NCBI GenBank assembly: GCA_964399525.1
Contig: CAYNRF010000001.1
Coordinates: 2,125-50,844 of the forward strand
Reading direction: 5' to 3'
DNA: 48,720 nt
Origin: an uncultured Phycisphaeraceae bacterium
GTDB lineage: Bacteria; Planctomycetota; Phycisphaerae; Phycisphaerales; UBA1924
Made by a program: the position numbers and the translations under genes. Of the stretch, positions 1 to 48,720 are shown piece after piece. Below the pieces are notes generated by a model. That model was not told the origin of the DNA and did not search any database. It worked only from the letters and a program-made list of their open reading frames with translations. How positions within the stretch are numbered: position 1 is the first letter of the stretch; every line of letters begins with the position of its first letter.

Positions 1-759
1 GGGGTTTGTCTGCTGCTGCCGTTCAGCCGCGGGCACACGGCCAAGGGCAACATCGACAAGGAGCCCTGGTCCTTCGGCCCGGAGGTCGAGGCCACCAGCC
101 GCCGCGCCCTCGAGCGCCGCTACCGGCTGATGCCGCACATCTACACGCAGTTCTGGATCAGCCACCAGACCGGCCTGCCCATCGCGGCTCCGTCCTTCTT
201 CGCCGATCCGACCGACCCCGCGCTGCGCAGCGAGGATGACTCGTTCCTGGTCGGCGACAGCCTGCTGGTGGCCGCCCGGGTGACGCCCGAGGCCGACCGC
301 GTGGCCGTGCTGCCGCGACCGGTGGACGGCGTGGCGTGGGCCCGGTTCGATTTCCCCTCGTTCGACGGTGGGCGGGACAGCAAGGACATCCACCAGCCCG
401 ACCTGTACATCCGGCCGGGCTCGATCATCACCGCGGCGCCCGTGACCCAGCACTTCGGCGACCGCCCGGATTCCCGGGACGAACTGCACCTGATCGTCCA
501 CCTCGGGGCCGACGGGACGGCCGAGGGCGTGCTCTATGAGGACGAGGGCGACGGCTGGGGCTTCCGGGACGGGGAGTACCTGCTGACCACCTACGAGGCC
601 CGGACGCGTCGCGACGGCTCGGTCGCGATCGGCATCAAGTCCGAAGAGGGCCGGATGCAGCGGCCTTCCCGGGCGGTGTATGTCCGATTGATCGACGGGG
701 ATCAGGAGCGGGAGATCTGGGGCGTGGACGGCGAAGAGATCGTCGTGCTGCGTCCCTGA
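1..759 (+). CDS. GH31 alpha-glucosidase, C-terminal fragment (5' end lies outside the window)
   Basis: Frame 1 is open from nt 1: GVCLLLPFSRGHTAKGNIDKEPWSFGPEVEATSRRALERRYRLMPHIYTQFW. This is the PFxRxH..EPW...RY.L.P..YT block that follows the GH31 catalytic barrel, and the distal beta-sandwich comes next. Stop TGA at 757-759. Tracked ORF 130-759 covers only the part after the first Met. Confidence 0.85.
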   Translation, partial: GVCLLLPFSRGHTAKGNIDKEPWSFGPEVEATSRRALERRYRLMPHIYTQFWISHQTGLPIAAPSFFADPTDPALRSEDDSFLVGDSLLVAARVTPEADRVAVLPRPVDGVAWARFDFPSFDGGRDSKDIHQPDLYIRPGSIITAAPVTQHFGDRPDSRDELHLIVHLGADGTAEGVLYEDEGDGWGFRDGEYLLTTYEARTRRDGSVAIGIKSEEGRMQRPSRAVYVRLIDGDQEREIWGVDGEEIVVLRP

Positions 760-811
760 CGCCGGCCGCCTCGGCACGGCGGCCATCGCGCGTCCCGAAC
801 CATGCGTGCGG

Positions 812-840
812 ACGCCCCGGCTCAGGCCGGGGCGTTTTCG
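812..840 (+). terminator. Rho-independent terminator after the GH31 gene
   Basis: ACGCCCCGGC-TCAG-GCCGGGGCGT forms a perfect 10-bp GC stem (812-835) followed by TTTTCG. The loop and right arm overlap the stop (822-824) and last codons of the convergent ABC ATPase gene. Confidence 0.6.
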
Positions 841-2405
841 TGACGGGCTGATTCGCGGGTCGCGAGGGTGAGGATGTTCTTCTGGGTCATGGCGGGGCCG
901 GTCAGTTCGCCCTGGATGCGGCCCTGCGCCATCACGAGGATGCGGTCGGACAAGGCCAGCAGCTCGGGCATCTCGCTGGAGACCAGCAGCACGGCCAGGC
1001 CGGCCGCGGCGGCTTCCTGAACGAGGCGGTAGACCTCGGCCTTGGTGCCGATGTCGATGCCGCGGGTGGGCTCGTCGAGCAGCAGGACCCGTGTGCCGTC
1101 GCGCATCCAGCGGGCGATCAGCAGTTTCTGCTGGTTGCCGCCCGACAGCTCGCCCGGGACCGTGCGGCGGACAGTGGCGGTCTTGATCTGGAACCGGGCG
1201 ACGCGGCCGACGACCTCGGCCAGCTCGGCCCGCAGATCGCGGATGCCGCCGCGGGCCAGATCGGGCATGATGGGGGCCAGGATGTTCTCGTCGATGGCCA
1301 GGTTGAAGAACAGCCCCTGCTGGCGGCGGTCCTCGGGCACGTAGCCCATGCCGGCGGTGATGGCGGCCCGGGGGCCGGTGCGCGGCACGGTGTGCCCGTT
1401 GACCTCGACGGTGCCGCCGGCGCGCGGGTCAAGGCCGAAGACGGCGTCGAGCAGCTCGGAGCGGCCCGCGCCGACGAGGCCGCCGATGCCGAGAATTTCC
1501 CCGGAGCGGACCTCGAACGAGGCGTGCTCGACCCGGCCGGGGGAGTGCAGGTCCGTGACCCGCAGATACACGGGCGCGTCGGCGCGGACCTCGTGCCCGG
1601 GGCCGGCCATGTCGGCCATGGCGTCCTCGGCCTTGGCGCCCGGGGTGGACAGGCGCCGGCCGATCATCTGCTCGACGAGCGTGGGCTCGTCGATGTTCTT
1701 GACCACGGAGGTGGCGACGAACCTGCCGTCACGCAGCACGCTGACGCGGTCGCAGCAGGCGAAGATCTCGCTCAACCGGTGGGAGACATAGATGATCGTC
1801 ACGCCGGCGGCGGCCAGATCCCGGGCGATGGCGAGCAGGCGGTCGGTCTCGTGGATGGACAGCGAGCTGGTCGGCTCGTCAAAGACGATGACCTTGGCGC
1901 CGCCGTGCGGGCCGTCCTCGTCGAGTGCGGCGGCGATCTGGCAGATCTGCCGGTGGCCCGGGCTGAGCAGGCCGAGGGGCTTGCGGACATCAATGGAAGG
2001 TTCGATCCGGTGGACCAGGCGGGCGGCGCGTTCCTCCATCGCCCGGAAGTCGACGGACAGGCCCTTGCGGGGGATGGCGTGCAGGCAGAGGTTCTCGGCC
2101 ACCGAGAGGTTGGGGCACTGGGCCAGTTCCTGGTGGACGATGCGCACGCCCGCGGCGAAGGCGTCGTCCAGTGAGCCGGGGGTCAGGGTGCGGCCGTCGA
2201 TGGTGACCGCGCCGGCGTCCTGCTTGTGCAGGCCGGCGATGACCTTGCCCAGGGTGCTCTTGCCCGCGCCGTTCTCGCCCATCAGGGCGTGGACCTCGCC
2301 CTTGAAGAACTCCACGCTCACATCGTCGAGCGCCTGGGTGATGCCGAAGCGCTTGGAGATGTGCTCGGCGCGGAGGAGGACGGGATGGGGGGAGGGACTG
2401 GCCAC
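822..2405 (-). CDS. Sugar ABC transporter ATP-binding protein with two fused ABC domains (CUT2, RbsA/MglA/XylG type)
   Basis: 527 aa. Walker A motifs GENGAGKST and GLVGAGRSE, signature LSGGNQQK, Walker B LLLDEPTRGID. GTG at 2405 is the only start codon in frame after the upstream stop. Confidence 0.93.
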   Translation of the reverse strand: MASPSPHPVLLRAEHISKRFGITQALDDVSVEFFKGEVHALMGENGAGKSTLGKVIAGLHKQDAGAVTIDGRTLTPGSLDDAFAAGVRIVHQELAQCPNLSVAENLCLHAIPRKGLSVDFRAMEERAARLVHRIEPSIDVRKPLGLLSPGHRQICQIAAALDEDGPHGGAKVIVFDEPTSSLSIHETDRLLAIARDLAAAGVTIIYVSHRLSEIFACCDRVSVLRDGRFVATSVVKNIDEPTLVEQMIGRRLSTPGAKAEDAMADMAGPGHEVRADAPVYLRVTDLHSPGRVEHASFEVRSGEILGIGGLVGAGRSELLDAVFGLDPRAGGTVEVNGHTVPRTGPRAAITAGMGYVPEDRRQQGLFFNLAIDENILAPIMPDLARGGIRDLRAELAEVVGRVARFQIKTATVRRTVPGELSGGNQQKLLIARWMRDGTRVLLLDEPTRGIDIGTKAEVYRLVQEAAAAGLAVLLVSSEMPELLALSDRILVMAQGRIQGELTGPAMTQKNILTLATRESARHENAPA

Positions 2406-2544
2406 TAGCCACTTGCCATTTGGGAACAGGATGGAAAAGGGGAGGTTCGCATTCTTAAAGAGTTGTTCCCATTCTGAACCCCAGTTGCCAGCGGCAGATG
2501 ATCAATGACGGGTGGCTAGTGGCTAGTGGCTAGTCGCCAGTCCC
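2394..2544 (-). repeat. Structured intercistronic element: 19-nt inverted repeat plus a (TGGCTAG)x3 heptamer array around a lower-GC core
   Basis: 2394-2412 GGGACTGGCCACTAGCCAC pairs with 2526-2544 GTGGCTAGTCGCCAGTCCC (18/19 complementary, 113-nt spacer). TGGCTAG occurs at 2513, 2520 and 2527, with a degenerate TCGCCAG at 2534. An inner stem is GGGAACA (2422-2428) / TGTTCCC (2464-2470). The element lies between the SBP stop (2553) and the ATPase GTG (2405). Confidence 0.7.
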
Positions 2545-2552
2545 TTCCTCAC

Positions 2553-3569
2553 TCAGTTGTTTCCCAGCCAGAGCTTCCAGTTCTCGCCGAAGGCCTCGAC
2601 GTTGTCGGGGGTGACGACGTCGAAGGTGGCGTAGACGAACTCGGACTCGGGGCTGCGGTCGAAGTGGAGCTTGTTCACGATCATCTCGACGGACTTCTCG
2701 CCCCAGCCGAAGTAGGGCTGGCCGACGAGGACCTGGACCTGGCCCTTGCGGACGTACTCGAGGGGCAGAGGGAGGGGGTCCATGGAGACGACCTTGGCGT
2801 TCTGGTAGATGCCGTCGAGGGCGTTGTCGGTGTAGAGGGGCCAGCCGCCGACGAGGGCCCAGCCGGTGATGTCGGGGTTGGCGGTCTGGACCTGCTGCAT
2901 CTTGGCGGCGGCCTCGGTGGCGGTCTCGGGGGTGAAGTTGTAGACGTTCTTGATGGTGATGCCGGGGAACTCGGCGGCGGCCTGCTGCACGCCGCGGACG
3001 CGGTTGCCCAGGTTGACGGCGGCGGGGTTGCCGGTCAGGACGGCGACGGTGCCCTGGCCGCCCATGACCTCGGCCAGCTGACGCATCACTTCCATGCCGG
3101 CCTGGGTGTCGTCCACGCCGTAGTAGGCCATGCGGCCGGATTCGGGGGCGTCGGAGTCGAAGGTGACGACGACGATGCCCTTCTCCACGGCCGCCTTGAG
3201 GGCGCTGTTGAGGATGTTGGCGTCGGTCACGGAGATGGCGATGCCGTCGACGCCGGAGGCGACGAGCTGCTCGACGTACTGGGCCTGGAGCTGGGCGTCT
3301 TCCTGCGGGGGCGTGTTCCACTGGACGCGGACATTCACGCCGAGCTCATCGCTGAGGCGCTGGCCGGCGGCCTCGGCGCCGGTGCGGGCGGCCTGGAAGA
3401 CGGGGTTGGCGTTGCTCTTGGCGATCACGCCGATGGTGTAGGTGGTATCGGCGGCGGTGGGGGCGTTCCCGCCGGGGGCGGCGGCCGGGGACTCGCTGGC
3501 CTTCTTGCAGCCGGTGGCGGCCAGGGCGGCGGCGAGCAGGAGGGCGGGGGTCAGGCGGGTGGTGTGCAT
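2553..3569 (-). CDS. Sugar ABC transporter substrate-binding lipoprotein (RbsB/LacI-type periplasmic binding fold)
   Basis: 338 aa. Signal peptide with lipobox (MHTTRLTPALLLAAALAATGCKK). YTIGVIAKSNANPVFQAA and VVTFDSD blocks are typical of type-I PBPs. GGGAGA lies 7 nt upstream of ATG 3569. Confidence 0.9.
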   Translation of the reverse strand: MHTTRLTPALLLAAALAATGCKKASESPAAAPGGNAPTAADTTYTIGVIAKSNANPVFQAARTGAEAAGQRLSDELGVNVRVQWNTPPQEDAQLQAQYVEQLVASGVDGIAISVTDANILNSALKAAVEKGIVVVTFDSDAPESGRMAYYGVDDTQAGMEVMRQLAEVMGGQGTVAVLTGNPAAVNLGNRVRGVQQAAAEFPGITIKNVYNFTPETATEAAAKMQQVQTANPDITGWALVGGWPLYTDNALDGIYQNAKVVSMDPLPLPLEYVRKGQVQVLVGQPYFGWGEKSVEMIVNKLHFDRSPESEFVYATFDVVTPDNVEAFGENWKLWLGNN

Positions 3570-3614
3570 GGAAGGTCTCCCGGAGAGGGGGTGGTTCGTT
3601 CGGATCGGAGGATA

Positions 3615-4787
3615 TCAGCCCTTGCGGGCGGCGAGACGCTGCTTGGTCTGGTCGACCACGACGGCCACGATGATGGCCGCGCCCATGACGATCTGGTTGT
3701 AGTTGGGATCCACGCCCAGGATGATCATGGCGTTGTTGATGAGCTGGATGACGATGGCGCCGAGAACGGCCCCGATGGCCGTGCCGCGACCGCCCATCAG
3801 CGAGGCGCCCCCGATGACCGTGGCGGCGATGACCTGCAGTTCGTAGGCCTGGCCGGCGTTGGTCTCGGCGGCCCCGTAGTACCCGATGGCCGCGCACGCG
3901 GACAGGCCGGCCAGAGCCCCCACGATGGTGTAGACGATGATCTTGACGCGGCCGACGGGGATGCCCGCGTACCGGGCGGCGGTCTCGTTGCCGCCGATGG
4001 CAAAGACCCGCCGCCCGAACACCGTGCGGGCCAGGACGAACCAGCCGGCGACGGCCACGAGCAGCATCAGGATGACCGGCACCGGCTGGACCCCGGCGAT
4101 CTCGGCCTTGAAGAACCCCGAGGTGAAGGAGTTGGGGAACCCGCCGATCGACTGCGTGTTGCGGATCTCGCTGGGCAGGACGAGCGTCAGACCGCGCAGC
4201 GCCGCCATCATGCCCAGCGTGATCACGAACGGGTGGACGCGCAGCCCCACGGTCATCGAGCCGTTGGCCAGCCCGCACAGCGCGCCGACGCTCACGCAGA
4301 CCAGGACGCCCACGGGGATGCTGATCAGCCAGCCCGCGTCGGGCGGCAGGGACGACATCGCCATGGCGCCGACGATCGCCGAGAGCCCGTAGATCGAACC
4401 GACCGACAGGTCGATGCCCGCCAGGATGATGACGGCGGTCATGCCCACGGCCATGATGGCGATGAAACTGGCGTCCTTGGCCACGAGCACGAGGTTCGAC
4501 CGGTTGAGGAACGCGTTGGAGGTCTGCTGCCCGAACAGGGTTCTGCGGGCCGATTCATAGCGCCATCCGTCGGCGGCCCGGTAGGTGGTCGAGGAGCCGT
4601 CCGGGCCGGTGACCTGGAACCCGCTGATCTCGGTGCGGGCCAGGGTGCCCGGCTCGCGGGGCTGGCCCTCGAGATCGAGCACGGTGATGACCGCGTCGGG
4701 CGCGATCTGGACGGGGATGTTGCGCTTGATGGGATTGAGCGCGCCGTAGACGGTCAGGCCCAGGCCCATCAGCAGGATGACGAGCAC
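3615..4787 (-). CDS. Sugar ABC transporter permease (RbsC/XylH type); start codon uncertain
   Basis: 390 aa from GTG 4787. The AVGMTAVIILAGIDLSVGS block and about 10 hydrophobic segments are typical of the BPD_transp_2 family. About 75 extra residues follow TM1. The in-frame upstream sequence also looks like genuine N-terminus but has no start codon (see findings). Confidence 0.85.
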   Translation of the reverse strand: MLVILLMGLGLTVYGALNPIKRNIPVQIAPDAVITVLDLEGQPREPGTLARTEISGFQVTGPDGSSTTYRAADGWRYESARRTLFGQQTSNAFLNRSNLVLVAKDASFIAIMAVGMTAVIILAGIDLSVGSIYGLSAIVGAMAMSSLPPDAGWLISIPVGVLVCVSVGALCGLANGSMTVGLRVHPFVITLGMMAALRGLTLVLPSEIRNTQSIGGFPNSFTSGFFKAEIAGVQPVPVILMLLVAVAGWFVLARTVFGRRVFAIGGNETAARYAGIPVGRVKIIVYTIVGALAGLSACAAIGYYGAAETNAGQAYELQVIAATVIGGASLMGGRGTAIGAVLGAIVIQLINNAMIILGVDPNYNQIVMGAAIIVAVVVDQTKQRLAARKG

Positions 4788-4962
4788 CAGCCCCGATTCC
4801 TGATGCCCGAAGAGGCCGGCGAGCCGCCGGCGATTGGAGCCCGGTTGTCCTTGGCGGGAGGCGGAGAGATCGGTCCCGGTGCCTTCCTGGGGGGGCCGGG
4901 CTGGCGCGTGGTTCGGCGCCCGCGGGTCGTCGCCCCGGCCCGGCCTGCACGGGCCGACTCGA

Positions 4963-6000
<1,038 letters not shown>

Positions 6001-6103
6001 GGTTCCCTCAATGCCGGTCAGACCGGCCTCATGCAGTGCGGCCGCTGGGCGGCCTCGTCCCTCAACGAGAGTCTAACGGAAAATCCCTCCCGAGGTCAAC
6101 CGA

Positions 6104-8173
6104 ATGTGCTTTCGTACTTTGACAGTTGCGCTGGTCGCCCTTTTTTCGGTGGTTGGGGCCGAGGCCCGTGGACGGGGCGATGTCTCCGTGGTGGTGGTGT
6201 CCCGAGATCCGGGCGTGCTCGAGGTGCGGGTCCCGCTGCTGGACTTGGCCCACGCGGCCGGCATGGCGATCCGCGTCGTCGGGACCGCGGAGCAGGGCGA
6301 CGGGGGCGGATGGGCGGCGGTGCGGGCGGTCGGGGCCGAGGAGCCGGGGGTCGGGGGGGTCGGGGGGGTGGGGGTGGCCCGGGTCGTGGTCCCGGGGGGG
6401 TTGCGGGGATCGCGGACGGTGCGGCTGGAGATCCGAGCGGCGGGACCGGAGAGCGGCGGGGCGGGCCGGACCGTGGAGTTCGTGGTCGGCCAACCGACCG
6501 CGGCGGAGGTGCCGGACTGGTCCAAGGGACTGGTCTGGTATCAGGTTTTTCCTGAACGGTTCCGCAACGCCAACCCGGGCAACGACCCGTTCGGCTGGCA
6601 CGCGACGACCGTGGCGTGGGACCAGCCGATCGATGCGGCGACGATCGAGGAGATCGAGCTGCAGTGGAACAGGCGGGCGGTGTCGCCGCGGTTCTTCTCG
6701 AACGATCCCGACCGGTGGTGGGGGGCGGCGGGGCAGGTGATCTTTGAGAAGCGCTACGGCGGGGACCTGCAAGGGGTGGTGGAGAAACTGGATGAACTGG
6801 CCGCGTTGGGGGTGACGGGGCTGTATCTGTGCCCGGTGTTCGAGGCGCGGTCGCTGCACAAATACGAGACGAGCGACCACCGGCATGTGGATCCGACGCT
6901 GGGGCATCCGGGGGTTCCCGGGCCGGAGGACCGGTCGGGCGAGGACCCGCTGGACGAGACGACCTGGGGCTGGGAGCCGGCGGACCGCTACCTGATCGAC
7001 GTGCTGCTGCCCGAGGCCCGCAGGCGGGGGATGCGGGTGATCCTCGACGGCGTGTGGAACCACGTGGGCACGGACCATTTCGCGTTCCGGGATGTCCTGG
7101 AAAAGGGGCAGGAATCGGTGTACGCCGACTGGTTCCGCGTCAACTTCGACGAGGAAGGCCGGGTGATGTCGTACGAGGCGTGGGACCGGCCCAACGGCGG
7201 GCTGCCGGAGTTCCGCCAGACGCCCGAGGGCGATCTGGCGCCGGGGCCGAAGGCGCACATCGCGGCGGTGACAAGGCGGTGGATGGACCCCGACGGGGAC
7301 GGGGATCCCAGCGACGGCATCGACGGCTGGCGGCTGGACGTGGCCCCGGACATCGGGCGGGTGTTCTGGAACGAGTGGCGCGGGCTGGTGCGGTCGATCA
7401 ACCCGGAGGCGCTGCTGGTGGGGGAGATCTGGACGGACGCCGAGCTGTGGTTCAACGGCGTGGCGTTCGATGCGCAGATGAACTATCCGATGGCGTATCC
7501 GATCACGGACTGGCTGTCGCTGGCGCGGGACGACACGGACGCGGCCCGGTTCGCCGCCCGGGTGCACGCGGCGCTCAACCACCATCCGGCGCACGATCTG
7601 GCGCAGATGACGCTGATCGCCTCGCACGATACGGAGCGGGGGGCGTCGCTGATGCAGAACGATTTCCCCCGGCAGTTCGACAACGGGGCCACGCCGTGGT
7701 CGCAGGCCTACGACCGGGGCCCGGCGGGTGAGGAGGCCAAACGCCGGTTGCTGGCGGCGTTTGCCCTGCTGGCGGTGCTGCCGGGGTCGCCGATGGTGTA
7801 CAACGGGGACGAGTTCGCGATGGCGGGGGCGGACGATCCGGACAACCGACGCCCGATCCCGTGGGCGGATCTGGGAGGCGGCGGGGAGGGGCTGGATCTG
7901 GCGTTCCGGGATCGGCTGGCCGCGATGCTGGCGTGGCGGGCGGAGCCGGTGGTGGGGGCCGTGCTGCGGTCCGGGGCGGTGCAGGTGGCGGCAGGTCCGG
8001 GTGATCAGGTGGTGGTGCGTCGGTGGCTCGGCGGGGTGATGGTGGAGGCGGCCATCGCCCGATCGGGGGAACCCGCTTTCGAGGAGTCCCCCTCGAATTG
8101 GGGTGTTTCGCGGGATCTTGGGGTGGAAGGGCCGGTTCGGCTGCGTGTGCTGGAGTGGGAAGGCGTCCGATAA
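6104..8173 (+). CDS. Secreted GH13 alpha-amylase-family glycosidase (neopullulanase/cyclomaltodextrinase-like)
   Basis: 689 aa with a signal peptide. GH13 conserved regions are VILDGVWNHVG (I), GWRLDVAPDI (II), GEIW (III) and LIASHDT (IV). Confidence 0.9.
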   Translation: MCFRTLTVALVALFSVVGAEARGRGDVSVVVVSRDPGVLEVRVPLLDLAHAAGMAIRVVGTAEQGDGGGWAAVRAVGAEEPGVGGVGGVGVARVVVPGGLRGSRTVRLEIRAAGPESGGAGRTVEFVVGQPTAAEVPDWSKGLVWYQVFPERFRNANPGNDPFGWHATTVAWDQPIDAATIEEIELQWNRRAVSPRFFSNDPDRWWGAAGQVIFEKRYGGDLQGVVEKLDELAALGVTGLYLCPVFEARSLHKYETSDHRHVDPTLGHPGVPGPEDRSGEDPLDETTWGWEPADRYLIDVLLPEARRRGMRVILDGVWNHVGTDHFAFRDVLEKGQESVYADWFRVNFDEEGRVMSYEAWDRPNGGLPEFRQTPEGDLAPGPKAHIAAVTRRWMDPDGDGDPSDGIDGWRLDVAPDIGRVFWNEWRGLVRSINPEALLVGEIWTDAELWFNGVAFDAQMNYPMAYPITDWLSLARDDTDAARFAARVHAALNHHPAHDLAQMTLIASHDTERGASLMQNDFPRQFDNGATPWSQAYDRGPAGEEAKRRLLAAFALLAVLPGSPMVYNGDEFAMAGADDPDNRRPIPWADLGGGGEGLDLAFRDRLAAMLAWRAEPVVGAVLRSGAVQVAAGPGDQVVVRRWLGGVMVEAAIARSGEPAFEESPSNWGVSRDLGVEGPVRLRVLEWEGVR

Positions 8174-8341
8174 ATCGGCCCAAAGCTCGGTCGGAGGGGG
8201 CAAAATCAGCAGAGAAGTCTGGCGTTCGGAAACGAGTTTCGCTATCCTGAGAATCCTGTGGCATACTCCGCCCGTGGCGTGTGCCATGCAAGAGCAGGAC
8301 GGCGGGAAGCCGCCGGCACGTTTGTGATGAGGGAGTTCCAA

Positions 8342-10399
8342 ATGAAGATTCGCAGCATGGTTTCCGCGGCGTCCTTGTGCGCTGCGGCCGGGATGGTGGT
8401 TGCTCAGCCCACGACCGACGGCGTCTTCGACGCCGCGACCGAGGGCTCGTTCTACAGCGACATCATCTGGTTCAACAACGTCCCCACGGGGTTCGGCGAC
8501 AACCAGGCCGGTGACTTCACCGGCGGCAACTTCGGCAACCCGCAGGACGTGGATACGGGCGTGGAGATCCGCATCCCGCTCGAGGCGCTCGGGCTCAGCG
8601 GCAACGAGACGATCCGGATCGCCGGGTGGGTGAACTCGGGTGACCGCACCTTCAAGAGCAACCAGATCATCGGCGCGCTGCCGATCGACACGGGCAACCT
8701 GGGCGGTGCGCAGGACTTCAACGCCGGCAACCTGGCCGGCACCACGCAGCACGTGCAGGTGAACCTGGGCTCGATCGCCAGCGGCACCCGCGTGCTGGAC
8801 GGCGCCCTGGACGGCGGCGTGGCGGGCTCGTCCTACACCCGCGTGTTCCTCACGCAGAACTACACCGGCTTCGGCAACGAGACCGACGGCACGATCGACG
8901 GCTCGGGTCCCAACGGCGGCGGCTCCGAGATCAACGCCGTGTACCTGGCCAAGGACGCGGGCCACCTGTACATCTTCGTCGCGGGCAACCTCGAGACGAA
9001 CGGCAACGGGCTGGACATCTACATCGACACCGGCGCGGGCGGGCTCGGCACGCTCGGCGGCCAGGGCGGCTCGGGCGGGTTCATCCCCGGCGGGCAGTCG
9101 GGCCTGGTGTTCGACACGGGCTTCAACGCGAGCCGGCTGATCTCCATCGACACCTTCGACGACGACGGCAACGGGCAGACCGTCAACGTGCCCCGCGCCT
9201 GGTACGGCAACCTGCTCGCGGGCACGGTTGACCTGGCGGGCAACATCGCCGGCTACGGCGCCGCCGGCGCCGGCACGGCCTCGGGTGGAGACATCGGCTT
9301 CCCGCCCATCGGCCTGGCCGTTGACAACTCGAACACCGAGGGCGTCGAGGGCAACCCGGCCGCTCCCACCCCCGTCGCGCCGGACGCCGACTGGGCGTAC
9401 GGCTCCGAGCTCAACAACGTCCGTGCGTACATCGACGTGCCCAACAACCGGCTCCACGTGTTCGTCGCGGGCAACATGCAGGCCAACTACAACAAGCTGC
9501 AGCTGTTCTTCGACGCCCAGCCGGGCGGCCAGAACGTGATCCTCAACACGAACGTGGACATCTCGTTCAACGGCCTGAACAGCAACGCCGGCGTGGCGTT
9601 CGACACGGGCTTCGAGGCCGACTACTGGCTGAACATCAACAACGGCGTGGACGGCGGCACCAGCCAGCTCGTCCGCTTCACCGACGCCGCGACCCTGCGG
9701 ACCAACGGCGCCAATCTGGACCCGTTCTTCGGCGTGATCACCGACTACGGCTCCTTCGACGGCGGCAACGCGGCGGACAACCCCGTGCTGCTGTTCGACG
9801 GGCCCCGCGTGGACGTCCAGGACGGCTCGCTGGGCAGCCTGTTCGCCCAGTACGCCCCGCGTCTGACGGCGGACAACCCGCTGGCCCCGATCCCCGAGCT
9901 GCTCCGCGTCGCGTTCAACAACTCGAACGTGGCGGGCGTGACCGATTCATCGGCCGACCCGGCCGCCGTGCAGGCCGTCAACACCGGCATCGAGATCTCC
10001 ATCGACCTCGACGAGCTGGGCTGGGACGGTCAGCAGGACATCCTGATGGCCGGCTGGATCGCCAGCGCGGGCTTTGACTTCCTGTCCAATCAGGTCATCG
10101 GCGGTCTGCCCGACGGGTCCGCCAACATCGGCAGCCGCGACACCGACGGCGACGGGACCAACGACCTGGACTTCAACGCCATCGACGGCACCCAGTACGT
10201 CAACCTGAGCCAGCCGCCCGTGCAGCCCTGCCTGGCGGACTTCAACAACGACACGTTCGTGAACTTCTTCGACATCTCCGCCTTCATCGCGGCCTTCAAC
10301 GCCCAGAACCCCAGCGCCGATATCGCCGCCCCCTTCGGCGTCTTCAACTTCTTCGACATCTCGACCTTCATCGCCGCCTACAACGCCGGCTGCCCCTGA
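8342..10399 (+). CDS. Secreted repeat protein with C-terminal GC-type dockerin-like module
   Basis: Start ATG 8342 (MKIRSMVSAASLCAAAGMVVAQ signal peptide) with GGGAG 6 nt upstream; tracked ORF starts earlier at 8258. Internal A-B-B'-A' duplication. Tail is CLADFNNDTFVNFFDISAFIAAFNAQNPSADIAAPFGVFNFFDISTFIAAYNAGCP (10229-10396). Confidence 0.8.
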   Translation: MKIRSMVSAASLCAAAGMVVAQPTTDGVFDAATEGSFYSDIIWFNNVPTGFGDNQAGDFTGGNFGNPQDVDTGVEIRIPLEALGLSGNETIRIAGWVNSGDRTFKSNQIIGALPIDTGNLGGAQDFNAGNLAGTTQHVQVNLGSIASGTRVLDGALDGGVAGSSYTRVFLTQNYTGFGNETDGTIDGSGPNGGGSEINAVYLAKDAGHLYIFVAGNLETNGNGLDIYIDTGAGGLGTLGGQGGSGGFIPGGQSGLVFDTGFNASRLISIDTFDDDGNGQTVNVPRAWYGNLLAGTVDLAGNIAGYGAAGAGTASGGDIGFPPIGLAVDNSNTEGVEGNPAAPTPVAPDADWAYGSELNNVRAYIDVPNNRLHVFVAGNMQANYNKLQLFFDAQPGGQNVILNTNVDISFNGLNSNAGVAFDTGFEADYWLNINNGVDGGTSQLVRFTDAATLRTNGANLDPFFGVITDYGSFDGGNAADNPVLLFDGPRVDVQDGSLGSLFAQYAPRLTADNPLAPIPELLRVAFNNSNVAGVTDSSADPAAVQAVNTGIEISIDLDELGWDGQQDILMAGWIASAGFDFLSNQVIGGLPDGSANIGSRDTDGDGTNDLDFNAIDGTQYVNLSQPPVQPCLADFNNDTFVNFFDISAFIAAFNAQNPSADIAAPFGVFNFFDISTFIAAYNAGCP

Positions 10400-10442
10400 G
10401 TCGGACGTGCTGATTCTCTGAAGCTGGAACCATGCTCCCAGG

Positions 10443-10479
10443 GCCGCCCGCGTCGACCAACGCGGGCGGCTTGTTTCTT
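10443..10479 (+). terminator. Rho-independent terminator
   Basis: GCCGCCCGCG-TCGACCAA-CGCGGGCGGC (10-bp perfect stem) followed by TTGTTTCTT. Confidence 0.6.
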
Positions 10480-10514
10480 GGGCGGGTATGATCTGCCGAA
10501 CACGGAGAAACCCC

Positions 10515-11819
10515 ATGCGAAACCTCTTGTCCCGCGCGATCGTCGCCTGCCTGACGCCCGGCCTGCTCGCCCTGCCGGCGTCGGCCGTCACCTCTGCGGA
10601 GCCCGACATGGTCCAGCCGGAACTGCTGCCCCAGGGCTTCGTGCTCGTGGTGGAGGATCTGTCCCGCACCGCCACCCCTGACCAGCCGATCTATCTCGCC
10701 TCGAGCATCAACGGCTGGAATCCGGCCGATCCCGACTATGTGCTCTCGCCGCGGTCGGACACGCGGTGGCAGATCGTGGTCGACAAGATCCCGGCCAACA
10801 CCACCATCGCCTACAAGGTCACGATGGGCGGCTGGGACCGCGAGGAACTCGACGAGTCGGGCAGCTCGATCGCCAACCGGTCGCTGCCAAAGGTCGACCG
10901 CTCGAAGCTGGCCCCCGGCGAGCGTCCGGTGATCGAGATCCAGGTGCCCCAGTTCCGCATCCCGGCGCCGCTGGCCGACGTGGTGCGGCAGTCGGGTCCG
11001 TACCGCAGGCTCGAGGTGACCGGCGACGTGCGCCGTCTGCCCGTGCAGGGCGGGGCGGGCGGGGCGGAGGCGCTGACGCGGGATCTGCTGGTCTGGCTGC
11101 CCCCGGGATACGACGCTCCCGAGAACGCGGGCCGTTCGTATCCCGTGCTGTACCTGATGGACGGGCAGAATGTCTTCGAGGCGCTGCCGGGCCTGCCGGG
11201 AGAGTGGGGGGCGGACGAGACGGCGACGCGGCTGGTCGAAGCCGGTGAGATCAGACCGCTGATCATCGTGGGCGTGCCGCACGCGGGCGAGCACCGTCTG
11301 ACCGAGTATCTCCCGTTCGGCTCGATCCAGGGCAACGAGGCGGCCGGGCCGGAGTTCCTCGGATGGGTGCGCCGTGAGGTCATGCCGCGGGTGGAGCGTG
11401 CGTTTCGCGTGGCCTCCGGGCCGGAGAACACGGGCATCGGCGGGGCCTCGCTGGGCGGGGCGATCTCGCTGTACGCGGCGACGCAGCACCCCGACGTGTT
11501 CGGCCGGGTGATCGTCGAGTCGCTGCCGCTGCTGCCGGACAACGGCAACGCGGCGCGGGCGTATCTGGACTCGGTCAGCGCCTGGCCGGGGAACGTGTTT
11601 GTCGGCATGGGCGGGCGCGAGGTCAGCAACGACGGGCGCGACGCCGAGCGCAACGCGATGTACCGGGCGTGGGCCGAGGAGCTGGACGCCCGCCTGGCGG
11701 CCGCCGGGCTCGGGGCGGACGCTCGGCGTCTGCGGATCGACGCCGAGGCCAACCACAACGAACTCGCTTGGGCCGCGCGGTTCCCGGAAGCCCTGGTCTT
11801 CCTGTTCCCCGCCGAGTGA
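10515..11819 (+). CDS. Secreted esterase-family alpha/beta hydrolase with N-terminal CBM48/glycogen-binding-like domain
   Basis: Start ATG 10515 (MRNLLSRAIVACLTPGLLALPASA) with GGAGA upstream. N-terminal block is YLASSINGWNPADPDYVL...WQIVV. Esterase (PF00756-like) blocks are YPVLYLMDGQNVF and GIGGASLGGAISLY, containing the nucleophile-elbow Ser. Confidence 0.8.
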   Translation: MRNLLSRAIVACLTPGLLALPASAVTSAEPDMVQPELLPQGFVLVVEDLSRTATPDQPIYLASSINGWNPADPDYVLSPRSDTRWQIVVDKIPANTTIAYKVTMGGWDREELDESGSSIANRSLPKVDRSKLAPGERPVIEIQVPQFRIPAPLADVVRQSGPYRRLEVTGDVRRLPVQGGAGGAEALTRDLLVWLPPGYDAPENAGRSYPVLYLMDGQNVFEALPGLPGEWGADETATRLVEAGEIRPLIIVGVPHAGEHRLTEYLPFGSIQGNEAAGPEFLGWVRREVMPRVERAFRVASGPENTGIGGASLGGAISLYAATQHPDVFGRVIVESLPLLPDNGNAARAYLDSVSAWPGNVFVGMGGREVSNDGRDAERNAMYRAWAEELDARLAAAGLGADARRLRIDAEANHNELAWAARFPEALVFLFPAE

Positions 11820-11844
11820 TTGATCCCGGATTTTCCAAGCTCCG

Positions 11845-11873
11845 ACGCGTCCGGCCACCGGACGCGTTTTTTT
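11845..11873 (+). terminator. Rho-independent terminator
   Basis: ACGCGTCCGG-CCA-CCGGACGCGT followed by a T7 run. An outer 8-bp inverted repeat is ATCCCGGA (11823) / TCCGGGAT (11873). Confidence 0.65.
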
Positions 11874-11884
11874 CCGGGATCTGT

Positions 11885-13243
11885 TCACACCTTGATGACG
11901 ATGTTCCTGCGCCAGAGCCACCAGCAGAAGAACCACCACATCGTCAGCCAGGTCAGCACGAAAACCCAGCCACCCCAGGCCATGGCCCACCACTCGCCGG
12001 CGCCGCGGAGCGCGGCCCAGTGCTGAACCCAGTTGATGAACCCGCCCGCCATGGCGCCGGCGTGGCCGTTGGGGTGGATGATCTGCCACTTGGCGAAGAT
12101 GGTCTTGAAGGTGAACTCGGCGCCCATGTAGAGGGCCAGGGCGTTGAGGCCGTAGACGCGGAAGACGAAGCAGGTGGAGATCTTCCAGACGTCGGTGACG
12201 AGGTAGAACCCCGCGAGCAGCATGGCCCCGGTGCCCGCGGCCAGCAGGCAGTAACTGGGCGTGAAGATCCACTTGCTGAAGGGCTGCGTCAGCGGGCCGA
12301 GCGAGCCGCCGCCCTCGGGGCGATAACCGGCCTGCAGGAGGTACGACAACGCGGTGACGAGAACGCCGATGCCCAGCAGCATGCCCGCCCGACGAAGTTT
12401 GGGCCATTTCTCGCTGGTGATCAGTTCGGTGCACCAGCCGCCCATCACCGCGACCGCGGCCAGCGGGAGGAACTGCTGGGCCATGCCGAACCAGCCAACC
12501 ACGAAGGCCCAGAACCGGGGCTCGCCGTTGGCGCGGAGGGTGGCCTTGGTGTGCTCGAGGTGGAGCAGGCGCTTGATGTCGTCGAGGTGGGTGAAGGTGC
12601 CAGGGCCGGTGAACTCGCCGCCGAGCACGCGGGGGGCGAGATTGGCGGCCTGCATCACGCCGCGGGCATAGTCGGCGGTGATGATCAGCGGCAGGGCGAG
12701 TTTGGCCAGCAGGATGGCGACCACGGCGGTGACCTGGGCCCAGCGCGGCATGAGGTAGATGCAGACCGCGACGAAGTAGCCCGCGCCGATGAGTTGCAGG
12801 ATGTTCCAGCTGAACCAGTCCGTCCAGGTCAGGGCGCGGTCGTAGGCCGGGCTGGCGACGGTGAGCAGCACGCCGAGCAGGTAGATGATGAGTCCCCGTC
12901 GGGCCGCGGCGGCCACTTTGGCCCAGGCACTCATCGAACGACCACGCCCGGACTTCATGGAGAGCGGGATGGCGGCCCCGGCGATGAACAGGAACCACGG
13001 GAAGACCAGGTCGGTGAAGGTGGCGCCCTGCTCGGGGGCGTTCCAGTCGATGTGGAAGAACTGCGGGTGGAACACCTTCTGGTTCCAGGTCATGTTGACG
13101 AAGAGCATGGCGGCGATGTCGAAGCCGCGGAAGGCGTCGAGGCACAGCAGGCGTTCGCGCTTGGCAGGGGCTGCCGGTGCGGGAGGAGCGGGGGCCGAGG
13201 GGGGGGCGGAAGGGGCGGCGGGTTCGGAGGCGATGCGGCTCAT
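11885..13243 (-). CDS. Polytopic membrane protein, DUF5009/DUF1624 heparan-alpha-glucosaminide N-acetyltransferase (HGSNAT)-like
   Basis: 452 aa. Pro/Ala-rich N-terminus, then RLLCLDAFRGFDIAAMLFVN and TFTDLVFPWFLFIAGAA, followed by many TM segments. The start ATG overlaps the lysA stop (ATGA at 13240-13243). Confidence 0.8.
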   Translation of the reverse strand: MSRIASEPAAPSAPPSAPAPPAPAAPAKRERLLCLDAFRGFDIAAMLFVNMTWNQKVFHPQFFHIDWNAPEQGATFTDLVFPWFLFIAGAAIPLSMKSGRGRSMSAWAKVAAAARRGLIIYLLGVLLTVASPAYDRALTWTDWFSWNILQLIGAGYFVAVCIYLMPRWAQVTAVVAILLAKLALPLIITADYARGVMQAANLAPRVLGGEFTGPGTFTHLDDIKRLLHLEHTKATLRANGEPRFWAFVVGWFGMAQQFLPLAAVAVMGGWCTELITSEKWPKLRRAGMLLGIGVLVTALSYLLQAGYRPEGGGSLGPLTQPFSKWIFTPSYCLLAAGTGAMLLAGFYLVTDVWKISTCFVFRVYGLNALALYMGAEFTFKTIFAKWQIIHPNGHAGAMAGGFINWVQHWAALRGAGEWWAMAWGGWVFVLTWLTMWWFFCWWLWRRNIVIKV

Positions 13244-14628
13244 CGGGCGGCCTCCGCGGGCAGGGGCACGGGCTGTTCGGCGAGGCCCGGAATGACCAGT
13301 TCGGCCGGGTGCTGGCGGGGGCGGAGCAGGGTGGCGCGGTCGGCGTCGACGAGCACCTCGGCCGGCAAGACCTGATCGTTGTAGGTGCTGGCCATGGTCA
13401 TGCCGTAGGCCCCGGCGGTGAACACGGCCAGGCGGTCGCCGCGCCGGACCTCGGGCAGGTGGATGCCGCGGGCGAGGAAGTCGCCGGACTCGCAGACCGG
13501 GCCGACGACATCGCAGGGTTCGACGCCGGGAGTTGGGGGCTCGAAGCGGCGGCTCGGAGGTTCGAAGCCGGGTTCGACCGTGGTGGGCCAGATGAAGTGC
13601 TTCGCCCCGTACAGCGACGGACGGATGAGTGCGTTCATGCCGGCGTCGCAGATCACGAAGCGGCGGCCGCCCTGGCGTTTGACGTGGCGAACGGTGACCA
13701 GCAGGACACCCGCGTTGGCCATGATGGTGCGCCCAGGTTCGAGGGCGATGTGCACGCCGCGGGTGACGAGGGGGCGGAGACGCGGGATCATCGCCTCCGC
13801 GAAAGTGGTGAAGGGTGGCGTCTGGCCGGTCTCGTAGTCCGCGCCGATGCCGCCGCCGAGGTCGAGATGGGTGACGGTGGTGCCCTCGGACTCGACACGG
13901 TCGATCAACATGGCCAGGCGGTCGATGGCTTGGAGATAGGGGTCGGGCTTGTAGATGGGCGAGCCGAGGTGGACGTGGAAGCCGGCGATGGCGACATCCG
14001 GATGGCCGCGGAAGTCGGCGCAGAGAGCGATCGCCTGATCAGCGGGAACGCCAAACTTGTCGCCCGCGCGTCCGGTCGTGGTGTGGTCGTGGGCGCCGGC
14101 GTCGATGTCGGGGTTGAGCCGGATGGCGACCCGGGCCCGGACGCCGAGTTCGGCGGCCACGGCCGCGATGCGTTCGAGTTCCGAGCGGGACTCGGTGTTG
14201 AGCACGCCGACCGGGCCGCGGGCGGCGGGGTCACCGGCATCGAGTTCACCGGCCCGGCCGCGGAGCGGGCTGAACCGGCCGTCGAGGGCGGCGCGGATCT
14301 CCTCGTCCGACTTGCCCACGCCAGCGAAGACCACCTTGTCCATCGGGCAACCGGCCAGCCAGGCCCGCTCGAGTTCGATGCCGGAGACCACGTCCATGCC
14401 CATGCCCGCCCCGACCAGGCGGCGGAGGACGCCGAGGTTCGAGCAGGCCTTGACGGCGTAGCAGAGCAGCGGATCGACTTCGGCGAAGGCCGCCCGGAAT
14501 CGTGTCACATGGTCGAGCATGGTCCGCTGGGAATAGACATACAGCGGCGTGCCGAGGGCGTCGGCCAGGGTGTCGGCGGCGATACCCTCCGCGTGGAGAC
14601 GGCCCGAGATGTAATGGAAATGGTCCAT
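13240..14628 (-). CDS. lysA: Diaminopimelate decarboxylase
   Basis: 462 aa. GTPLYVYS, CYAVKACSN (PLP Lys), DVVSG.ELERA, FHVHLGS, LDLGGGIG, EPGR.IMANAG, VVGPVCESGD and YGMTMASTYN blocks are collinear with LysA. Confidence 0.93.
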   Translation of the reverse strand: MDHFHYISGRLHAEGIAADTLADALGTPLYVYSQRTMLDHVTRFRAAFAEVDPLLCYAVKACSNLGVLRRLVGAGMGMDVVSGIELERAWLAGCPMDKVVFAGVGKSDEEIRAALDGRFSPLRGRAGELDAGDPAARGPVGVLNTESRSELERIAAVAAELGVRARVAIRLNPDIDAGAHDHTTTGRAGDKFGVPADQAIALCADFRGHPDVAIAGFHVHLGSPIYKPDPYLQAIDRLAMLIDRVESEGTTVTHLDLGGGIGADYETGQTPPFTTFAEAMIPRLRPLVTRGVHIALEPGRTIMANAGVLLVTVRHVKRQGGRRFVICDAGMNALIRPSLYGAKHFIWPTTVEPGFEPPSRRFEPPTPGVEPCDVVGPVCESGDFLARGIHLPEVRRGDRLAVFTAGAYGMTMASTYNDQVLPAEVLVDADRATLLRPRQHPAELVIPGLAEQPVPLPAEAAR

Positions 14629-14644
14629 GCGAGGGGGTTCGGAA

Positions 14645-14660
14645 GATTATAGAATATTCG
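14645..14660. promoter_or_regulatory. AT-only motif GATTATAGAATATTCG; candidate bidirectional -10 core in the 51-bp lysA/GH38 divergent gap
   Basis: The plus strand reads TAGAAT (14650-14655), 24 nt before the GH38 ATG. The minus strand reads TATAAT (14651-14646), 17 nt before the lysA ATG. The 12-mer TTATAGAATATT recurs at 25923-25934 on the minus strand. Confidence 0.4.
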
Positions 14661-14679
14661 CCCGCCACTGGAGCCTGCC

Positions 14680-17600
14680 ATGAAGGTCGACGCCCAAATC
14701 TTCCGCCCCCGCTTCGAGACGCTGTGCCGGGAGGTGATCGGACCGGCGATCTATCCGGACGCCGAGCGGCTGGCGGTGGGGGCCTGGGGGACCGACGAGC
14801 GGTTCGCGATCGGCAAGGCCCGGGCGGCACGGTTCGAGCCGGTGGCGTTGCCGCACGCGTGGGGCCCGGCGTGGTCCACGGCCTGGTTCAAGTTGACGGG
14901 CAAGGTGCCGGAGCGGTTCGCGGGCAGGGCCGTGCACCTGCGGTTCGATCCTGGGACCGAGGCGACGGTCTGGGTCGGGAACGATCCCGTGCGGGGGTTG
15001 GATGAGAACCGCGATTCGGTGGATCTGGGCCTGGTGAATGTGGATAACTCGGCCGGAGCGTCGGTTGAGGTGCTGGTCGAGGCGGCGTGCAATCACCCGT
15101 TCGGCGATCAGGTGTTCACATGGGACAGCCGCGAGCGGGGGGAGAAGTGGCGGTCGGCCACGCCCGGGCTCGTGTCCCGGGCCGAGCTGGCGGTGTTCGA
15201 CGAGACGGTCTGGCGGCTGCACCGGCGGATGCTGTTCGCGACGCAGCTGCTGGCGGAACTGGAGCCGGAGTCGGTCCGGGCCCAGGACCTGTACGCCTGC
15301 CTGCGGCACGCGGCGGACGCGGTGGACGACGCGGACGTGGCCGGGTCGGCGGCGGGAGCGTTGCGGACCCTCAACGAGGGGCTGGGCCGGTCGGCGGGCG
15401 GGTCGACGCCGCGGCTGGTCTGCGTGGCCCATGCACACATCGACACCGCCTGGCTGTGGACGCTGGCGGAGACGCGGCGGAAGGTGGTCCGGTCGTGGAC
15501 GAACACGCTGGACCTGATGGACCGCGATCCGGCGCTGCACTTCATGTGCTCGCAGCCGCAGCAGTACAAGTGGCTGGAGTCGGACGCGCCGGCGGTGTTC
15601 GAACGGATCAGGAAGAGGGCGGCGGAGGGTCGGTGGGAGCCGGTCGGATCGATGTGGGTCGAGCCGGACGCGCTGGTGCCGTCGGGCGAATCGCTGATGC
15701 GGCAGATGCTGTACGGCGTGCGTTATTTTGAGTCGCGGTTCGGGGAGCATGGGCGACAGCGGATGGTCTATCTGCCGGACACCTTCGGCTTCCCGGCGTG
15801 CCTGCCGTCGATCATGCGGGCGTGCGGCGCGGACGTGTTCATCACGAACAAGATCTCGTGGAACCAGGCCAACACCTTCCCGCACACCTCGTTCCGCTGG
15901 CGGGGGATGGACGGGTCGGAGGTGCTGGCGCACAACACGCCGGGCGGGGACTACAACGCGACGCTGACGCCGAAGGAGTTGCGCAAGGCGACGGCCAACG
16001 TGCGGGGGCGGGATGCGGCCGGGCTGGCCGGGCCGGCGGTCGCGCTGCAGCCGTTCGGGTTCGGCGATGGCGGCGGGGGGCCGACGGCCGACATGCTCGA
16101 GCGGGCGCACGCGGCGGCGGATTGTGAGGGCCTGCCGCGGGCGGAGCTGGGGTCGGTGGCGGGGTTCCTGGACGCCCTGAAGCAGGAGGACGAGCGGGCG
16201 GGGGGTCTGCCGGCGTGGTCGGGTCCGCTGGACCTGGAGCTGCACCGCGGCGTGCTGACGACGCACGCGTGGCTCAAGCGGGCGAACCGGGCGGCGGAGC
16301 GTGAGCTGCGGGTGGCGGAGCTGCTGGCGTGCGGGAGCGCGGCCCCGGCGGCGGCCACGCAGGAGAAACTCGACGAGGCCTGGGAGCGGACGCTGCTCAA
16401 TCAGTTCCACGACATCCTGCCGGGATCGTCGATCGGGCCGGTGTACGAAGATGCGCGCCGGGACCATGCCGAGATTTCGGCGATCGCGGCGGAAGTGCAG
16501 TCGGGGGCGGTGGTCCCGGGCGGTGAAACGTTCGTGTTGAACGCGGCAACGGACGGGCGGCGCGTCGTGGTTGAGGACGGGGGCACGCTGCGGCTGGTTG
16601 AAGCCGCGGCGTTCGGATTGCATCCCATGCAAGAGGTGCGTCCGGCCCATCCCGTGCGTGTCGAAGGCGCCCGGATCACCAACGGGCTGGTGTCGTTCGA
16701 GGTCGATGAGGCCGGACGGCTCGGCCATCTCGCGCACGCGGGCGGGGTCGATCTGGCGGCGGAGCGACCGCTCAACGAGCTGCGCCTGTACCGCGACCGG
16801 CCGATGAACTGGGACGCCTGGGATATCGATCTGGACTACGAGCGGAATCTGGCGTGGACCAACGACGCACCGGCCAAGGTCGAGATCCTGCGCGCGGACG
16901 CGTTGCGGGCCGAGGTGCGGGTGACCCATCGGATGGGCTCCTCGGCGTACACGCAGGTCTTCCGGCTGGACGCCGATTCGCCGGTGGTGGAGGTGCTCAC
17001 CCAGATCGACTGGCGGGAGCGGCACCGGATGCTGCGGGTGGAGAGCACGCCGCCAGTGTCGTGCGAGCGGGTGACGGTGGGCACGCAGTTCGGGTTCGTG
17101 TCCCGGCCGACGCACCGGAACACGAGCTGGGACCGCTTCGCGTTCGAGTTTGCGTGCCATCGCTGGATGGATGCCGCGCAGCCCGGGCGGGGACTGGCGG
17201 TCCTCAGCGACGCGCTGTACGGGCGGTCGGCCCACGGAAGGACGCTCGGACTCTCGCTGCTGCGTTCGCCGACGCACCCGGATCCGCAGGCGGATCAGGG
17301 TGCGAACACGCTGCGGTATGGCTTCCTGCCGCACGCGGGCGACTGGCGGGCGGCCGATGTGGACCGGCACGCCGAGGCGTTCGGAGAGCCGGCGCGGGTG
17401 ATCCGCGCGGGTTCAGGGATCGCGCCGGTGACGGTGCGGTGCGAGCAGGGCGGACGGGTTGAGATCGCGGCATTCAAGCGGGCGGCGGACGGGCCGGGTC
17501 GCGTGCTGCGGATCGTGGAGACCCGCGGGATGCACACGGGCGTCGATGTGGCATTCGCGTCGGCGTCGCGGCTTCGGCGGGTGGATGGGCTGGAGCGGGC

Positions 17601-17685
17601 GATCGCGGGTGAGGGGTGGCGGGATGGGGCGTCGGTGCGGGTGGAAGTGCGGCCGTTTGAGATTGTGACGTTGTTGGCGGAGTGA
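14680..17685 (+). CDS. GH38 alpha-mannosidase
   Basis: 1001 aa. AHAHIDTAWLW catalytic-region motif, PDTFGF, and a long C-terminal GH38 beta-domain. GGAG lies 6 nt upstream of the ATG. Confidence 0.92.
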   Translation: MKVDAQIFRPRFETLCREVIGPAIYPDAERLAVGAWGTDERFAIGKARAARFEPVALPHAWGPAWSTAWFKLTGKVPERFAGRAVHLRFDPGTEATVWVGNDPVRGLDENRDSVDLGLVNVDNSAGASVEVLVEAACNHPFGDQVFTWDSRERGEKWRSATPGLVSRAELAVFDETVWRLHRRMLFATQLLAELEPESVRAQDLYACLRHAADAVDDADVAGSAAGALRTLNEGLGRSAGGSTPRLVCVAHAHIDTAWLWTLAETRRKVVRSWTNTLDLMDRDPALHFMCSQPQQYKWLESDAPAVFERIRKRAAEGRWEPVGSMWVEPDALVPSGESLMRQMLYGVRYFESRFGEHGRQRMVYLPDTFGFPACLPSIMRACGADVFITNKISWNQANTFPHTSFRWRGMDGSEVLAHNTPGGDYNATLTPKELRKATANVRGRDAAGLAGPAVALQPFGFGDGGGGPTADMLERAHAAADCEGLPRAELGSVAGFLDALKQEDERAGGLPAWSGPLDLELHRGVLTTHAWLKRANRAAERELRVAELLACGSAAPAAATQEKLDEAWERTLLNQFHDILPGSSIGPVYEDARRDHAEISAIAAEVQSGAVVPGGETFVLNAATDGRRVVVEDGGTLRLVEAAAFGLHPMQEVRPAHPVRVEGARITNGLVSFEVDEAGRLGHLAHAGGVDLAAERPLNELRLYRDRPMNWDAWDIDLDYERNLAWTNDAPAKVEILRADALRAEVRVTHRMGSSAYTQVFRLDADSPVVEVLTQIDWRERHRMLRVESTPPVSCERVTVGTQFGFVSRPTHRNTSWDRFAFEFACHRWMDAAQPGRGLAVLSDALYGRSAHGRTLGLSLLRSPTHPDPQADQGANTLRYGFLPHAGDWRAADVDRHAEAFGEPARVIRAGSGIAPVTVRCEQGGRVEIAAFKRAADGPGRVLRIVETRGMHTGVDVAFASASRLRRVDGLERAIAGEGWRDGASVRVEVRPFEIVTLLAE

Positions 17686-17691
17686 GCGGCT

Positions 17692-17728
17692 CGGCCCTGC
17701 GGGCCGACGGGGGGCTGAAAGCCCCCCG
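17692..17728. terminator. Two tandem GC hairpins between convergent genes (no U-tract)
   Basis: CGGCCC-TGC-GGGCCG (17692-17706) and CGGGGGGCT-GAA-AGCCCCCCG (17708-17728), between the GH38 stop (17685) and the oxidoreductase stop (17737). Confidence 0.4.
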
Positions 17729-17736
17729 CTCCGAGG

Positions 17737-19404
17737 TCAGTTGTCCCATGGCCATTGGGTGGGCATGGATTGGTCCTCGGCCGCGGCGCGGAGGGCAGCG
17801 GTCGCGTCTGCGTCGTCGCAGATCGCGTGCGGCTCCGTCGCGTTGGTGACGCAGCGGGCCGCGGTCAGTCCGGCGGCTTCGCCGATGGCCCACTCGACCG
17901 GGTGCAGGCGGGTGCAGCCGTTGGCCACGTGGGAGACGCCCAGGGCCTTGCCGGCGCTGAGCAGGTTGCGGACACGCACGGGGACCAGCGCGCCCAGCGG
18001 GATCTGGAACGGGCACGCGGGCACATAGACGTTGTTGCGGCCCGCGGCGGACGGGTGCAGGTCGATCGGGTAATGACCGATGCCGATCGAATCCGTGAAG
18101 GACGCGCCGGCGCCGTAGCGGGTGACGTCCTGGTTCGGTCGGCCGTCGCGTTTGCGTTGCTCGGTGCCGACATGGACCTCGGTGAGCATGGTGCGGGCGC
18201 GGAGGCGGCGCGGTTCGCGGATGTAGGCGGCCATGGCGAAGCCGTCGGGCGTGCCGAGTTCGTCGCCGCGGAGTTTGAGCCCGGGATACCCGGTTCCGCC
18301 GTCATGGCGGGGCGCGTCGGTCTGCATCCAGTAGACGAGGCAGCGGGACTGTTCGCGGGCGGCTTCGCAGGCCTGGGCGCGGTCGGCTTTGGTCACGCCC
18401 AGCAGCGGGTGCAGCCAGTGGTCCATTTGGACCCAGTTGACGAGGCAGACGTCGGGGAACTGGGCCGCCTGGGCTTCGGTGTAGGCCGCGTGATCGACGA
18501 TGCGTCGATACCGCCAGAGTTCCCACTGGCCCTGCTCGGGCTCGTCGGGCCAGGGGACCATCGGCAGGTGGCGGCCCTCACGCCCGGTGTGGGTGGGCAC
18601 GGTCCAGCTGAACAAGGGGCCGGTCCACGGCGGGGCCATCTCCGGCACGAAGGAGCGCCAGAAGTCGTAGTCGGACGGCCGGGCAATGGTGTGGTTCTCG
18701 CCCGGGCGGTGTTCGAGCGCGAAGCACCAGGAGAAAGCCTGCTGGTCGCGTTCGTCGCATTCGACCCCCGCGCGGAGGTCGGTGCGGGCGTGGTGCTCGC
18801 CGAAGACGTGCTGGCCCTCGGCGCCGATGAGCGATTCGATACCGCCGAGGTCGAGGACGTCGCCGAGGTCGGTCGCATCGAGGACGAAGTCGGCCTCCAC
18901 GGTCAGTTCCTCGCCGCCGGGACGGACGAAGGTGACGGCGGTGATGCGGTCGGCGTGGGTGTGGACCCGGTGCAGATCCCAGCCGGTGCGCAGATCGATC
19001 AGGCCGCGGACGTGCGGCTCGGAGAGCATGTCGCGGAGGACGCGTTCGATGACGCGGGGCTCGGCGCAGAGGCGACTGACCCAGCCGCGGCCGGGGTTCA
19101 TGCGCGGATGGTCGCGGACCTCGGGAATCAGCGGGCGGCTGGCGCGGTACCAGGCGCGGACCTGCTCGCGCATGGCGGCGTAGGACCCGGTGCAGCCGCG
19201 GAAGCCGGCGGGGGCGCCCGGTCCGTCGCCTTCGACCCAGGGGTTTTCGTCGGGCGGGACTGCCTGGGCGGTGAGCTGGCCGCCGATCCAGGCGGTGGGT
19301 TCGACGACGACGCAACGGACGCCGTTGCGGGCGCAGGCAAGGGCGGCGGGGACACCGCCGCAGGTGGCGCCGACGATCAGGACCGGGGTGCGGATGGTGT
19401 CCAA
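17737..19404 (-). CDS. FAD-dependent oxidoreductase (FAD_oxidored/PF12831-like)
   Basis: 555 aa. N-terminal dinucleotide-binding motif is VLIVGATCGGVPAALACARNG. It is the last gene of the CUT1 ABC operon, 7 nt after the permease stop. Confidence 0.85.
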   Translation of the reverse strand: MDTIRTPVLIVGATCGGVPAALACARNGVRCVVVEPTAWIGGQLTAQAVPPDENPWVEGDGPGAPAGFRGCTGSYAAMREQVRAWYRASRPLIPEVRDHPRMNPGRGWVSRLCAEPRVIERVLRDMLSEPHVRGLIDLRTGWDLHRVHTHADRITAVTFVRPGGEELTVEADFVLDATDLGDVLDLGGIESLIGAEGQHVFGEHHARTDLRAGVECDERDQQAFSWCFALEHRPGENHTIARPSDYDFWRSFVPEMAPPWTGPLFSWTVPTHTGREGRHLPMVPWPDEPEQGQWELWRYRRIVDHAAYTEAQAAQFPDVCLVNWVQMDHWLHPLLGVTKADRAQACEAAREQSRCLVYWMQTDAPRHDGGTGYPGLKLRGDELGTPDGFAMAAYIREPRRLRARTMLTEVHVGTEQRKRDGRPNQDVTRYGAGASFTDSIGIGHYPIDLHPSAAGRNNVYVPACPFQIPLGALVPVRVRNLLSAGKALGVSHVANGCTRLHPVEWAIGEAAGLTAARCVTNATEPHAICDDADATAALRAAAEDQSMPTQWPWDN

Positions 19405-19411
19405 GGGGGAA

Positions 19412-20233
19412 TCAGCCTTTCACCGCGCCGCCGAAGAGTTCGGGCTTGAGCCAGCGCTGGACCGCGAGGAAGAAGACGATGATGGGCACGATGGCCAGAA
19501 CGGACGCGGCGTAGGCCACGCGGGGATTCGTGGCGAAGACGCCGAGCATGCGGTTGATGGCCACGGGCAGCGTGAACTTGTCCTCGCTCTGCAGGATGAT
19601 CAGCGGCCAGAGCAGGTCCGACCACGCGCCGATGACGCTGAACAGCGCGAGCAGGGCCAGCGACGGCATCGCCAGCGGCAGCATGACCGACCACCAGATC
19701 CGCAGCGAGCCCGCCCCGTCGATCCAGGCGGCTTCCTCGAGATCGCGGGGGATGGCCAGGAAGGCCTGGCGGCAGAGAAAGATGCCGAAGGCCGACACCG
19801 AGAACGGGATCACCGCCCCGGCCAGCGAGTCGTAGAGACCAAGCCCGGCGGCGATCTTGAACATCGGGACCACGATCACCTGCTCGGGGATCATGGTGGT
19901 GGCCAGCACCAGGACAAAGACGATGTCGCGGCCGCGGAAGCTGAGCCGGGCGAGGGGGTACGCGGCCAGGGCGGCCAGAAGCACGTTGAACCCGGCGCGG
20001 GCGAGTGTGACAAGCACCGAGTTGAAGGCGGCCAGGCCCAGCCCGCCCTCGCGGATGGCCTCTTCGAAGTTCTGCGTCGTCCACGGGCCGCTGAGGGTGT
20101 TGAGTTCGGCCTCGGTCGACTGGAAGGCGCCCACGACCAGCCAGATGGCCGGGCCGATCGCGAGCGTGACGAACAGGATCGCGGCGATCCAGGCGGTCAG
20201 GGTCCAGCCGGGGGCGCGTGCGGAAGTGTTCAC
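19412..20233 (-). CDS. Carbohydrate ABC transporter permease (MalG/CUT1 type)
   Basis: 273 aa from GTG 20233 (VNTSARAPGWTLTAW...). EAA loop is LEEAAWIDGAGSLRIWWSVMLPLAMP. The GTG overlaps the TGA of the upstream permease (GTGA). Tracked ORF 19412-21379 is an overrun. Confidence 0.88.
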   Translation of the reverse strand: MNTSARAPGWTLTAWIAAILFVTLAIGPAIWLVVGAFQSTEAELNTLSGPWTTQNFEEAIREGGLGLAAFNSVLVTLARAGFNVLLAALAAYPLARLSFRGRDIVFVLVLATTMIPEQVIVVPMFKIAAGLGLYDSLAGAVIPFSVSAFGIFLCRQAFLAIPRDLEEAAWIDGAGSLRIWWSVMLPLAMPSLALLALFSVIGAWSDLLWPLIILQSEDKFTLPVAINRMLGVFATNPRVAYAASVLAIVPIIVFFLAVQRWLKPELFGGAVKG

Positions 20234-21114
20234 GCGGCCTCCTTCCGGCCCGCGGAGAGGCGCAGGTTGATCAGACTGAAGACGAGGATGATGACGAAGA
20301 GCACCACGCCGGCGGCGCAGGCCGCGCCGAAGGCGCCCTGCTCGAAGGCGAGGTCGTAGATGTAGGGCACGGCGGTCTGCTGATCGACGGGCACCCCGCG
20401 GACGGTGACGAACAGCTCGTCGAAGACCTTCAGGGCCGAAATGGAGGAGATGACCGCGATCAGGGCGATGGTGGGGCGGAGGCTGGGCAGGGTGACGTGC
20501 ACGAAGGTGCCCCAGGGGCCCGCGCCGTCGATGGCGGCGGCCTCCTTGGTGGAGGAGGGAACCTGCATCAGACCCGCCAGGAAAATCATCATGTAGAAAC
20601 CGAAGCCCTTCCACGCCGTCACCATCATGGCGCTGATCAGCGTGAAGGGGTGCTCGGTGAGCCAGCGCACGCCGGTGGCGCCCGTCCATCCGAAGAGGGC
20701 AATGAGGGCCTGGTTCAGAAGTCCGTTGTCCTCGCTGAGCATCAGCCGCCAGGCGATGGCCGCGACGATCGTCGGGGTGACGACGGGAAGGAACAGGAGC
20801 ACCCGCAGCGGTTTTCCGGCCCGGATGCCCGAGTCGATCACCAGCGCCGCCGCGAGCGAGAGCACGATCAGCGCCGGGGTGACCAGCAGGTAAATGAATG
20901 AGTTGGCGATCGCCCTCCAGAACACGCGGTCCGAGAGCAGCGCGGCGTAGTTGTCGAACCCGACGAACTCGGGCGCGGAGAAGGCCGAGTAGCGGGTGAA
21001 CGAGTAGGAGACGACCTGCACGGCCGAGCCGAGGAAGAACACGCCGAGCACCAGCAGGGCCGGCGCGAGGAACAGCCACGGGGTCAGCGGCCGGTGGGCC
21101 CGCAGGGCGCTCAT
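20230..21114 (-). CDS. Carbohydrate ABC transporter permease (MalF/UgpA, CUT1 type)
   Basis: 294 aa. EAA loop is TKEAAAIDGAGPWGTFVHVTLPSLRP. The start overlaps the SBP stop (21111-21114). Confidence 0.9.
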   Translation of the reverse strand: MSALRAHRPLTPWLFLAPALLVLGVFFLGSAVQVVSYSFTRYSAFSAPEFVGFDNYAALLSDRVFWRAIANSFIYLLVTPALIVLSLAAALVIDSGIRAGKPLRVLLFLPVVTPTIVAAIAWRLMLSEDNGLLNQALIALFGWTGATGVRWLTEHPFTLISAMMVTAWKGFGFYMMIFLAGLMQVPSSTKEAAAIDGAGPWGTFVHVTLPSLRPTIALIAVISSISALKVFDELFVTVRGVPVDQQTAVPYIYDLAFEQGAFGAACAAGVVLFVIILVFSLINLRLSAGRKEAA

Positions 21115-22508
21115 CGGTCAAGCTCCACGGCAACCGGCTCGGGGCGTGGCACGGCGTCGATCGACATGGGCGGGGACCCGGCCCGCGCGCGGGCGAGGTC
21201 GGACTCATCCAGGATCCTGTTCCAGTCGCGCTCGATGTCCTCCAGCACCCGCTCGACGGGGATCTCCGAGAGCAGGGCACGCTTGATGTGCTCGTTGAAC
21301 GAGCGGCGGAGCGTCGGCCAGCACTCGAGGGCGGGGGTGAACGCCACGCCGTCCGCCAGCGCGGTGGCGACGATCGCACGGGCGATGCCGACCTTCTCGA
21401 TGCCCGAGGCGGCCTCTTCCGGGGTCGGCCCGGCGAAGAACGGGTCGGCCAGCGAGGCGGGCGTGCTGGGGAGGATCGGCGCGAGCCGGCAGAAGGCCAG
21501 CTGGTTCTCCGGGCTGGTCAGAAACCACGCCAGCCGCGCGGCCAGGTCCGGGTGACGGGTCCGGGCGCTGACACAGACAGGCATCACGGCGATATGGGCC
21601 CGCCCGAGCGACCCGACGATCGGCTCGGAGACCTCCGTCCGGGCGTAGACCCGGGGCGAGGCGTCCTTGACCCGCCCAAGAAAGTTTGCTCCCGTGTTGA
21701 GCACGCCCACGCGCTCGTCCTGGTACACCTCGATGAGGTGCTCGAACCCGTTCGTCGCGGCCTGGCGCGGCATCGCCCCCGAGCGGTACAGGTCCACCCA
21801 CGCCCGTGTCCACGACACGATGTCCGGGGAGGTCAGACTGGCCCGCAATCGGCCGTCCGCGCTGGTGACGAACGGCACCAGGCCGTCGGCGAGCATCATC
21901 ACGGGCAGCTGCGAGTCCTGCCCGAGCGGCTGGGTGAACAGCGTGGCGCCCGTCCGCTCGAACAGGTCGGCGGCCTGGGCTCGCAGCGTCGGCCAGTCCG
22001 CGGCGACGGTGTCCGGGTCGACGCCCAGTTCCTCGAGCAGCCCCTCGTTGACGATCCGGGACTGGGTGGTCAGGTACCAGGGCAGGGCGTACAGCCCGTC
22101 CGAGAGCCGCCCGACCGAGAGAGCGCCGGCGTGGTAACGGGCCTCCGGGGAGCCCTCGAGCACCCCGCCGAGTTCAAGGAACGCGCCGGCGCCGGCGAAC
22201 CGGGCGAACATCAGGTCCGACAGGTTGATCACATCGGGGGCGCGGTCCGCCGCGGCGGCGGCGATGAACTTGCGCTCCACCGCGCTGAAGGGCACGTCGA
22301 CCCAGAGCACGCGCACGCCCGGGTGCTCCGACTCGAAGGCGTCGATCAGACCTTCCATATACGTGTTGAAGGTCGGGCGGAGCGACAGCGTCCACAGCTC
22401 CAGCGTGATGTCATCCTCGGCACGGTCCGCGCACGATCCCGCCGAGAAAAGCGAGAGGATCAGCATCACGCCGGTCAGGGCGCGGCAGAGCGGGGTCTTC
22501 ATGAGCAC
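21111..22508 (-). CDS. Extracellular solute-binding lipoprotein, family 1 (CUT1 sugar ABC)
   Basis: 465 aa. Lipobox is LSLFSAGSC. ITLELWT...MEGLIDAFESEHPGVRV..VDVPF is the typical SBP_bac_1 N-terminus. Confidence 0.9.
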   Translation of the reverse strand: MLMKTPLCRALTGVMLILSLFSAGSCADRAEDDITLELWTLSLRPTFNTYMEGLIDAFESEHPGVRVLWVDVPFSAVERKFIAAAAADRAPDVINLSDLMFARFAGAGAFLELGGVLEGSPEARYHAGALSVGRLSDGLYALPWYLTTQSRIVNEGLLEELGVDPDTVAADWPTLRAQAADLFERTGATLFTQPLGQDSQLPVMMLADGLVPFVTSADGRLRASLTSPDIVSWTRAWVDLYRSGAMPRQAATNGFEHLIEVYQDERVGVLNTGANFLGRVKDASPRVYARTEVSEPIVGSLGRAHIAVMPVCVSARTRHPDLAARLAWFLTSPENQLAFCRLAPILPSTPASLADPFFAGPTPEEAASGIEKVGIARAIVATALADGVAFTPALECWPTLRRSFNEHIKRALLSEIPVERVLEDIERDWNRILDESDLARARAGSPPMSIDAVPRPEPVAVELDR

Positions 22509-22541
22509 AGCATCCCCGGAGAGCGGGCGGAACGCAACCGA

Positions 22542-23528
22542 TCAGCCCCCGTTGTTCGGCTCTTCCTCGTCCAGGCGCCGGTCTGCATTCGACCAGATGG
22601 CCTTGAAGGTGCTCAGGCCGGTGTTCTGGTTGAACAGCTCCTGCGCATCGATGGACTCGACGTGATTGTCGACGAACACGAAGTTGGCCCGCCCCTTGAG
22701 GCCGAAGGGCTGATCGCTCCTCCGCGGGTGGCGGTAATAGGGCAGGTAGGACTGCGGGGTGGGCCGGGCGCCGCTGCCGCGGTCGTACGAGCCCGCCTCG
22801 GGGGCGCGGAGATCGCGGGTGCCGAACGCGTTGCCGGGGAAGTCGTTGACGCCCTGACCGCCGCCGAAGCGCTCGCCCGGACGGCCCTGGGCGCCGACGG
22901 CCGAGTTGGTGAACCAACGCCATTCGCCGTTGATCTGGACGCCCGAGACGCCCCAGGCCTCGGTCAGCAGGAAGGTCTTGCCCGGCTCGTTGGCCGTGGT
23001 GTCCGTGAAGCCGACCCCGCCCGTGCCGGTGCTGAAGTTGGCCGTGTTGATGCGGTTGTAGCGGTGGGTGCGGTAGTCGCTGGCCGTGCTCCCGGGGGCG
23101 AGTGAGATGCCGGCGGAGGCGTAGTAGTTCATGGTGTAGGAACGTTCGCCGTCCGGATGGTTCGGGCAGACGAACACGCCGCCGCCCGCTGTCTGCGAGA
23201 TGGGGCTGTTGACGTCGTCGGCCTCGTTGCCGCCGAAGTCGGGCAGGTAGCTGCCGATGCGGGGGCGTTCGAACCAGTACACGCCCGGGTTGCCGTTCTC
23301 GTCCAGGCCCTCGTTGATGTTCGGCGGGAACTTGCCCTTCCAGTCGTTGGCGTACAGGATAAGCGCCTGTCCCAGCGAGCGGACGTTGGTCTGGCAGATC
23401 ACGTCCCGGGCGGTGTCGCGGGCGCGGCCGATGGCCGGCAGCAGGATGCCGATCAGCAGCGCGATGATCGCGATGACCACCAGCAGTTCGATGAGGGTGA
23501 ATGCGTGTCTTGTGCGGCTGCGGATCAT
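22542..23528 (-). CDS. DUF1559 family protein with prepilin-type N-terminal motif
   Basis: 328 aa. N-terminus [38 protein letters not shown]-terminal [15 protein letters not shown] block. The start overlaps the regulator stop (ATGA at 23525-23528). Confidence 0.9.
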
Positions 23529-24682
23529 GCTTTGACTCCTGCGGCGCGACGGGTGGTGACACGGCTTCCCTCTTCCGTGGCACGAGACGTCGATTCGCGG
23601 ATGATAAGTTCGGCGTCGAGCGTGCGACGCGACGGCGGATTCCCGGTTTTGACCTGGGACAGAAGTTCACGGATGGCGGCCTTGCCGACCTCCACGAGCG
23701 GCTGGCGCATGGTGGTCAGCGCGGGCGAGAGATGGACCGCGCTGGGTGGGTCGTCGACGCCCACGAGCGAGACATCGCCGGGGATGCTCAGGCCGGCCCG
23801 GCTGGCGGCGGTGTACATGTTCAGCGCGAAGTAGTACCCCGCGGCGAACACGGCGGTGGGCGCGTCGGGCGCGGACAGCAGCGCGGCCGCCTGGGTCAGC
23901 CCGGTCTCGTCGAGCTGCCAGCCCGGGGAGGACAGCTCCGGGCACGCGTCCGCGTCGAGCCCGAGACGCCGGCAGGCCCGGCGGTAGCCCGCCAGGCGGT
24001 CGATGTTGTTGGTCAGGTCGGTCTGTCCGCCGACGAAGGCGATGCGCCTGTGCCCGAGGTCGAAGAGGTGGCGCACCGCCGACTCGGCCAGCGCCACGTT
24101 GTCGGTATCGACGCACCCGATGGTCGGCACATCGGTCCGCGCGCCGACCACCATGGTCGGCTGCCGTCCCATGTCGTTGAGCGTCGGGCGCCGGCCGAAC
24201 CTGGGCGAGTGATCCAGCTGGGTCTTGTAGGGGTTGACGTAGAGGTATCCCTGGCACTCGTTGCGCCAGTCTTCCCCGTAGCGGAGCAGCACGATATCGG
24301 CGCCGATCTCCTCGGCCCCGCGGCGCACGCCCTCCATGATCTGTCCGTGGTACGAGTCGGCCAGCGACGCCTCGGTGTGGAACACGATCCCCACCCGCAT
24401 GGTCGAAGTCCGGTGCGAGGGCTCGGCGTAGGACTCGTGCACGAACGTGCCGCGCCCCTGCCCGCGACGCAGTACGCCGGCGGCGACCAGTTCCTGCAGG
24501 GCCCGGTGCACGGTGACGAGCGATACTTCGAGCGTGTCGGACAGAGCCTTGGTGCTGGGGATGCGCTCGCCGGGCCCGAAGACCCCGCGGTCGACCGCGT
24601 CGCGCACGGCATCCCGGACGAGTTCGTAGAGCGGGCGTCCTGGCTCTCCCCGAACGGGTTGCAACTCGGGTCTGGTCGTCAT
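23525..24682 (-). CDS. AraR-type transcriptional regulator (GntR winged-helix N-terminus plus LacI/PBP1 sugar-binding domain)
   Basis: 385 aa. The HTH is [65 protein letters not shown]. The C-terminal part has the periplasmic-binding-protein-like I fold pattern ([19 protein letters not shown]). Confidence 0.88.
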
Positions 24683-24687
24683 GAACT

Positions 24688-24715
24688 CCGGATCGGGCCG
24701 TCGGGCCCGATCCGG
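24688..24715 (-). terminator. Perfect 12-bp GC hairpin after the PEP-CTERM gene, abutting the regulator start
   Basis: On the minus strand: CCGGATCGGGCC-cgac-GGCCCGATCCGG, then AGTT, then ATG (24682). There is no U-tract. The 3' arm contributes the only GGAG near the start codon. Confidence 0.45.
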
Positions 24716-24731
24716 CGAAAAGTCGGAGATA

Positions 24732-25793
24732 TCAGCGGCGACGGCGGGCGGCCATCAGACCGGCCAGGCCCAGCAGGCCGGCGGCGCCGGGGGCGGGGAC
24801 CTGGAAGATGTGGACGTTGCGGTTGGCGAAGTCGAGCACGGCCAGGGTGCCGGAGGCGGCATCCCAGGAGAAGTCGTACCAGCCGTTGCCGTCGGCGAGC
24901 GTCCCGCCGCCGATCAGGTCGAGCGACAGCGAGAGGCTGTTGCCGTTCAGATCCGTGACCTTCAGGACGTTGGCGGCGGACTGACCGAGGCCGTTGCCGG
25001 TGCGATCGTTCCAGATCACGAAGTCACCGAAGGCGGAGTTGTCGACGTAGGCGACGTTCTGGCCGGCGATGAAGGCGCCGTTCTCGTTGTTCTCAACGAG
25101 CAGCGTCGCGACGCCGGAGTTCGCGCCGGTGCGGGTCAGCAGGGTGACGTCGTTGGACCGACGGGCCACCATGTTGCCGTTGGCGGCGAAGTCCATGTCA
25201 CGCCAGAACGAGCCCTGGAAGTCGGGGGTGATGATCATGCCGTTCTCGGGGGCCGAGTTGCCGAACACGTCGGCGCCGGTCTCGGTGTCCTGCAGGAAGC
25301 GGCGTCCCTGGCCGAAGGTGGTCCACGCCACGCCGGTGCCCTGGCCCTGGAAGCCCGAGTCGAACCCGACGCCGGAGCCGCCGCGGATGTTCTTGGCCCA
25401 CAGCACGCCGTTGGTGGTGGTGTCGAACACCTGCAGACCCTGGGCGTCGGCCGCGCCATCGTCGTAGGCGGCGGCGAGGCGGTTGCCGGAGATGTCCAGG
25501 CCGGAGAAGCCGCGGGCGCCGGGGGTGCCGGAGATGAACTGCATCAGCTCGAAGCTGCCGTTGGAGTAGCGGGCCACGCCCGTGCCGGTCGCGGCGGCGC
25601 CGTTGAACCCGGCGGCGAAGAGGTCGGTGCCGTTCCAGGCGATGGCCGACACGTTGGTGCCGATGAACGTCGAGCTCTGGTCGTTGTTCAGCGCGAACAG
25701 GTCGATCCGCTGGATCTCCCGCATGCTGATCTGGGCCGAGGCCGTCCCGGCGATCCCGGCGAGCAACAGAATGCCGATCATGGTGTTCTTCAT
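24732..25793 (-). CDS. Secreted protein with PEP-CTERM sorting signal; paralogue of the CDS at 37325-38680
   Basis: 353 aa from ATG 25793 (MKNTMIGILLLAGIAGTASAQ), with GGAGAG upstream. The C-terminus VPAPGAAGLLGLAGLMAARRRR gives the PEP-like motif, a TM helix and a basic tail. Tracked ORF 24732-26045 overruns the start. Confidence 0.85.
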   Translation of the reverse strand: MKNTMIGILLLAGIAGTASAQISMREIQRIDLFALNNDQSSTFIGTNVSAIAWNGTDLFAAGFNGAAATGTGVARYSNGSFELMQFISGTPGARGFSGLDISGNRLAAAYDDGAADAQGLQVFDTTTNGVLWAKNIRGGSGVGFDSGFQGQGTGVAWTTFGQGRRFLQDTETGADVFGNSAPENGMIITPDFQGSFWRDMDFAANGNMVARRSNDVTLLTRTGANSGVATLLVENNENGAFIAGQNVAYVDNSAFGDFVIWNDRTGNGLGQSAANVLKVTDLNGNSLSLSLDLIGGGTLADGNGWYDFSWDAASGTLAVLDFANRNVHIFQVPAPGAAGLLGLAGLMAARRRR

Positions 25794-25920
25794 CTCATCT
25801 CTCCAAATCGATGTGCGAGACCATCCCTCACAATGGGTGCAGAGCATCCGGGCCTCGTCGGCTGCTCTCCGATCCTCATCTACGAAAACCGCGCGAGCGG
25901 GGTCGCGGGCCAAGAGGACC

Positions 25921-25940
25921 ACTAATATTCTATAACAATC
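25921..25940 (-). promoter_or_regulatory. AT-only motif (minus strand GTTATAGAATATTAG), candidate promoter -10 for the PEP-CTERM gene
   Basis: It shares the 12-mer TTATAGAATATT with 14647-14658. On the minus strand the arrangement is TTGTGC-N18-TAGAAT. It lies about 130 nt upstream of ATG 25793. Confidence 0.4.
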
Positions 25941-26063
25941 CGGGATGGTTGCACAAGAGCCTTCCCGACTTCGTGAGGGAAAATCTCGGCCGAGGCGAGT
26001 GAAAGTACTTTCTTTGTCCCGGCAGGCACGACCCGGGGGCTTCACGGACCTCCGGGCGTCACC

Positions 26064-26990
26064 TTATCGGATTTCGGGCACCGCCACCCAGGCGCCGTCC
26101 TGGGCGATCGAGCGGTTGCCCGCCTCCATCACGGCGACGTTTTCCACAATGTCGCGCAGCGGCGCCGGGGGCTCTCCACCTTCGAAGAACCGGACCATGC
26201 CGGCCACGAGGCGGGTGTAGACGGGGGCGAAGTCGACCACGAACTGCTGGACCCCCTTCTCCCCGTGCACGGTCGCGCCGAAGGCCCAGGACGCCCTGCG
26301 ATCCATCCGGATCCGGACGTACCGGCCGTCCCGGTACTCCATGTCCAGCAGGTGGCGGTCCGGCATGGCGACGGCCGACACCCGCGCCACGCCCGCCCCT
26401 TGCCCGGAACGGCGGAAGATCGCGTCCACCATCTCGATCGAATGACACCCGTAGTGCCAGAGGTGCGGCATCATGTCCAGCAGTTCCCCGTTGCCGAACG
26501 CGTCGATCGCCACGATCGGTCCCAGCGCGGCGAAGTCGAGCTTCTCGATCTCCTCGACGAAACGCAGCGACGACGCGCTGTACGCCCGGGCATTGGCCGA
26601 GCGGGCCTTCTCCAGCAGCACCCGGGCCTGGTCCAGCGAGCAGGTCATCGGCTTGTCGATGTAGGTCGGCATGCCGCGATCGAGTGATGGGCTGGCCAGT
26701 TCGAGGTGCCGGTGACCGTTGATGTTCAGAACCATGACGCCATTGACCTTCGAGAGCAGCTCATCGATCGAGCCGACCTGCTGCGCCCCCAGTTCGATCG
26801 CGCGGGACTTCCAGGACTCGACATCCTTGCGGCTCTGCTCCGGGCCGTCGGGGTGCTGCCACTCGTGCTTGCCGGGGTCGAAGAAGTGCGTGACACGACA
26901 GGCGGTCCTGCCCGCGTCGTGCAACTCCTTGATGCGGCGGGTGAACTCGGGCAGGTGGGACGAGTCGATGCCGATGGCGCCGATGTTCAT
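26064..26990 (-). CDS. Gfo/Idh/MocA-family oxidoreductase (divergent N-terminal Rossmann motif)
   Basis: 308 aa. MNIGAIGIDSSHLPEF... and YIDKPMTCSL correspond to the family EKP-like motif. AGGAGA lies 8 nt upstream of the ATG. Confidence 0.8.
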   Translation of the reverse strand: MNIGAIGIDSSHLPEFTRRIKELHDAGRTACRVTHFFDPGKHEWQHPDGPEQSRKDVESWKSRAIELGAQQVGSIDELLSKVNGVMVLNINGHRHLELASPSLDRGMPTYIDKPMTCSLDQARVLLEKARSANARAYSASSLRFVEEIEKLDFAALGPIVAIDAFGNGELLDMMPHLWHYGCHSIEMVDAIFRRSGQGAGVARVSAVAMPDRHLLDMEYRDGRYVRIRMDRRASWAFGATVHGEKGVQQFVVDFAPVYTRLVAGMVRFFEGGEPPAPLRDIVENVAVMEAGNRSIAQDGAWVAVPEIR

Positions 26991-27112
26991 GACGGACGGT
27001 CTCCTGAGGGGGGCGATGCAGGGGTGTGGGGCCGGGGAACCGAAAGGTACTGGGGGATCTTGGAGATGATGGGGCGGCCGGCGAGGTTGGCAGTGGTGGG
27101 GTGGACGGGAGC

Positions 27113-27139
27113 GGGGGGCGGGGGGCGGGGGCGGGGGGG
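27113..27139 (+). repeat. G-quadruplex-type G-tract array (G6-C-G6-C-G5-C-G7) on the template strand of an operon spacer
   Basis: Read directly from the sequence: GGGGGGCGGGGGGCGGGGGCGGGGGGG. It lies inside the 163-nt spacer 26991-27153, which is strongly C-rich and G-poor on the transcribed (minus) sense. Confidence 0.7.
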
Positions 27140-27153
27140 AGTGACCGGGACGG

Positions 27154-28182
27154 CTACCACTTCGGTGTGACCGGGGATCCGGAGGCGGCGCTCTGACGCT
27201 CGGCCTCGATGAGCCGGGTCACCGCCAGGGCATCGTCGAGGGTGGGCAGGCCGTCGCGGGGACCGCCCGCGGCCGCGGCCACCACGGCGCGGGCCTGCAT
27301 GTCGTACCCGGACTCGGCCGGCAGCGGTGCAGGGGTCGCCTCGCCCCCCGCGTGCAAGGTCATCGCGGGGCTGCGTGAGGAGTCGAACGCGACGACGCCC
27401 CGTTCGAACTCGACCGTGAACGCCATGCGGAAGGGAAAGGACCGGTCGTTGAGCCAGCCGCCCTCGGTCTGGACGGCCGGGCCGCCCGCGTAGCACATCT
27501 GCGTGGCGATGTGGTGGTCGTCACCGATCGACCGGACGGAGTCGGGCCGGCCGAACAGCGACAGGGCGAAATCGGCGTCGTGCACGTGCAGATCGAAGAT
27601 CGCGCCGCCGCTGCGGGCCGGGTCCGCGTAGAAGTCGCCGGCCCAGGCCGGGGGGGCTCCCAGGCGTTCGAAACGGGCGTGCACGACGCGGCCGTAACGT
27701 TCGTCGGCGATCATCGACCGCAGGTCCGACCAGCCGGGCCAATGGCGCACGCACATCGCCGGGACGCAGAGAAGGTCGGTCCGCGCCGCCCGCTCGGCGA
27801 GCATGCGGATCGGCGGGAGGGTGACGGCGACGGGCTTCTCGACCAGCACGTGCTTGCCCGCGTCGAGCGCCCGCAGCGCCAGATCCACGTGGGAATCCGT
27901 GTGGGTGCAGATGCTCACCAGATGGATGGATCGGTCGGCGAGCAGTGCTTCCGGCTCGGCGTACCCGGCGACCTCGGCCGGGTCGAACAGGCGGTCTTCG
28001 GCGGCGCCGGGCCCGATGTTGCCCGCCCCGGTCGCCCGGCCCGTCCGTCGGTCCGGGTCCCGGTCGCAGACGGCGCGGAGCACGCAGGGCGAACCCGAGG
28101 CCGCGGCCGCCAAATAGGCCCGGGTGTGGGTCTGGCCCATGAAACCCATGCCGATCACGCCGATGCCGATGGTGCCGCTCAT
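27154..28182 (-). CDS. Gfo/Idh/MocA-family oxidoreductase
   Basis: 342 aa from ATG 28182 (MSGTIGIGVIGMGFMGQTHTRAY...HVLVEKPVA). The ATG overlaps the upstream TGA (ATGA at 28179-28182). Tracked ORF 27154-28887 overruns. Confidence 0.88.
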   Translation of the reverse strand: MSGTIGIGVIGMGFMGQTHTRAYLAAAASGSPCVLRAVCDRDPDRRTGRATGAGNIGPGAAEDRLFDPAEVAGYAEPEALLADRSIHLVSICTHTDSHVDLALRALDAGKHVLVEKPVAVTLPPIRMLAERAARTDLLCVPAMCVRHWPGWSDLRSMIADERYGRVVHARFERLGAPPAWAGDFYADPARSGGAIFDLHVHDADFALSLFGRPDSVRSIGDDHHIATQMCYAGGPAVQTEGGWLNDRSFPFRMAFTVEFERGVVAFDSSRSPAMTLHAGGEATPAPLPAESGYDMQARAVVAAAAGGPRDGLPTLDDALAVTRLIEAERQSAASGSPVTPKW

Positions 28183-29015
28183 GTGTGCTCGATCCATTCC
28201 ACGGACGAACGGACCAGCGCCGCGGCGGTCCGGACATCCTCGACCCGCTGCTCGCCCGCCTCCCGCTCGATCACCAGGTCGCAGTCGCTCAGACGCTGGC
28301 GGACGATGGCAAAGAAACGCGCCCAGTCCACCGCGCCGGTCCCCGCCGGGACTTCCCGGCCCCAGCTCCCCGGGACCGGCGTGTACAGGGCGTCCTTGAT
28401 GTGGATCTGCTCGACGCGCGGGGCGAGCTTGGTCAGCGCCTCGACCGGGTCGCCCATGTTGTACAGGATCATGTTGGCCGGATCGAAGTTGATGCCCACG
28501 GTGGGCCGGTCGAGCGCGTCGAGCGCTTCGAGCAGCGTGCCGGCGTCCTCCTGGCCCGTCTCCAGCGCCACGCGGACGCCGCAGCCGTGGAACACGTCCG
28601 CCAGATCCCGCAGGCGGTGGATCAGCTTGTCCCACTCCGGATCCTGGCGATCGTGGGGGATGAAGCCCGCGTGGAAGGTGACGAGGTTGACGCCGATGCG
28701 TGCCGCCAGCTCGGCGTCGCGTCGCGCCGCGGCCAGATTCTCGGGCCAGGTGCGGTCCGGGCGGACGCCGCCGGTCTCCCGGATGGTGTCGAGCGTGGAG
28801 TAGTCCTCTCCCGCGGTGGCCATCATGCCGGAGACGATCTCGATGCCGGCCCCGTCGAGCAGCGACACGGTTTCGATCTCGTCCCATTCACCGGTGCGCA
28901 CCGGGTCGAGGGCCAGCTGCACGGCGGAGAGGCCGCACTGCCTGATCTTGGCCACGAGATCGCCCGGCGAGGTCGGGCGCAGCGACCACGAGCACACGCC
29001 CAGCGCCGCGCTCAA
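28179..29015 (-). CDS. Sugar phosphate isomerase/epimerase (xylose-isomerase-like TIM barrel)
   Basis: About 278 aa. VNLVTFHAGF, RVALETGQE, GINFDPANM and IHIKDA are the metal-ligand blocks of the AP_endonuc_2 fold. The proposed TTG start at 29015 overlaps the nagB TGA (TTGA). The start is not certain. Confidence 0.8.
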   Translation of the reverse strand: MSAALGVCSWSLRPTSPGDLVAKIRQCGLSAVQLALDPVRTGEWDEIETVSLLDGAGIEIVSGMMATAGEDYSTLDTIRETGGVRPDRTWPENLAAARRDAELAARIGVNLVTFHAGFIPHDRQDPEWDKLIHRLRDLADVFHGCGVRVALETGQEDAGTLLEALDALDRPTVGINFDPANMILYNMGDPVEALTKLAPRVEQIHIKDALYTPVPGSWGREVPAGTGAVDWARFFAIVRQRLSDCDLVIEREAGEQRVEDVRTAAALVRSSVEWIEHT

Positions 29016-31054
29016 CGCCCGGCTCCCGTCTGGGCGAGGGGCTTGATCTCCGCGGCGGACGCGGCCTCGTCCAGCGATCCGTCGGCGGCGCTGGGCTTCC
29101 AGGTCACGAACCCTTCGATGGCCTGGTACTCGGGCAGGCCCAGGGCGTCGTAGAGCTCGGCGGTGGCCCGGTTGCGATCCTCGGCCCGTTCCCAGAACTC
29201 TCGCGGGTCGTTGGGGCCCGGGAACAGAGCGCGGTCCTTCTGGCTCTGGTGCTTGAAGATCGCCATGCGCTTGCGGTCCACCTCGTCGGGCGACAGGGGC
29301 ACCGCCATCTCGATGTCCTCGGCGCCCCATTCCTGCCACGCGCCGCGGTACAGCCACACGGTGCAGTCCTTCATCCACGCCTCGTCACGCAGCCGGTGCA
29401 GCGCCGTGGTGATCGCCGCCAGGCACACCCGGTGCGTTCCGTGCGGGTCGGACAGATCGCCCGCCGCGTAGACCTGATGGGGCTTGACGCTGCGCAGCAG
29501 GTCCGTCACGATCCGGATATCGTCCTCGCCCAGCGGCTTCTTCTTGACCTTGCCGGTCTCGTAGAAGGGCATGTCCAGGAAGTGGATGTTCTCCGCCTTG
29601 ACGCCCGAGTACTTCGCGCCCGCGCGTGCCTCGGCCCGCCGGATCAGGCCCTTGATGGTCTGGATCTCGGCCGAGTCGACCTCGCCGGGCTCCTTGTCGC
29701 GGATGAAGTCCTGCACGCGACCGGTCAGCGCCGTGATCTGTTCGACCGCAATTCCCAAAGCGTTGGAGAGCTCCTGGGTAAAGTCGGCGAACTTGGCGGC
29801 TTCGTCGTCGAAGACGGCGATGTTGCCGCTGGTCTGGTAGGCGACGTGCACCTCGTGCCCCTGGTCGCACAGGCGGATGAAGGTGCCGCCCATCGAGATG
29901 ACGTCGTCGTCGGGGTGCGGGCTGAACACGATCACCCGCTTGGGGAACACGTCGTCGGTCCGCGTGTCGTCGATGCCCTTGCCGGGGACGAACATCGGAC
30001 GCCCCGGCTTGCCGCCGGGCCAGCCGGTGATGGTTTTCTGGAGGTTCTTGAACACCTCGATGTTCACCTGATACGCCCCGCCGCGCGCGGCGACCAGCTC
30101 CTGCAGTCCGTGCTCGTTGTAGTCCTCGTTGGTCAGCTTGAGGATGGGCTTCTTGAGCGAGCGCGCCAGCCAGATCACCGCCCGCTTGACGAGCCGGGCG
30201 TCCTCCCACGAATGGCCGAACCGCTTGACCGGGCCGAGCAGCCAGGGGGTCTTGAAGCGGGTCAGTTCCGCCGCGGCCGCCTCGTCGAGCACGAAGCGGG
30301 CGTTGGGATGCTCCTGGAGGAACGAGGCGGCGACCGTGTTGGTGATCTCGCCCTCGACCGCGCGGCGGACGATCGGCGCCTTGTGCTCGCCGAAGGCCAT
30401 CAGCACCACCCGCTTGGCATCGAGGATGGAGCCCACACCCATGGTGATCGCCTGGTGCGGCACGTTCCACTCGCCGAAGAAGTCGCTGGCCGCGTCCATC
30501 CGCGTGACCTTGTCCAGCGTGATCAGGCGGGTGCGGCTGTCCTTGCTCGAGCCGGGCTCGTTGAAGCCGACGTGGCCCGTCCGGCCGATGCCCAGCAGCT
30601 GCAGGTCCAGACCGCCGGCATCAGCGATCGCCTTCTCGTAGCGCTCGCAGTACGCGTCGACATCGTCACGCGGGATCGTGCCGTCGGGCACGTGGGCGTT
30701 CTTCGGGTCAATGTCCACGTGGTCGAACAGGTGCTCGCGCATGAAGCGGCGGTAGCTCTGCAGCTCGTCCGGGCCCATCGGCCAGTACTCGTCGAGGTTG
30801 AAGCTGATCACGTCGCGGAACGACAGCCCTTCCTCGCGGTGCAGCCGGACCAGTTCGTCGTAGACGGCCTGGGGGGTCGACCCGGTCGCCAGACCCAGCA
30901 CGGTCTTCTCGCCGCGGGCGGACTTGGCGCGGATCAGCTCGGCGATCTCGCGGGCCACGGCCCGCGAGGCGGAGCTGGAAGAGGCATAAACGGTGACGGG
31001 GACGCGCTCGGGGGCGTGCCCGGTCGCGTGTGCGGCGTGGTCAGATCCGATCAC
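29012..31054 (-). CDS. nagB: Glucosamine-6-phosphate deaminase (NagB) fused to an LmbE/PIG-L-type N-deacetylase domain
   Basis: 680 aa. The N-terminal half has VLGLATGSTP, FNLDEY and LLGIGRTGHVGFNEPGS (NagB). The C-terminal half has VIVFSPHPDDDVISMGGT...HEVHVAYQTSG (PIG-L/LmbE zinc deacetylase motif). Confidence 0.9.
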   Translation of the reverse strand: MIGSDHAAHATGHAPERVPVTVYASSSSASRAVAREIAELIRAKSARGEKTVLGLATGSTPQAVYDELVRLHREEGLSFRDVISFNLDEYWPMGPDELQSYRRFMREHLFDHVDIDPKNAHVPDGTIPRDDVDAYCERYEKAIADAGGLDLQLLGIGRTGHVGFNEPGSSKDSRTRLITLDKVTRMDAASDFFGEWNVPHQAITMGVGSILDAKRVVLMAFGEHKAPIVRRAVEGEITNTVAASFLQEHPNARFVLDEAAAAELTRFKTPWLLGPVKRFGHSWEDARLVKRAVIWLARSLKKPILKLTNEDYNEHGLQELVAARGGAYQVNIEVFKNLQKTITGWPGGKPGRPMFVPGKGIDDTRTDDVFPKRVIVFSPHPDDDVISMGGTFIRLCDQGHEVHVAYQTSGNIAVFDDEAAKFADFTQELSNALGIAVEQITALTGRVQDFIRDKEPGEVDSAEIQTIKGLIRRAEARAGAKYSGVKAENIHFLDMPFYETGKVKKKPLGEDDIRIVTDLLRSVKPHQVYAAGDLSDPHGTHRVCLAAITTALHRLRDEAWMKDCTVWLYRGAWQEWGAEDIEMAVPLSPDEVDRKRMAIFKHQSQKDRALFPGPNDPREFWERAEDRNRATAELYDALGLPEYQAIEGFVTWKPSAADGSLDEAASAAEIKPLAQTGAGR

Positions 31055-31176
31055 GGGTCTCTCCCTCGGAGACGGTGTCAGAACCCGGCGGGCGCGATGC
31101 CTTGGGTAAAATCCCCGCGTCCAACTTCTTGGTCACGGGGCTTCTTCGGATCGGGGAGGGATTGCACCGATCCTCG

Positions 31177-31196
31177 AAAGATTATATAACCTTACT
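31177..31196 (-). promoter_or_regulatory. AT-only motif (minus strand GGTTATATAATCTTTCG), candidate internal promoter -10 for nagB
   Basis: It contains TATAAT. It overlaps the stop codon (TAA, 31182-31184) of the upstream Gfo gene. It matches 37250-37265 at 14 of 16 positions. It lies about 125 nt upstream of ATG 31054. Confidence 0.35.
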
Positions 31197-32189
31197 GGCT
31201 CGGGCGGCGTTGTCAACCGCCTCGGCCGCACCAAGCCCGTCCCGGGCGTCTGCCAGGTCTCCGCGGGGCGTCTCCCCGCGGGCGGCCCTGGCAAAGTGGG
31301 CAAGCTGTCGGGAGAAGCGGACCTCGTGAGACTCGACCTGGATCACCTCGGGCTGCCCGATGCCGGGCCGGTACACCAGCTCGGTGGGCTTCATGTAGTC
31401 GTAGTGCAGGGAGCCGTTGGTGCCGATCAGGTCGACGGTGAACCGCTCGGGCTCGAGCCATCCGGCCAGGATGACCCCGGCCACACCGGCGTGCTTGCCT
31501 TCCGAGGCCTTGACCAGCACGGTGGCGCTCGATTCGCCTCGCCCGTTCCAGTCGTAGTCGTACACCGAACCGACCACCTCGGCCGGGCCGACCAGGTAAC
31601 GGAACAGGTCCAGCGAGTGGCAGCCGGTGTCGATGAACGAGCCGCCCCCGGACACGGCCGGATCGGACATCCACCGCTCGGCCATGGGCGGGTGGTGGAA
31701 CGCGAAGGCGTTCTCGAACCGCGAGAGACGCCCGATCTTGCCGGACGCGACCAGCTTCTTCATCTCCACGATGGGCGGCGCGAAGCGGTGGCAGTAGGCG
31801 ATGCCGAACAGCGTCGCGGGGTGCGCGTCGGCGATCTCGACGATGCGGGCGGCATCCTCGGGGTTCGACGCCAGCGGCTTTTCGGCCAGCACCGCGATGC
31901 CGCGCTGCAGGGCGTGGCGGATCGGCTCGACCCGGACGGTGGGGGGGGTGCAAAGCACCACGCCGTCCAGCTTCAGGTCGCCCCCGTCGACCGCCCGGAA
32001 CAGGTCGTCCGTCGAGGCGAACGCCTTGGCGCCGTGCTGCTCGGCGAGTTTGGCGGCGGCCTGCGCGTTCGGATCGACGACGGCGACGATCCGCACGAGG
32101 CCGCCCGAGTCCTTGGCGGCCGCCGAGTGGGCGTTGGAAATGCCTCCGGCACCGATGACGCCGAGGGCGAAAGATCCGTTGTTGCTCAT
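31182..32189 (-). CDS. Gfo/Idh/MocA-family oxidoreductase
   Basis: 335 aa. Motifs LGVIGAGGISNAH, VLCTPP and AVLAEKPLA. Confidence 0.9.
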   Translation of the reverse strand: MSNNGSFALGVIGAGGISNAHSAAAKDSGGLVRIVAVVDPNAQAAAKLAEQHGAKAFASTDDLFRAVDGGDLKLDGVVLCTPPTVRVEPIRHALQRGIAVLAEKPLASNPEDAARIVEIADAHPATLFGIAYCHRFAPPIVEMKKLVASGKIGRLSRFENAFAFHHPPMAERWMSDPAVSGGGSFIDTGCHSLDLFRYLVGPAEVVGSVYDYDWNGRGESSATVLVKASEGKHAGVAGVILAGWLEPERFTVDLIGTNGSLHYDYMKPTELVYRPGIGQPEVIQVESHEVRFSRQLAHFARAARGETPRGDLADARDGLGAAEAVDNAARASKVI

Positions 32190-32272
32190 GTCTTACACCA
32201 TCCGGGCGATGCCCGGTGTCAGAACTCCTCCGCGGAAGGCCGATGCCCCCGCCGTGCTTGAAGGGTAGACGC

Positions 32273-33769
32273 ATGCTGGACCGATTCGTCAAGTTGATGT
32301 TCCTGGCCGCCTGCCTGGCGGCCCCCGCGGGTTGCGGGGCCCCGGCCCGGGCCGAGTCGCCCGCTCCCCCGACCGCGCCCGCCGAGGTCCGGGGCGTGTG
32401 GCTGACCACCACCGCCAACGACCACATCGCCAGCGAGGCCGACACGGCCCGGACCATGCGCCGCCTCCGCGAGATCGGCCTGAACACCGTCTACGTGGAA
32501 GCGTGGAAGAACGGCTACACGCAGTACCCCTCCGAGGTCCTCCGCCGGGTGATCGGCGTGGACCGCCGACCCGCGCTCATCAAACAGGATCCCGGCGACC
32601 CCGACCGCGCCGTCGAGGCCCGCGATCTGCTGGGCGAGACGGTGCTCGAAGCGCATCGCAACGGGCTGCTGATCATCGGCTGGTTCGAGTACGGCTTCAT
32701 GGCCGCCCACAAGGACACCCAGAACCACCTGCGCGAGATGTACCCGCACTGGCTCAGCCGGGACAAGGACGGCAACGAGGTGGCCCCCAACGGCTTCGTC
32801 TGGATGAACCCGCTTCACCCGGAAACGCGCCGCCTGCTCCTCGATCTGATCCTCGAGGCCGTGGACCGGTACGACCTGGACGGCGTGCAGCTCGACGACC
32901 GGATCGTCTGGCCCTACTACACGATGGGGTACGACGACTTCACGGTGGCCTGGTACCGCAACGAGCACGCCGGGGCGGCCCCGCCCGCCGACCCGCGGGA
33001 TCCGGAGTGGATGCGCTGGCGTGCGGACAAGGTCAACGAGTACGCCCGCCAGTTCGTCCGAGAACTCCGCGAAGCGCGGCCCGGCCTGATCGTCTCGCTC
33101 AGCCCCGCGCCCTATCCGTGGTGCTGGGAGAACTATCTGCTCGAGTGGCCCAAGTGGGCGGCCTGGCAGCCGGGAAACGACAAGAACATGTGGTGGGATG
33201 AGTTCATCCCCCAGTGCTACCGCTACAGCTGGCCGGCGTTCAAGGCGACCTGGGATCAGCAGGTCGGGAACCTCCGGGACGCGGGGGCCGAAAACAGGGT
33301 CAAGGACATGCTCGCCGGGGTGCTGACCACCGGCAGCCAGCCCGACCCGGTGCCCTGGGAAGACCTGCGTCAGTCCGTCGAGTACGTGCGCGCCACCGGC
33401 GGCGGGGGCCACGTGTGGTGGTTCAGCCGTGGTGTGCTGGACGTCTATCCCAACGAGATGGCTGCGTTTTATGACGTTGAATCCCGTGGTCGGGCGCCGC
33501 ATCCGATGCGTCCCGCCGACTGGCGACCGGCCCCGATCGTGATCGAGGGCCGCCCGGACGGGGCGGTGCATGTCTTCCCCATGCGGGATGTCCCCCCGGG
33601 CCGCTACCGCGTCATCCGGCATGCCGCGGACGGGCCCGCGGCGGACGACACCTGGTCGATCGATGTCCGGCCCGGAGCCGCCGACATCCGCCTGCCACGC
33701 AGCGTCGAGCGGATCGAGCTGCTGGCCGATCGCCGCCCGGCCATGATGAGTTATCCGCCCAGTCCGTGA
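32273..33769 (+). CDS. GHL10 (PF02638/DUF187; YngK/DigH-like) glycosyl hydrolase lipoprotein
   Basis: Start ATG 32273 (MLDRFVKLMFLAACLAAPAGC lipobox). VRGVWLTT...LREIGLNTVYVEAWKNGYTQYPS and DGVQLDDRIVWP are typical of the GHL10 TIM barrel. Confidence 0.85.
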   Translation: MLDRFVKLMFLAACLAAPAGCGAPARAESPAPPTAPAEVRGVWLTTTANDHIASEADTARTMRRLREIGLNTVYVEAWKNGYTQYPSEVLRRVIGVDRRPALIKQDPGDPDRAVEARDLLGETVLEAHRNGLLIIGWFEYGFMAAHKDTQNHLREMYPHWLSRDKDGNEVAPNGFVWMNPLHPETRRLLLDLILEAVDRYDLDGVQLDDRIVWPYYTMGYDDFTVAWYRNEHAGAAPPADPRDPEWMRWRADKVNEYARQFVRELREARPGLIVSLSPAPYPWCWENYLLEWPKWAAWQPGNDKNMWWDEFIPQCYRYSWPAFKATWDQQVGNLRDAGAENRVKDMLAGVLTTGSQPDPVPWEDLRQSVEYVRATGGGGHVWWFSRGVLDVYPNEMAAFYDVESRGRAPHPMRPADWRPAPIVIEGRPDGAVHVFPMRDVPPGRYRVIRHAADGPAADDTWSIDVRPGAADIRLPRSVERIELLADRRPAMMSYPPSP

Positions 33770-33823
33770 GCCATCCGCCCGATGAGGACCGAACGCAACA
33801 CCGAACCGACCCGAGAGGCCCCG

Positions 33824-36256
33824 ATGTTCAGCCGATACGCCGTCGTTTTTCCGTTGTGCCTGCTGTTCCTGGCGGTCGCGGCCTTTCCGCTCGGGGCCGC
33901 TCCGATCACCCTGACCGAGATCGACCGCACGCTGCAGGGCCGCAAGGTCCGCGGCTGGGTCGCGGTGGTTGATCTGAGCGACCCCCGGGTCGAGACGGTC
34001 GTGACCGGGCCGGCCCCCGCCGGGACCGACGCCGAAGCGGTGCTGACGCGCACCGACCTGTGGCAGCAGGCCAACGGTGTGCGTCTGGCCGTCAACGCCA
34101 ACTTCTACGCCACCCTGCCCGGCGGCAAGGCCGACATCGTCGGCCTGAGCGTTTCCGACGGGGTGATCGTCTCCGGGGCGCGGCGCTTCGAGTCCAACCC
34201 CCACGATCCCGCCCTGGTCTTCCGCCAGGACGGTTCGGCCGCCATCGGGAGCTTTTCCAACACCGACGCCCAGCAGGCCCGCGACGCGGTCGCCGGGGTC
34301 GGGCCTTCCAACACCGACTCCGTCGCGGGCACGCAGCTCGTCACCGACGGCCAGAACACGGGCGCGACCGCGCGTGTCGAGCCGGCGACCCGGGCCCCCC
34401 GCACGGCCGCGGGCGTGAGCCAGGACGGGCGGACGCTCGTCCTGATGGTGATCGACGGGCGCCAGCCGGGCTGGTCCGACGGCGTGACCCTGTCGCAGCT
34501 CGCGGACCTGATGATCGAGTTCGGCTCGTGGGATGCGATCAATCTCGACGGCGGGGGCTCGAGTTCGTTCATCCACGACGACGGGACGCAGCGCGTCACG
34601 AACCGCCCTTCGGACGGCCAGTTCCGCGCCGTCGCGAACCACCTGGGCATCCGGGTCAACGCCGCGCTGCCCCCGGACGCGCAGACCCGCCGCAAGATCC
34701 GCGGCGTGTGGCTGCGCCCGCCGGCCTCGGTCGCGGCGCTCGGGCCGACGTTCCAGACGCTCGCCTCGTGCGGCATCCGCGACGTCTACCTGGAGACCTT
34801 CTACTGGGGGCGGGCGACCAACGACTCGGCGGTGTTCCAGGATCGATTCTCGTTCGATTACCTGTCCGAGGCGATCCGCATCGGCGCGGCCAAGGGCATC
34901 CGCGTGCACGCGTGGCTCGAGGCGGCGTACTGGTCGTTCCAGGGATCGGGCGATTACATCCTCAACCAGCACCCCGAGTGGAAGGTCGTGGATCACAACG
35001 AGAACACCAACATCGGCGACCAGGCCGGTCAGGTGTTCGTCAACATCGGGCTGCCCGGCGTGCAGGCCAAGCTGGCCGAGTATTGCCGCGAGCTGGCGGC
35101 CTACCCGGGTCTGTGGGGCATCCAGACCGACTACCACCGCTTCCCGCTGGACAACAACACCGCCGACAACCAGCCGGCGCCGTACTCGTACGACTTCGAT
35201 TCGCGTCTGGCGTTCTTCGGACAGTATGGCGTCGATCCGCTCGTCGCCGTCCGCTCCCCGACCGCGCCGCTGTGGAACCAGTGGGTCGCGTTCCGCCGCG
35301 ACCGGATCGCCCGCGCCGCCCAGGCGATGCACAACGCCATCAACGAGGTGGCGCCCGCGCTGGTCTTCTCCGGGGCCATCTTCGCGCAGGCGATGACCAA
35401 CCCGTCCCAGCTCGTCAAGATGCAGGACTGGCCGACCATGGCCGCCAACGGCTGGCTTGAGCACGTCGTTCCGATGGCGTATTCGACCAGCACGACGGGC
35501 ATCCGCAACGACCTGCAGTCCGCGCTCAACCAGGCCGGGGGCGCGCGGATCGTTGCGGGCCTGGCCATCCTCACCAACCAGACCCGGCCGGGCATCGCCC
35601 AGCAGCTGGGCGCCGCCAAGGGCGTGGGCATCGAGGACTTCATCCTGTTCGACGCCAACGTGCTGGTGGCCAGCACGGCGATGCAGAACGAACTGCGCAG
35701 CTTTCTCCAGACCCAGGCCACCTTCCAGAACGCGGACTTCAACCGGGATTTCGACGTCGACTCCCGCGACTGGCAGTTTCTCGAATATGCCATGACCTTC
35801 GAGCCCGGACCGCCGCCGCCGGGCTTCGAGGCGGCCGATCTGAACGGCGACGGCTCGATGGGGCCCGCGGACCGGGCCATCTTCCGGGACCAGTTCCGCA
35901 AGCACCGCTTCAACGCCCAGGGCGTCGTGGGCGAGCGCGAGATGCGCGCTTTTCTCGATTCTTTCACCGGACCGGGGCCGGGCGGCCTGGCGCTGGGCGT
36001 CCACCACCTGCACGATCTCGACGGCGACGGCGACGTGGACTACGCCGACCAGCTGATCCTGCACGCGCTGCTGACCGAGCCCGTCCCGTTCGACCTGGAC
36101 CTCAACGCCAGCGCCACGGTGGACGTCGATGATCTCCACGCCTGGTTCGCCCAGCCCCGGGACGTCAACCGCGACGGCATCATCGACCAGCGGGATCGGG
36201 AGCTGCTCGAGCAGGTGATCCGGGACGGCGAGCTCGACGCGGTCTCCGGCCGCTAG
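33824..36256 (+). CDS. Secreted multidomain protein: phosphodiester glycosidase (NAGPA-like, PF09992), GHL10 domain and classical dockerin repeats
   Basis: Start ATG 33824 (MFSRYAVVFPLCLLFLAVAAFPLGAAP). NAGPA-like blocks are VNANFYA, GLSVSDGVIVS and TAAGVSQDGRTLVLMVIDGRQPGWSDGVTL...INLDGGGSS. The GHL10 domain begins at IRGVWLRPP (~34690). EF-hand/dockerin loops are DFNRDFDVDSRD, DLNGDGSMGPAD, DLDGDGDVDYAD and DVNRDGIIDQRD (~35730-36250). Confidence 0.85.
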   Translation: MFSRYAVVFPLCLLFLAVAAFPLGAAPITLTEIDRTLQGRKVRGWVAVVDLSDPRVETVVTGPAPAGTDAEAVLTRTDLWQQANGVRLAVNANFYATLPGGKADIVGLSVSDGVIVSGARRFESNPHDPALVFRQDGSAAIGSFSNTDAQQARDAVAGVGPSNTDSVAGTQLVTDGQNTGATARVEPATRAPRTAAGVSQDGRTLVLMVIDGRQPGWSDGVTLSQLADLMIEFGSWDAINLDGGGSSSFIHDDGTQRVTNRPSDGQFRAVANHLGIRVNAALPPDAQTRRKIRGVWLRPPASVAALGPTFQTLASCGIRDVYLETFYWGRATNDSAVFQDRFSFDYLSEAIRIGAAKGIRVHAWLEAAYWSFQGSGDYILNQHPEWKVVDHNENTNIGDQAGQVFVNIGLPGVQAKLAEYCRELAAYPGLWGIQTDYHRFPLDNNTADNQPAPYSYDFDSRLAFFGQYGVDPLVAVRSPTAPLWNQWVAFRRDRIARAAQAMHNAINEVAPALVFSGAIFAQAMTNPSQLVKMQDWPTMAANGWLEHVVPMAYSTSTTGIRNDLQSALNQAGGARIVAGLAILTNQTRPGIAQQLGAAKGVGIEDFILFDANVLVASTAMQNELRSFLQTQATFQNADFNRDFDVDSRDWQFLEYAMTFEPGPPPPGFEAADLNGDGSMGPADRAIFRDQFRKHRFNAQGVVGEREMRAFLDSFTGPGPGGLALGVHHLHDLDGDGDVDYADQLILHALLTEPVPFDLDLNASATVDVDDLHAWFAQPRDVNRDGIIDQRDRELLEQVIRDGELDAVSGR

Positions 36257-36282
36257 ATCCTGATCAGAAAGGCCTGGCGCGC

Positions 36283-37161
36283 GTGACCACCCTGGGCATC
36301 GACATCGGCGGCACCGCCGTCAAGGCCGCGGTCCTCGCCGCGGACGGCGCCGCGACGACCTCGGTCAGCGATCCCTACACGCGACCGGACCGCGCCGTGC
36401 TGCGGGCCGCCGTGCGCGACGCGGTCGCCCGGCTCGATCCGTCCGGGATCCGCGCGGTGGGGCTGTGCGTGCCCGGGCGGCGATGCGCCGCGGGCACGCA
36501 CGTGGAACTCGCGCTGAACGTCCCCGGGCTCGAGCGGTACCCGTTCACGGAGATCGTGTCCGACGCCATCGGACGCAAGGCGCCGGTGCGGGTGTGCAGC
36601 GACGCGCAGGCGGCCACCACCGACGCGGCTCGCGACCATCCGAACGCCCGGCGGGTGCTGGGGATCGCCATCGGCACCGGCGTGGGGGCCAGCCTTCTCG
36701 AGCACGGCCGCCCGCTGCGGCTGGGCGAGTGCACCATCGGGCTCCTCGGCCAGATCGATGTCGGCCGGCCCGACGGGGTGGATCCTCCGGGCCCGATCGG
36801 CCCCGACGGCGGGCGGAACTCGCTGGAGGCCTATCTGGGCGTCGCGGCGCTGCGCGGGCGGTTCGGGACGGACTTCGCGGCGGCGCTGCCGGACCTGCCC
36901 GCGTCCGATCCGGCGCTGCTGGCGCTGGCGCGGGCGATCCGGATTGCGCTGGCGGTGTACACCCCGGACCTTGTGCTGATCCTCGGCGGCCTCGGGCTGG
37001 CCCTGCGGGCCCACGCTGAACCGCTCGAGGCCATGGTCCGTACCGATCTGACGAGCATCGCGCCGCGTGGCTGGGCTTTGGCATTCGGCCGATCGCGTTT
37101 CCATGCGGCCGTTGGTGCGGCCCGGATGGCAGTGGATTTCTCGGACACGGAGCCGAAATAG
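36283..37161 (+). CDS. ROK/ASKHA-fold sugar kinase-like protein (polyphosphate-glucokinase-like, lacks the Cys-rich zinc motif)
   Basis: 292 aa from GTG 36283. LGIDIGGTAVKAAV (phosphate-1), GLCVPG and LGIAIGTGVGASL are present. No CxCGxxGC motif is visible. Confidence 0.6.
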   Translation: MTTLGIDIGGTAVKAAVLAADGAATTSVSDPYTRPDRAVLRAAVRDAVARLDPSGIRAVGLCVPGRRCAAGTHVELALNVPGLERYPFTEIVSDAIGRKAPVRVCSDAQAATTDAARDHPNARRVLGIAIGTGVGASLLEHGRPLRLGECTIGLLGQIDVGRPDGVDPPGPIGPDGGRNSLEAYLGVAALRGRFGTDFAAALPDLPASDPALLALARAIRIALAVYTPDLVLILGGLGLALRAHAEPLEAMVRTDLTSIAPRGWALAFGRSRFHAAVGAARMAVDFSDTEPK

Positions 37162-37246
37162 AAAATGCTTTCGTGGTTCCGATCGTGTTCCGGTCCACGA
37201 TTTCGACGGCTCCTGCCCCGATTTTCCCCTTCCGACCAAGGGAAAT

Positions 37247-37264
37247 AAGTTATATAATCATTCC
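37247..37264 (+). promoter_or_regulatory. AT-only motif AAGTTATATAATCATTCC, candidate promoter -10 for the GC-dockerin paralogue
   Basis: TATAAT at 37253-37258, with TTCCGA 17 nt upstream. It lies about 65 nt upstream of ATG 37325. The inverted repeat TTTCCC/GGGAAA (37223-37245) sits immediately upstream. Confidence 0.4.
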
Positions 37265-37324
37265 AGCGGAGTCCGGCGCGAGCCGGGCACGCTCCATCAG
37301 CAAGATCAGAGGGAGACCGGACTC

Positions 37325-38680
37325 ATGAATCGCAGCCGCATTGCCCTGTTCCTCGTCGCGGGGGCCCTGGGTGTATCACCCGCCATGGCCCAGGATTACA
37401 CCTTCCAGCTCATCCAGACCGAGGAGATCGATCTCCTCAGCGACTCCACCAGCCCGACCTTCTTCATCGGCAACAACCCCAGCTCGATCGCCTTCGACGG
37501 CACCGACCTGTACGTGGGTGGCTTCGCCAACTTTGCCAATCCGATCCCCGGCGTGCAGATCGTTCAGATCCAGGACTTCCTGCTCGGCACAGGCGGTCGC
37601 CAGTTCGCGATCGTCGAAGGTTCCTTCGCCGCCAGCCCCTCCCCCTTGACCAACTTCCGGGGCTGGACCGGTCTGGACTGGGACGCCGAGCGTGGCCTGC
37701 TGGGCACGGTCGACTTCGGCAACTCCGGTCTGCCCAACCAGATCAAGGTGTTCAACTACAAGCCCTCGACCGCCGGCGGCTTCCTCCGCTCGCTGAATCT
37801 CAAGGCCCAGTCGATCGACCTGCGCGGCATCGCCGGCCCGAGCTGGGACCGCGGCTACAACGGCCAGGGTTTCGGTGCTGACGGTGCCGTGGTCGCGTCG
37901 GTCCTCGATCCGTTCACCGGCCCGGCGGAGGAGAAGAACGGTCCGTTCGGCCACATCCTTCCCGACGAGCCCGGCCTGAGCGATCCGATCCCGGACCTGG
38001 ACAGCATCTTCGGCGTCGCGTACTTCCCCCCCAGCGGCCCCGCCCTGATCCAGCCCAACACCAGCACCCTGTGGCGTGACCTGGACATCGATCCGAACAC
38101 CGGCGACATGGCCGCCCGCGCCGCCAACATTCTGATCATCGCCACCCGCTCGCCGGACGGCCAGACCCCCAACCGCATCTCCGTCGGGGTCGACGACGCT
38201 CCGTTCGTCTCCGGCCAGAACGTCGCGATCCTCCACGGCCTGGAGGGCGGCGACCTGGTGATCTACAACAACCGGCCGCTCACCTCCGGCGGACAGCCCT
38301 TCGAAGGCGCCATCCGGCTCGCGACCAAGTCCGGCTCTCCCGTGACCCTGAACATCGTCGACGCGTCGGGCGCACCGGTCGCGCTGCCGCCCGGCGTGGG
38401 GTACTACGACTTCGCGTGGGACGAGGCCTCGCAGACCCTGTGCATCCTCGACTTCGCCGCCCGCGACGTCTATGTCCTCCGTCCGTTCAGCGACCCGGCC
38501 TGCCCCTGCGACAGCCCGGCCAACATCAACTGCGACGGCCAGCTCAACTTCTTCGACGTCTCCGCCTTCATCCAGCTCTACAACGCGCAGAACCCGATCG
38601 CTGACTTCAACAACGACGGTCTGTTCAACTTCTTCGACGTGTCGACCTTCATCGGCGTGTTCAACCAGGGCTGCCCGTAA
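37325..38680 (+). CDS. Secreted protein with C-terminal GC-type dockerin-like module; paralogue of the PEP-CTERM protein at 24732-25793
   Basis: 451 aa from ATG 37325 (MNRSRIALFLVAGALGVSPAMAQ), with GGGAGA upstream. The tail is CPCDSPANINCDGQLNFFDVSAFIQLYNAQNPIADFNNDGLFNFFDVSTFIGVFNQGCP (38501-38677). Tracked ORF 37067-38680 overruns the start. Confidence 0.85.
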   Translation: MNRSRIALFLVAGALGVSPAMAQDYTFQLIQTEEIDLLSDSTSPTFFIGNNPSSIAFDGTDLYVGGFANFANPIPGVQIVQIQDFLLGTGGRQFAIVEGSFAASPSPLTNFRGWTGLDWDAERGLLGTVDFGNSGLPNQIKVFNYKPSTAGGFLRSLNLKAQSIDLRGIAGPSWDRGYNGQGFGADGAVVASVLDPFTGPAEEKNGPFGHILPDEPGLSDPIPDLDSIFGVAYFPPSGPALIQPNTSTLWRDLDIDPNTGDMAARAANILIIATRSPDGQTPNRISVGVDDAPFVSGQNVAILHGLEGGDLVIYNNRPLTSGGQPFEGAIRLATKSGSPVTLNIVDASGAPVALPPGVGYYDFAWDEASQTLCILDFAARDVYVLRPFSDPACPCDSPANINCDGQLNFFDVSAFIQLYNAQNPIADFNNDGLFNFFDVSTFIGVFNQGCP

Positions 38681-38707
38681 GCCCCGCTCTGATCCGCGTG
38701 TTTCCTC

Positions 38708-38740
38708 GGCCGCCCCGGGCTCTGCCCGGGGCGGCCTTTT
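38708..38740 (+). terminator. Rho-independent terminator
   Basis: GGCCGCCCCGGG-CTCTG-CCCGGGGCGGCC (12-bp perfect stem) followed by TTTT. It abuts the stop of the convergent symporter gene. Confidence 0.65.
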
Positions 38741-40401
38741 CATGCCCGGGCACGCTCCGGGAAGATCCTCGCCGTCACGAGTCCCACCAGCCAGGCCGCA
38801 GCGCTGGCGATCGCCAGTTTCCACACGAACGCCAGATCCAGCACCGCCAGCAGCGGCGGGCGGGCCGCCACCGGATCGGCCAGGCGGGCGGCGCGGAAGT
38901 TCTCGCGCAGGGCGCTCAGATCAACGATGTTGGCCCAGACGATGTCCTGCATGGCCAGCACCACGACAAATCCGGTCACGAGCGTCGCCACGACGCCCGC
39001 GGTGCTGCCCCCCCGGGTCAGCAGCGCTGTCAGGAAGACGGGGATCAGGCCGGCGTAGGCGAACGTCATGACCGACAGGGCGAACGTGAGCAGCGTCCCG
39101 CCCTCGCGCAGTTCTCCTTCCTGCGACTGCCAGAACACACAGACCACGGCGAACCCGCCCAGGATCAGGCCCCATCCCACCACCGCGCACCGCCCGGCGC
39201 GCAGGTAGTGCCGCTCGTCGCGGTCGGGGCGCAGACGCCGGTAGAAGTCGTTGATGAAGGTTGACGCCATGGCGTTGATGCCGCTGTTCAGGCTCGAAAG
39301 CCCCGCCGCGAACAGCCCGGCCATCATCAGGCCGCTCACGCCGGCCGGCATGTGGTCGATGATGAAGCTCAGGAACACCCGGCGGGAATCCTCGGGCACG
39401 GCCGGGGCTTCGAGACCGTGGTCCGCCCACATCTGCGGCTGCTGGTAGAAGAGCCACAGCAGCAGACCCACGATCAGGAAGAGCGCCACCGAAGGCACCC
39501 CGAACAGGATGCCCCCGATCACCGATCGGGCGGCCGACTTCTCGTCCTTGCAGGTCAGCATCCGCTGGGTGAGGTCCTGGTCGGTCCCGTAGGACGCGAT
39601 GCCCATCAGGGCGAACCCGACGATCACCGCCGGCAGGGAGAACGGCATCGTCCACCAGGGGTCCGCGCCGGAGCCGGCCTGGATGACCGTCAGCTTGCTG
39701 GCCTGGCCGTCCCCCGGGCTGGCGAGCATCGCCACGGCCTCGCCCGCCGAGACGGGCAGCTGCCAGGCGATCAGCCCGATCGCCAGCACGCAGGCGCCCA
39801 GCAGCACCGCCATCTGGACCACGTCGGTCCAGATCACGCTCGAGATCCCGCCGGCGAGGGTGTAGACGATCCCCACGACCGTCAGCCCGGCGATCGCGAT
39901 GCACAGGTTGCCCGGCTCCAGCCCGGCGTCCCCGAAGAGGATGATCGATGCCGGGATGGCCCCGATGAACACGCGGACGCCGCTGGCCATGATCCGCCCG
40001 AGCATGTACGCCCCGCTCGTCGCCTGCATGGCGGTGCGCCCGTACCGCTGGTCGAGCAGCTCATAGATCGTCCGCACCCGCCTGCGATAGAACGCCGGGA
40101 TAAACAGGAAGGCGATGACGAACGCCGCGATGACCATGCCGATGTTCGTGCTCAGGTATGTCAGGTCCCCCGTGTATCCCTGCTGCGGAACGCCGATGAA
40201 GCTCGCCGCCGACATGCTCGTGGCCACGATCGACACCCCGACGGCCCAGGCGGGCATCCGGCGTCCGCCGAGGAAATAGTCGTCCGTCCCGGTCTGCTCG
40301 CGGCGCGCGTACCACACGCCCGTCACGGCCAGCACGGCGAAATAGCCGCCCAGAACCACCCAGTCCAGCGTCGCCAGGTCCGAAGAGAATCGCGTGAGCA
40401 T
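38740..40401 (-). CDS. Sodium:solute symporter family (SSF) transporter
   Basis: 553 aa from ATG 40401 (MLTRFSSDLATLDWVVLGGYFAVLAVTGVWYARRE...DDYFLGGRRMPAWAVGVSIVATSMSAASFIG). About 13-14 TM segments. Tracked ORF 38740-40587 overruns the start. Confidence 0.9.
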   Translation of the reverse strand: MLTRFSSDLATLDWVVLGGYFAVLAVTGVWYARREQTGTDDYFLGGRRMPAWAVGVSIVATSMSAASFIGVPQQGYTGDLTYLSTNIGMVIAAFVIAFLFIPAFYRRRVRTIYELLDQRYGRTAMQATSGAYMLGRIMASGVRVFIGAIPASIILFGDAGLEPGNLCIAIAGLTVVGIVYTLAGGISSVIWTDVVQMAVLLGACVLAIGLIAWQLPVSAGEAVAMLASPGDGQASKLTVIQAGSGADPWWTMPFSLPAVIVGFALMGIASYGTDQDLTQRMLTCKDEKSAARSVIGGILFGVPSVALFLIVGLLLWLFYQQPQMWADHGLEAPAVPEDSRRVFLSFIIDHMPAGVSGLMMAGLFAAGLSSLNSGINAMASTFINDFYRRLRPDRDERHYLRAGRCAVVGWGLILGGFAVVCVFWQSQEGELREGGTLLTFALSVMTFAYAGLIPVFLTALLTRGGSTAGVVATLVTGFVVVLAMQDIVWANIVDLSALRENFRAARLADPVAARPPLLAVLDLAFVWKLAIASAAAWLVGLVTARIFPERARA

Positions 40402-40447
40402 GCCGGGCACGATACCCTCCCCCGTCCAACCCTGCACGGAGACGCCG

Positions 40448-41455
40448 ATGCGACGGAATCGAATGACTGTCCTGCTGCTCGCCCTGGTCGCCGCCGTGGC
40501 CGGCTGCCGCGCGCCCGCGCCGCTGCCCGGCGACCGCCTGGAGCGGCGTGGGGACGAGATCGTGGTCGCCGGGCAGCTGTTCCACACCGGAGCCCCCGTC
40601 GTCCTCTGGACGGATCCGGGCGGTTACGACGCGTACCGCGTCGAGCGACGCTTCGCCCGGGCCGAGGAATCCTCGTGGAACGCCATCAAGGATGCGCTGG
40701 ACACCCCGAACCGATACGGCCAGCGACGGACCGACGACCCGGAGCTCAACGAGCGTGTCCGCGGCGGTGGTTGGACCCTGGACGAGCTGCGCGGCGTCGT
40801 GGATCAGTTCGTGCTGCACTATGACGTCTGCGGGACCAGCCGCACCTGCTTCCGCGTCCTGCACGACATGCGCGGCCTGTCCGTCCACTTCATGCTGGAC
40901 ATCGACGGCACGATCTACCAGACGCTGGACGTCAAGGAGCGTGCCTGGCACGCCACGATCGCCAACGACCGATCGGTCGGCATCGAGATCGCCCATATCG
41001 GGGCCTATCCGACGCTGGATGCCAGGCCGCTGACCGAGTGGTACGGAGCCGACGCCGAAGGCCGCACGCGGATCACCATCCCCGAGCGGCTCGGTGACGG
41101 CGGCGTCCGCACGCCGGGATTCATCGGTTTCCCGGCCCGGGCCGAGCCGGTTTCTGGAACGATCAACGGCTCCGAGCTGGTGATGTGGGACCTGACGCCC
41201 GAGCAGTACGACTCGCTGATCAAGCTCACCGCCGCCCTGCACCGCGCGCTGCCGGGGATCGAGCTGAACTACCCCGCCGACCCGGACGGGAGGGTGCTCG
41301 ACCGGGTGCTGGACGCCGACGAGTTCCGCTCGTTCCGCGGCGTGCTGGCGCACTGGCACGTGCAGCGCAACAAGATCGACCCCGGGCCGGCGCTGGATTG
41401 GAACAAGGTGATCGGCGGGGCCCGCGAACTCGTCGAGCGGGCGGAGCGCCGCTAG
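40448..41455 (+). CDS. N-acetylmuramoyl-L-alanine amidase (Amidase_2/PGRP fold) lipoprotein
   Basis: Start ATG 40448 (MRRNRMTVLLLALVAAVAGC lipobox). FVLHYDVCGTS, HFMLDIDGTIYQ, AWHATIANDRSVGIEIAH and HWHVQRNKIDPGPALDW are the zinc and substrate motifs of Amidase_2. Confidence 0.85.
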   Translation: MRRNRMTVLLLALVAAVAGCRAPAPLPGDRLERRGDEIVVAGQLFHTGAPVVLWTDPGGYDAYRVERRFARAEESSWNAIKDALDTPNRYGQRRTDDPELNERVRGGGWTLDELRGVVDQFVLHYDVCGTSRTCFRVLHDMRGLSVHFMLDIDGTIYQTLDVKERAWHATIANDRSVGIEIAHIGAYPTLDARPLTEWYGADAEGRTRITIPERLGDGGVRTPGFIGFPARAEPVSGTINGSELVMWDLTPEQYDSLIKLTAALHRALPGIELNYPADPDGRVLDRVLDADEFRSFRGVLAHWHVQRNKIDPGPALDWNKVIGGARELVERAERR

Positions 41456-42609
41456 ACCTTCAGGACCACCCCCGCGCGGTCCAGGCCCCAGGCGATCAGC
41501 CACCACAGGCCGACCGTGAAGAGGGCAAAGCCGAGCGAGGCGTTCGGCGGGCTGAGCACTGCGTCAAACCCGGCGGTGATCCACGCCTTCACGGTCGGCG
41601 CGTCGCCGGGCCCCGGGACCAGGATCAGGATGCGAGCGAGGATGCCGGACCCGACGAACACCGTGATCGCGTGGCGTCCGAGCAGCACGAGGGCGGCCCC
41701 GCCCGGGAGCCGATGCCGGTCGAAGGCGAACAGGCACAGTCCCAGCGCGGCGATCGCCCAGCCCCCGGAGAAGAGCACGTAGCTGCTCGTCCAGAGCGGC
41801 TTGTTGAGGGGAACGAACCCGGACGCCCACCAGCCGGCGCTCGCGAAGGCAACACCGGCGAGGACCAGCCGCCCGCACAGCCCGGGCGTCGGCGCACGGC
41901 CCCGGACTGCCAGGCCGCACCAATAGCCCATCATGGTGGACACCAGCGCCGGCAGCGTGCTCAGCAGGCCCTCCGGGTCGGTCGGAGAACCTCTGTAGAG
42001 CCGAGGCTCGCCGAGCACCGCCCGGTCCACCCAGCGGACCAGATTGTCGGACTCGGAGAAGGGGTCGGCCCGGTTGAACAGCCACAGAGCCAGCGGGTAG
42101 ACCGCCAGGAGGCAGGCGCACACGGCGACCTGCCCGCGCACGCCGACGAACGCGGCGAGCACGCACGCCATCAGGTAGACAAGCCCGATGCGCTGCAGCA
42201 CGCCCGGCAGGCGGACGGATCCGAGTTCGGACGCCGCGTCCGACCAGGACCAGGCCGCCGCGGCCTGCCACAGCGGCTGGAAACCGTTGAGCAGCAGCCC
42301 GAGGCCGATCAGCAACGCCGTGCGGCGCAGCACCCGACCCCAGAACGCCGCGCCCGGCCGCCCGCCTTCCAGATGACGCGGCAGCGAGAAGGCCATGGCC
42401 GCGCCGACGATGAACAGAAAGAACGGAAAAATCAGGTCCGTTGGCGTGCACCCGTGCCAGGCGGCGTGGCGCAGCGGCGGGTACACGGCCGCCCACGAGC
42501 CGGGGTTGTTGACGAGGATCATCGCCGCGATGGTGGCGCCGCGGAAGGCGTCCAGACTTGCAAGCCGTGTCCTGCCGGGCTCGGATTGTGGGCCGGATCC
42601 GTCGGGCAT
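41452..42609 (-). CDS. Polytopic membrane protein, DUF5009 heparan-alpha-glucosaminide N-acetyltransferase (HGSNAT)-like
   Basis: 385 aa. RLASLDAFRGATIAAMILVNNPGSW and AAWHGCTPTDLIFPFFLFIVGAAMAFS blocks, with about 10 TM segments. It lies 67 nt downstream of speA on the same strand. Confidence 0.85.
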   Translation of the reverse strand: MPDGSGPQSEPGRTRLASLDAFRGATIAAMILVNNPGSWAAVYPPLRHAAWHGCTPTDLIFPFFLFIVGAAMAFSLPRHLEGGRPGAAFWGRVLRRTALLIGLGLLLNGFQPLWQAAAAWSWSDAASELGSVRLPGVLQRIGLVYLMACVLAAFVGVRGQVAVCACLLAVYPLALWLFNRADPFSESDNLVRWVDRAVLGEPRLYRGSPTDPEGLLSTLPALVSTMMGYWCGLAVRGRAPTPGLCGRLVLAGVAFASAGWWASGFVPLNKPLWTSSYVLFSGGWAIAALGLCLFAFDRHRLPGGAALVLLGRHAITVFVGSGILARILILVPGPGDAPTVKAWITAGFDAVLSPPNASLGFALFTVGLWWLIAWGLDRAGVVLKV

Positions 42610-42676
42610 CGATCCTGAGCCTCCCTCTGCATCGGCGTTGTTCGCGCCGCTGTCCCGAGAAGATCGGGCGATCGCG

Positions 42677-44653
42677 TCAGCCCAGATCGACGTCCGGATC
42701 GAGGTAGGTGTACCCGTTCAGACCTCGGTCGTAGAAGTTGATCAGGATGCGGCTTTCCTGCACGGACATGCTGCCCGATCGGACGGCCTTCTCGCACTCT
42801 TTCTCGAGGTGGCGGCTCAGCCCGTCCGGCTCGTACTGCACGTAGCTGAGCACCTCGCGGATCGAGTCGCCCTTGACCACCTCGCCGATGACCCACTGCC
42901 CGTCCTCGACGTCGATGTGCACGGCGTGCGCATCGCCGAACAGGTTGTGCAGATCGCCGAGCGTCTCCTGGTAGGCGCCCACCAGGAACACGCCCAGGTA
43001 ATAGGGCTCGTTGCGGAGATCGTGCACGGCGAGCGTCTTCTCGGGCGCGCCCTGCAGCCCGATGAAATCGTCGATCTTGCCGTCCGAATCGCAGGTGATG
43101 TCCGCCAGCACCGCACGTTCGACGGGCTCCTCGCCGAGGCGGTGGATCGGCATGATCGGGAAGAGCTGGTCGATCGCCCAGGTGTCCGGCAGCGACTGGA
43201 AGAGCGAGAAGTTGCAGAAGTAGTTCTCGCACATCAGGTCGTCGATGCCCGCCAGCGCCTCGGGGATCTCCTCGCGCTTGTGCACGGCCTCCTGCACCAG
43301 CGAACAGGTGGTCCAGTACAGCCTCTCGGAGAGCGCCCGCTCGTGCAGGCTCAGGTACCCCAGGCTGAACAGGGTCAGGGCCTCCTCGCGGGCCCGCTCG
43401 GCGTCGTGGAAGCACTCGACCAGACGCCCGTTCGCCTTGGCGGCCGTGCTGATCGCCGCCCGCAGATCGCGGATCGGCTGGGGCTCGTCGTCGTGCCCGG
43501 GCGCGTCGATCAGGTTGCGGTCGACGAGTTCGCTGGGGCCGGTCGAGCCGAGCACGTCGAACACCAGCACCGAGCTGTGCGCCACCATCGCCCGCCCGCA
43601 CTCGGTCACGATCGTGGGGTGCTCGACCTCGGCCGCGTCGCAGACCGAGCCGATGCGGTACACCACGTCGGAGGCGTACTCGTCGAGGGAGTAGTTCATC
43701 GAGGAGGGACGATTGGTCTGGCTGCCCTGGTAGTCCACGGCCAGCCCGCCGCCGATGTCGATCATGGTCAGGCCGGCGCCCTCGCGCTTGAGCTGCACGA
43801 AGACGTGGGCCAGCTCGGTGATGCAGCGCTTGACCTGGGCGATGTCCTGGAGCTGGCTGCCCGAGTGGCAGTGGAGCAGCTTGAGACCTTCGAGCAGGTC
43901 GTGCCGGCGCAGCGTCGACACCGCCTCGAGCAGCTCGGCGATGGTCAGGCCGAACTTGCTCTTCACGCCCACGGAGTCGGCCCAGCGTCCCGATCCGCCC
44001 GAGGCGAGCTTGACCCGCACGCCGATGGTGGGGCGGACCTTGTGCTTCTCGGCGAAGTGGATGATCAGGCGCAGCTCCTTGACGTTCTCCACCACCGGGA
44101 TGATCCGGCGACCGAGCTTGGTCGCCAGGATGACCGCCTCGATGTAGCGGGCGTCCTTGAAGCCGTTGCAGATGATCGGCTGGTTGGGCGTCTCGACCGT
44201 CATGCCCAGCACCGCGAGCAGTTCGGGCTTGGAGCCGACCTCCAGGCCGAAGCCCAGCCGATGCCCGTAGTCGCGCACCTCGTCGACGACCTGCCGCTGC
44301 TGGTTCACCTTGATCGGGTACACGGCCAGGTAGTCGCCCTTGTAGTTGTTCTCCTTGATGGAGGTCTCGAACGCCTGGCGGAGCGACCGCAGCCGGTGGT
44401 CCAGGATCCCGGAGAACCGCAGGAGCACCGGCGTGTCGATGCCGCGGGCGGACAGACCGCGGATGACCTCGTGCAGGTCGATCTTCGGACCGTTCGCCCC
44501 GGTCGGGGTGGCCTCGACCTGCCCCTGGTCGTTGACCCGGAAATACCCCCCGCCCCAGTTGGCGATCCGGTACAGCTCGGCCGAGTCCTGATGGGTCCAG
44601 GCGGTTCCCGGGTTGACGGCGGACTGGCGGCTGGAAGGCGTTGCGGTGCTCAT
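42677..44653 (-). CDS. speA: Biosynthetic arginine decarboxylase
   Basis: 658 aa. YRIANWGGGYFRVN, the YPIKVNQQ PLP-Lys block, HCHSGSQ, IDIGGGLAVDY and CDSDGKID are collinear with SpeA. Confidence 0.93.
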   Translation of the reverse strand: MSTATPSSRQSAVNPGTAWTHQDSAELYRIANWGGGYFRVNDQGQVEATPTGANGPKIDLHEVIRGLSARGIDTPVLLRFSGILDHRLRSLRQAFETSIKENNYKGDYLAVYPIKVNQQRQVVDEVRDYGHRLGFGLEVGSKPELLAVLGMTVETPNQPIICNGFKDARYIEAVILATKLGRRIIPVVENVKELRLIIHFAEKHKVRPTIGVRVKLASGGSGRWADSVGVKSKFGLTIAELLEAVSTLRRHDLLEGLKLLHCHSGSQLQDIAQVKRCITELAHVFVQLKREGAGLTMIDIGGGLAVDYQGSQTNRPSSMNYSLDEYASDVVYRIGSVCDAAEVEHPTIVTECGRAMVAHSSVLVFDVLGSTGPSELVDRNLIDAPGHDDEPQPIRDLRAAISTAAKANGRLVECFHDAERAREEALTLFSLGYLSLHERALSERLYWTTCSLVQEAVHKREEIPEALAGIDDLMCENYFCNFSLFQSLPDTWAIDQLFPIMPIHRLGEEPVERAVLADITCDSDGKIDDFIGLQGAPEKTLAVHDLRNEPYYLGVFLVGAYQETLGDLHNLFGDAHAVHIDVEDGQWVIGEVVKGDSIREVLSYVQYEPDGLSRHLEKECEKAVRSGSMSVQESRILINFYDRGLNGYTYLDPDVDLG

Positions 44654-44778
44654 CCGGACAGTTTAGAAGGCTCACGCCCGACGGCGAGGTCCGGCCTACC
44701 GTCTGGGCCCCGGTTTTTTCGCACCTGGTAGCCAGCAACGCCCCGACGCACCCCGTCGGCGCTCCGGAGATCCCGCCG

Positions 44779-45747
44779 ATGACGATCCGAGCCTTCATGG
44801 AGGAGCATTACCGGCATTTCAACGCGGCCGCCGCGCTGGACGCCGCCAAGGGGTACGAGGCTCATCTGGCCAAGGGCGGGAAGATGATGGTCACCCTGGC
44901 CGGCGCGATGAGCACCGCCGAACTGGGCCGCTCGCTCGCCGAGATGATCCGCCGGGGCAAGGTCCACGCCATCACCTGCACGGGGGCGAATCTGGAGGAG
45001 GATGTCTTCAACCTGGTCGCCCATGATCACTACGTCCGCATTCCCGACTGGCGCAACCTCAACGACGCCGACGAACAGGCGCTCCTCGACCGCCACCTCA
45101 ACCGGGTGACCGACACCTGCATCCCCGAAGGGGAGGCGATCCGCCGCATCGAGCACGTCCTGCTCAAGCGGTGGCAGGAGGCCGACCGGTCCGGGAACCC
45201 GAAGTTCCCGCACGAGTTCTTCATGGACGCCCTGCTCTCGGGCGAGCTGGAGAAGTCGTACCAGGCCGACCCCAGGAACTCGTGGCTGCTGGCGGCCGCC
45301 CAGGCGAAGATCCCCGTGTACGTCCCCGGCTGGGAGGACTCGACGCTGGGCAACATCGCCGCGGCGCGGGTCATCGACGGCACCCTTTCGAACACCCGGT
45401 GCATCAAATCGGGTCTCGATTACATGGTGCATCTTGCCGACTTTTACACCCGCACCGTGTCCTCGGGCACGAGCATCGGCTTCTTCCAGGTCGGCGGCGG
45501 CATCGCGGGCGATTTCCCGATCTGCGTGGTCCCGATGATGCGTCAGGATCTGGAGCGGGACATCCCGCTGTGGGGCTATTTCTGCCAGATTTCCGACTCG
45601 ACCACAAGCTACGGGTCCTACTCGGGCGCCATCCCCGCCGAGAAGATCACCTGGGAAAAGATCGCCCCGGATACCCCCCGGTTCATGGTCGAATCCGATG
45701 CCACCATCGTCGCCCCGCTCATCTTCGGGTACCTGCTGGGCTGGTGA
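44779..45747 (+). CDS. Deoxyhypusine synthase family protein (bacterial DHS-like, possible homospermidine synthase)
   Basis: 322 aa from ATG 44779, with GGAGA upstream. TLAGAMSTAELG, ITCTGANLEEDVF, GWEDSTLGN, and GGGIAGDFP blocks of the DHS Rossmann fold are present. It is divergent from speA. Confidence 0.88.
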   Translation: MTIRAFMEEHYRHFNAAAALDAAKGYEAHLAKGGKMMVTLAGAMSTAELGRSLAEMIRRGKVHAITCTGANLEEDVFNLVAHDHYVRIPDWRNLNDADEQALLDRHLNRVTDTCIPEGEAIRRIEHVLLKRWQEADRSGNPKFPHEFFMDALLSGELEKSYQADPRNSWLLAAAQAKIPVYVPGWEDSTLGNIAAARVIDGTLSNTRCIKSGLDYMVHLADFYTRTVSSGTSIGFFQVGGGIAGDFPICVVPMMRQDLERDIPLWGYFCQISDSTTSYGSYSGAIPAEKITWEKIAPDTPRFMVESDATIVAPLIFGYLLGW

Positions 45748-45801
45748 CCGGATCGCTTTCCGAACGCCCGGATCGGGGCTACCATGCGGACCCATTCACC
45801 C

Positions 45802-45890
45802 GGAGAGGTGGCTGAGTGGTTGAAGGCGCACGGCTGGAATCCGTGTTTACGGGGTAACTCGTAACGGGGGTTCGAATCCCCCCCTCTCCG
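45802..45890 (+). tRNA. tRNA-Ser (anticodon GGA), class II with long variable arm; no encoded CCA
   Basis: Acceptor GGAGAGG/CCTCTCC plus discriminator G. Anticodon stem CACGG/CCGTG with loop CTGGAAT. Variable-arm stem TTACG/CGTAA. T-arm GGGGG-TTCGAAT-CCCCC. Confidence 0.93.
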
Positions 45891-45897
45891 CTTGAAG

Positions 45898-45933
45898 AGT
45901 CCCTGCCCCGCAATCCGTTGCATGGCAGGGACT
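45898..45933 (+). terminator. Hairpin downstream of the tRNA
   Basis: AGTCCCTGCC ... GGCAGGGACT (10 bp) with an inner GCAA/TTGC stem, followed by TATCATT. Confidence 0.4.
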
Positions 45934-46078
45934 TATCATTCGGGAGGAGCGATGAGATCACGTCAGCACCTCGACCGCCCGCGCTGCGGTGATCGGGGGG
46001 TGGGCTCCCGCCCGACCGCGTTCCCGCGAACCTGAGAACCAGGCCCCGCGGTGGAATCCCGATCCTGCTCGATTTCGC

Positions 46079-46107
46079 TTGAACTCCGGAATGAAAACAG
46101 TTACATT
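46079..46107 (+). promoter_or_regulatory. Candidate sigma70-like promoter TTGAAC-N17-TACATT
   Basis: Hexamers and 17-nt spacing were read directly from the sequence. It lies about 70 nt upstream of ATG 46176 (SD AAGGAG at 46162-46167). Confidence 0.3.
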
Positions 46108-46175
46108 GGAGGTCCGCGGTCTCGACCTGCGGGGATGCACGAGGGAAGCTTCGGTCCAAAAAGGAGAACTGAGGG

Positions 46176-47039
46176 ATGTCACACGTTACGCGATTCATGA
46201 TTCCGGCCGCCGGCCTGCTGCTGGGGGTCCAGGCGACCGCCATGGCCGGCGGCGGCTCCAACCTGATCACCAACCCGGGCTTCGAGGAGCCCAACCCGGG
46301 CATGCCGACGCTGCCGCTGGGCTGGAACGGCATCAATGTCGATTCGAGCGACTACGTCGATCTGAACGATCCGGGCGCTTTCGTTCGGACCGGGGACAAG
46401 TCGATCCGCCTTCGTCCGTCCGCGGGTGACGCGGACCGCTTCAAGGGCTGGACCACCAACCTCTTCCGACCGGACGGCTCGGACCTGTTCGACCCGGACT
46501 ACGTCTATCTGGGCGGTGACGTGACCGTGTCGGGGTACTACCTGGTGCCGGAAGGCGAAGTCCTCCAGGACACCATCGTGGGGGTCAAGCTCGAGTTCCG
46601 GCGCGAGCCCCCGAACTTCTCGATCTGGGCGGCGTTCGAGTTCGCGTTCCCCTCGAACACGACCGCGGGCGAATGGGTGCCCTTCTCGTTCGTGGTCACC
46701 GACGACATGATCGCCGCGGTGGGGGACTTCCCGCCCGATCCGACCAGCGTCTCGATCCTGCCGTTCCGCTTCTTCGGAGGCCAGTTCGGGCCGGGCACCT
46801 CGCCCACCGGCACGGTGTACATCGACGACCTGAACATGGTGCAGGGCGACATCCCCGGCGGCTGCAACGCCGCCGACGTGGCCGAGCCGTTCGGCACCCT
46901 GAACTTCTTCGACGTGTCCACCTTCATCGGTCTGTTCAACGCCAACGACCCCGCGGCGGACCTCGCGGCCCCGTTCGGGACCTTCAACTTCTTCGACGTG
47001 TCGGCCTTCATCGGTCTGTACAACGCCGGATGCCCGTGA
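46176..47039 (+). CDS. Small secreted jelly-roll (CBM4_9/galactose-binding-like) protein with GC-type dockerin-like tail
   Basis: 287 aa with a signal peptide. NLITNPGFEEP...GW is the typical opening of CBM4_9-like sandwiches. The tail is CNAADVAEPFGTLNFFDVSTFIGLFNANDPAADLAAPFGTFNFFDVSAFIGLYNAGCP (46863-47036). Confidence 0.85.
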   Translation: MSHVTRFMIPAAGLLLGVQATAMAGGGSNLITNPGFEEPNPGMPTLPLGWNGINVDSSDYVDLNDPGAFVRTGDKSIRLRPSAGDADRFKGWTTNLFRPDGSDLFDPDYVYLGGDVTVSGYYLVPEGEVLQDTIVGVKLEFRREPPNFSIWAAFEFAFPSNTTAGEWVPFSFVVTDDMIAAVGDFPPDPTSVSILPFRFFGGQFGPGTSPTGTVYIDDLNMVQGDIPGGCNAADVAEPFGTLNFFDVSTFIGLFNANDPAADLAAPFGTFNFFDVSAFIGLYNAGCP

Positions 47040-47072
47040 ACGGTCCCGCACGGAACATTCCTGCCTGATTTC

Positions 47073-47101
47073 GGAGGCCCCACGCCCGGCGTGGGGCCTC
47101 C
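47073..47101 (+). terminator. GC hairpin with a weak U-tract
   Basis: GGAGGCCCCACGC-CCG-GCGTGGGGCCTCC (13-bp stem) followed by CGCCTTTGG. Confidence 0.45.
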
Positions 47102-47166
47102 CGCCTTTGGAGTTCTCTGCCACCATCGCGCCGGCGTGATGAACCCGCCGGCCCCGCGGAGCACGC

Positions 47167-48609
47167 ATGGCTCAAGGAACCGAGCACCACGCCACGGCCG
47201 CGCGCGACCGCATCCCGTGGATCCAGCTCATCGCGTACGGCCTGGGCGGTTTCGTGCCCATCGCCCTGTTCAACTCGGTCGGACAGCTGTCCGGGCTGAT
47301 CCTCAACGTCGGCCTGGGGATCGGCGCCGTCATGGTGGGGGTGGCACAGATGGTCCCGCGCTTCTGGGACGCCGTGACCGACCCGGTCATGGGCCACATC
47401 ACCGACAACACGCGGTCACGCTGGGGGCGGCGACGCCCGTACATCTTCTTCGGGGGTCTGCTGGTCTCGGCGTCGTTCGTCGCGATGTGGTCCGTGCCGC
47501 GTGAGTGGGACGCCTCGGCCCAGTTCTGGTACTTCCTCGGAATGTCGCTCGTCTTCTACACCGCGGTGACGATCTTCGAGATCCCCCACGGCGCCCTCGG
47601 CATGGAGATGACCGACGACTACCACGAACGCACCCGCCTCTTCAGCGCCAAGAGTTTCATCGGCAACCTCGGGGCGATCATCACCCCCTGGTTCTACGCG
47701 ATGTCGCACTGGGACATCTTCAAAGGACCCGGCGGCGACGAGGTCGACGGCATGCGCCGGGTGGCGTACGTCGCCGGCGCGATGGTCCTGCTGCCGGCGT
47801 TCGCGTGCGCGTTCTTCTGCAAGGAGCGCCACCAGACCCGGGTGATGCAGCAGAAGCGCGAGTCGCTCCCGACCAGCATGCGCCGCGTCGGCCGGAACCG
47901 GACCTTTCTGATCCTGGTGGGGGTGGTGTTCGCCACCGTCATGGGGTTCAACGTGGTCAACGGGTTCGCCAACTACATCGCGGTGTTCTATCTCTTTGCG
48001 GGCAACCGCGACGCCGCGTCCTCATTGCTCGGCGTCAACGGCACCGCCTGGGGCATCACCTCCGTCGTGGCGGTGTTCCCGCTCGTGCTGCTGAGCCGGC
48101 GCGTCGGCAAGCGGAGAACGATGACCGCGGCGATCGGGCTGATGGCGGGTGCGCAGGCCCTCAAGATCGTCTGCTACAACCCGGAACTGCCCTACCTGAC
48201 CCTGATCCCCACCGTCATGCTGGCGGCCGGCATGCTCATGTTCTTCACGCTCGCCAGCGCCATGGTGGCCGACGTCTGCGACGACGACGAACTGCGGACC
48301 GGCACACGCAGCGAGGGCGCGTACTACTCCGTGTTCTGGTGGTTCATGAAGATGGGCATGGCCGTGGCGTACCTGATCGCCGGCGTGCTCATCGAGGTCA
48401 CCGGGTTCGACCAGACGTCCGACGTCCAGGCCGACCGCACGCTGCTGCTGTTGCGGGCGTTCGAGATCGGCCTGCCGATCGCGCTGTGCGCAGCTTCGTT
48501 GATCCTCGTGCGGATCTACCCGCTGACCGAAGCCCGGGCGTACGAGATCAAGTCTCAGCTCGAGGCCCGACGTGGCGAGAGCGTTTCAAGGGACGTCGGA
48601 TCGGCCTAG
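47167..48609 (+). CDS. MFS transporter, glycoside-pentoside-hexuronide (GPH):cation symporter family (MelB-like)
   Basis: 480 aa. The DAVTDPVMGHITDNTRSRWGRRRPYIFFG signature loop of GPH/MFS_2 is present, with 12 TM segments. Confidence 0.9.
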   Translation: MAQGTEHHATAARDRIPWIQLIAYGLGGFVPIALFNSVGQLSGLILNVGLGIGAVMVGVAQMVPRFWDAVTDPVMGHITDNTRSRWGRRRPYIFFGGLLVSASFVAMWSVPREWDASAQFWYFLGMSLVFYTAVTIFEIPHGALGMEMTDDYHERTRLFSAKSFIGNLGAIITPWFYAMSHWDIFKGPGGDEVDGMRRVAYVAGAMVLLPAFACAFFCKERHQTRVMQQKRESLPTSMRRVGRNRTFLILVGVVFATVMGFNVVNGFANYIAVFYLFAGNRDAASSLLGVNGTAWGITSVVAVFPLVLLSRRVGKRRTMTAAIGLMAGAQALKIVCYNPELPYLTLIPTVMLAAGMLMFFTLASAMVADVCDDDELRTGTRSEGAYYSVFWWFMKMGMAVAYLIAGVLIEVTGFDQTSDVQADRTLLLLRAFEIGLPIALCAASLILVRIYPLTEARAYEIKSQLEARRGESVSRDVGSA

Positions 48610-48720
48610 GAACTCGGGACGGTGTTCGACACGTCCGGTACGGCCTCTGCCGGATCGCCGCCGGTTGGCCCCCCCTCCCCCCCTCCCCGCACCTCCCGAC
48701 CGGCTGATCAGTCCACAACG

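What the first reader, a model, noticed from the sequence alone, without database searches (positions are those of the whole stretch)
41452..45747. Second decarboxylase/HGSNAT-like pair (speA) next to a divergent deoxyhypusine-synthase-like gene
Seen in sequence:
- speA (44653<-42677) is followed after 67 nt by the HGSNAT-like gene (42609<-41452). A GGAGG lies 10 nt before its ATG, and I see no strong hairpin in the gap.
- A DHS-family gene (44779-45747) is transcribed divergently from speA across a 125-bp gap.
- That gap contains a T6 run (44714-44719) and a 9-bp imperfect hairpin (GCCCCGACG...CGTCGGCGC, 44740-44762) just before the DHS SD.

Established: bacterial DHS-like proteins can act as homospermidine synthases using putrescine. 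SpeA supplies agmatine.

Inference: the locus is a polyamine module (arginine to agmatine to homospermidine-type product). The attached transmembrane acyltransferase-like protein mirrors the lysA locus at 11885-14628. This raises the possibility of acetylated or envelope-attached polyamines. No agmatinase or agmatine deiminase is present in the window.
Basis: partly seen in the sequence, partly recalled or inferred. Interest (0 to 1): 0.6.

Follow-up and report, generated by a model that had tools for sequence, protein, structure and literature searches.

The report
Homospermidine genes beside unrelated membrane acetyltransferase
An uncultured marine planctomycete carries an ordinary two-gene core for making the polyamine homospermidine from arginine, built around an unusually divergent version of the key enzyme, and the membrane acetyltransferase gene next to it most likely belongs to cell-wall sugar recycling, not to polyamine chemistry.

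Summary
All coordinates in the finding are correct. The gene at 44653<-42677 is a biosynthetic arginine decarboxylase (speA). The gene at 44779-45747 is a deoxyhypusine synthase (DHS) family gene transcribed divergently from speA. An HGSNAT-like gene (42609<-41452) follows speA after 67 nt.

The polyamine reading holds, but in updated form. Bacterial DHS homologues (SpeY) couple two agmatines, not putrescine (PMC13625781). This copy belongs to a divergent clade I call "type A". It is 25% identical to canonical SpeY and falls below every NCBIfam cut-off. Across phyla it is 66-72% identical.

In 201 Phycisphaerales genomes, type A and canonical SpeY replace each other; only one genome has both. 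Type A occurs only where speA does. Elsewhere it sits in aguA-DHS-speA-aguB or DHS/speB-speA clusters.

The finishing enzymes lie outside the window. An N-carbamoylputrescine-amidase-like gene runs off contig C164, and the agmatine deiminase falls in an assembly gap (inferred).

The acetylated-polyamine idea is not supported. The membrane gene is missing from most genomes of the genus. Outside the genus it lies with its paralogue, Amidase_2, GH38, MurQ, NagB and SSF symporter genes, never with a decarboxylase. One agmatinase-like adjacency in another family remains unexplained.

An earlier follow-up on the lysA locus of this window reached the same view.

The parts
44779..45747 (+). DHS-family gene of the 'type A' clade. 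It is probably a SpeY-like agmatine-coupling enzyme that makes the homospermidine precursor.
   Evidence: PF01916 scores 140 bits. All NCBIfam DHS/SpeY equivalogs are far below cut-off. The motif SYGSYSGAIPAEKITWEK keeps the lysine of the (S/T)W(G/E)K motif, and that lysine is invariant in 80 of 80 homologues across phyla. The gene is divergent from speA in all 9 other genomes of the genus. It is mutually exclusive with canonical SpeY.
42677..44653 (-). speA, biosynthetic PLP-dependent arginine decarboxylase. It supplies agmatine.
   Evidence: NF003763 scores 816 bits (cut-off 369) and TIGR01273 scores 710 bits (cut-off 624). The domains Orn_Arg_deC_N, Arg_decarb_HB and Arg_decarbox_C are all present.
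44654..44778 (.). 125-bp divergent speA/DHS control region. It has conserved motifs AGTTTAGA (44660-44667) and GCCTACCGTC (44694-44703). The hairpin at 44740-44762 is not conserved.
   Evidence: Alignment of 11 orthologous intergenic regions. Folding z-scores are about 0. No Rfam family matched here apart from a 15.5-bit (E 0.14) chance-level match to a eukaryotic IRES model (IRES_Bip, gathering score 40) that overlaps its last bases.
42610..42676 (-). 67-nt spacer between speA and the membrane gene, with a GGAGG ribosome-binding site. In relatives a speB-like agmatinase-family gene lies directly after speA, ahead of the membrane gene where that gene is present.
   Evidence: Sequence read. No terminator-like site lies in the spacer. 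The slot comparison across the genus is, and loci L201/L202 are.
41452..42609 (-). HGSNAT/DUF5009-family polytopic membrane protein ('HGS2'). It is probably a NagX-like acetyl-CoA-dependent transmembrane N-acetyltransferase of amino-sugar or cell-wall salvage.
   Evidence: It matches human HGSNAT structures at E 4.7e-23, with RHAAWHG aligned to KHASWNG. NagX NF046061 scores 141 bits, below the cut-off of 480. It has about 9 hydrophobic segments.
40394..41455 (+). Amidase_2 (AmpD/PGRP-type muramoyl-L-alanine amidase) gene, convergent on HGS2. It is a recurrent neighbour of HGS2 homologues.
   Evidence: PF01510 scores 64 bits. It is adjacent to HGS2/HGS1 homologues in L201, L202 and L206.
38740..40587 (-). 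Sodium:solute symporter (SSF). It is a recurrent neighbour of HGS2 homologues in several planctomycete families.
   Evidence: PF00474 scores 133 bits. SSF lies next to HGS2 homologues in G014, G263, G372 and G437.
11885..13243 (-). Paralogous HGSNAT-like gene ('HGS1') downstream of lysA (13240-14628). GH38 (14680-17685) lies divergent to lysA.
   Evidence: Pfam results are. HGS1 and HGS2 are the only two paralogues in the assembly. They are direct neighbours of each other in relatives L204 and L206. HGS1 faces GH38 with no lysA between them in G134.

Best explanation
The locus joins two unrelated functions. First, speA and the divergently transcribed DHS-family gene form the core of an agmatine-dependent homospermidine pathway. 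SpeA turns arginine into agmatine. The DHS-like enzyme uses NAD and its conserved lysine to couple two agmatines into N1,N9-bis(guanidino)homospermidine. In this genome an agmatine-deiminase-like iminohydrolase and an N-carbamoylputrescine-amidase-like enzyme, encoded elsewhere, finish the product. The enzyme is not a canonical SpeY. It belongs to a very conserved sister clade ('type A') that replaces canonical SpeY in much of the order Phycisphaerales and occurs in many other phyla. Second, the HGSNAT-like gene behind speA is probably a NagX-like transmembrane N-acetyltransferase of amino-sugar or muropeptide salvage. It belongs with the adjacent Amidase_2 and SSF symporter genes and the large glycan-utilisation island that fills the window. 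Genome rearrangement in this genus placed it behind speA, and it is probably co-transcribed without sharing a pathway. Shown here: gene identities, synteny and phyletic patterns. Inferred: enzyme activities, the presence of the deiminase gene, and co-transcription.
For: Polyamine module:
- speA is a clear equivalog.
- The DHS-like gene is the only DS-family gene in the assembly.
- No spermidine synthase, AdoMetDC or saccharopine-dehydrogenase-type HSS/CASDH was found. No second AR-fold decarboxylase (ODC) exists beyond lysA and speA.
- The DHS<->speA arrangement is kept in 9 of 9 other genomes of the genus and in G020.
- Among 41 relatives, 34 have both genes, 2 have speA only, 5 have neither and none has DS only.
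- Each genome has either type A (about 105-154 bits against PF01916) or type B. Type B passes the SpeY equivalog NF002699 (528-543 bits against cut-off 500).
- In 201 genomes of the order, 156 carry a DS gene, 46 of them type B, and only G128 has both types.
- Type A lies in aguA-DHS-speA-aguB (Woeseiaceae, L152), in DHS|speB-speA (Acidobacteriota L158, L192; Phycisphaerales L122, L123) and near aguA in 8 Verrucomicrobia-like loci.
- The catalytic-lysine motif is invariant in 80 of 80 homologues.
- All SpeY homologues tested biochemically use agmatine (PMC13625781).
- sym-Homospermidine is the sole or major polyamine of several planctomycetes (PMC4334474).

Finishing enzymes:
- Five genomes of the genus have a speB-like gene directly behind speA and no canonical deiminase. 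Four have aguB-aguA next to aspS and no speB-like gene.
- The own assembly has aguB (95% identical to G007) cut by the end of contig C164 and aspS cut by the start of C6. This brackets the expected aguA position.

Membrane gene:
- Among the 40 relatives searched, true orthologues occur only in G002 and G014, plus a decayed remnant in G009.
- In L206 the order is C39 peptidase-HGS2|HGS1, Amidase_2-GH38. In L204 HGS1 and HGS2 are divergent. In G134 HGS1 faces GH38 without lysA.
- In G372 the operon is MurQ (TIGR00274, 374 bits)-HGS2-SGL-NagB with a divergent SSF.
- None of 21 phylum-wide homologue loci has a decarboxylase within 1.5 kb.
- The window itself is a glycan and amino-sugar island: GH31, amylase, GH38, NagB-PIG-L fusion, GHL10, NAGPA, ROK kinase, SSF and Amidase_2.
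Against: - No type A enzyme is known to me to have been assayed. It fails both SpeY equivalog models (110 and 83 bits against cut-offs 450 and 500). It is only 25% identical to canonical SpeY. Its substrate (agmatine or putrescine) is therefore inferred.
- The deiminase gene of this genome has not been seen, only bracketed by two contig ends. The assembly is 82% complete.
- Where it survives within the genus clade, HGS2 is tightly packed behind speA/speB: a 20-nt gap in L201 and a 4-nt overlap with speB in L202.
- The only two AR-fold decarboxylases of the assembly are each followed by one of its only two HGSNAT-like genes.
- In another planctomycete family, an agmatinase-like gene adjoins the HGS2 homologue in two different arrangements.
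- These last three points are not explained by pure accident.
Confidence: 0.62

Rival explanations
1. The type A DHS-like enzyme is a putrescine-dependent homospermidine synthase. SpeA makes agmatine. AguA/AguB (or SpeB in sister genomes) make putrescine. The DHS-like enzyme then condenses two putrescines.
For: The genus carries enzymes that NCBIfam models score as agmatinase (TIGR01230, 201 bits against cut-off 174), agmatine deiminase and N-carbamoylputrescine amidase. These could make putrescine. Type A is a separate clade from the SpeY types that were assayed. Its substrate-site residues differ from type B in the aligned motifs.
Against: [quoted passage not shown] Type A and canonical SpeY substitute for one another genome by genome next to the same speA gene. 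That pattern is simplest if they catalyse the same step.
Confidence: 0.17
2. The HGSNAT-like protein is a working part of the polyamine operon. It would N-acetylate agmatine, the bis-guanidino intermediate or homospermidine across the membrane, for export or envelope attachment.
For: It shares a strand with speA, with a 67-nt gap, a ribosome-binding site and no terminator. speA-speB-HGS2 is tightly packed in L201 and L202. Both decarboxylases of the genome are followed by an HGSNAT-like gene. An agmatinase-like gene sits next to HGS2 homologues in a second planctomycete family. The family chemistry is N-acetylation of a primary amine across a membrane.
Against: The gene is lost, or decayed to a remnant, in 7 of the 9 other genomes of the genus, while speA and the DHS gene stay. 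No decarboxylase or DHS gene lies near any of about 29 homologue loci outside the genus. Outside the genus the recurring partners are MurQ, NagB, SSF, Amidase_2, GH38 and the paralogue. The closest curated model is the glucosamine N-acetyltransferase NagX.
Confidence: 0.09
3. The DHS-like protein is not a polyamine enzyme. Instead it modifies a protein such as EF-P or another lysine-bearing target, as DHS does with eIF5A.
For: The 66-72% identity across at least eight phyla is unusually high for a small-molecule biosynthetic enzyme. In most of the 80 loci the gene stands alone with unrelated neighbours.
Against: It never occurs without speA in the relatives searched. It is embedded in agmatine-gene operons in several phyla. 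It is mutually exclusive with a bona fide SpeY. No spermidine pathway exists to supply a DHS-type aminobutyl donor.
Confidence: 0.05

Closest known systems
SpeY pathway: ADC + SpeY (N1,N9-bis(guanidino)homospermidine, or 'diagmatine', synthase) + diagmatine ureohydrolase or iminohydrolase/amidase. Described in Thermus thermophilus, Anabaena and others (PMC13625781, PMC10981699).
   Same: A DS-fold enzyme with the catalytic lysine lies next to an arginine decarboxylase. A speB-like or aguA/aguB finishing module is present. No spermidine or HSS route exists. The two finishing options occur as mutually exclusive alternatives.
   Different: The enzyme is 25% identical to the canonical SpeY of sister genera. 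It fails both NCBIfam SpeY equivalogs, NF002699 and NF001980. I do not know of an assayed member of this clade. Within one genus the finishing module switches while speA and the DHS gene stay in place.
[quoted passage not shown]
   Same: A planctomycete has the ADC and the DHS homologue adjacent, with the deiminase/amidase pair at a separate locus.
   Different: Here the ADC is the PLP-dependent AR-fold SpeA, not a pyruvoyl SpeD-derived enzyme, and the two genes are divergent. I could not determine which DHS clade G. maris carries.
NagX (NCBIfam NF046061, Shewanella SO_3504 type) and human lysosomal HGSNAT (PDB 8vkj, 8jkv).
   Same: A polytopic membrane protein carries the N-terminal RLxSxDxFRG and (K/R)HAxWxG motifs and the PxNKxLW motif aligned to HGSNAT. 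It sits among amino-sugar genes.
   Different: It scores 141 bits against the NagX cut-off of 480. It lacks the luminal N-terminal domain of the human enzyme. Here it is positioned behind speA. Its substrate is unknown.
Eukaryotic/archaeal deoxyhypusine synthase and plant DHS-derived homospermidine synthase.
   Same: Same fold and same lysine-bearing C-terminal motif.
   Different: These enzymes need spermidine as the aminobutyl donor, and no spermidine pathway was found in this genome. All DHS equivalog models score far below cut-off.

Membership tests
SpeY (bacterial DHS homologue, agmatine-coupling synthase) | Deoxyhypusine synthase fold (Pfam PF01916) over the whole length | tested here: met
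   140 bits, covering residues 14-317 of 322.
SpeY (bacterial DHS homologue, agmatine-coupling synthase) | Lysine of the C-terminal (S/T)W(G/E)K motif is retained | tested here: met
   ITWEK aligns to SWNK of archaeal DHS 8put and to SWGK of canonical SpeY. The lysine is invariant in 80 of 80 type A homologues.
SpeY (bacterial DHS homologue, agmatine-coupling synthase) | Score above the curated cut-off of a SpeY equivalog model (NF002699 or NF001980) | tested here: not met
   83 bits against cut-off 500, and 110 bits against cut-off 450. The type B genes of sister genera pass with 528-543 bits.
SpeY (bacterial DHS homologue, agmatine-coupling synthase) | Genomic linkage and co-occurrence with an arginine decarboxylase | tested here: met
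   The gene is divergent from speA in the window and in 9 of 9 other genomes of the genus. No DS gene occurs without speA in 41 genomes. It lies in operons with speA in other phyla.
SpeY (bacterial DHS homologue, agmatine-coupling synthase) | A partner ureohydrolase, or an iminohydrolase plus amidase, is present in the same genome | tested here: inconclusive
   The feature is met in all nine other genomes of the genus: 5 with a speB-like gene and 4 with aguA/aguB. In the own assembly aguB is present but cut by a contig end, and aguA is only inferred to lie in the gap.
SpeY (bacterial DHS homologue, agmatine-coupling synthase) | Forms N1,N9-bis(guanidino)homospermidine from two agmatines | not testable with these tools
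   This needs heterologous expression and LC-MS, as in PMC13625781.
Biosynthetic arginine decarboxylase SpeA | Equivalog model above cut-off, and three-domain architecture with the helical-bundle insert | tested here: met
   NF003763 scores 816 against 369 and TIGR01273 scores 710 against 624. PF02784, PF17810 and PF17944 are all present.
HGSNAT / NagX transmembrane N-acetyltransferases | Significant similarity to the HGSNAT catalytic membrane domain, including the histidine-bearing motif | tested here: met
   phmmer against human HGSNAT structures gives E 4.7e-23. RHAAWHG aligns to KHASWNG and PLNKPLWTSSY to PVNKNLWSLSY. That this histidine is the acetyl acceptor is from memory. The Pfam scores are just under the gathering thresholds (21.3 against 22, and 21.8 against 25).
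HGSNAT / NagX transmembrane N-acetyltransferases | NagX equivalog score above cut-off | tested here: not met
   141 bits against cut-off 480.
HGSNAT / NagX transmembrane N-acetyltransferases | Embedded in amino-sugar or muropeptide utilisation genes | tested here: met
   In the window it lies with Amidase_2, SSF, ROK kinase, NAGPA/GHL10 and a NagB-PIG-L fusion. Homologues lie with MurQ, NagB, SSF, Amidase_2 and GH38.
HGSNAT / NagX transmembrane N-acetyltransferases | Acetyl-CoA-dependent N-acetylation of glucosamine-type substrates | not testable with these tools
   This needs a biochemical assay.
Deoxyhypusine synthase proper (eIF5A/aIF5A-modifying) | Spermidine available as aminobutyl donor, and a DHS equivalog score above cut-off | tested here: not met
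   No SpeE, SpeD or CASDH-type gene is in the assembly (the assembly is 82% complete). DHS equivalogs score 58-100 bits against cut-offs of 304-434.
Bacterial homospermidine synthase HSS (saccharopine-dehydrogenase fold) | Sacchrp_dh-type protein present | tested here: not met
   PF16653 was not found in the assembly.

The most novel reading that the evidence does not exclude
The type A DHS clade has no curated model and, as far as I know, has not been assayed. It is 66-72% identical across Planctomycetota, Verrucomicrobiota, Bdellovibrionota, Bacteroidota, Acidobacteriota, Gemmatimonadota and Gammaproteobacteria. It might be a distinct enzyme, not a plain SpeY isoform. For example, it could accept a different amine or form a different product. 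The HGSNAT-like proteins that recur next to agmatinase-like genes in two planctomycete lineages might acetylate a polyamine or guanidino-amine at the membrane. That would be a new kind of polyamine modification or export step.
Probability: 0.1. Interest if true: 0.75.

Novelty: new variant of a known kind. Interest (0 to 1): 0.33.

Why it matters
If the type A enzyme is an agmatine-coupling synthase, the recently defined agmatine/SpeY route to homospermidine extends to a large, very conserved and so far unmodelled enzyme clade. That clade is present in many environmental phyla. The result would also improve annotation of thousands of genes now labelled 'deoxyhypusine synthase family protein'. 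The genus-level switch between ureohydrolase and iminohydrolase/amidase finishing modules around a fixed speA/DHS core is a clean natural example of module replacement in polyamine biosynthesis. For the membrane gene, the result is mainly cautionary. A striking 'two decarboxylases, two acetyltransferases' pattern in one genome dissolves once relatives are compared.

Tried and rejected
- I looked for a structured RNA or attenuator in the two intergenic regions. Folding was no better than shuffles. The only Rfam matches were the tRNA, two sub-threshold matches overlapping the tRNA and the DNA just after it, and a chance-level one (IRES_Bip, 15.5 bits, E 0.14) at the DHS start. No sigma-70-like promoter was found.
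- I considered the arginase-fold gene on contig C75 as the missing agmatinase and rejected it. It is hutG-like, sits next to hutI, and is present in all genomes of the genus regardless of finishing module.
- I considered the PAD_porph gene on C13 as the deiminase and rejected it. It is a 591-aa protein with a GC-type dockerin tail, scores weakly against the agmatine deiminase models, and is present in all genomes.
- I tried de novo clustering of neighbours of the 80 type A loci. Spurious antisense ORFs in GC-rich DNA contaminated the clusters. I replaced this with targeted tblastn and Pfam checks.
- I looked for remnants of speB or HGS2 in the 647-nt slot of G008 and found none.
- I could not obtain the sequences of the assayed SpeY proteins, because no supplement is held for PMC13625781. 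Whether any assayed enzyme is type A is therefore unknown.

Full report
**Observation.** speA is at 44653<-42677 (658 aa). The HGSNAT-like gene is at 42609<-41452 (385 aa). The DHS-family gene is at 44779-45747 (322 aa). The 67-nt spacer with GGAGG 10 nt before the ATG is real. So are the 125-bp divergent gap, the T6 run and the imperfect 9-bp hairpin. Neither intergenic region folds better than shuffled sequence (z -0.07 to +0.25). Only chance-level, sub-threshold Rfam matches touch them. The hairpin lies in an indel-rich stretch that is not conserved among 11 orthologous regions. Two short motifs are conserved there: AGTTTAGA at 44660-44667 and GCCTACCGTC at 44694-44703.

**Gene identities.** speA passes both curated equivalogs: NF003763 at 816 bits and TIGR01273 at 710 bits. 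The DHS-like protein matches Pfam DS over its whole length (140 bits). It falls far below every NCBIfam DHS or SpeY model; the best is 110 bits against a cut-off of 450. It keeps the lysine of the C-terminal motif: ITWEK aligns with SWNK of an archaeal DHS structure and with SWGK of canonical SpeY. The membrane protein gives only sub-threshold Pfam hits. It matches the human HGSNAT cryo-EM sequences at E 4.7e-23, with the histidine-bearing motif aligned. Its best curated model is the glucosamine N-acetyltransferase NagX, at 141 bits against a cut-off of 480.

**Organism.** The window comes from a Phycisphaerales (Planctomycetota) metagenome-assembled genome. The assembly is 3.4 Mb in 333 contigs and 82% complete.

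**The polyamine module.** Every bacterial DHS homologue (SpeY) tested couples two agmatines into N1,N9-bis(guanidino)homospermidine. A dedicated ureohydrolase, or an iminohydrolase plus amidase, then converts this to homospermidine. Putrescine is not the substrate (PMC13625781).
- In this genome the DHS-like gene is the only DS-family gene.
- speA and lysA are the only AR-fold decarboxylases.
- No spermidine synthase, AdoMetDC or saccharopine-dehydrogenase-type enzyme was found.
- The divergent DHS/speA pair is kept in all nine other genomes of the genus.
- Among 41 relatives, 34 have both genes, two have speA only, five have neither and none has a DS gene alone.

**Two DS clades that replace each other.** Relatives carry one of two DS clades.
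- 'Type A' is the window's kind. It scores about 105-154 bits against the Pfam model.
- 'Type B' scores 228-328 bits against the Pfam model and passes the SpeY equivalog NF002699 (528-543 bits).
- The two types are 25% identical.
- In a sample of 201 genomes of the order, 156 carry a DS gene and 46 of those are type B. Only one genome (G128) has both types.
- Type B also sits next to speA in some genera (G014, G017, G022).
- This one-or-the-other pattern beside the same decarboxylase is the main argument that type A does the SpeY job.

**Type A beyond the order.** Type A is remarkably conserved, at 66-72% identity. It occurs in Verrucomicrobiota, Bdellovibrionota, Cyclobacteriaceae, Acidobacteriota, Gemmatimonadota, Woeseiaceae and others. 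Its lysine motif and CTGANLEED are invariant in 80 of 80 homologues. In several phyla it is embedded in agmatine genes:
- aguA-DHS-speA-aguB in a Woeseiaceae genome (L152);
- DHS|speB-speA in Acidobacteriota and other Phycisphaerales;
- aguA within 1.4-3 kb in eight Verrucomicrobia-like loci.

In many other loci its neighbours are unrelated. Homospermidine is the sole or major polyamine of several cultured planctomycetes (PMC4334474). An ADC-speY pair with aguA/aguB elsewhere is already described for Gimesia maris (PMC10407285).

**Finishing enzymes.** The genus splits cleanly into two groups.
- G001, G002, G003, G006 and G009 have a 288-294-aa agmatinase-family gene directly behind speA (TIGR01230, 201 bits). 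They have no canonical deiminase.
- G004, G005, G007 and G008 have no such gene. They carry an aguB-aguA pair between asnB and aspS.

The window's genome belongs to the second group. Its aguB is 95% identical to that of G007 and runs off the end of contig C164. aspS runs off the start of contig C6. The expected aguA therefore falls in an assembly gap; this is an inference. Two other candidates in the assembly are excluded. The arginase-fold gene on C75 is hutG-like and lies next to hutI. The PAD_porph gene on C13 encodes a dockerin-tailed protein. Both are present in every genome of the genus.

**The membrane gene ('HGS2').** The assembly has two HGSNAT-like paralogues, and each lies behind one of the two decarboxylases. 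That pattern made the finding attractive. Comparison with relatives undoes most of it.
- *Within the genus.* The slot between speA and the convergent Amidase_2 gene varies. It is empty in G004, G005 and G007. It holds only speB in G001, G003 and G006. It holds speB plus a decayed HGS2 remnant in G009, speB plus HGS2 in G002, and HGS2 alone in the window. Two metagenomic relatives show DS<->speA-speB-HGS2|Amidase_2-SSF, with a 20-nt gap or a 4-nt overlap before HGS2. Co-transcription in this clade is therefore likely.
- *Outside the genus.* No homologue lies near a decarboxylase.
  - L206 has C39 peptidase-HGS2|HGS1, Amidase_2-GH38.
  - L204 has HGS1 and HGS2 divergent.
  - G134 has HGS1 facing GH38 with no lysA between them.
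  - G014 has HGS2 facing an SSF symporter.
  - None of 21 loci from a 401-genome phylum sample has speA or lysA within 1.5 kb.
  - In G372 the operon is MurQ (TIGR00274, 374 bits)-HGS2-gluconolactonase-like-NagB with a divergent SSF symporter.
- *In the window.* HGS1, GH38, Amidase_2 and HGS2 are still within 30 kb of each other. The DNA between them is a glycan and amino-sugar island: sugar ABC systems, a NagB-PIG-L fusion, GHL10, NAGPA, a ROK kinase and SSF.

The simplest reading is an ancestral cell-wall and amino-sugar salvage cluster that rearrangements broke up, with speA-DHS and lysA as housekeeping neighbours. An earlier follow-up on the lysA locus of this window (e1-4362729) reached the same conclusion. 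My tests were made independently before I read it.

**What remains unexplained.** The two-for-two pairing in this genome is improbable by chance. In a different planctomycete family (G317, G267, G556), an agmatinase-like gene adjoins the HGS2 homologue in two different arrangements. It scores 173-190 bits against PF00491 and sits just under the TIGR01230 cut-off. No speA or DHS gene lies within 8 kb. I therefore keep about 0.1 probability for a real link between these acetyltransferases and guanidino-amine or polyamine metabolism.

**Limits.**
- No type A enzyme activity is known to me.
- The sequences of the assayed SpeY proteins were not available, so I could not place type A relative to them.
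- The genome is incomplete.

**Verdict.** The polyamine part is a known kind of system with a divergent, unmodelled enzyme variant and an instructive within-genus switch of finishing modules. The acetylated-polyamine part is unlikely.

Noticed in passing
45802-45891 (+): A tRNA-Ser(GGA) gene lies 55 nt downstream of the DHS-like gene (57 bits against Rfam tRNA; confirmed by ARAGORN). After it come a GC-type dockerin protein (46176-47039) and a GPH/MFS_2 symporter (47167-48609).
   Followed up: partly
44660-44667 and 44694-44703: Two short motifs, AGTTTAGA and GCCTACCGTC, are conserved in the divergent speA/DHS intergenic region of all 11 relatives aligned. The rest of the region is variable. 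They could be promoter or operator elements for the pair.
   Followed up: partly
Genus relatives G001-G009; own contigs C164 and C6: Within one genus the enzymes that finish homospermidine synthesis alternate exactly. Five genomes have a speB-like gene behind speA. Four genomes, plus the own genome by inference, have aguB-aguA next to aspS. The speA/DHS core stays fixed throughout.
   Followed up: yes
L232 6615-7700 (-) and 7749-8888 (+); L233 about 7165-8259 (+) and 8290-9318 (+): In another planctomycete family an agmatinase-like ureohydrolase gene adjoins the HGS2 homologue. The pair is divergent in one genus and co-directional in another, and no speA or DHS gene lies within 8 kb. This is a second independent ureohydrolase/HGSNAT adjacency.
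   Followed up: partly
L235 5282-10834: This locus holds an operon MurQ etherase - HGSNAT-like - SMP-30/gluconolactonase-like - NagB-like, with a divergent SSF symporter. It looks like a compact MurNAc/GlcN salvage unit in which the HGSNAT-like protein is a core member.
   Followed up: partly
G128 (contigs C7 and C9): This is the only genome of the 201 sampled in the order that carries both a canonical SpeY-type gene and a type A DHS gene. It could be a transitional state or a case of two functions.
   Followed up: no
L141 4281-5201 and about 20 other Cyclobacteriaceae loci: A histone-deacetylase-family gene (PF00850, 205 bits) lies two genes upstream of the type A DHS gene in Algoriphagus and relatives. 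It could be an acetylpolyamine amidohydrolase, or simply family-level synteny.
   Followed up: no
G000 contig C13:4263-5225 (L111 1192-2967): A 591-aa protein combines a peptidylarginine/agmatine-deiminase-like PAD_porph domain with a C-terminal GC-type dockerin. This suggests a surface-anchored guanidino-group-modifying enzyme. It is conserved in every genome of the genus checked.
   Followed up: no
29012-31054 (-): One ORF fuses a glucosamine-6-phosphate isomerase/NagB-like domain to a PIG-L (GlcNAc deacetylase-like) domain. It lies inside the amino-sugar island between the two HGSNAT-like genes.
   Followed up: no
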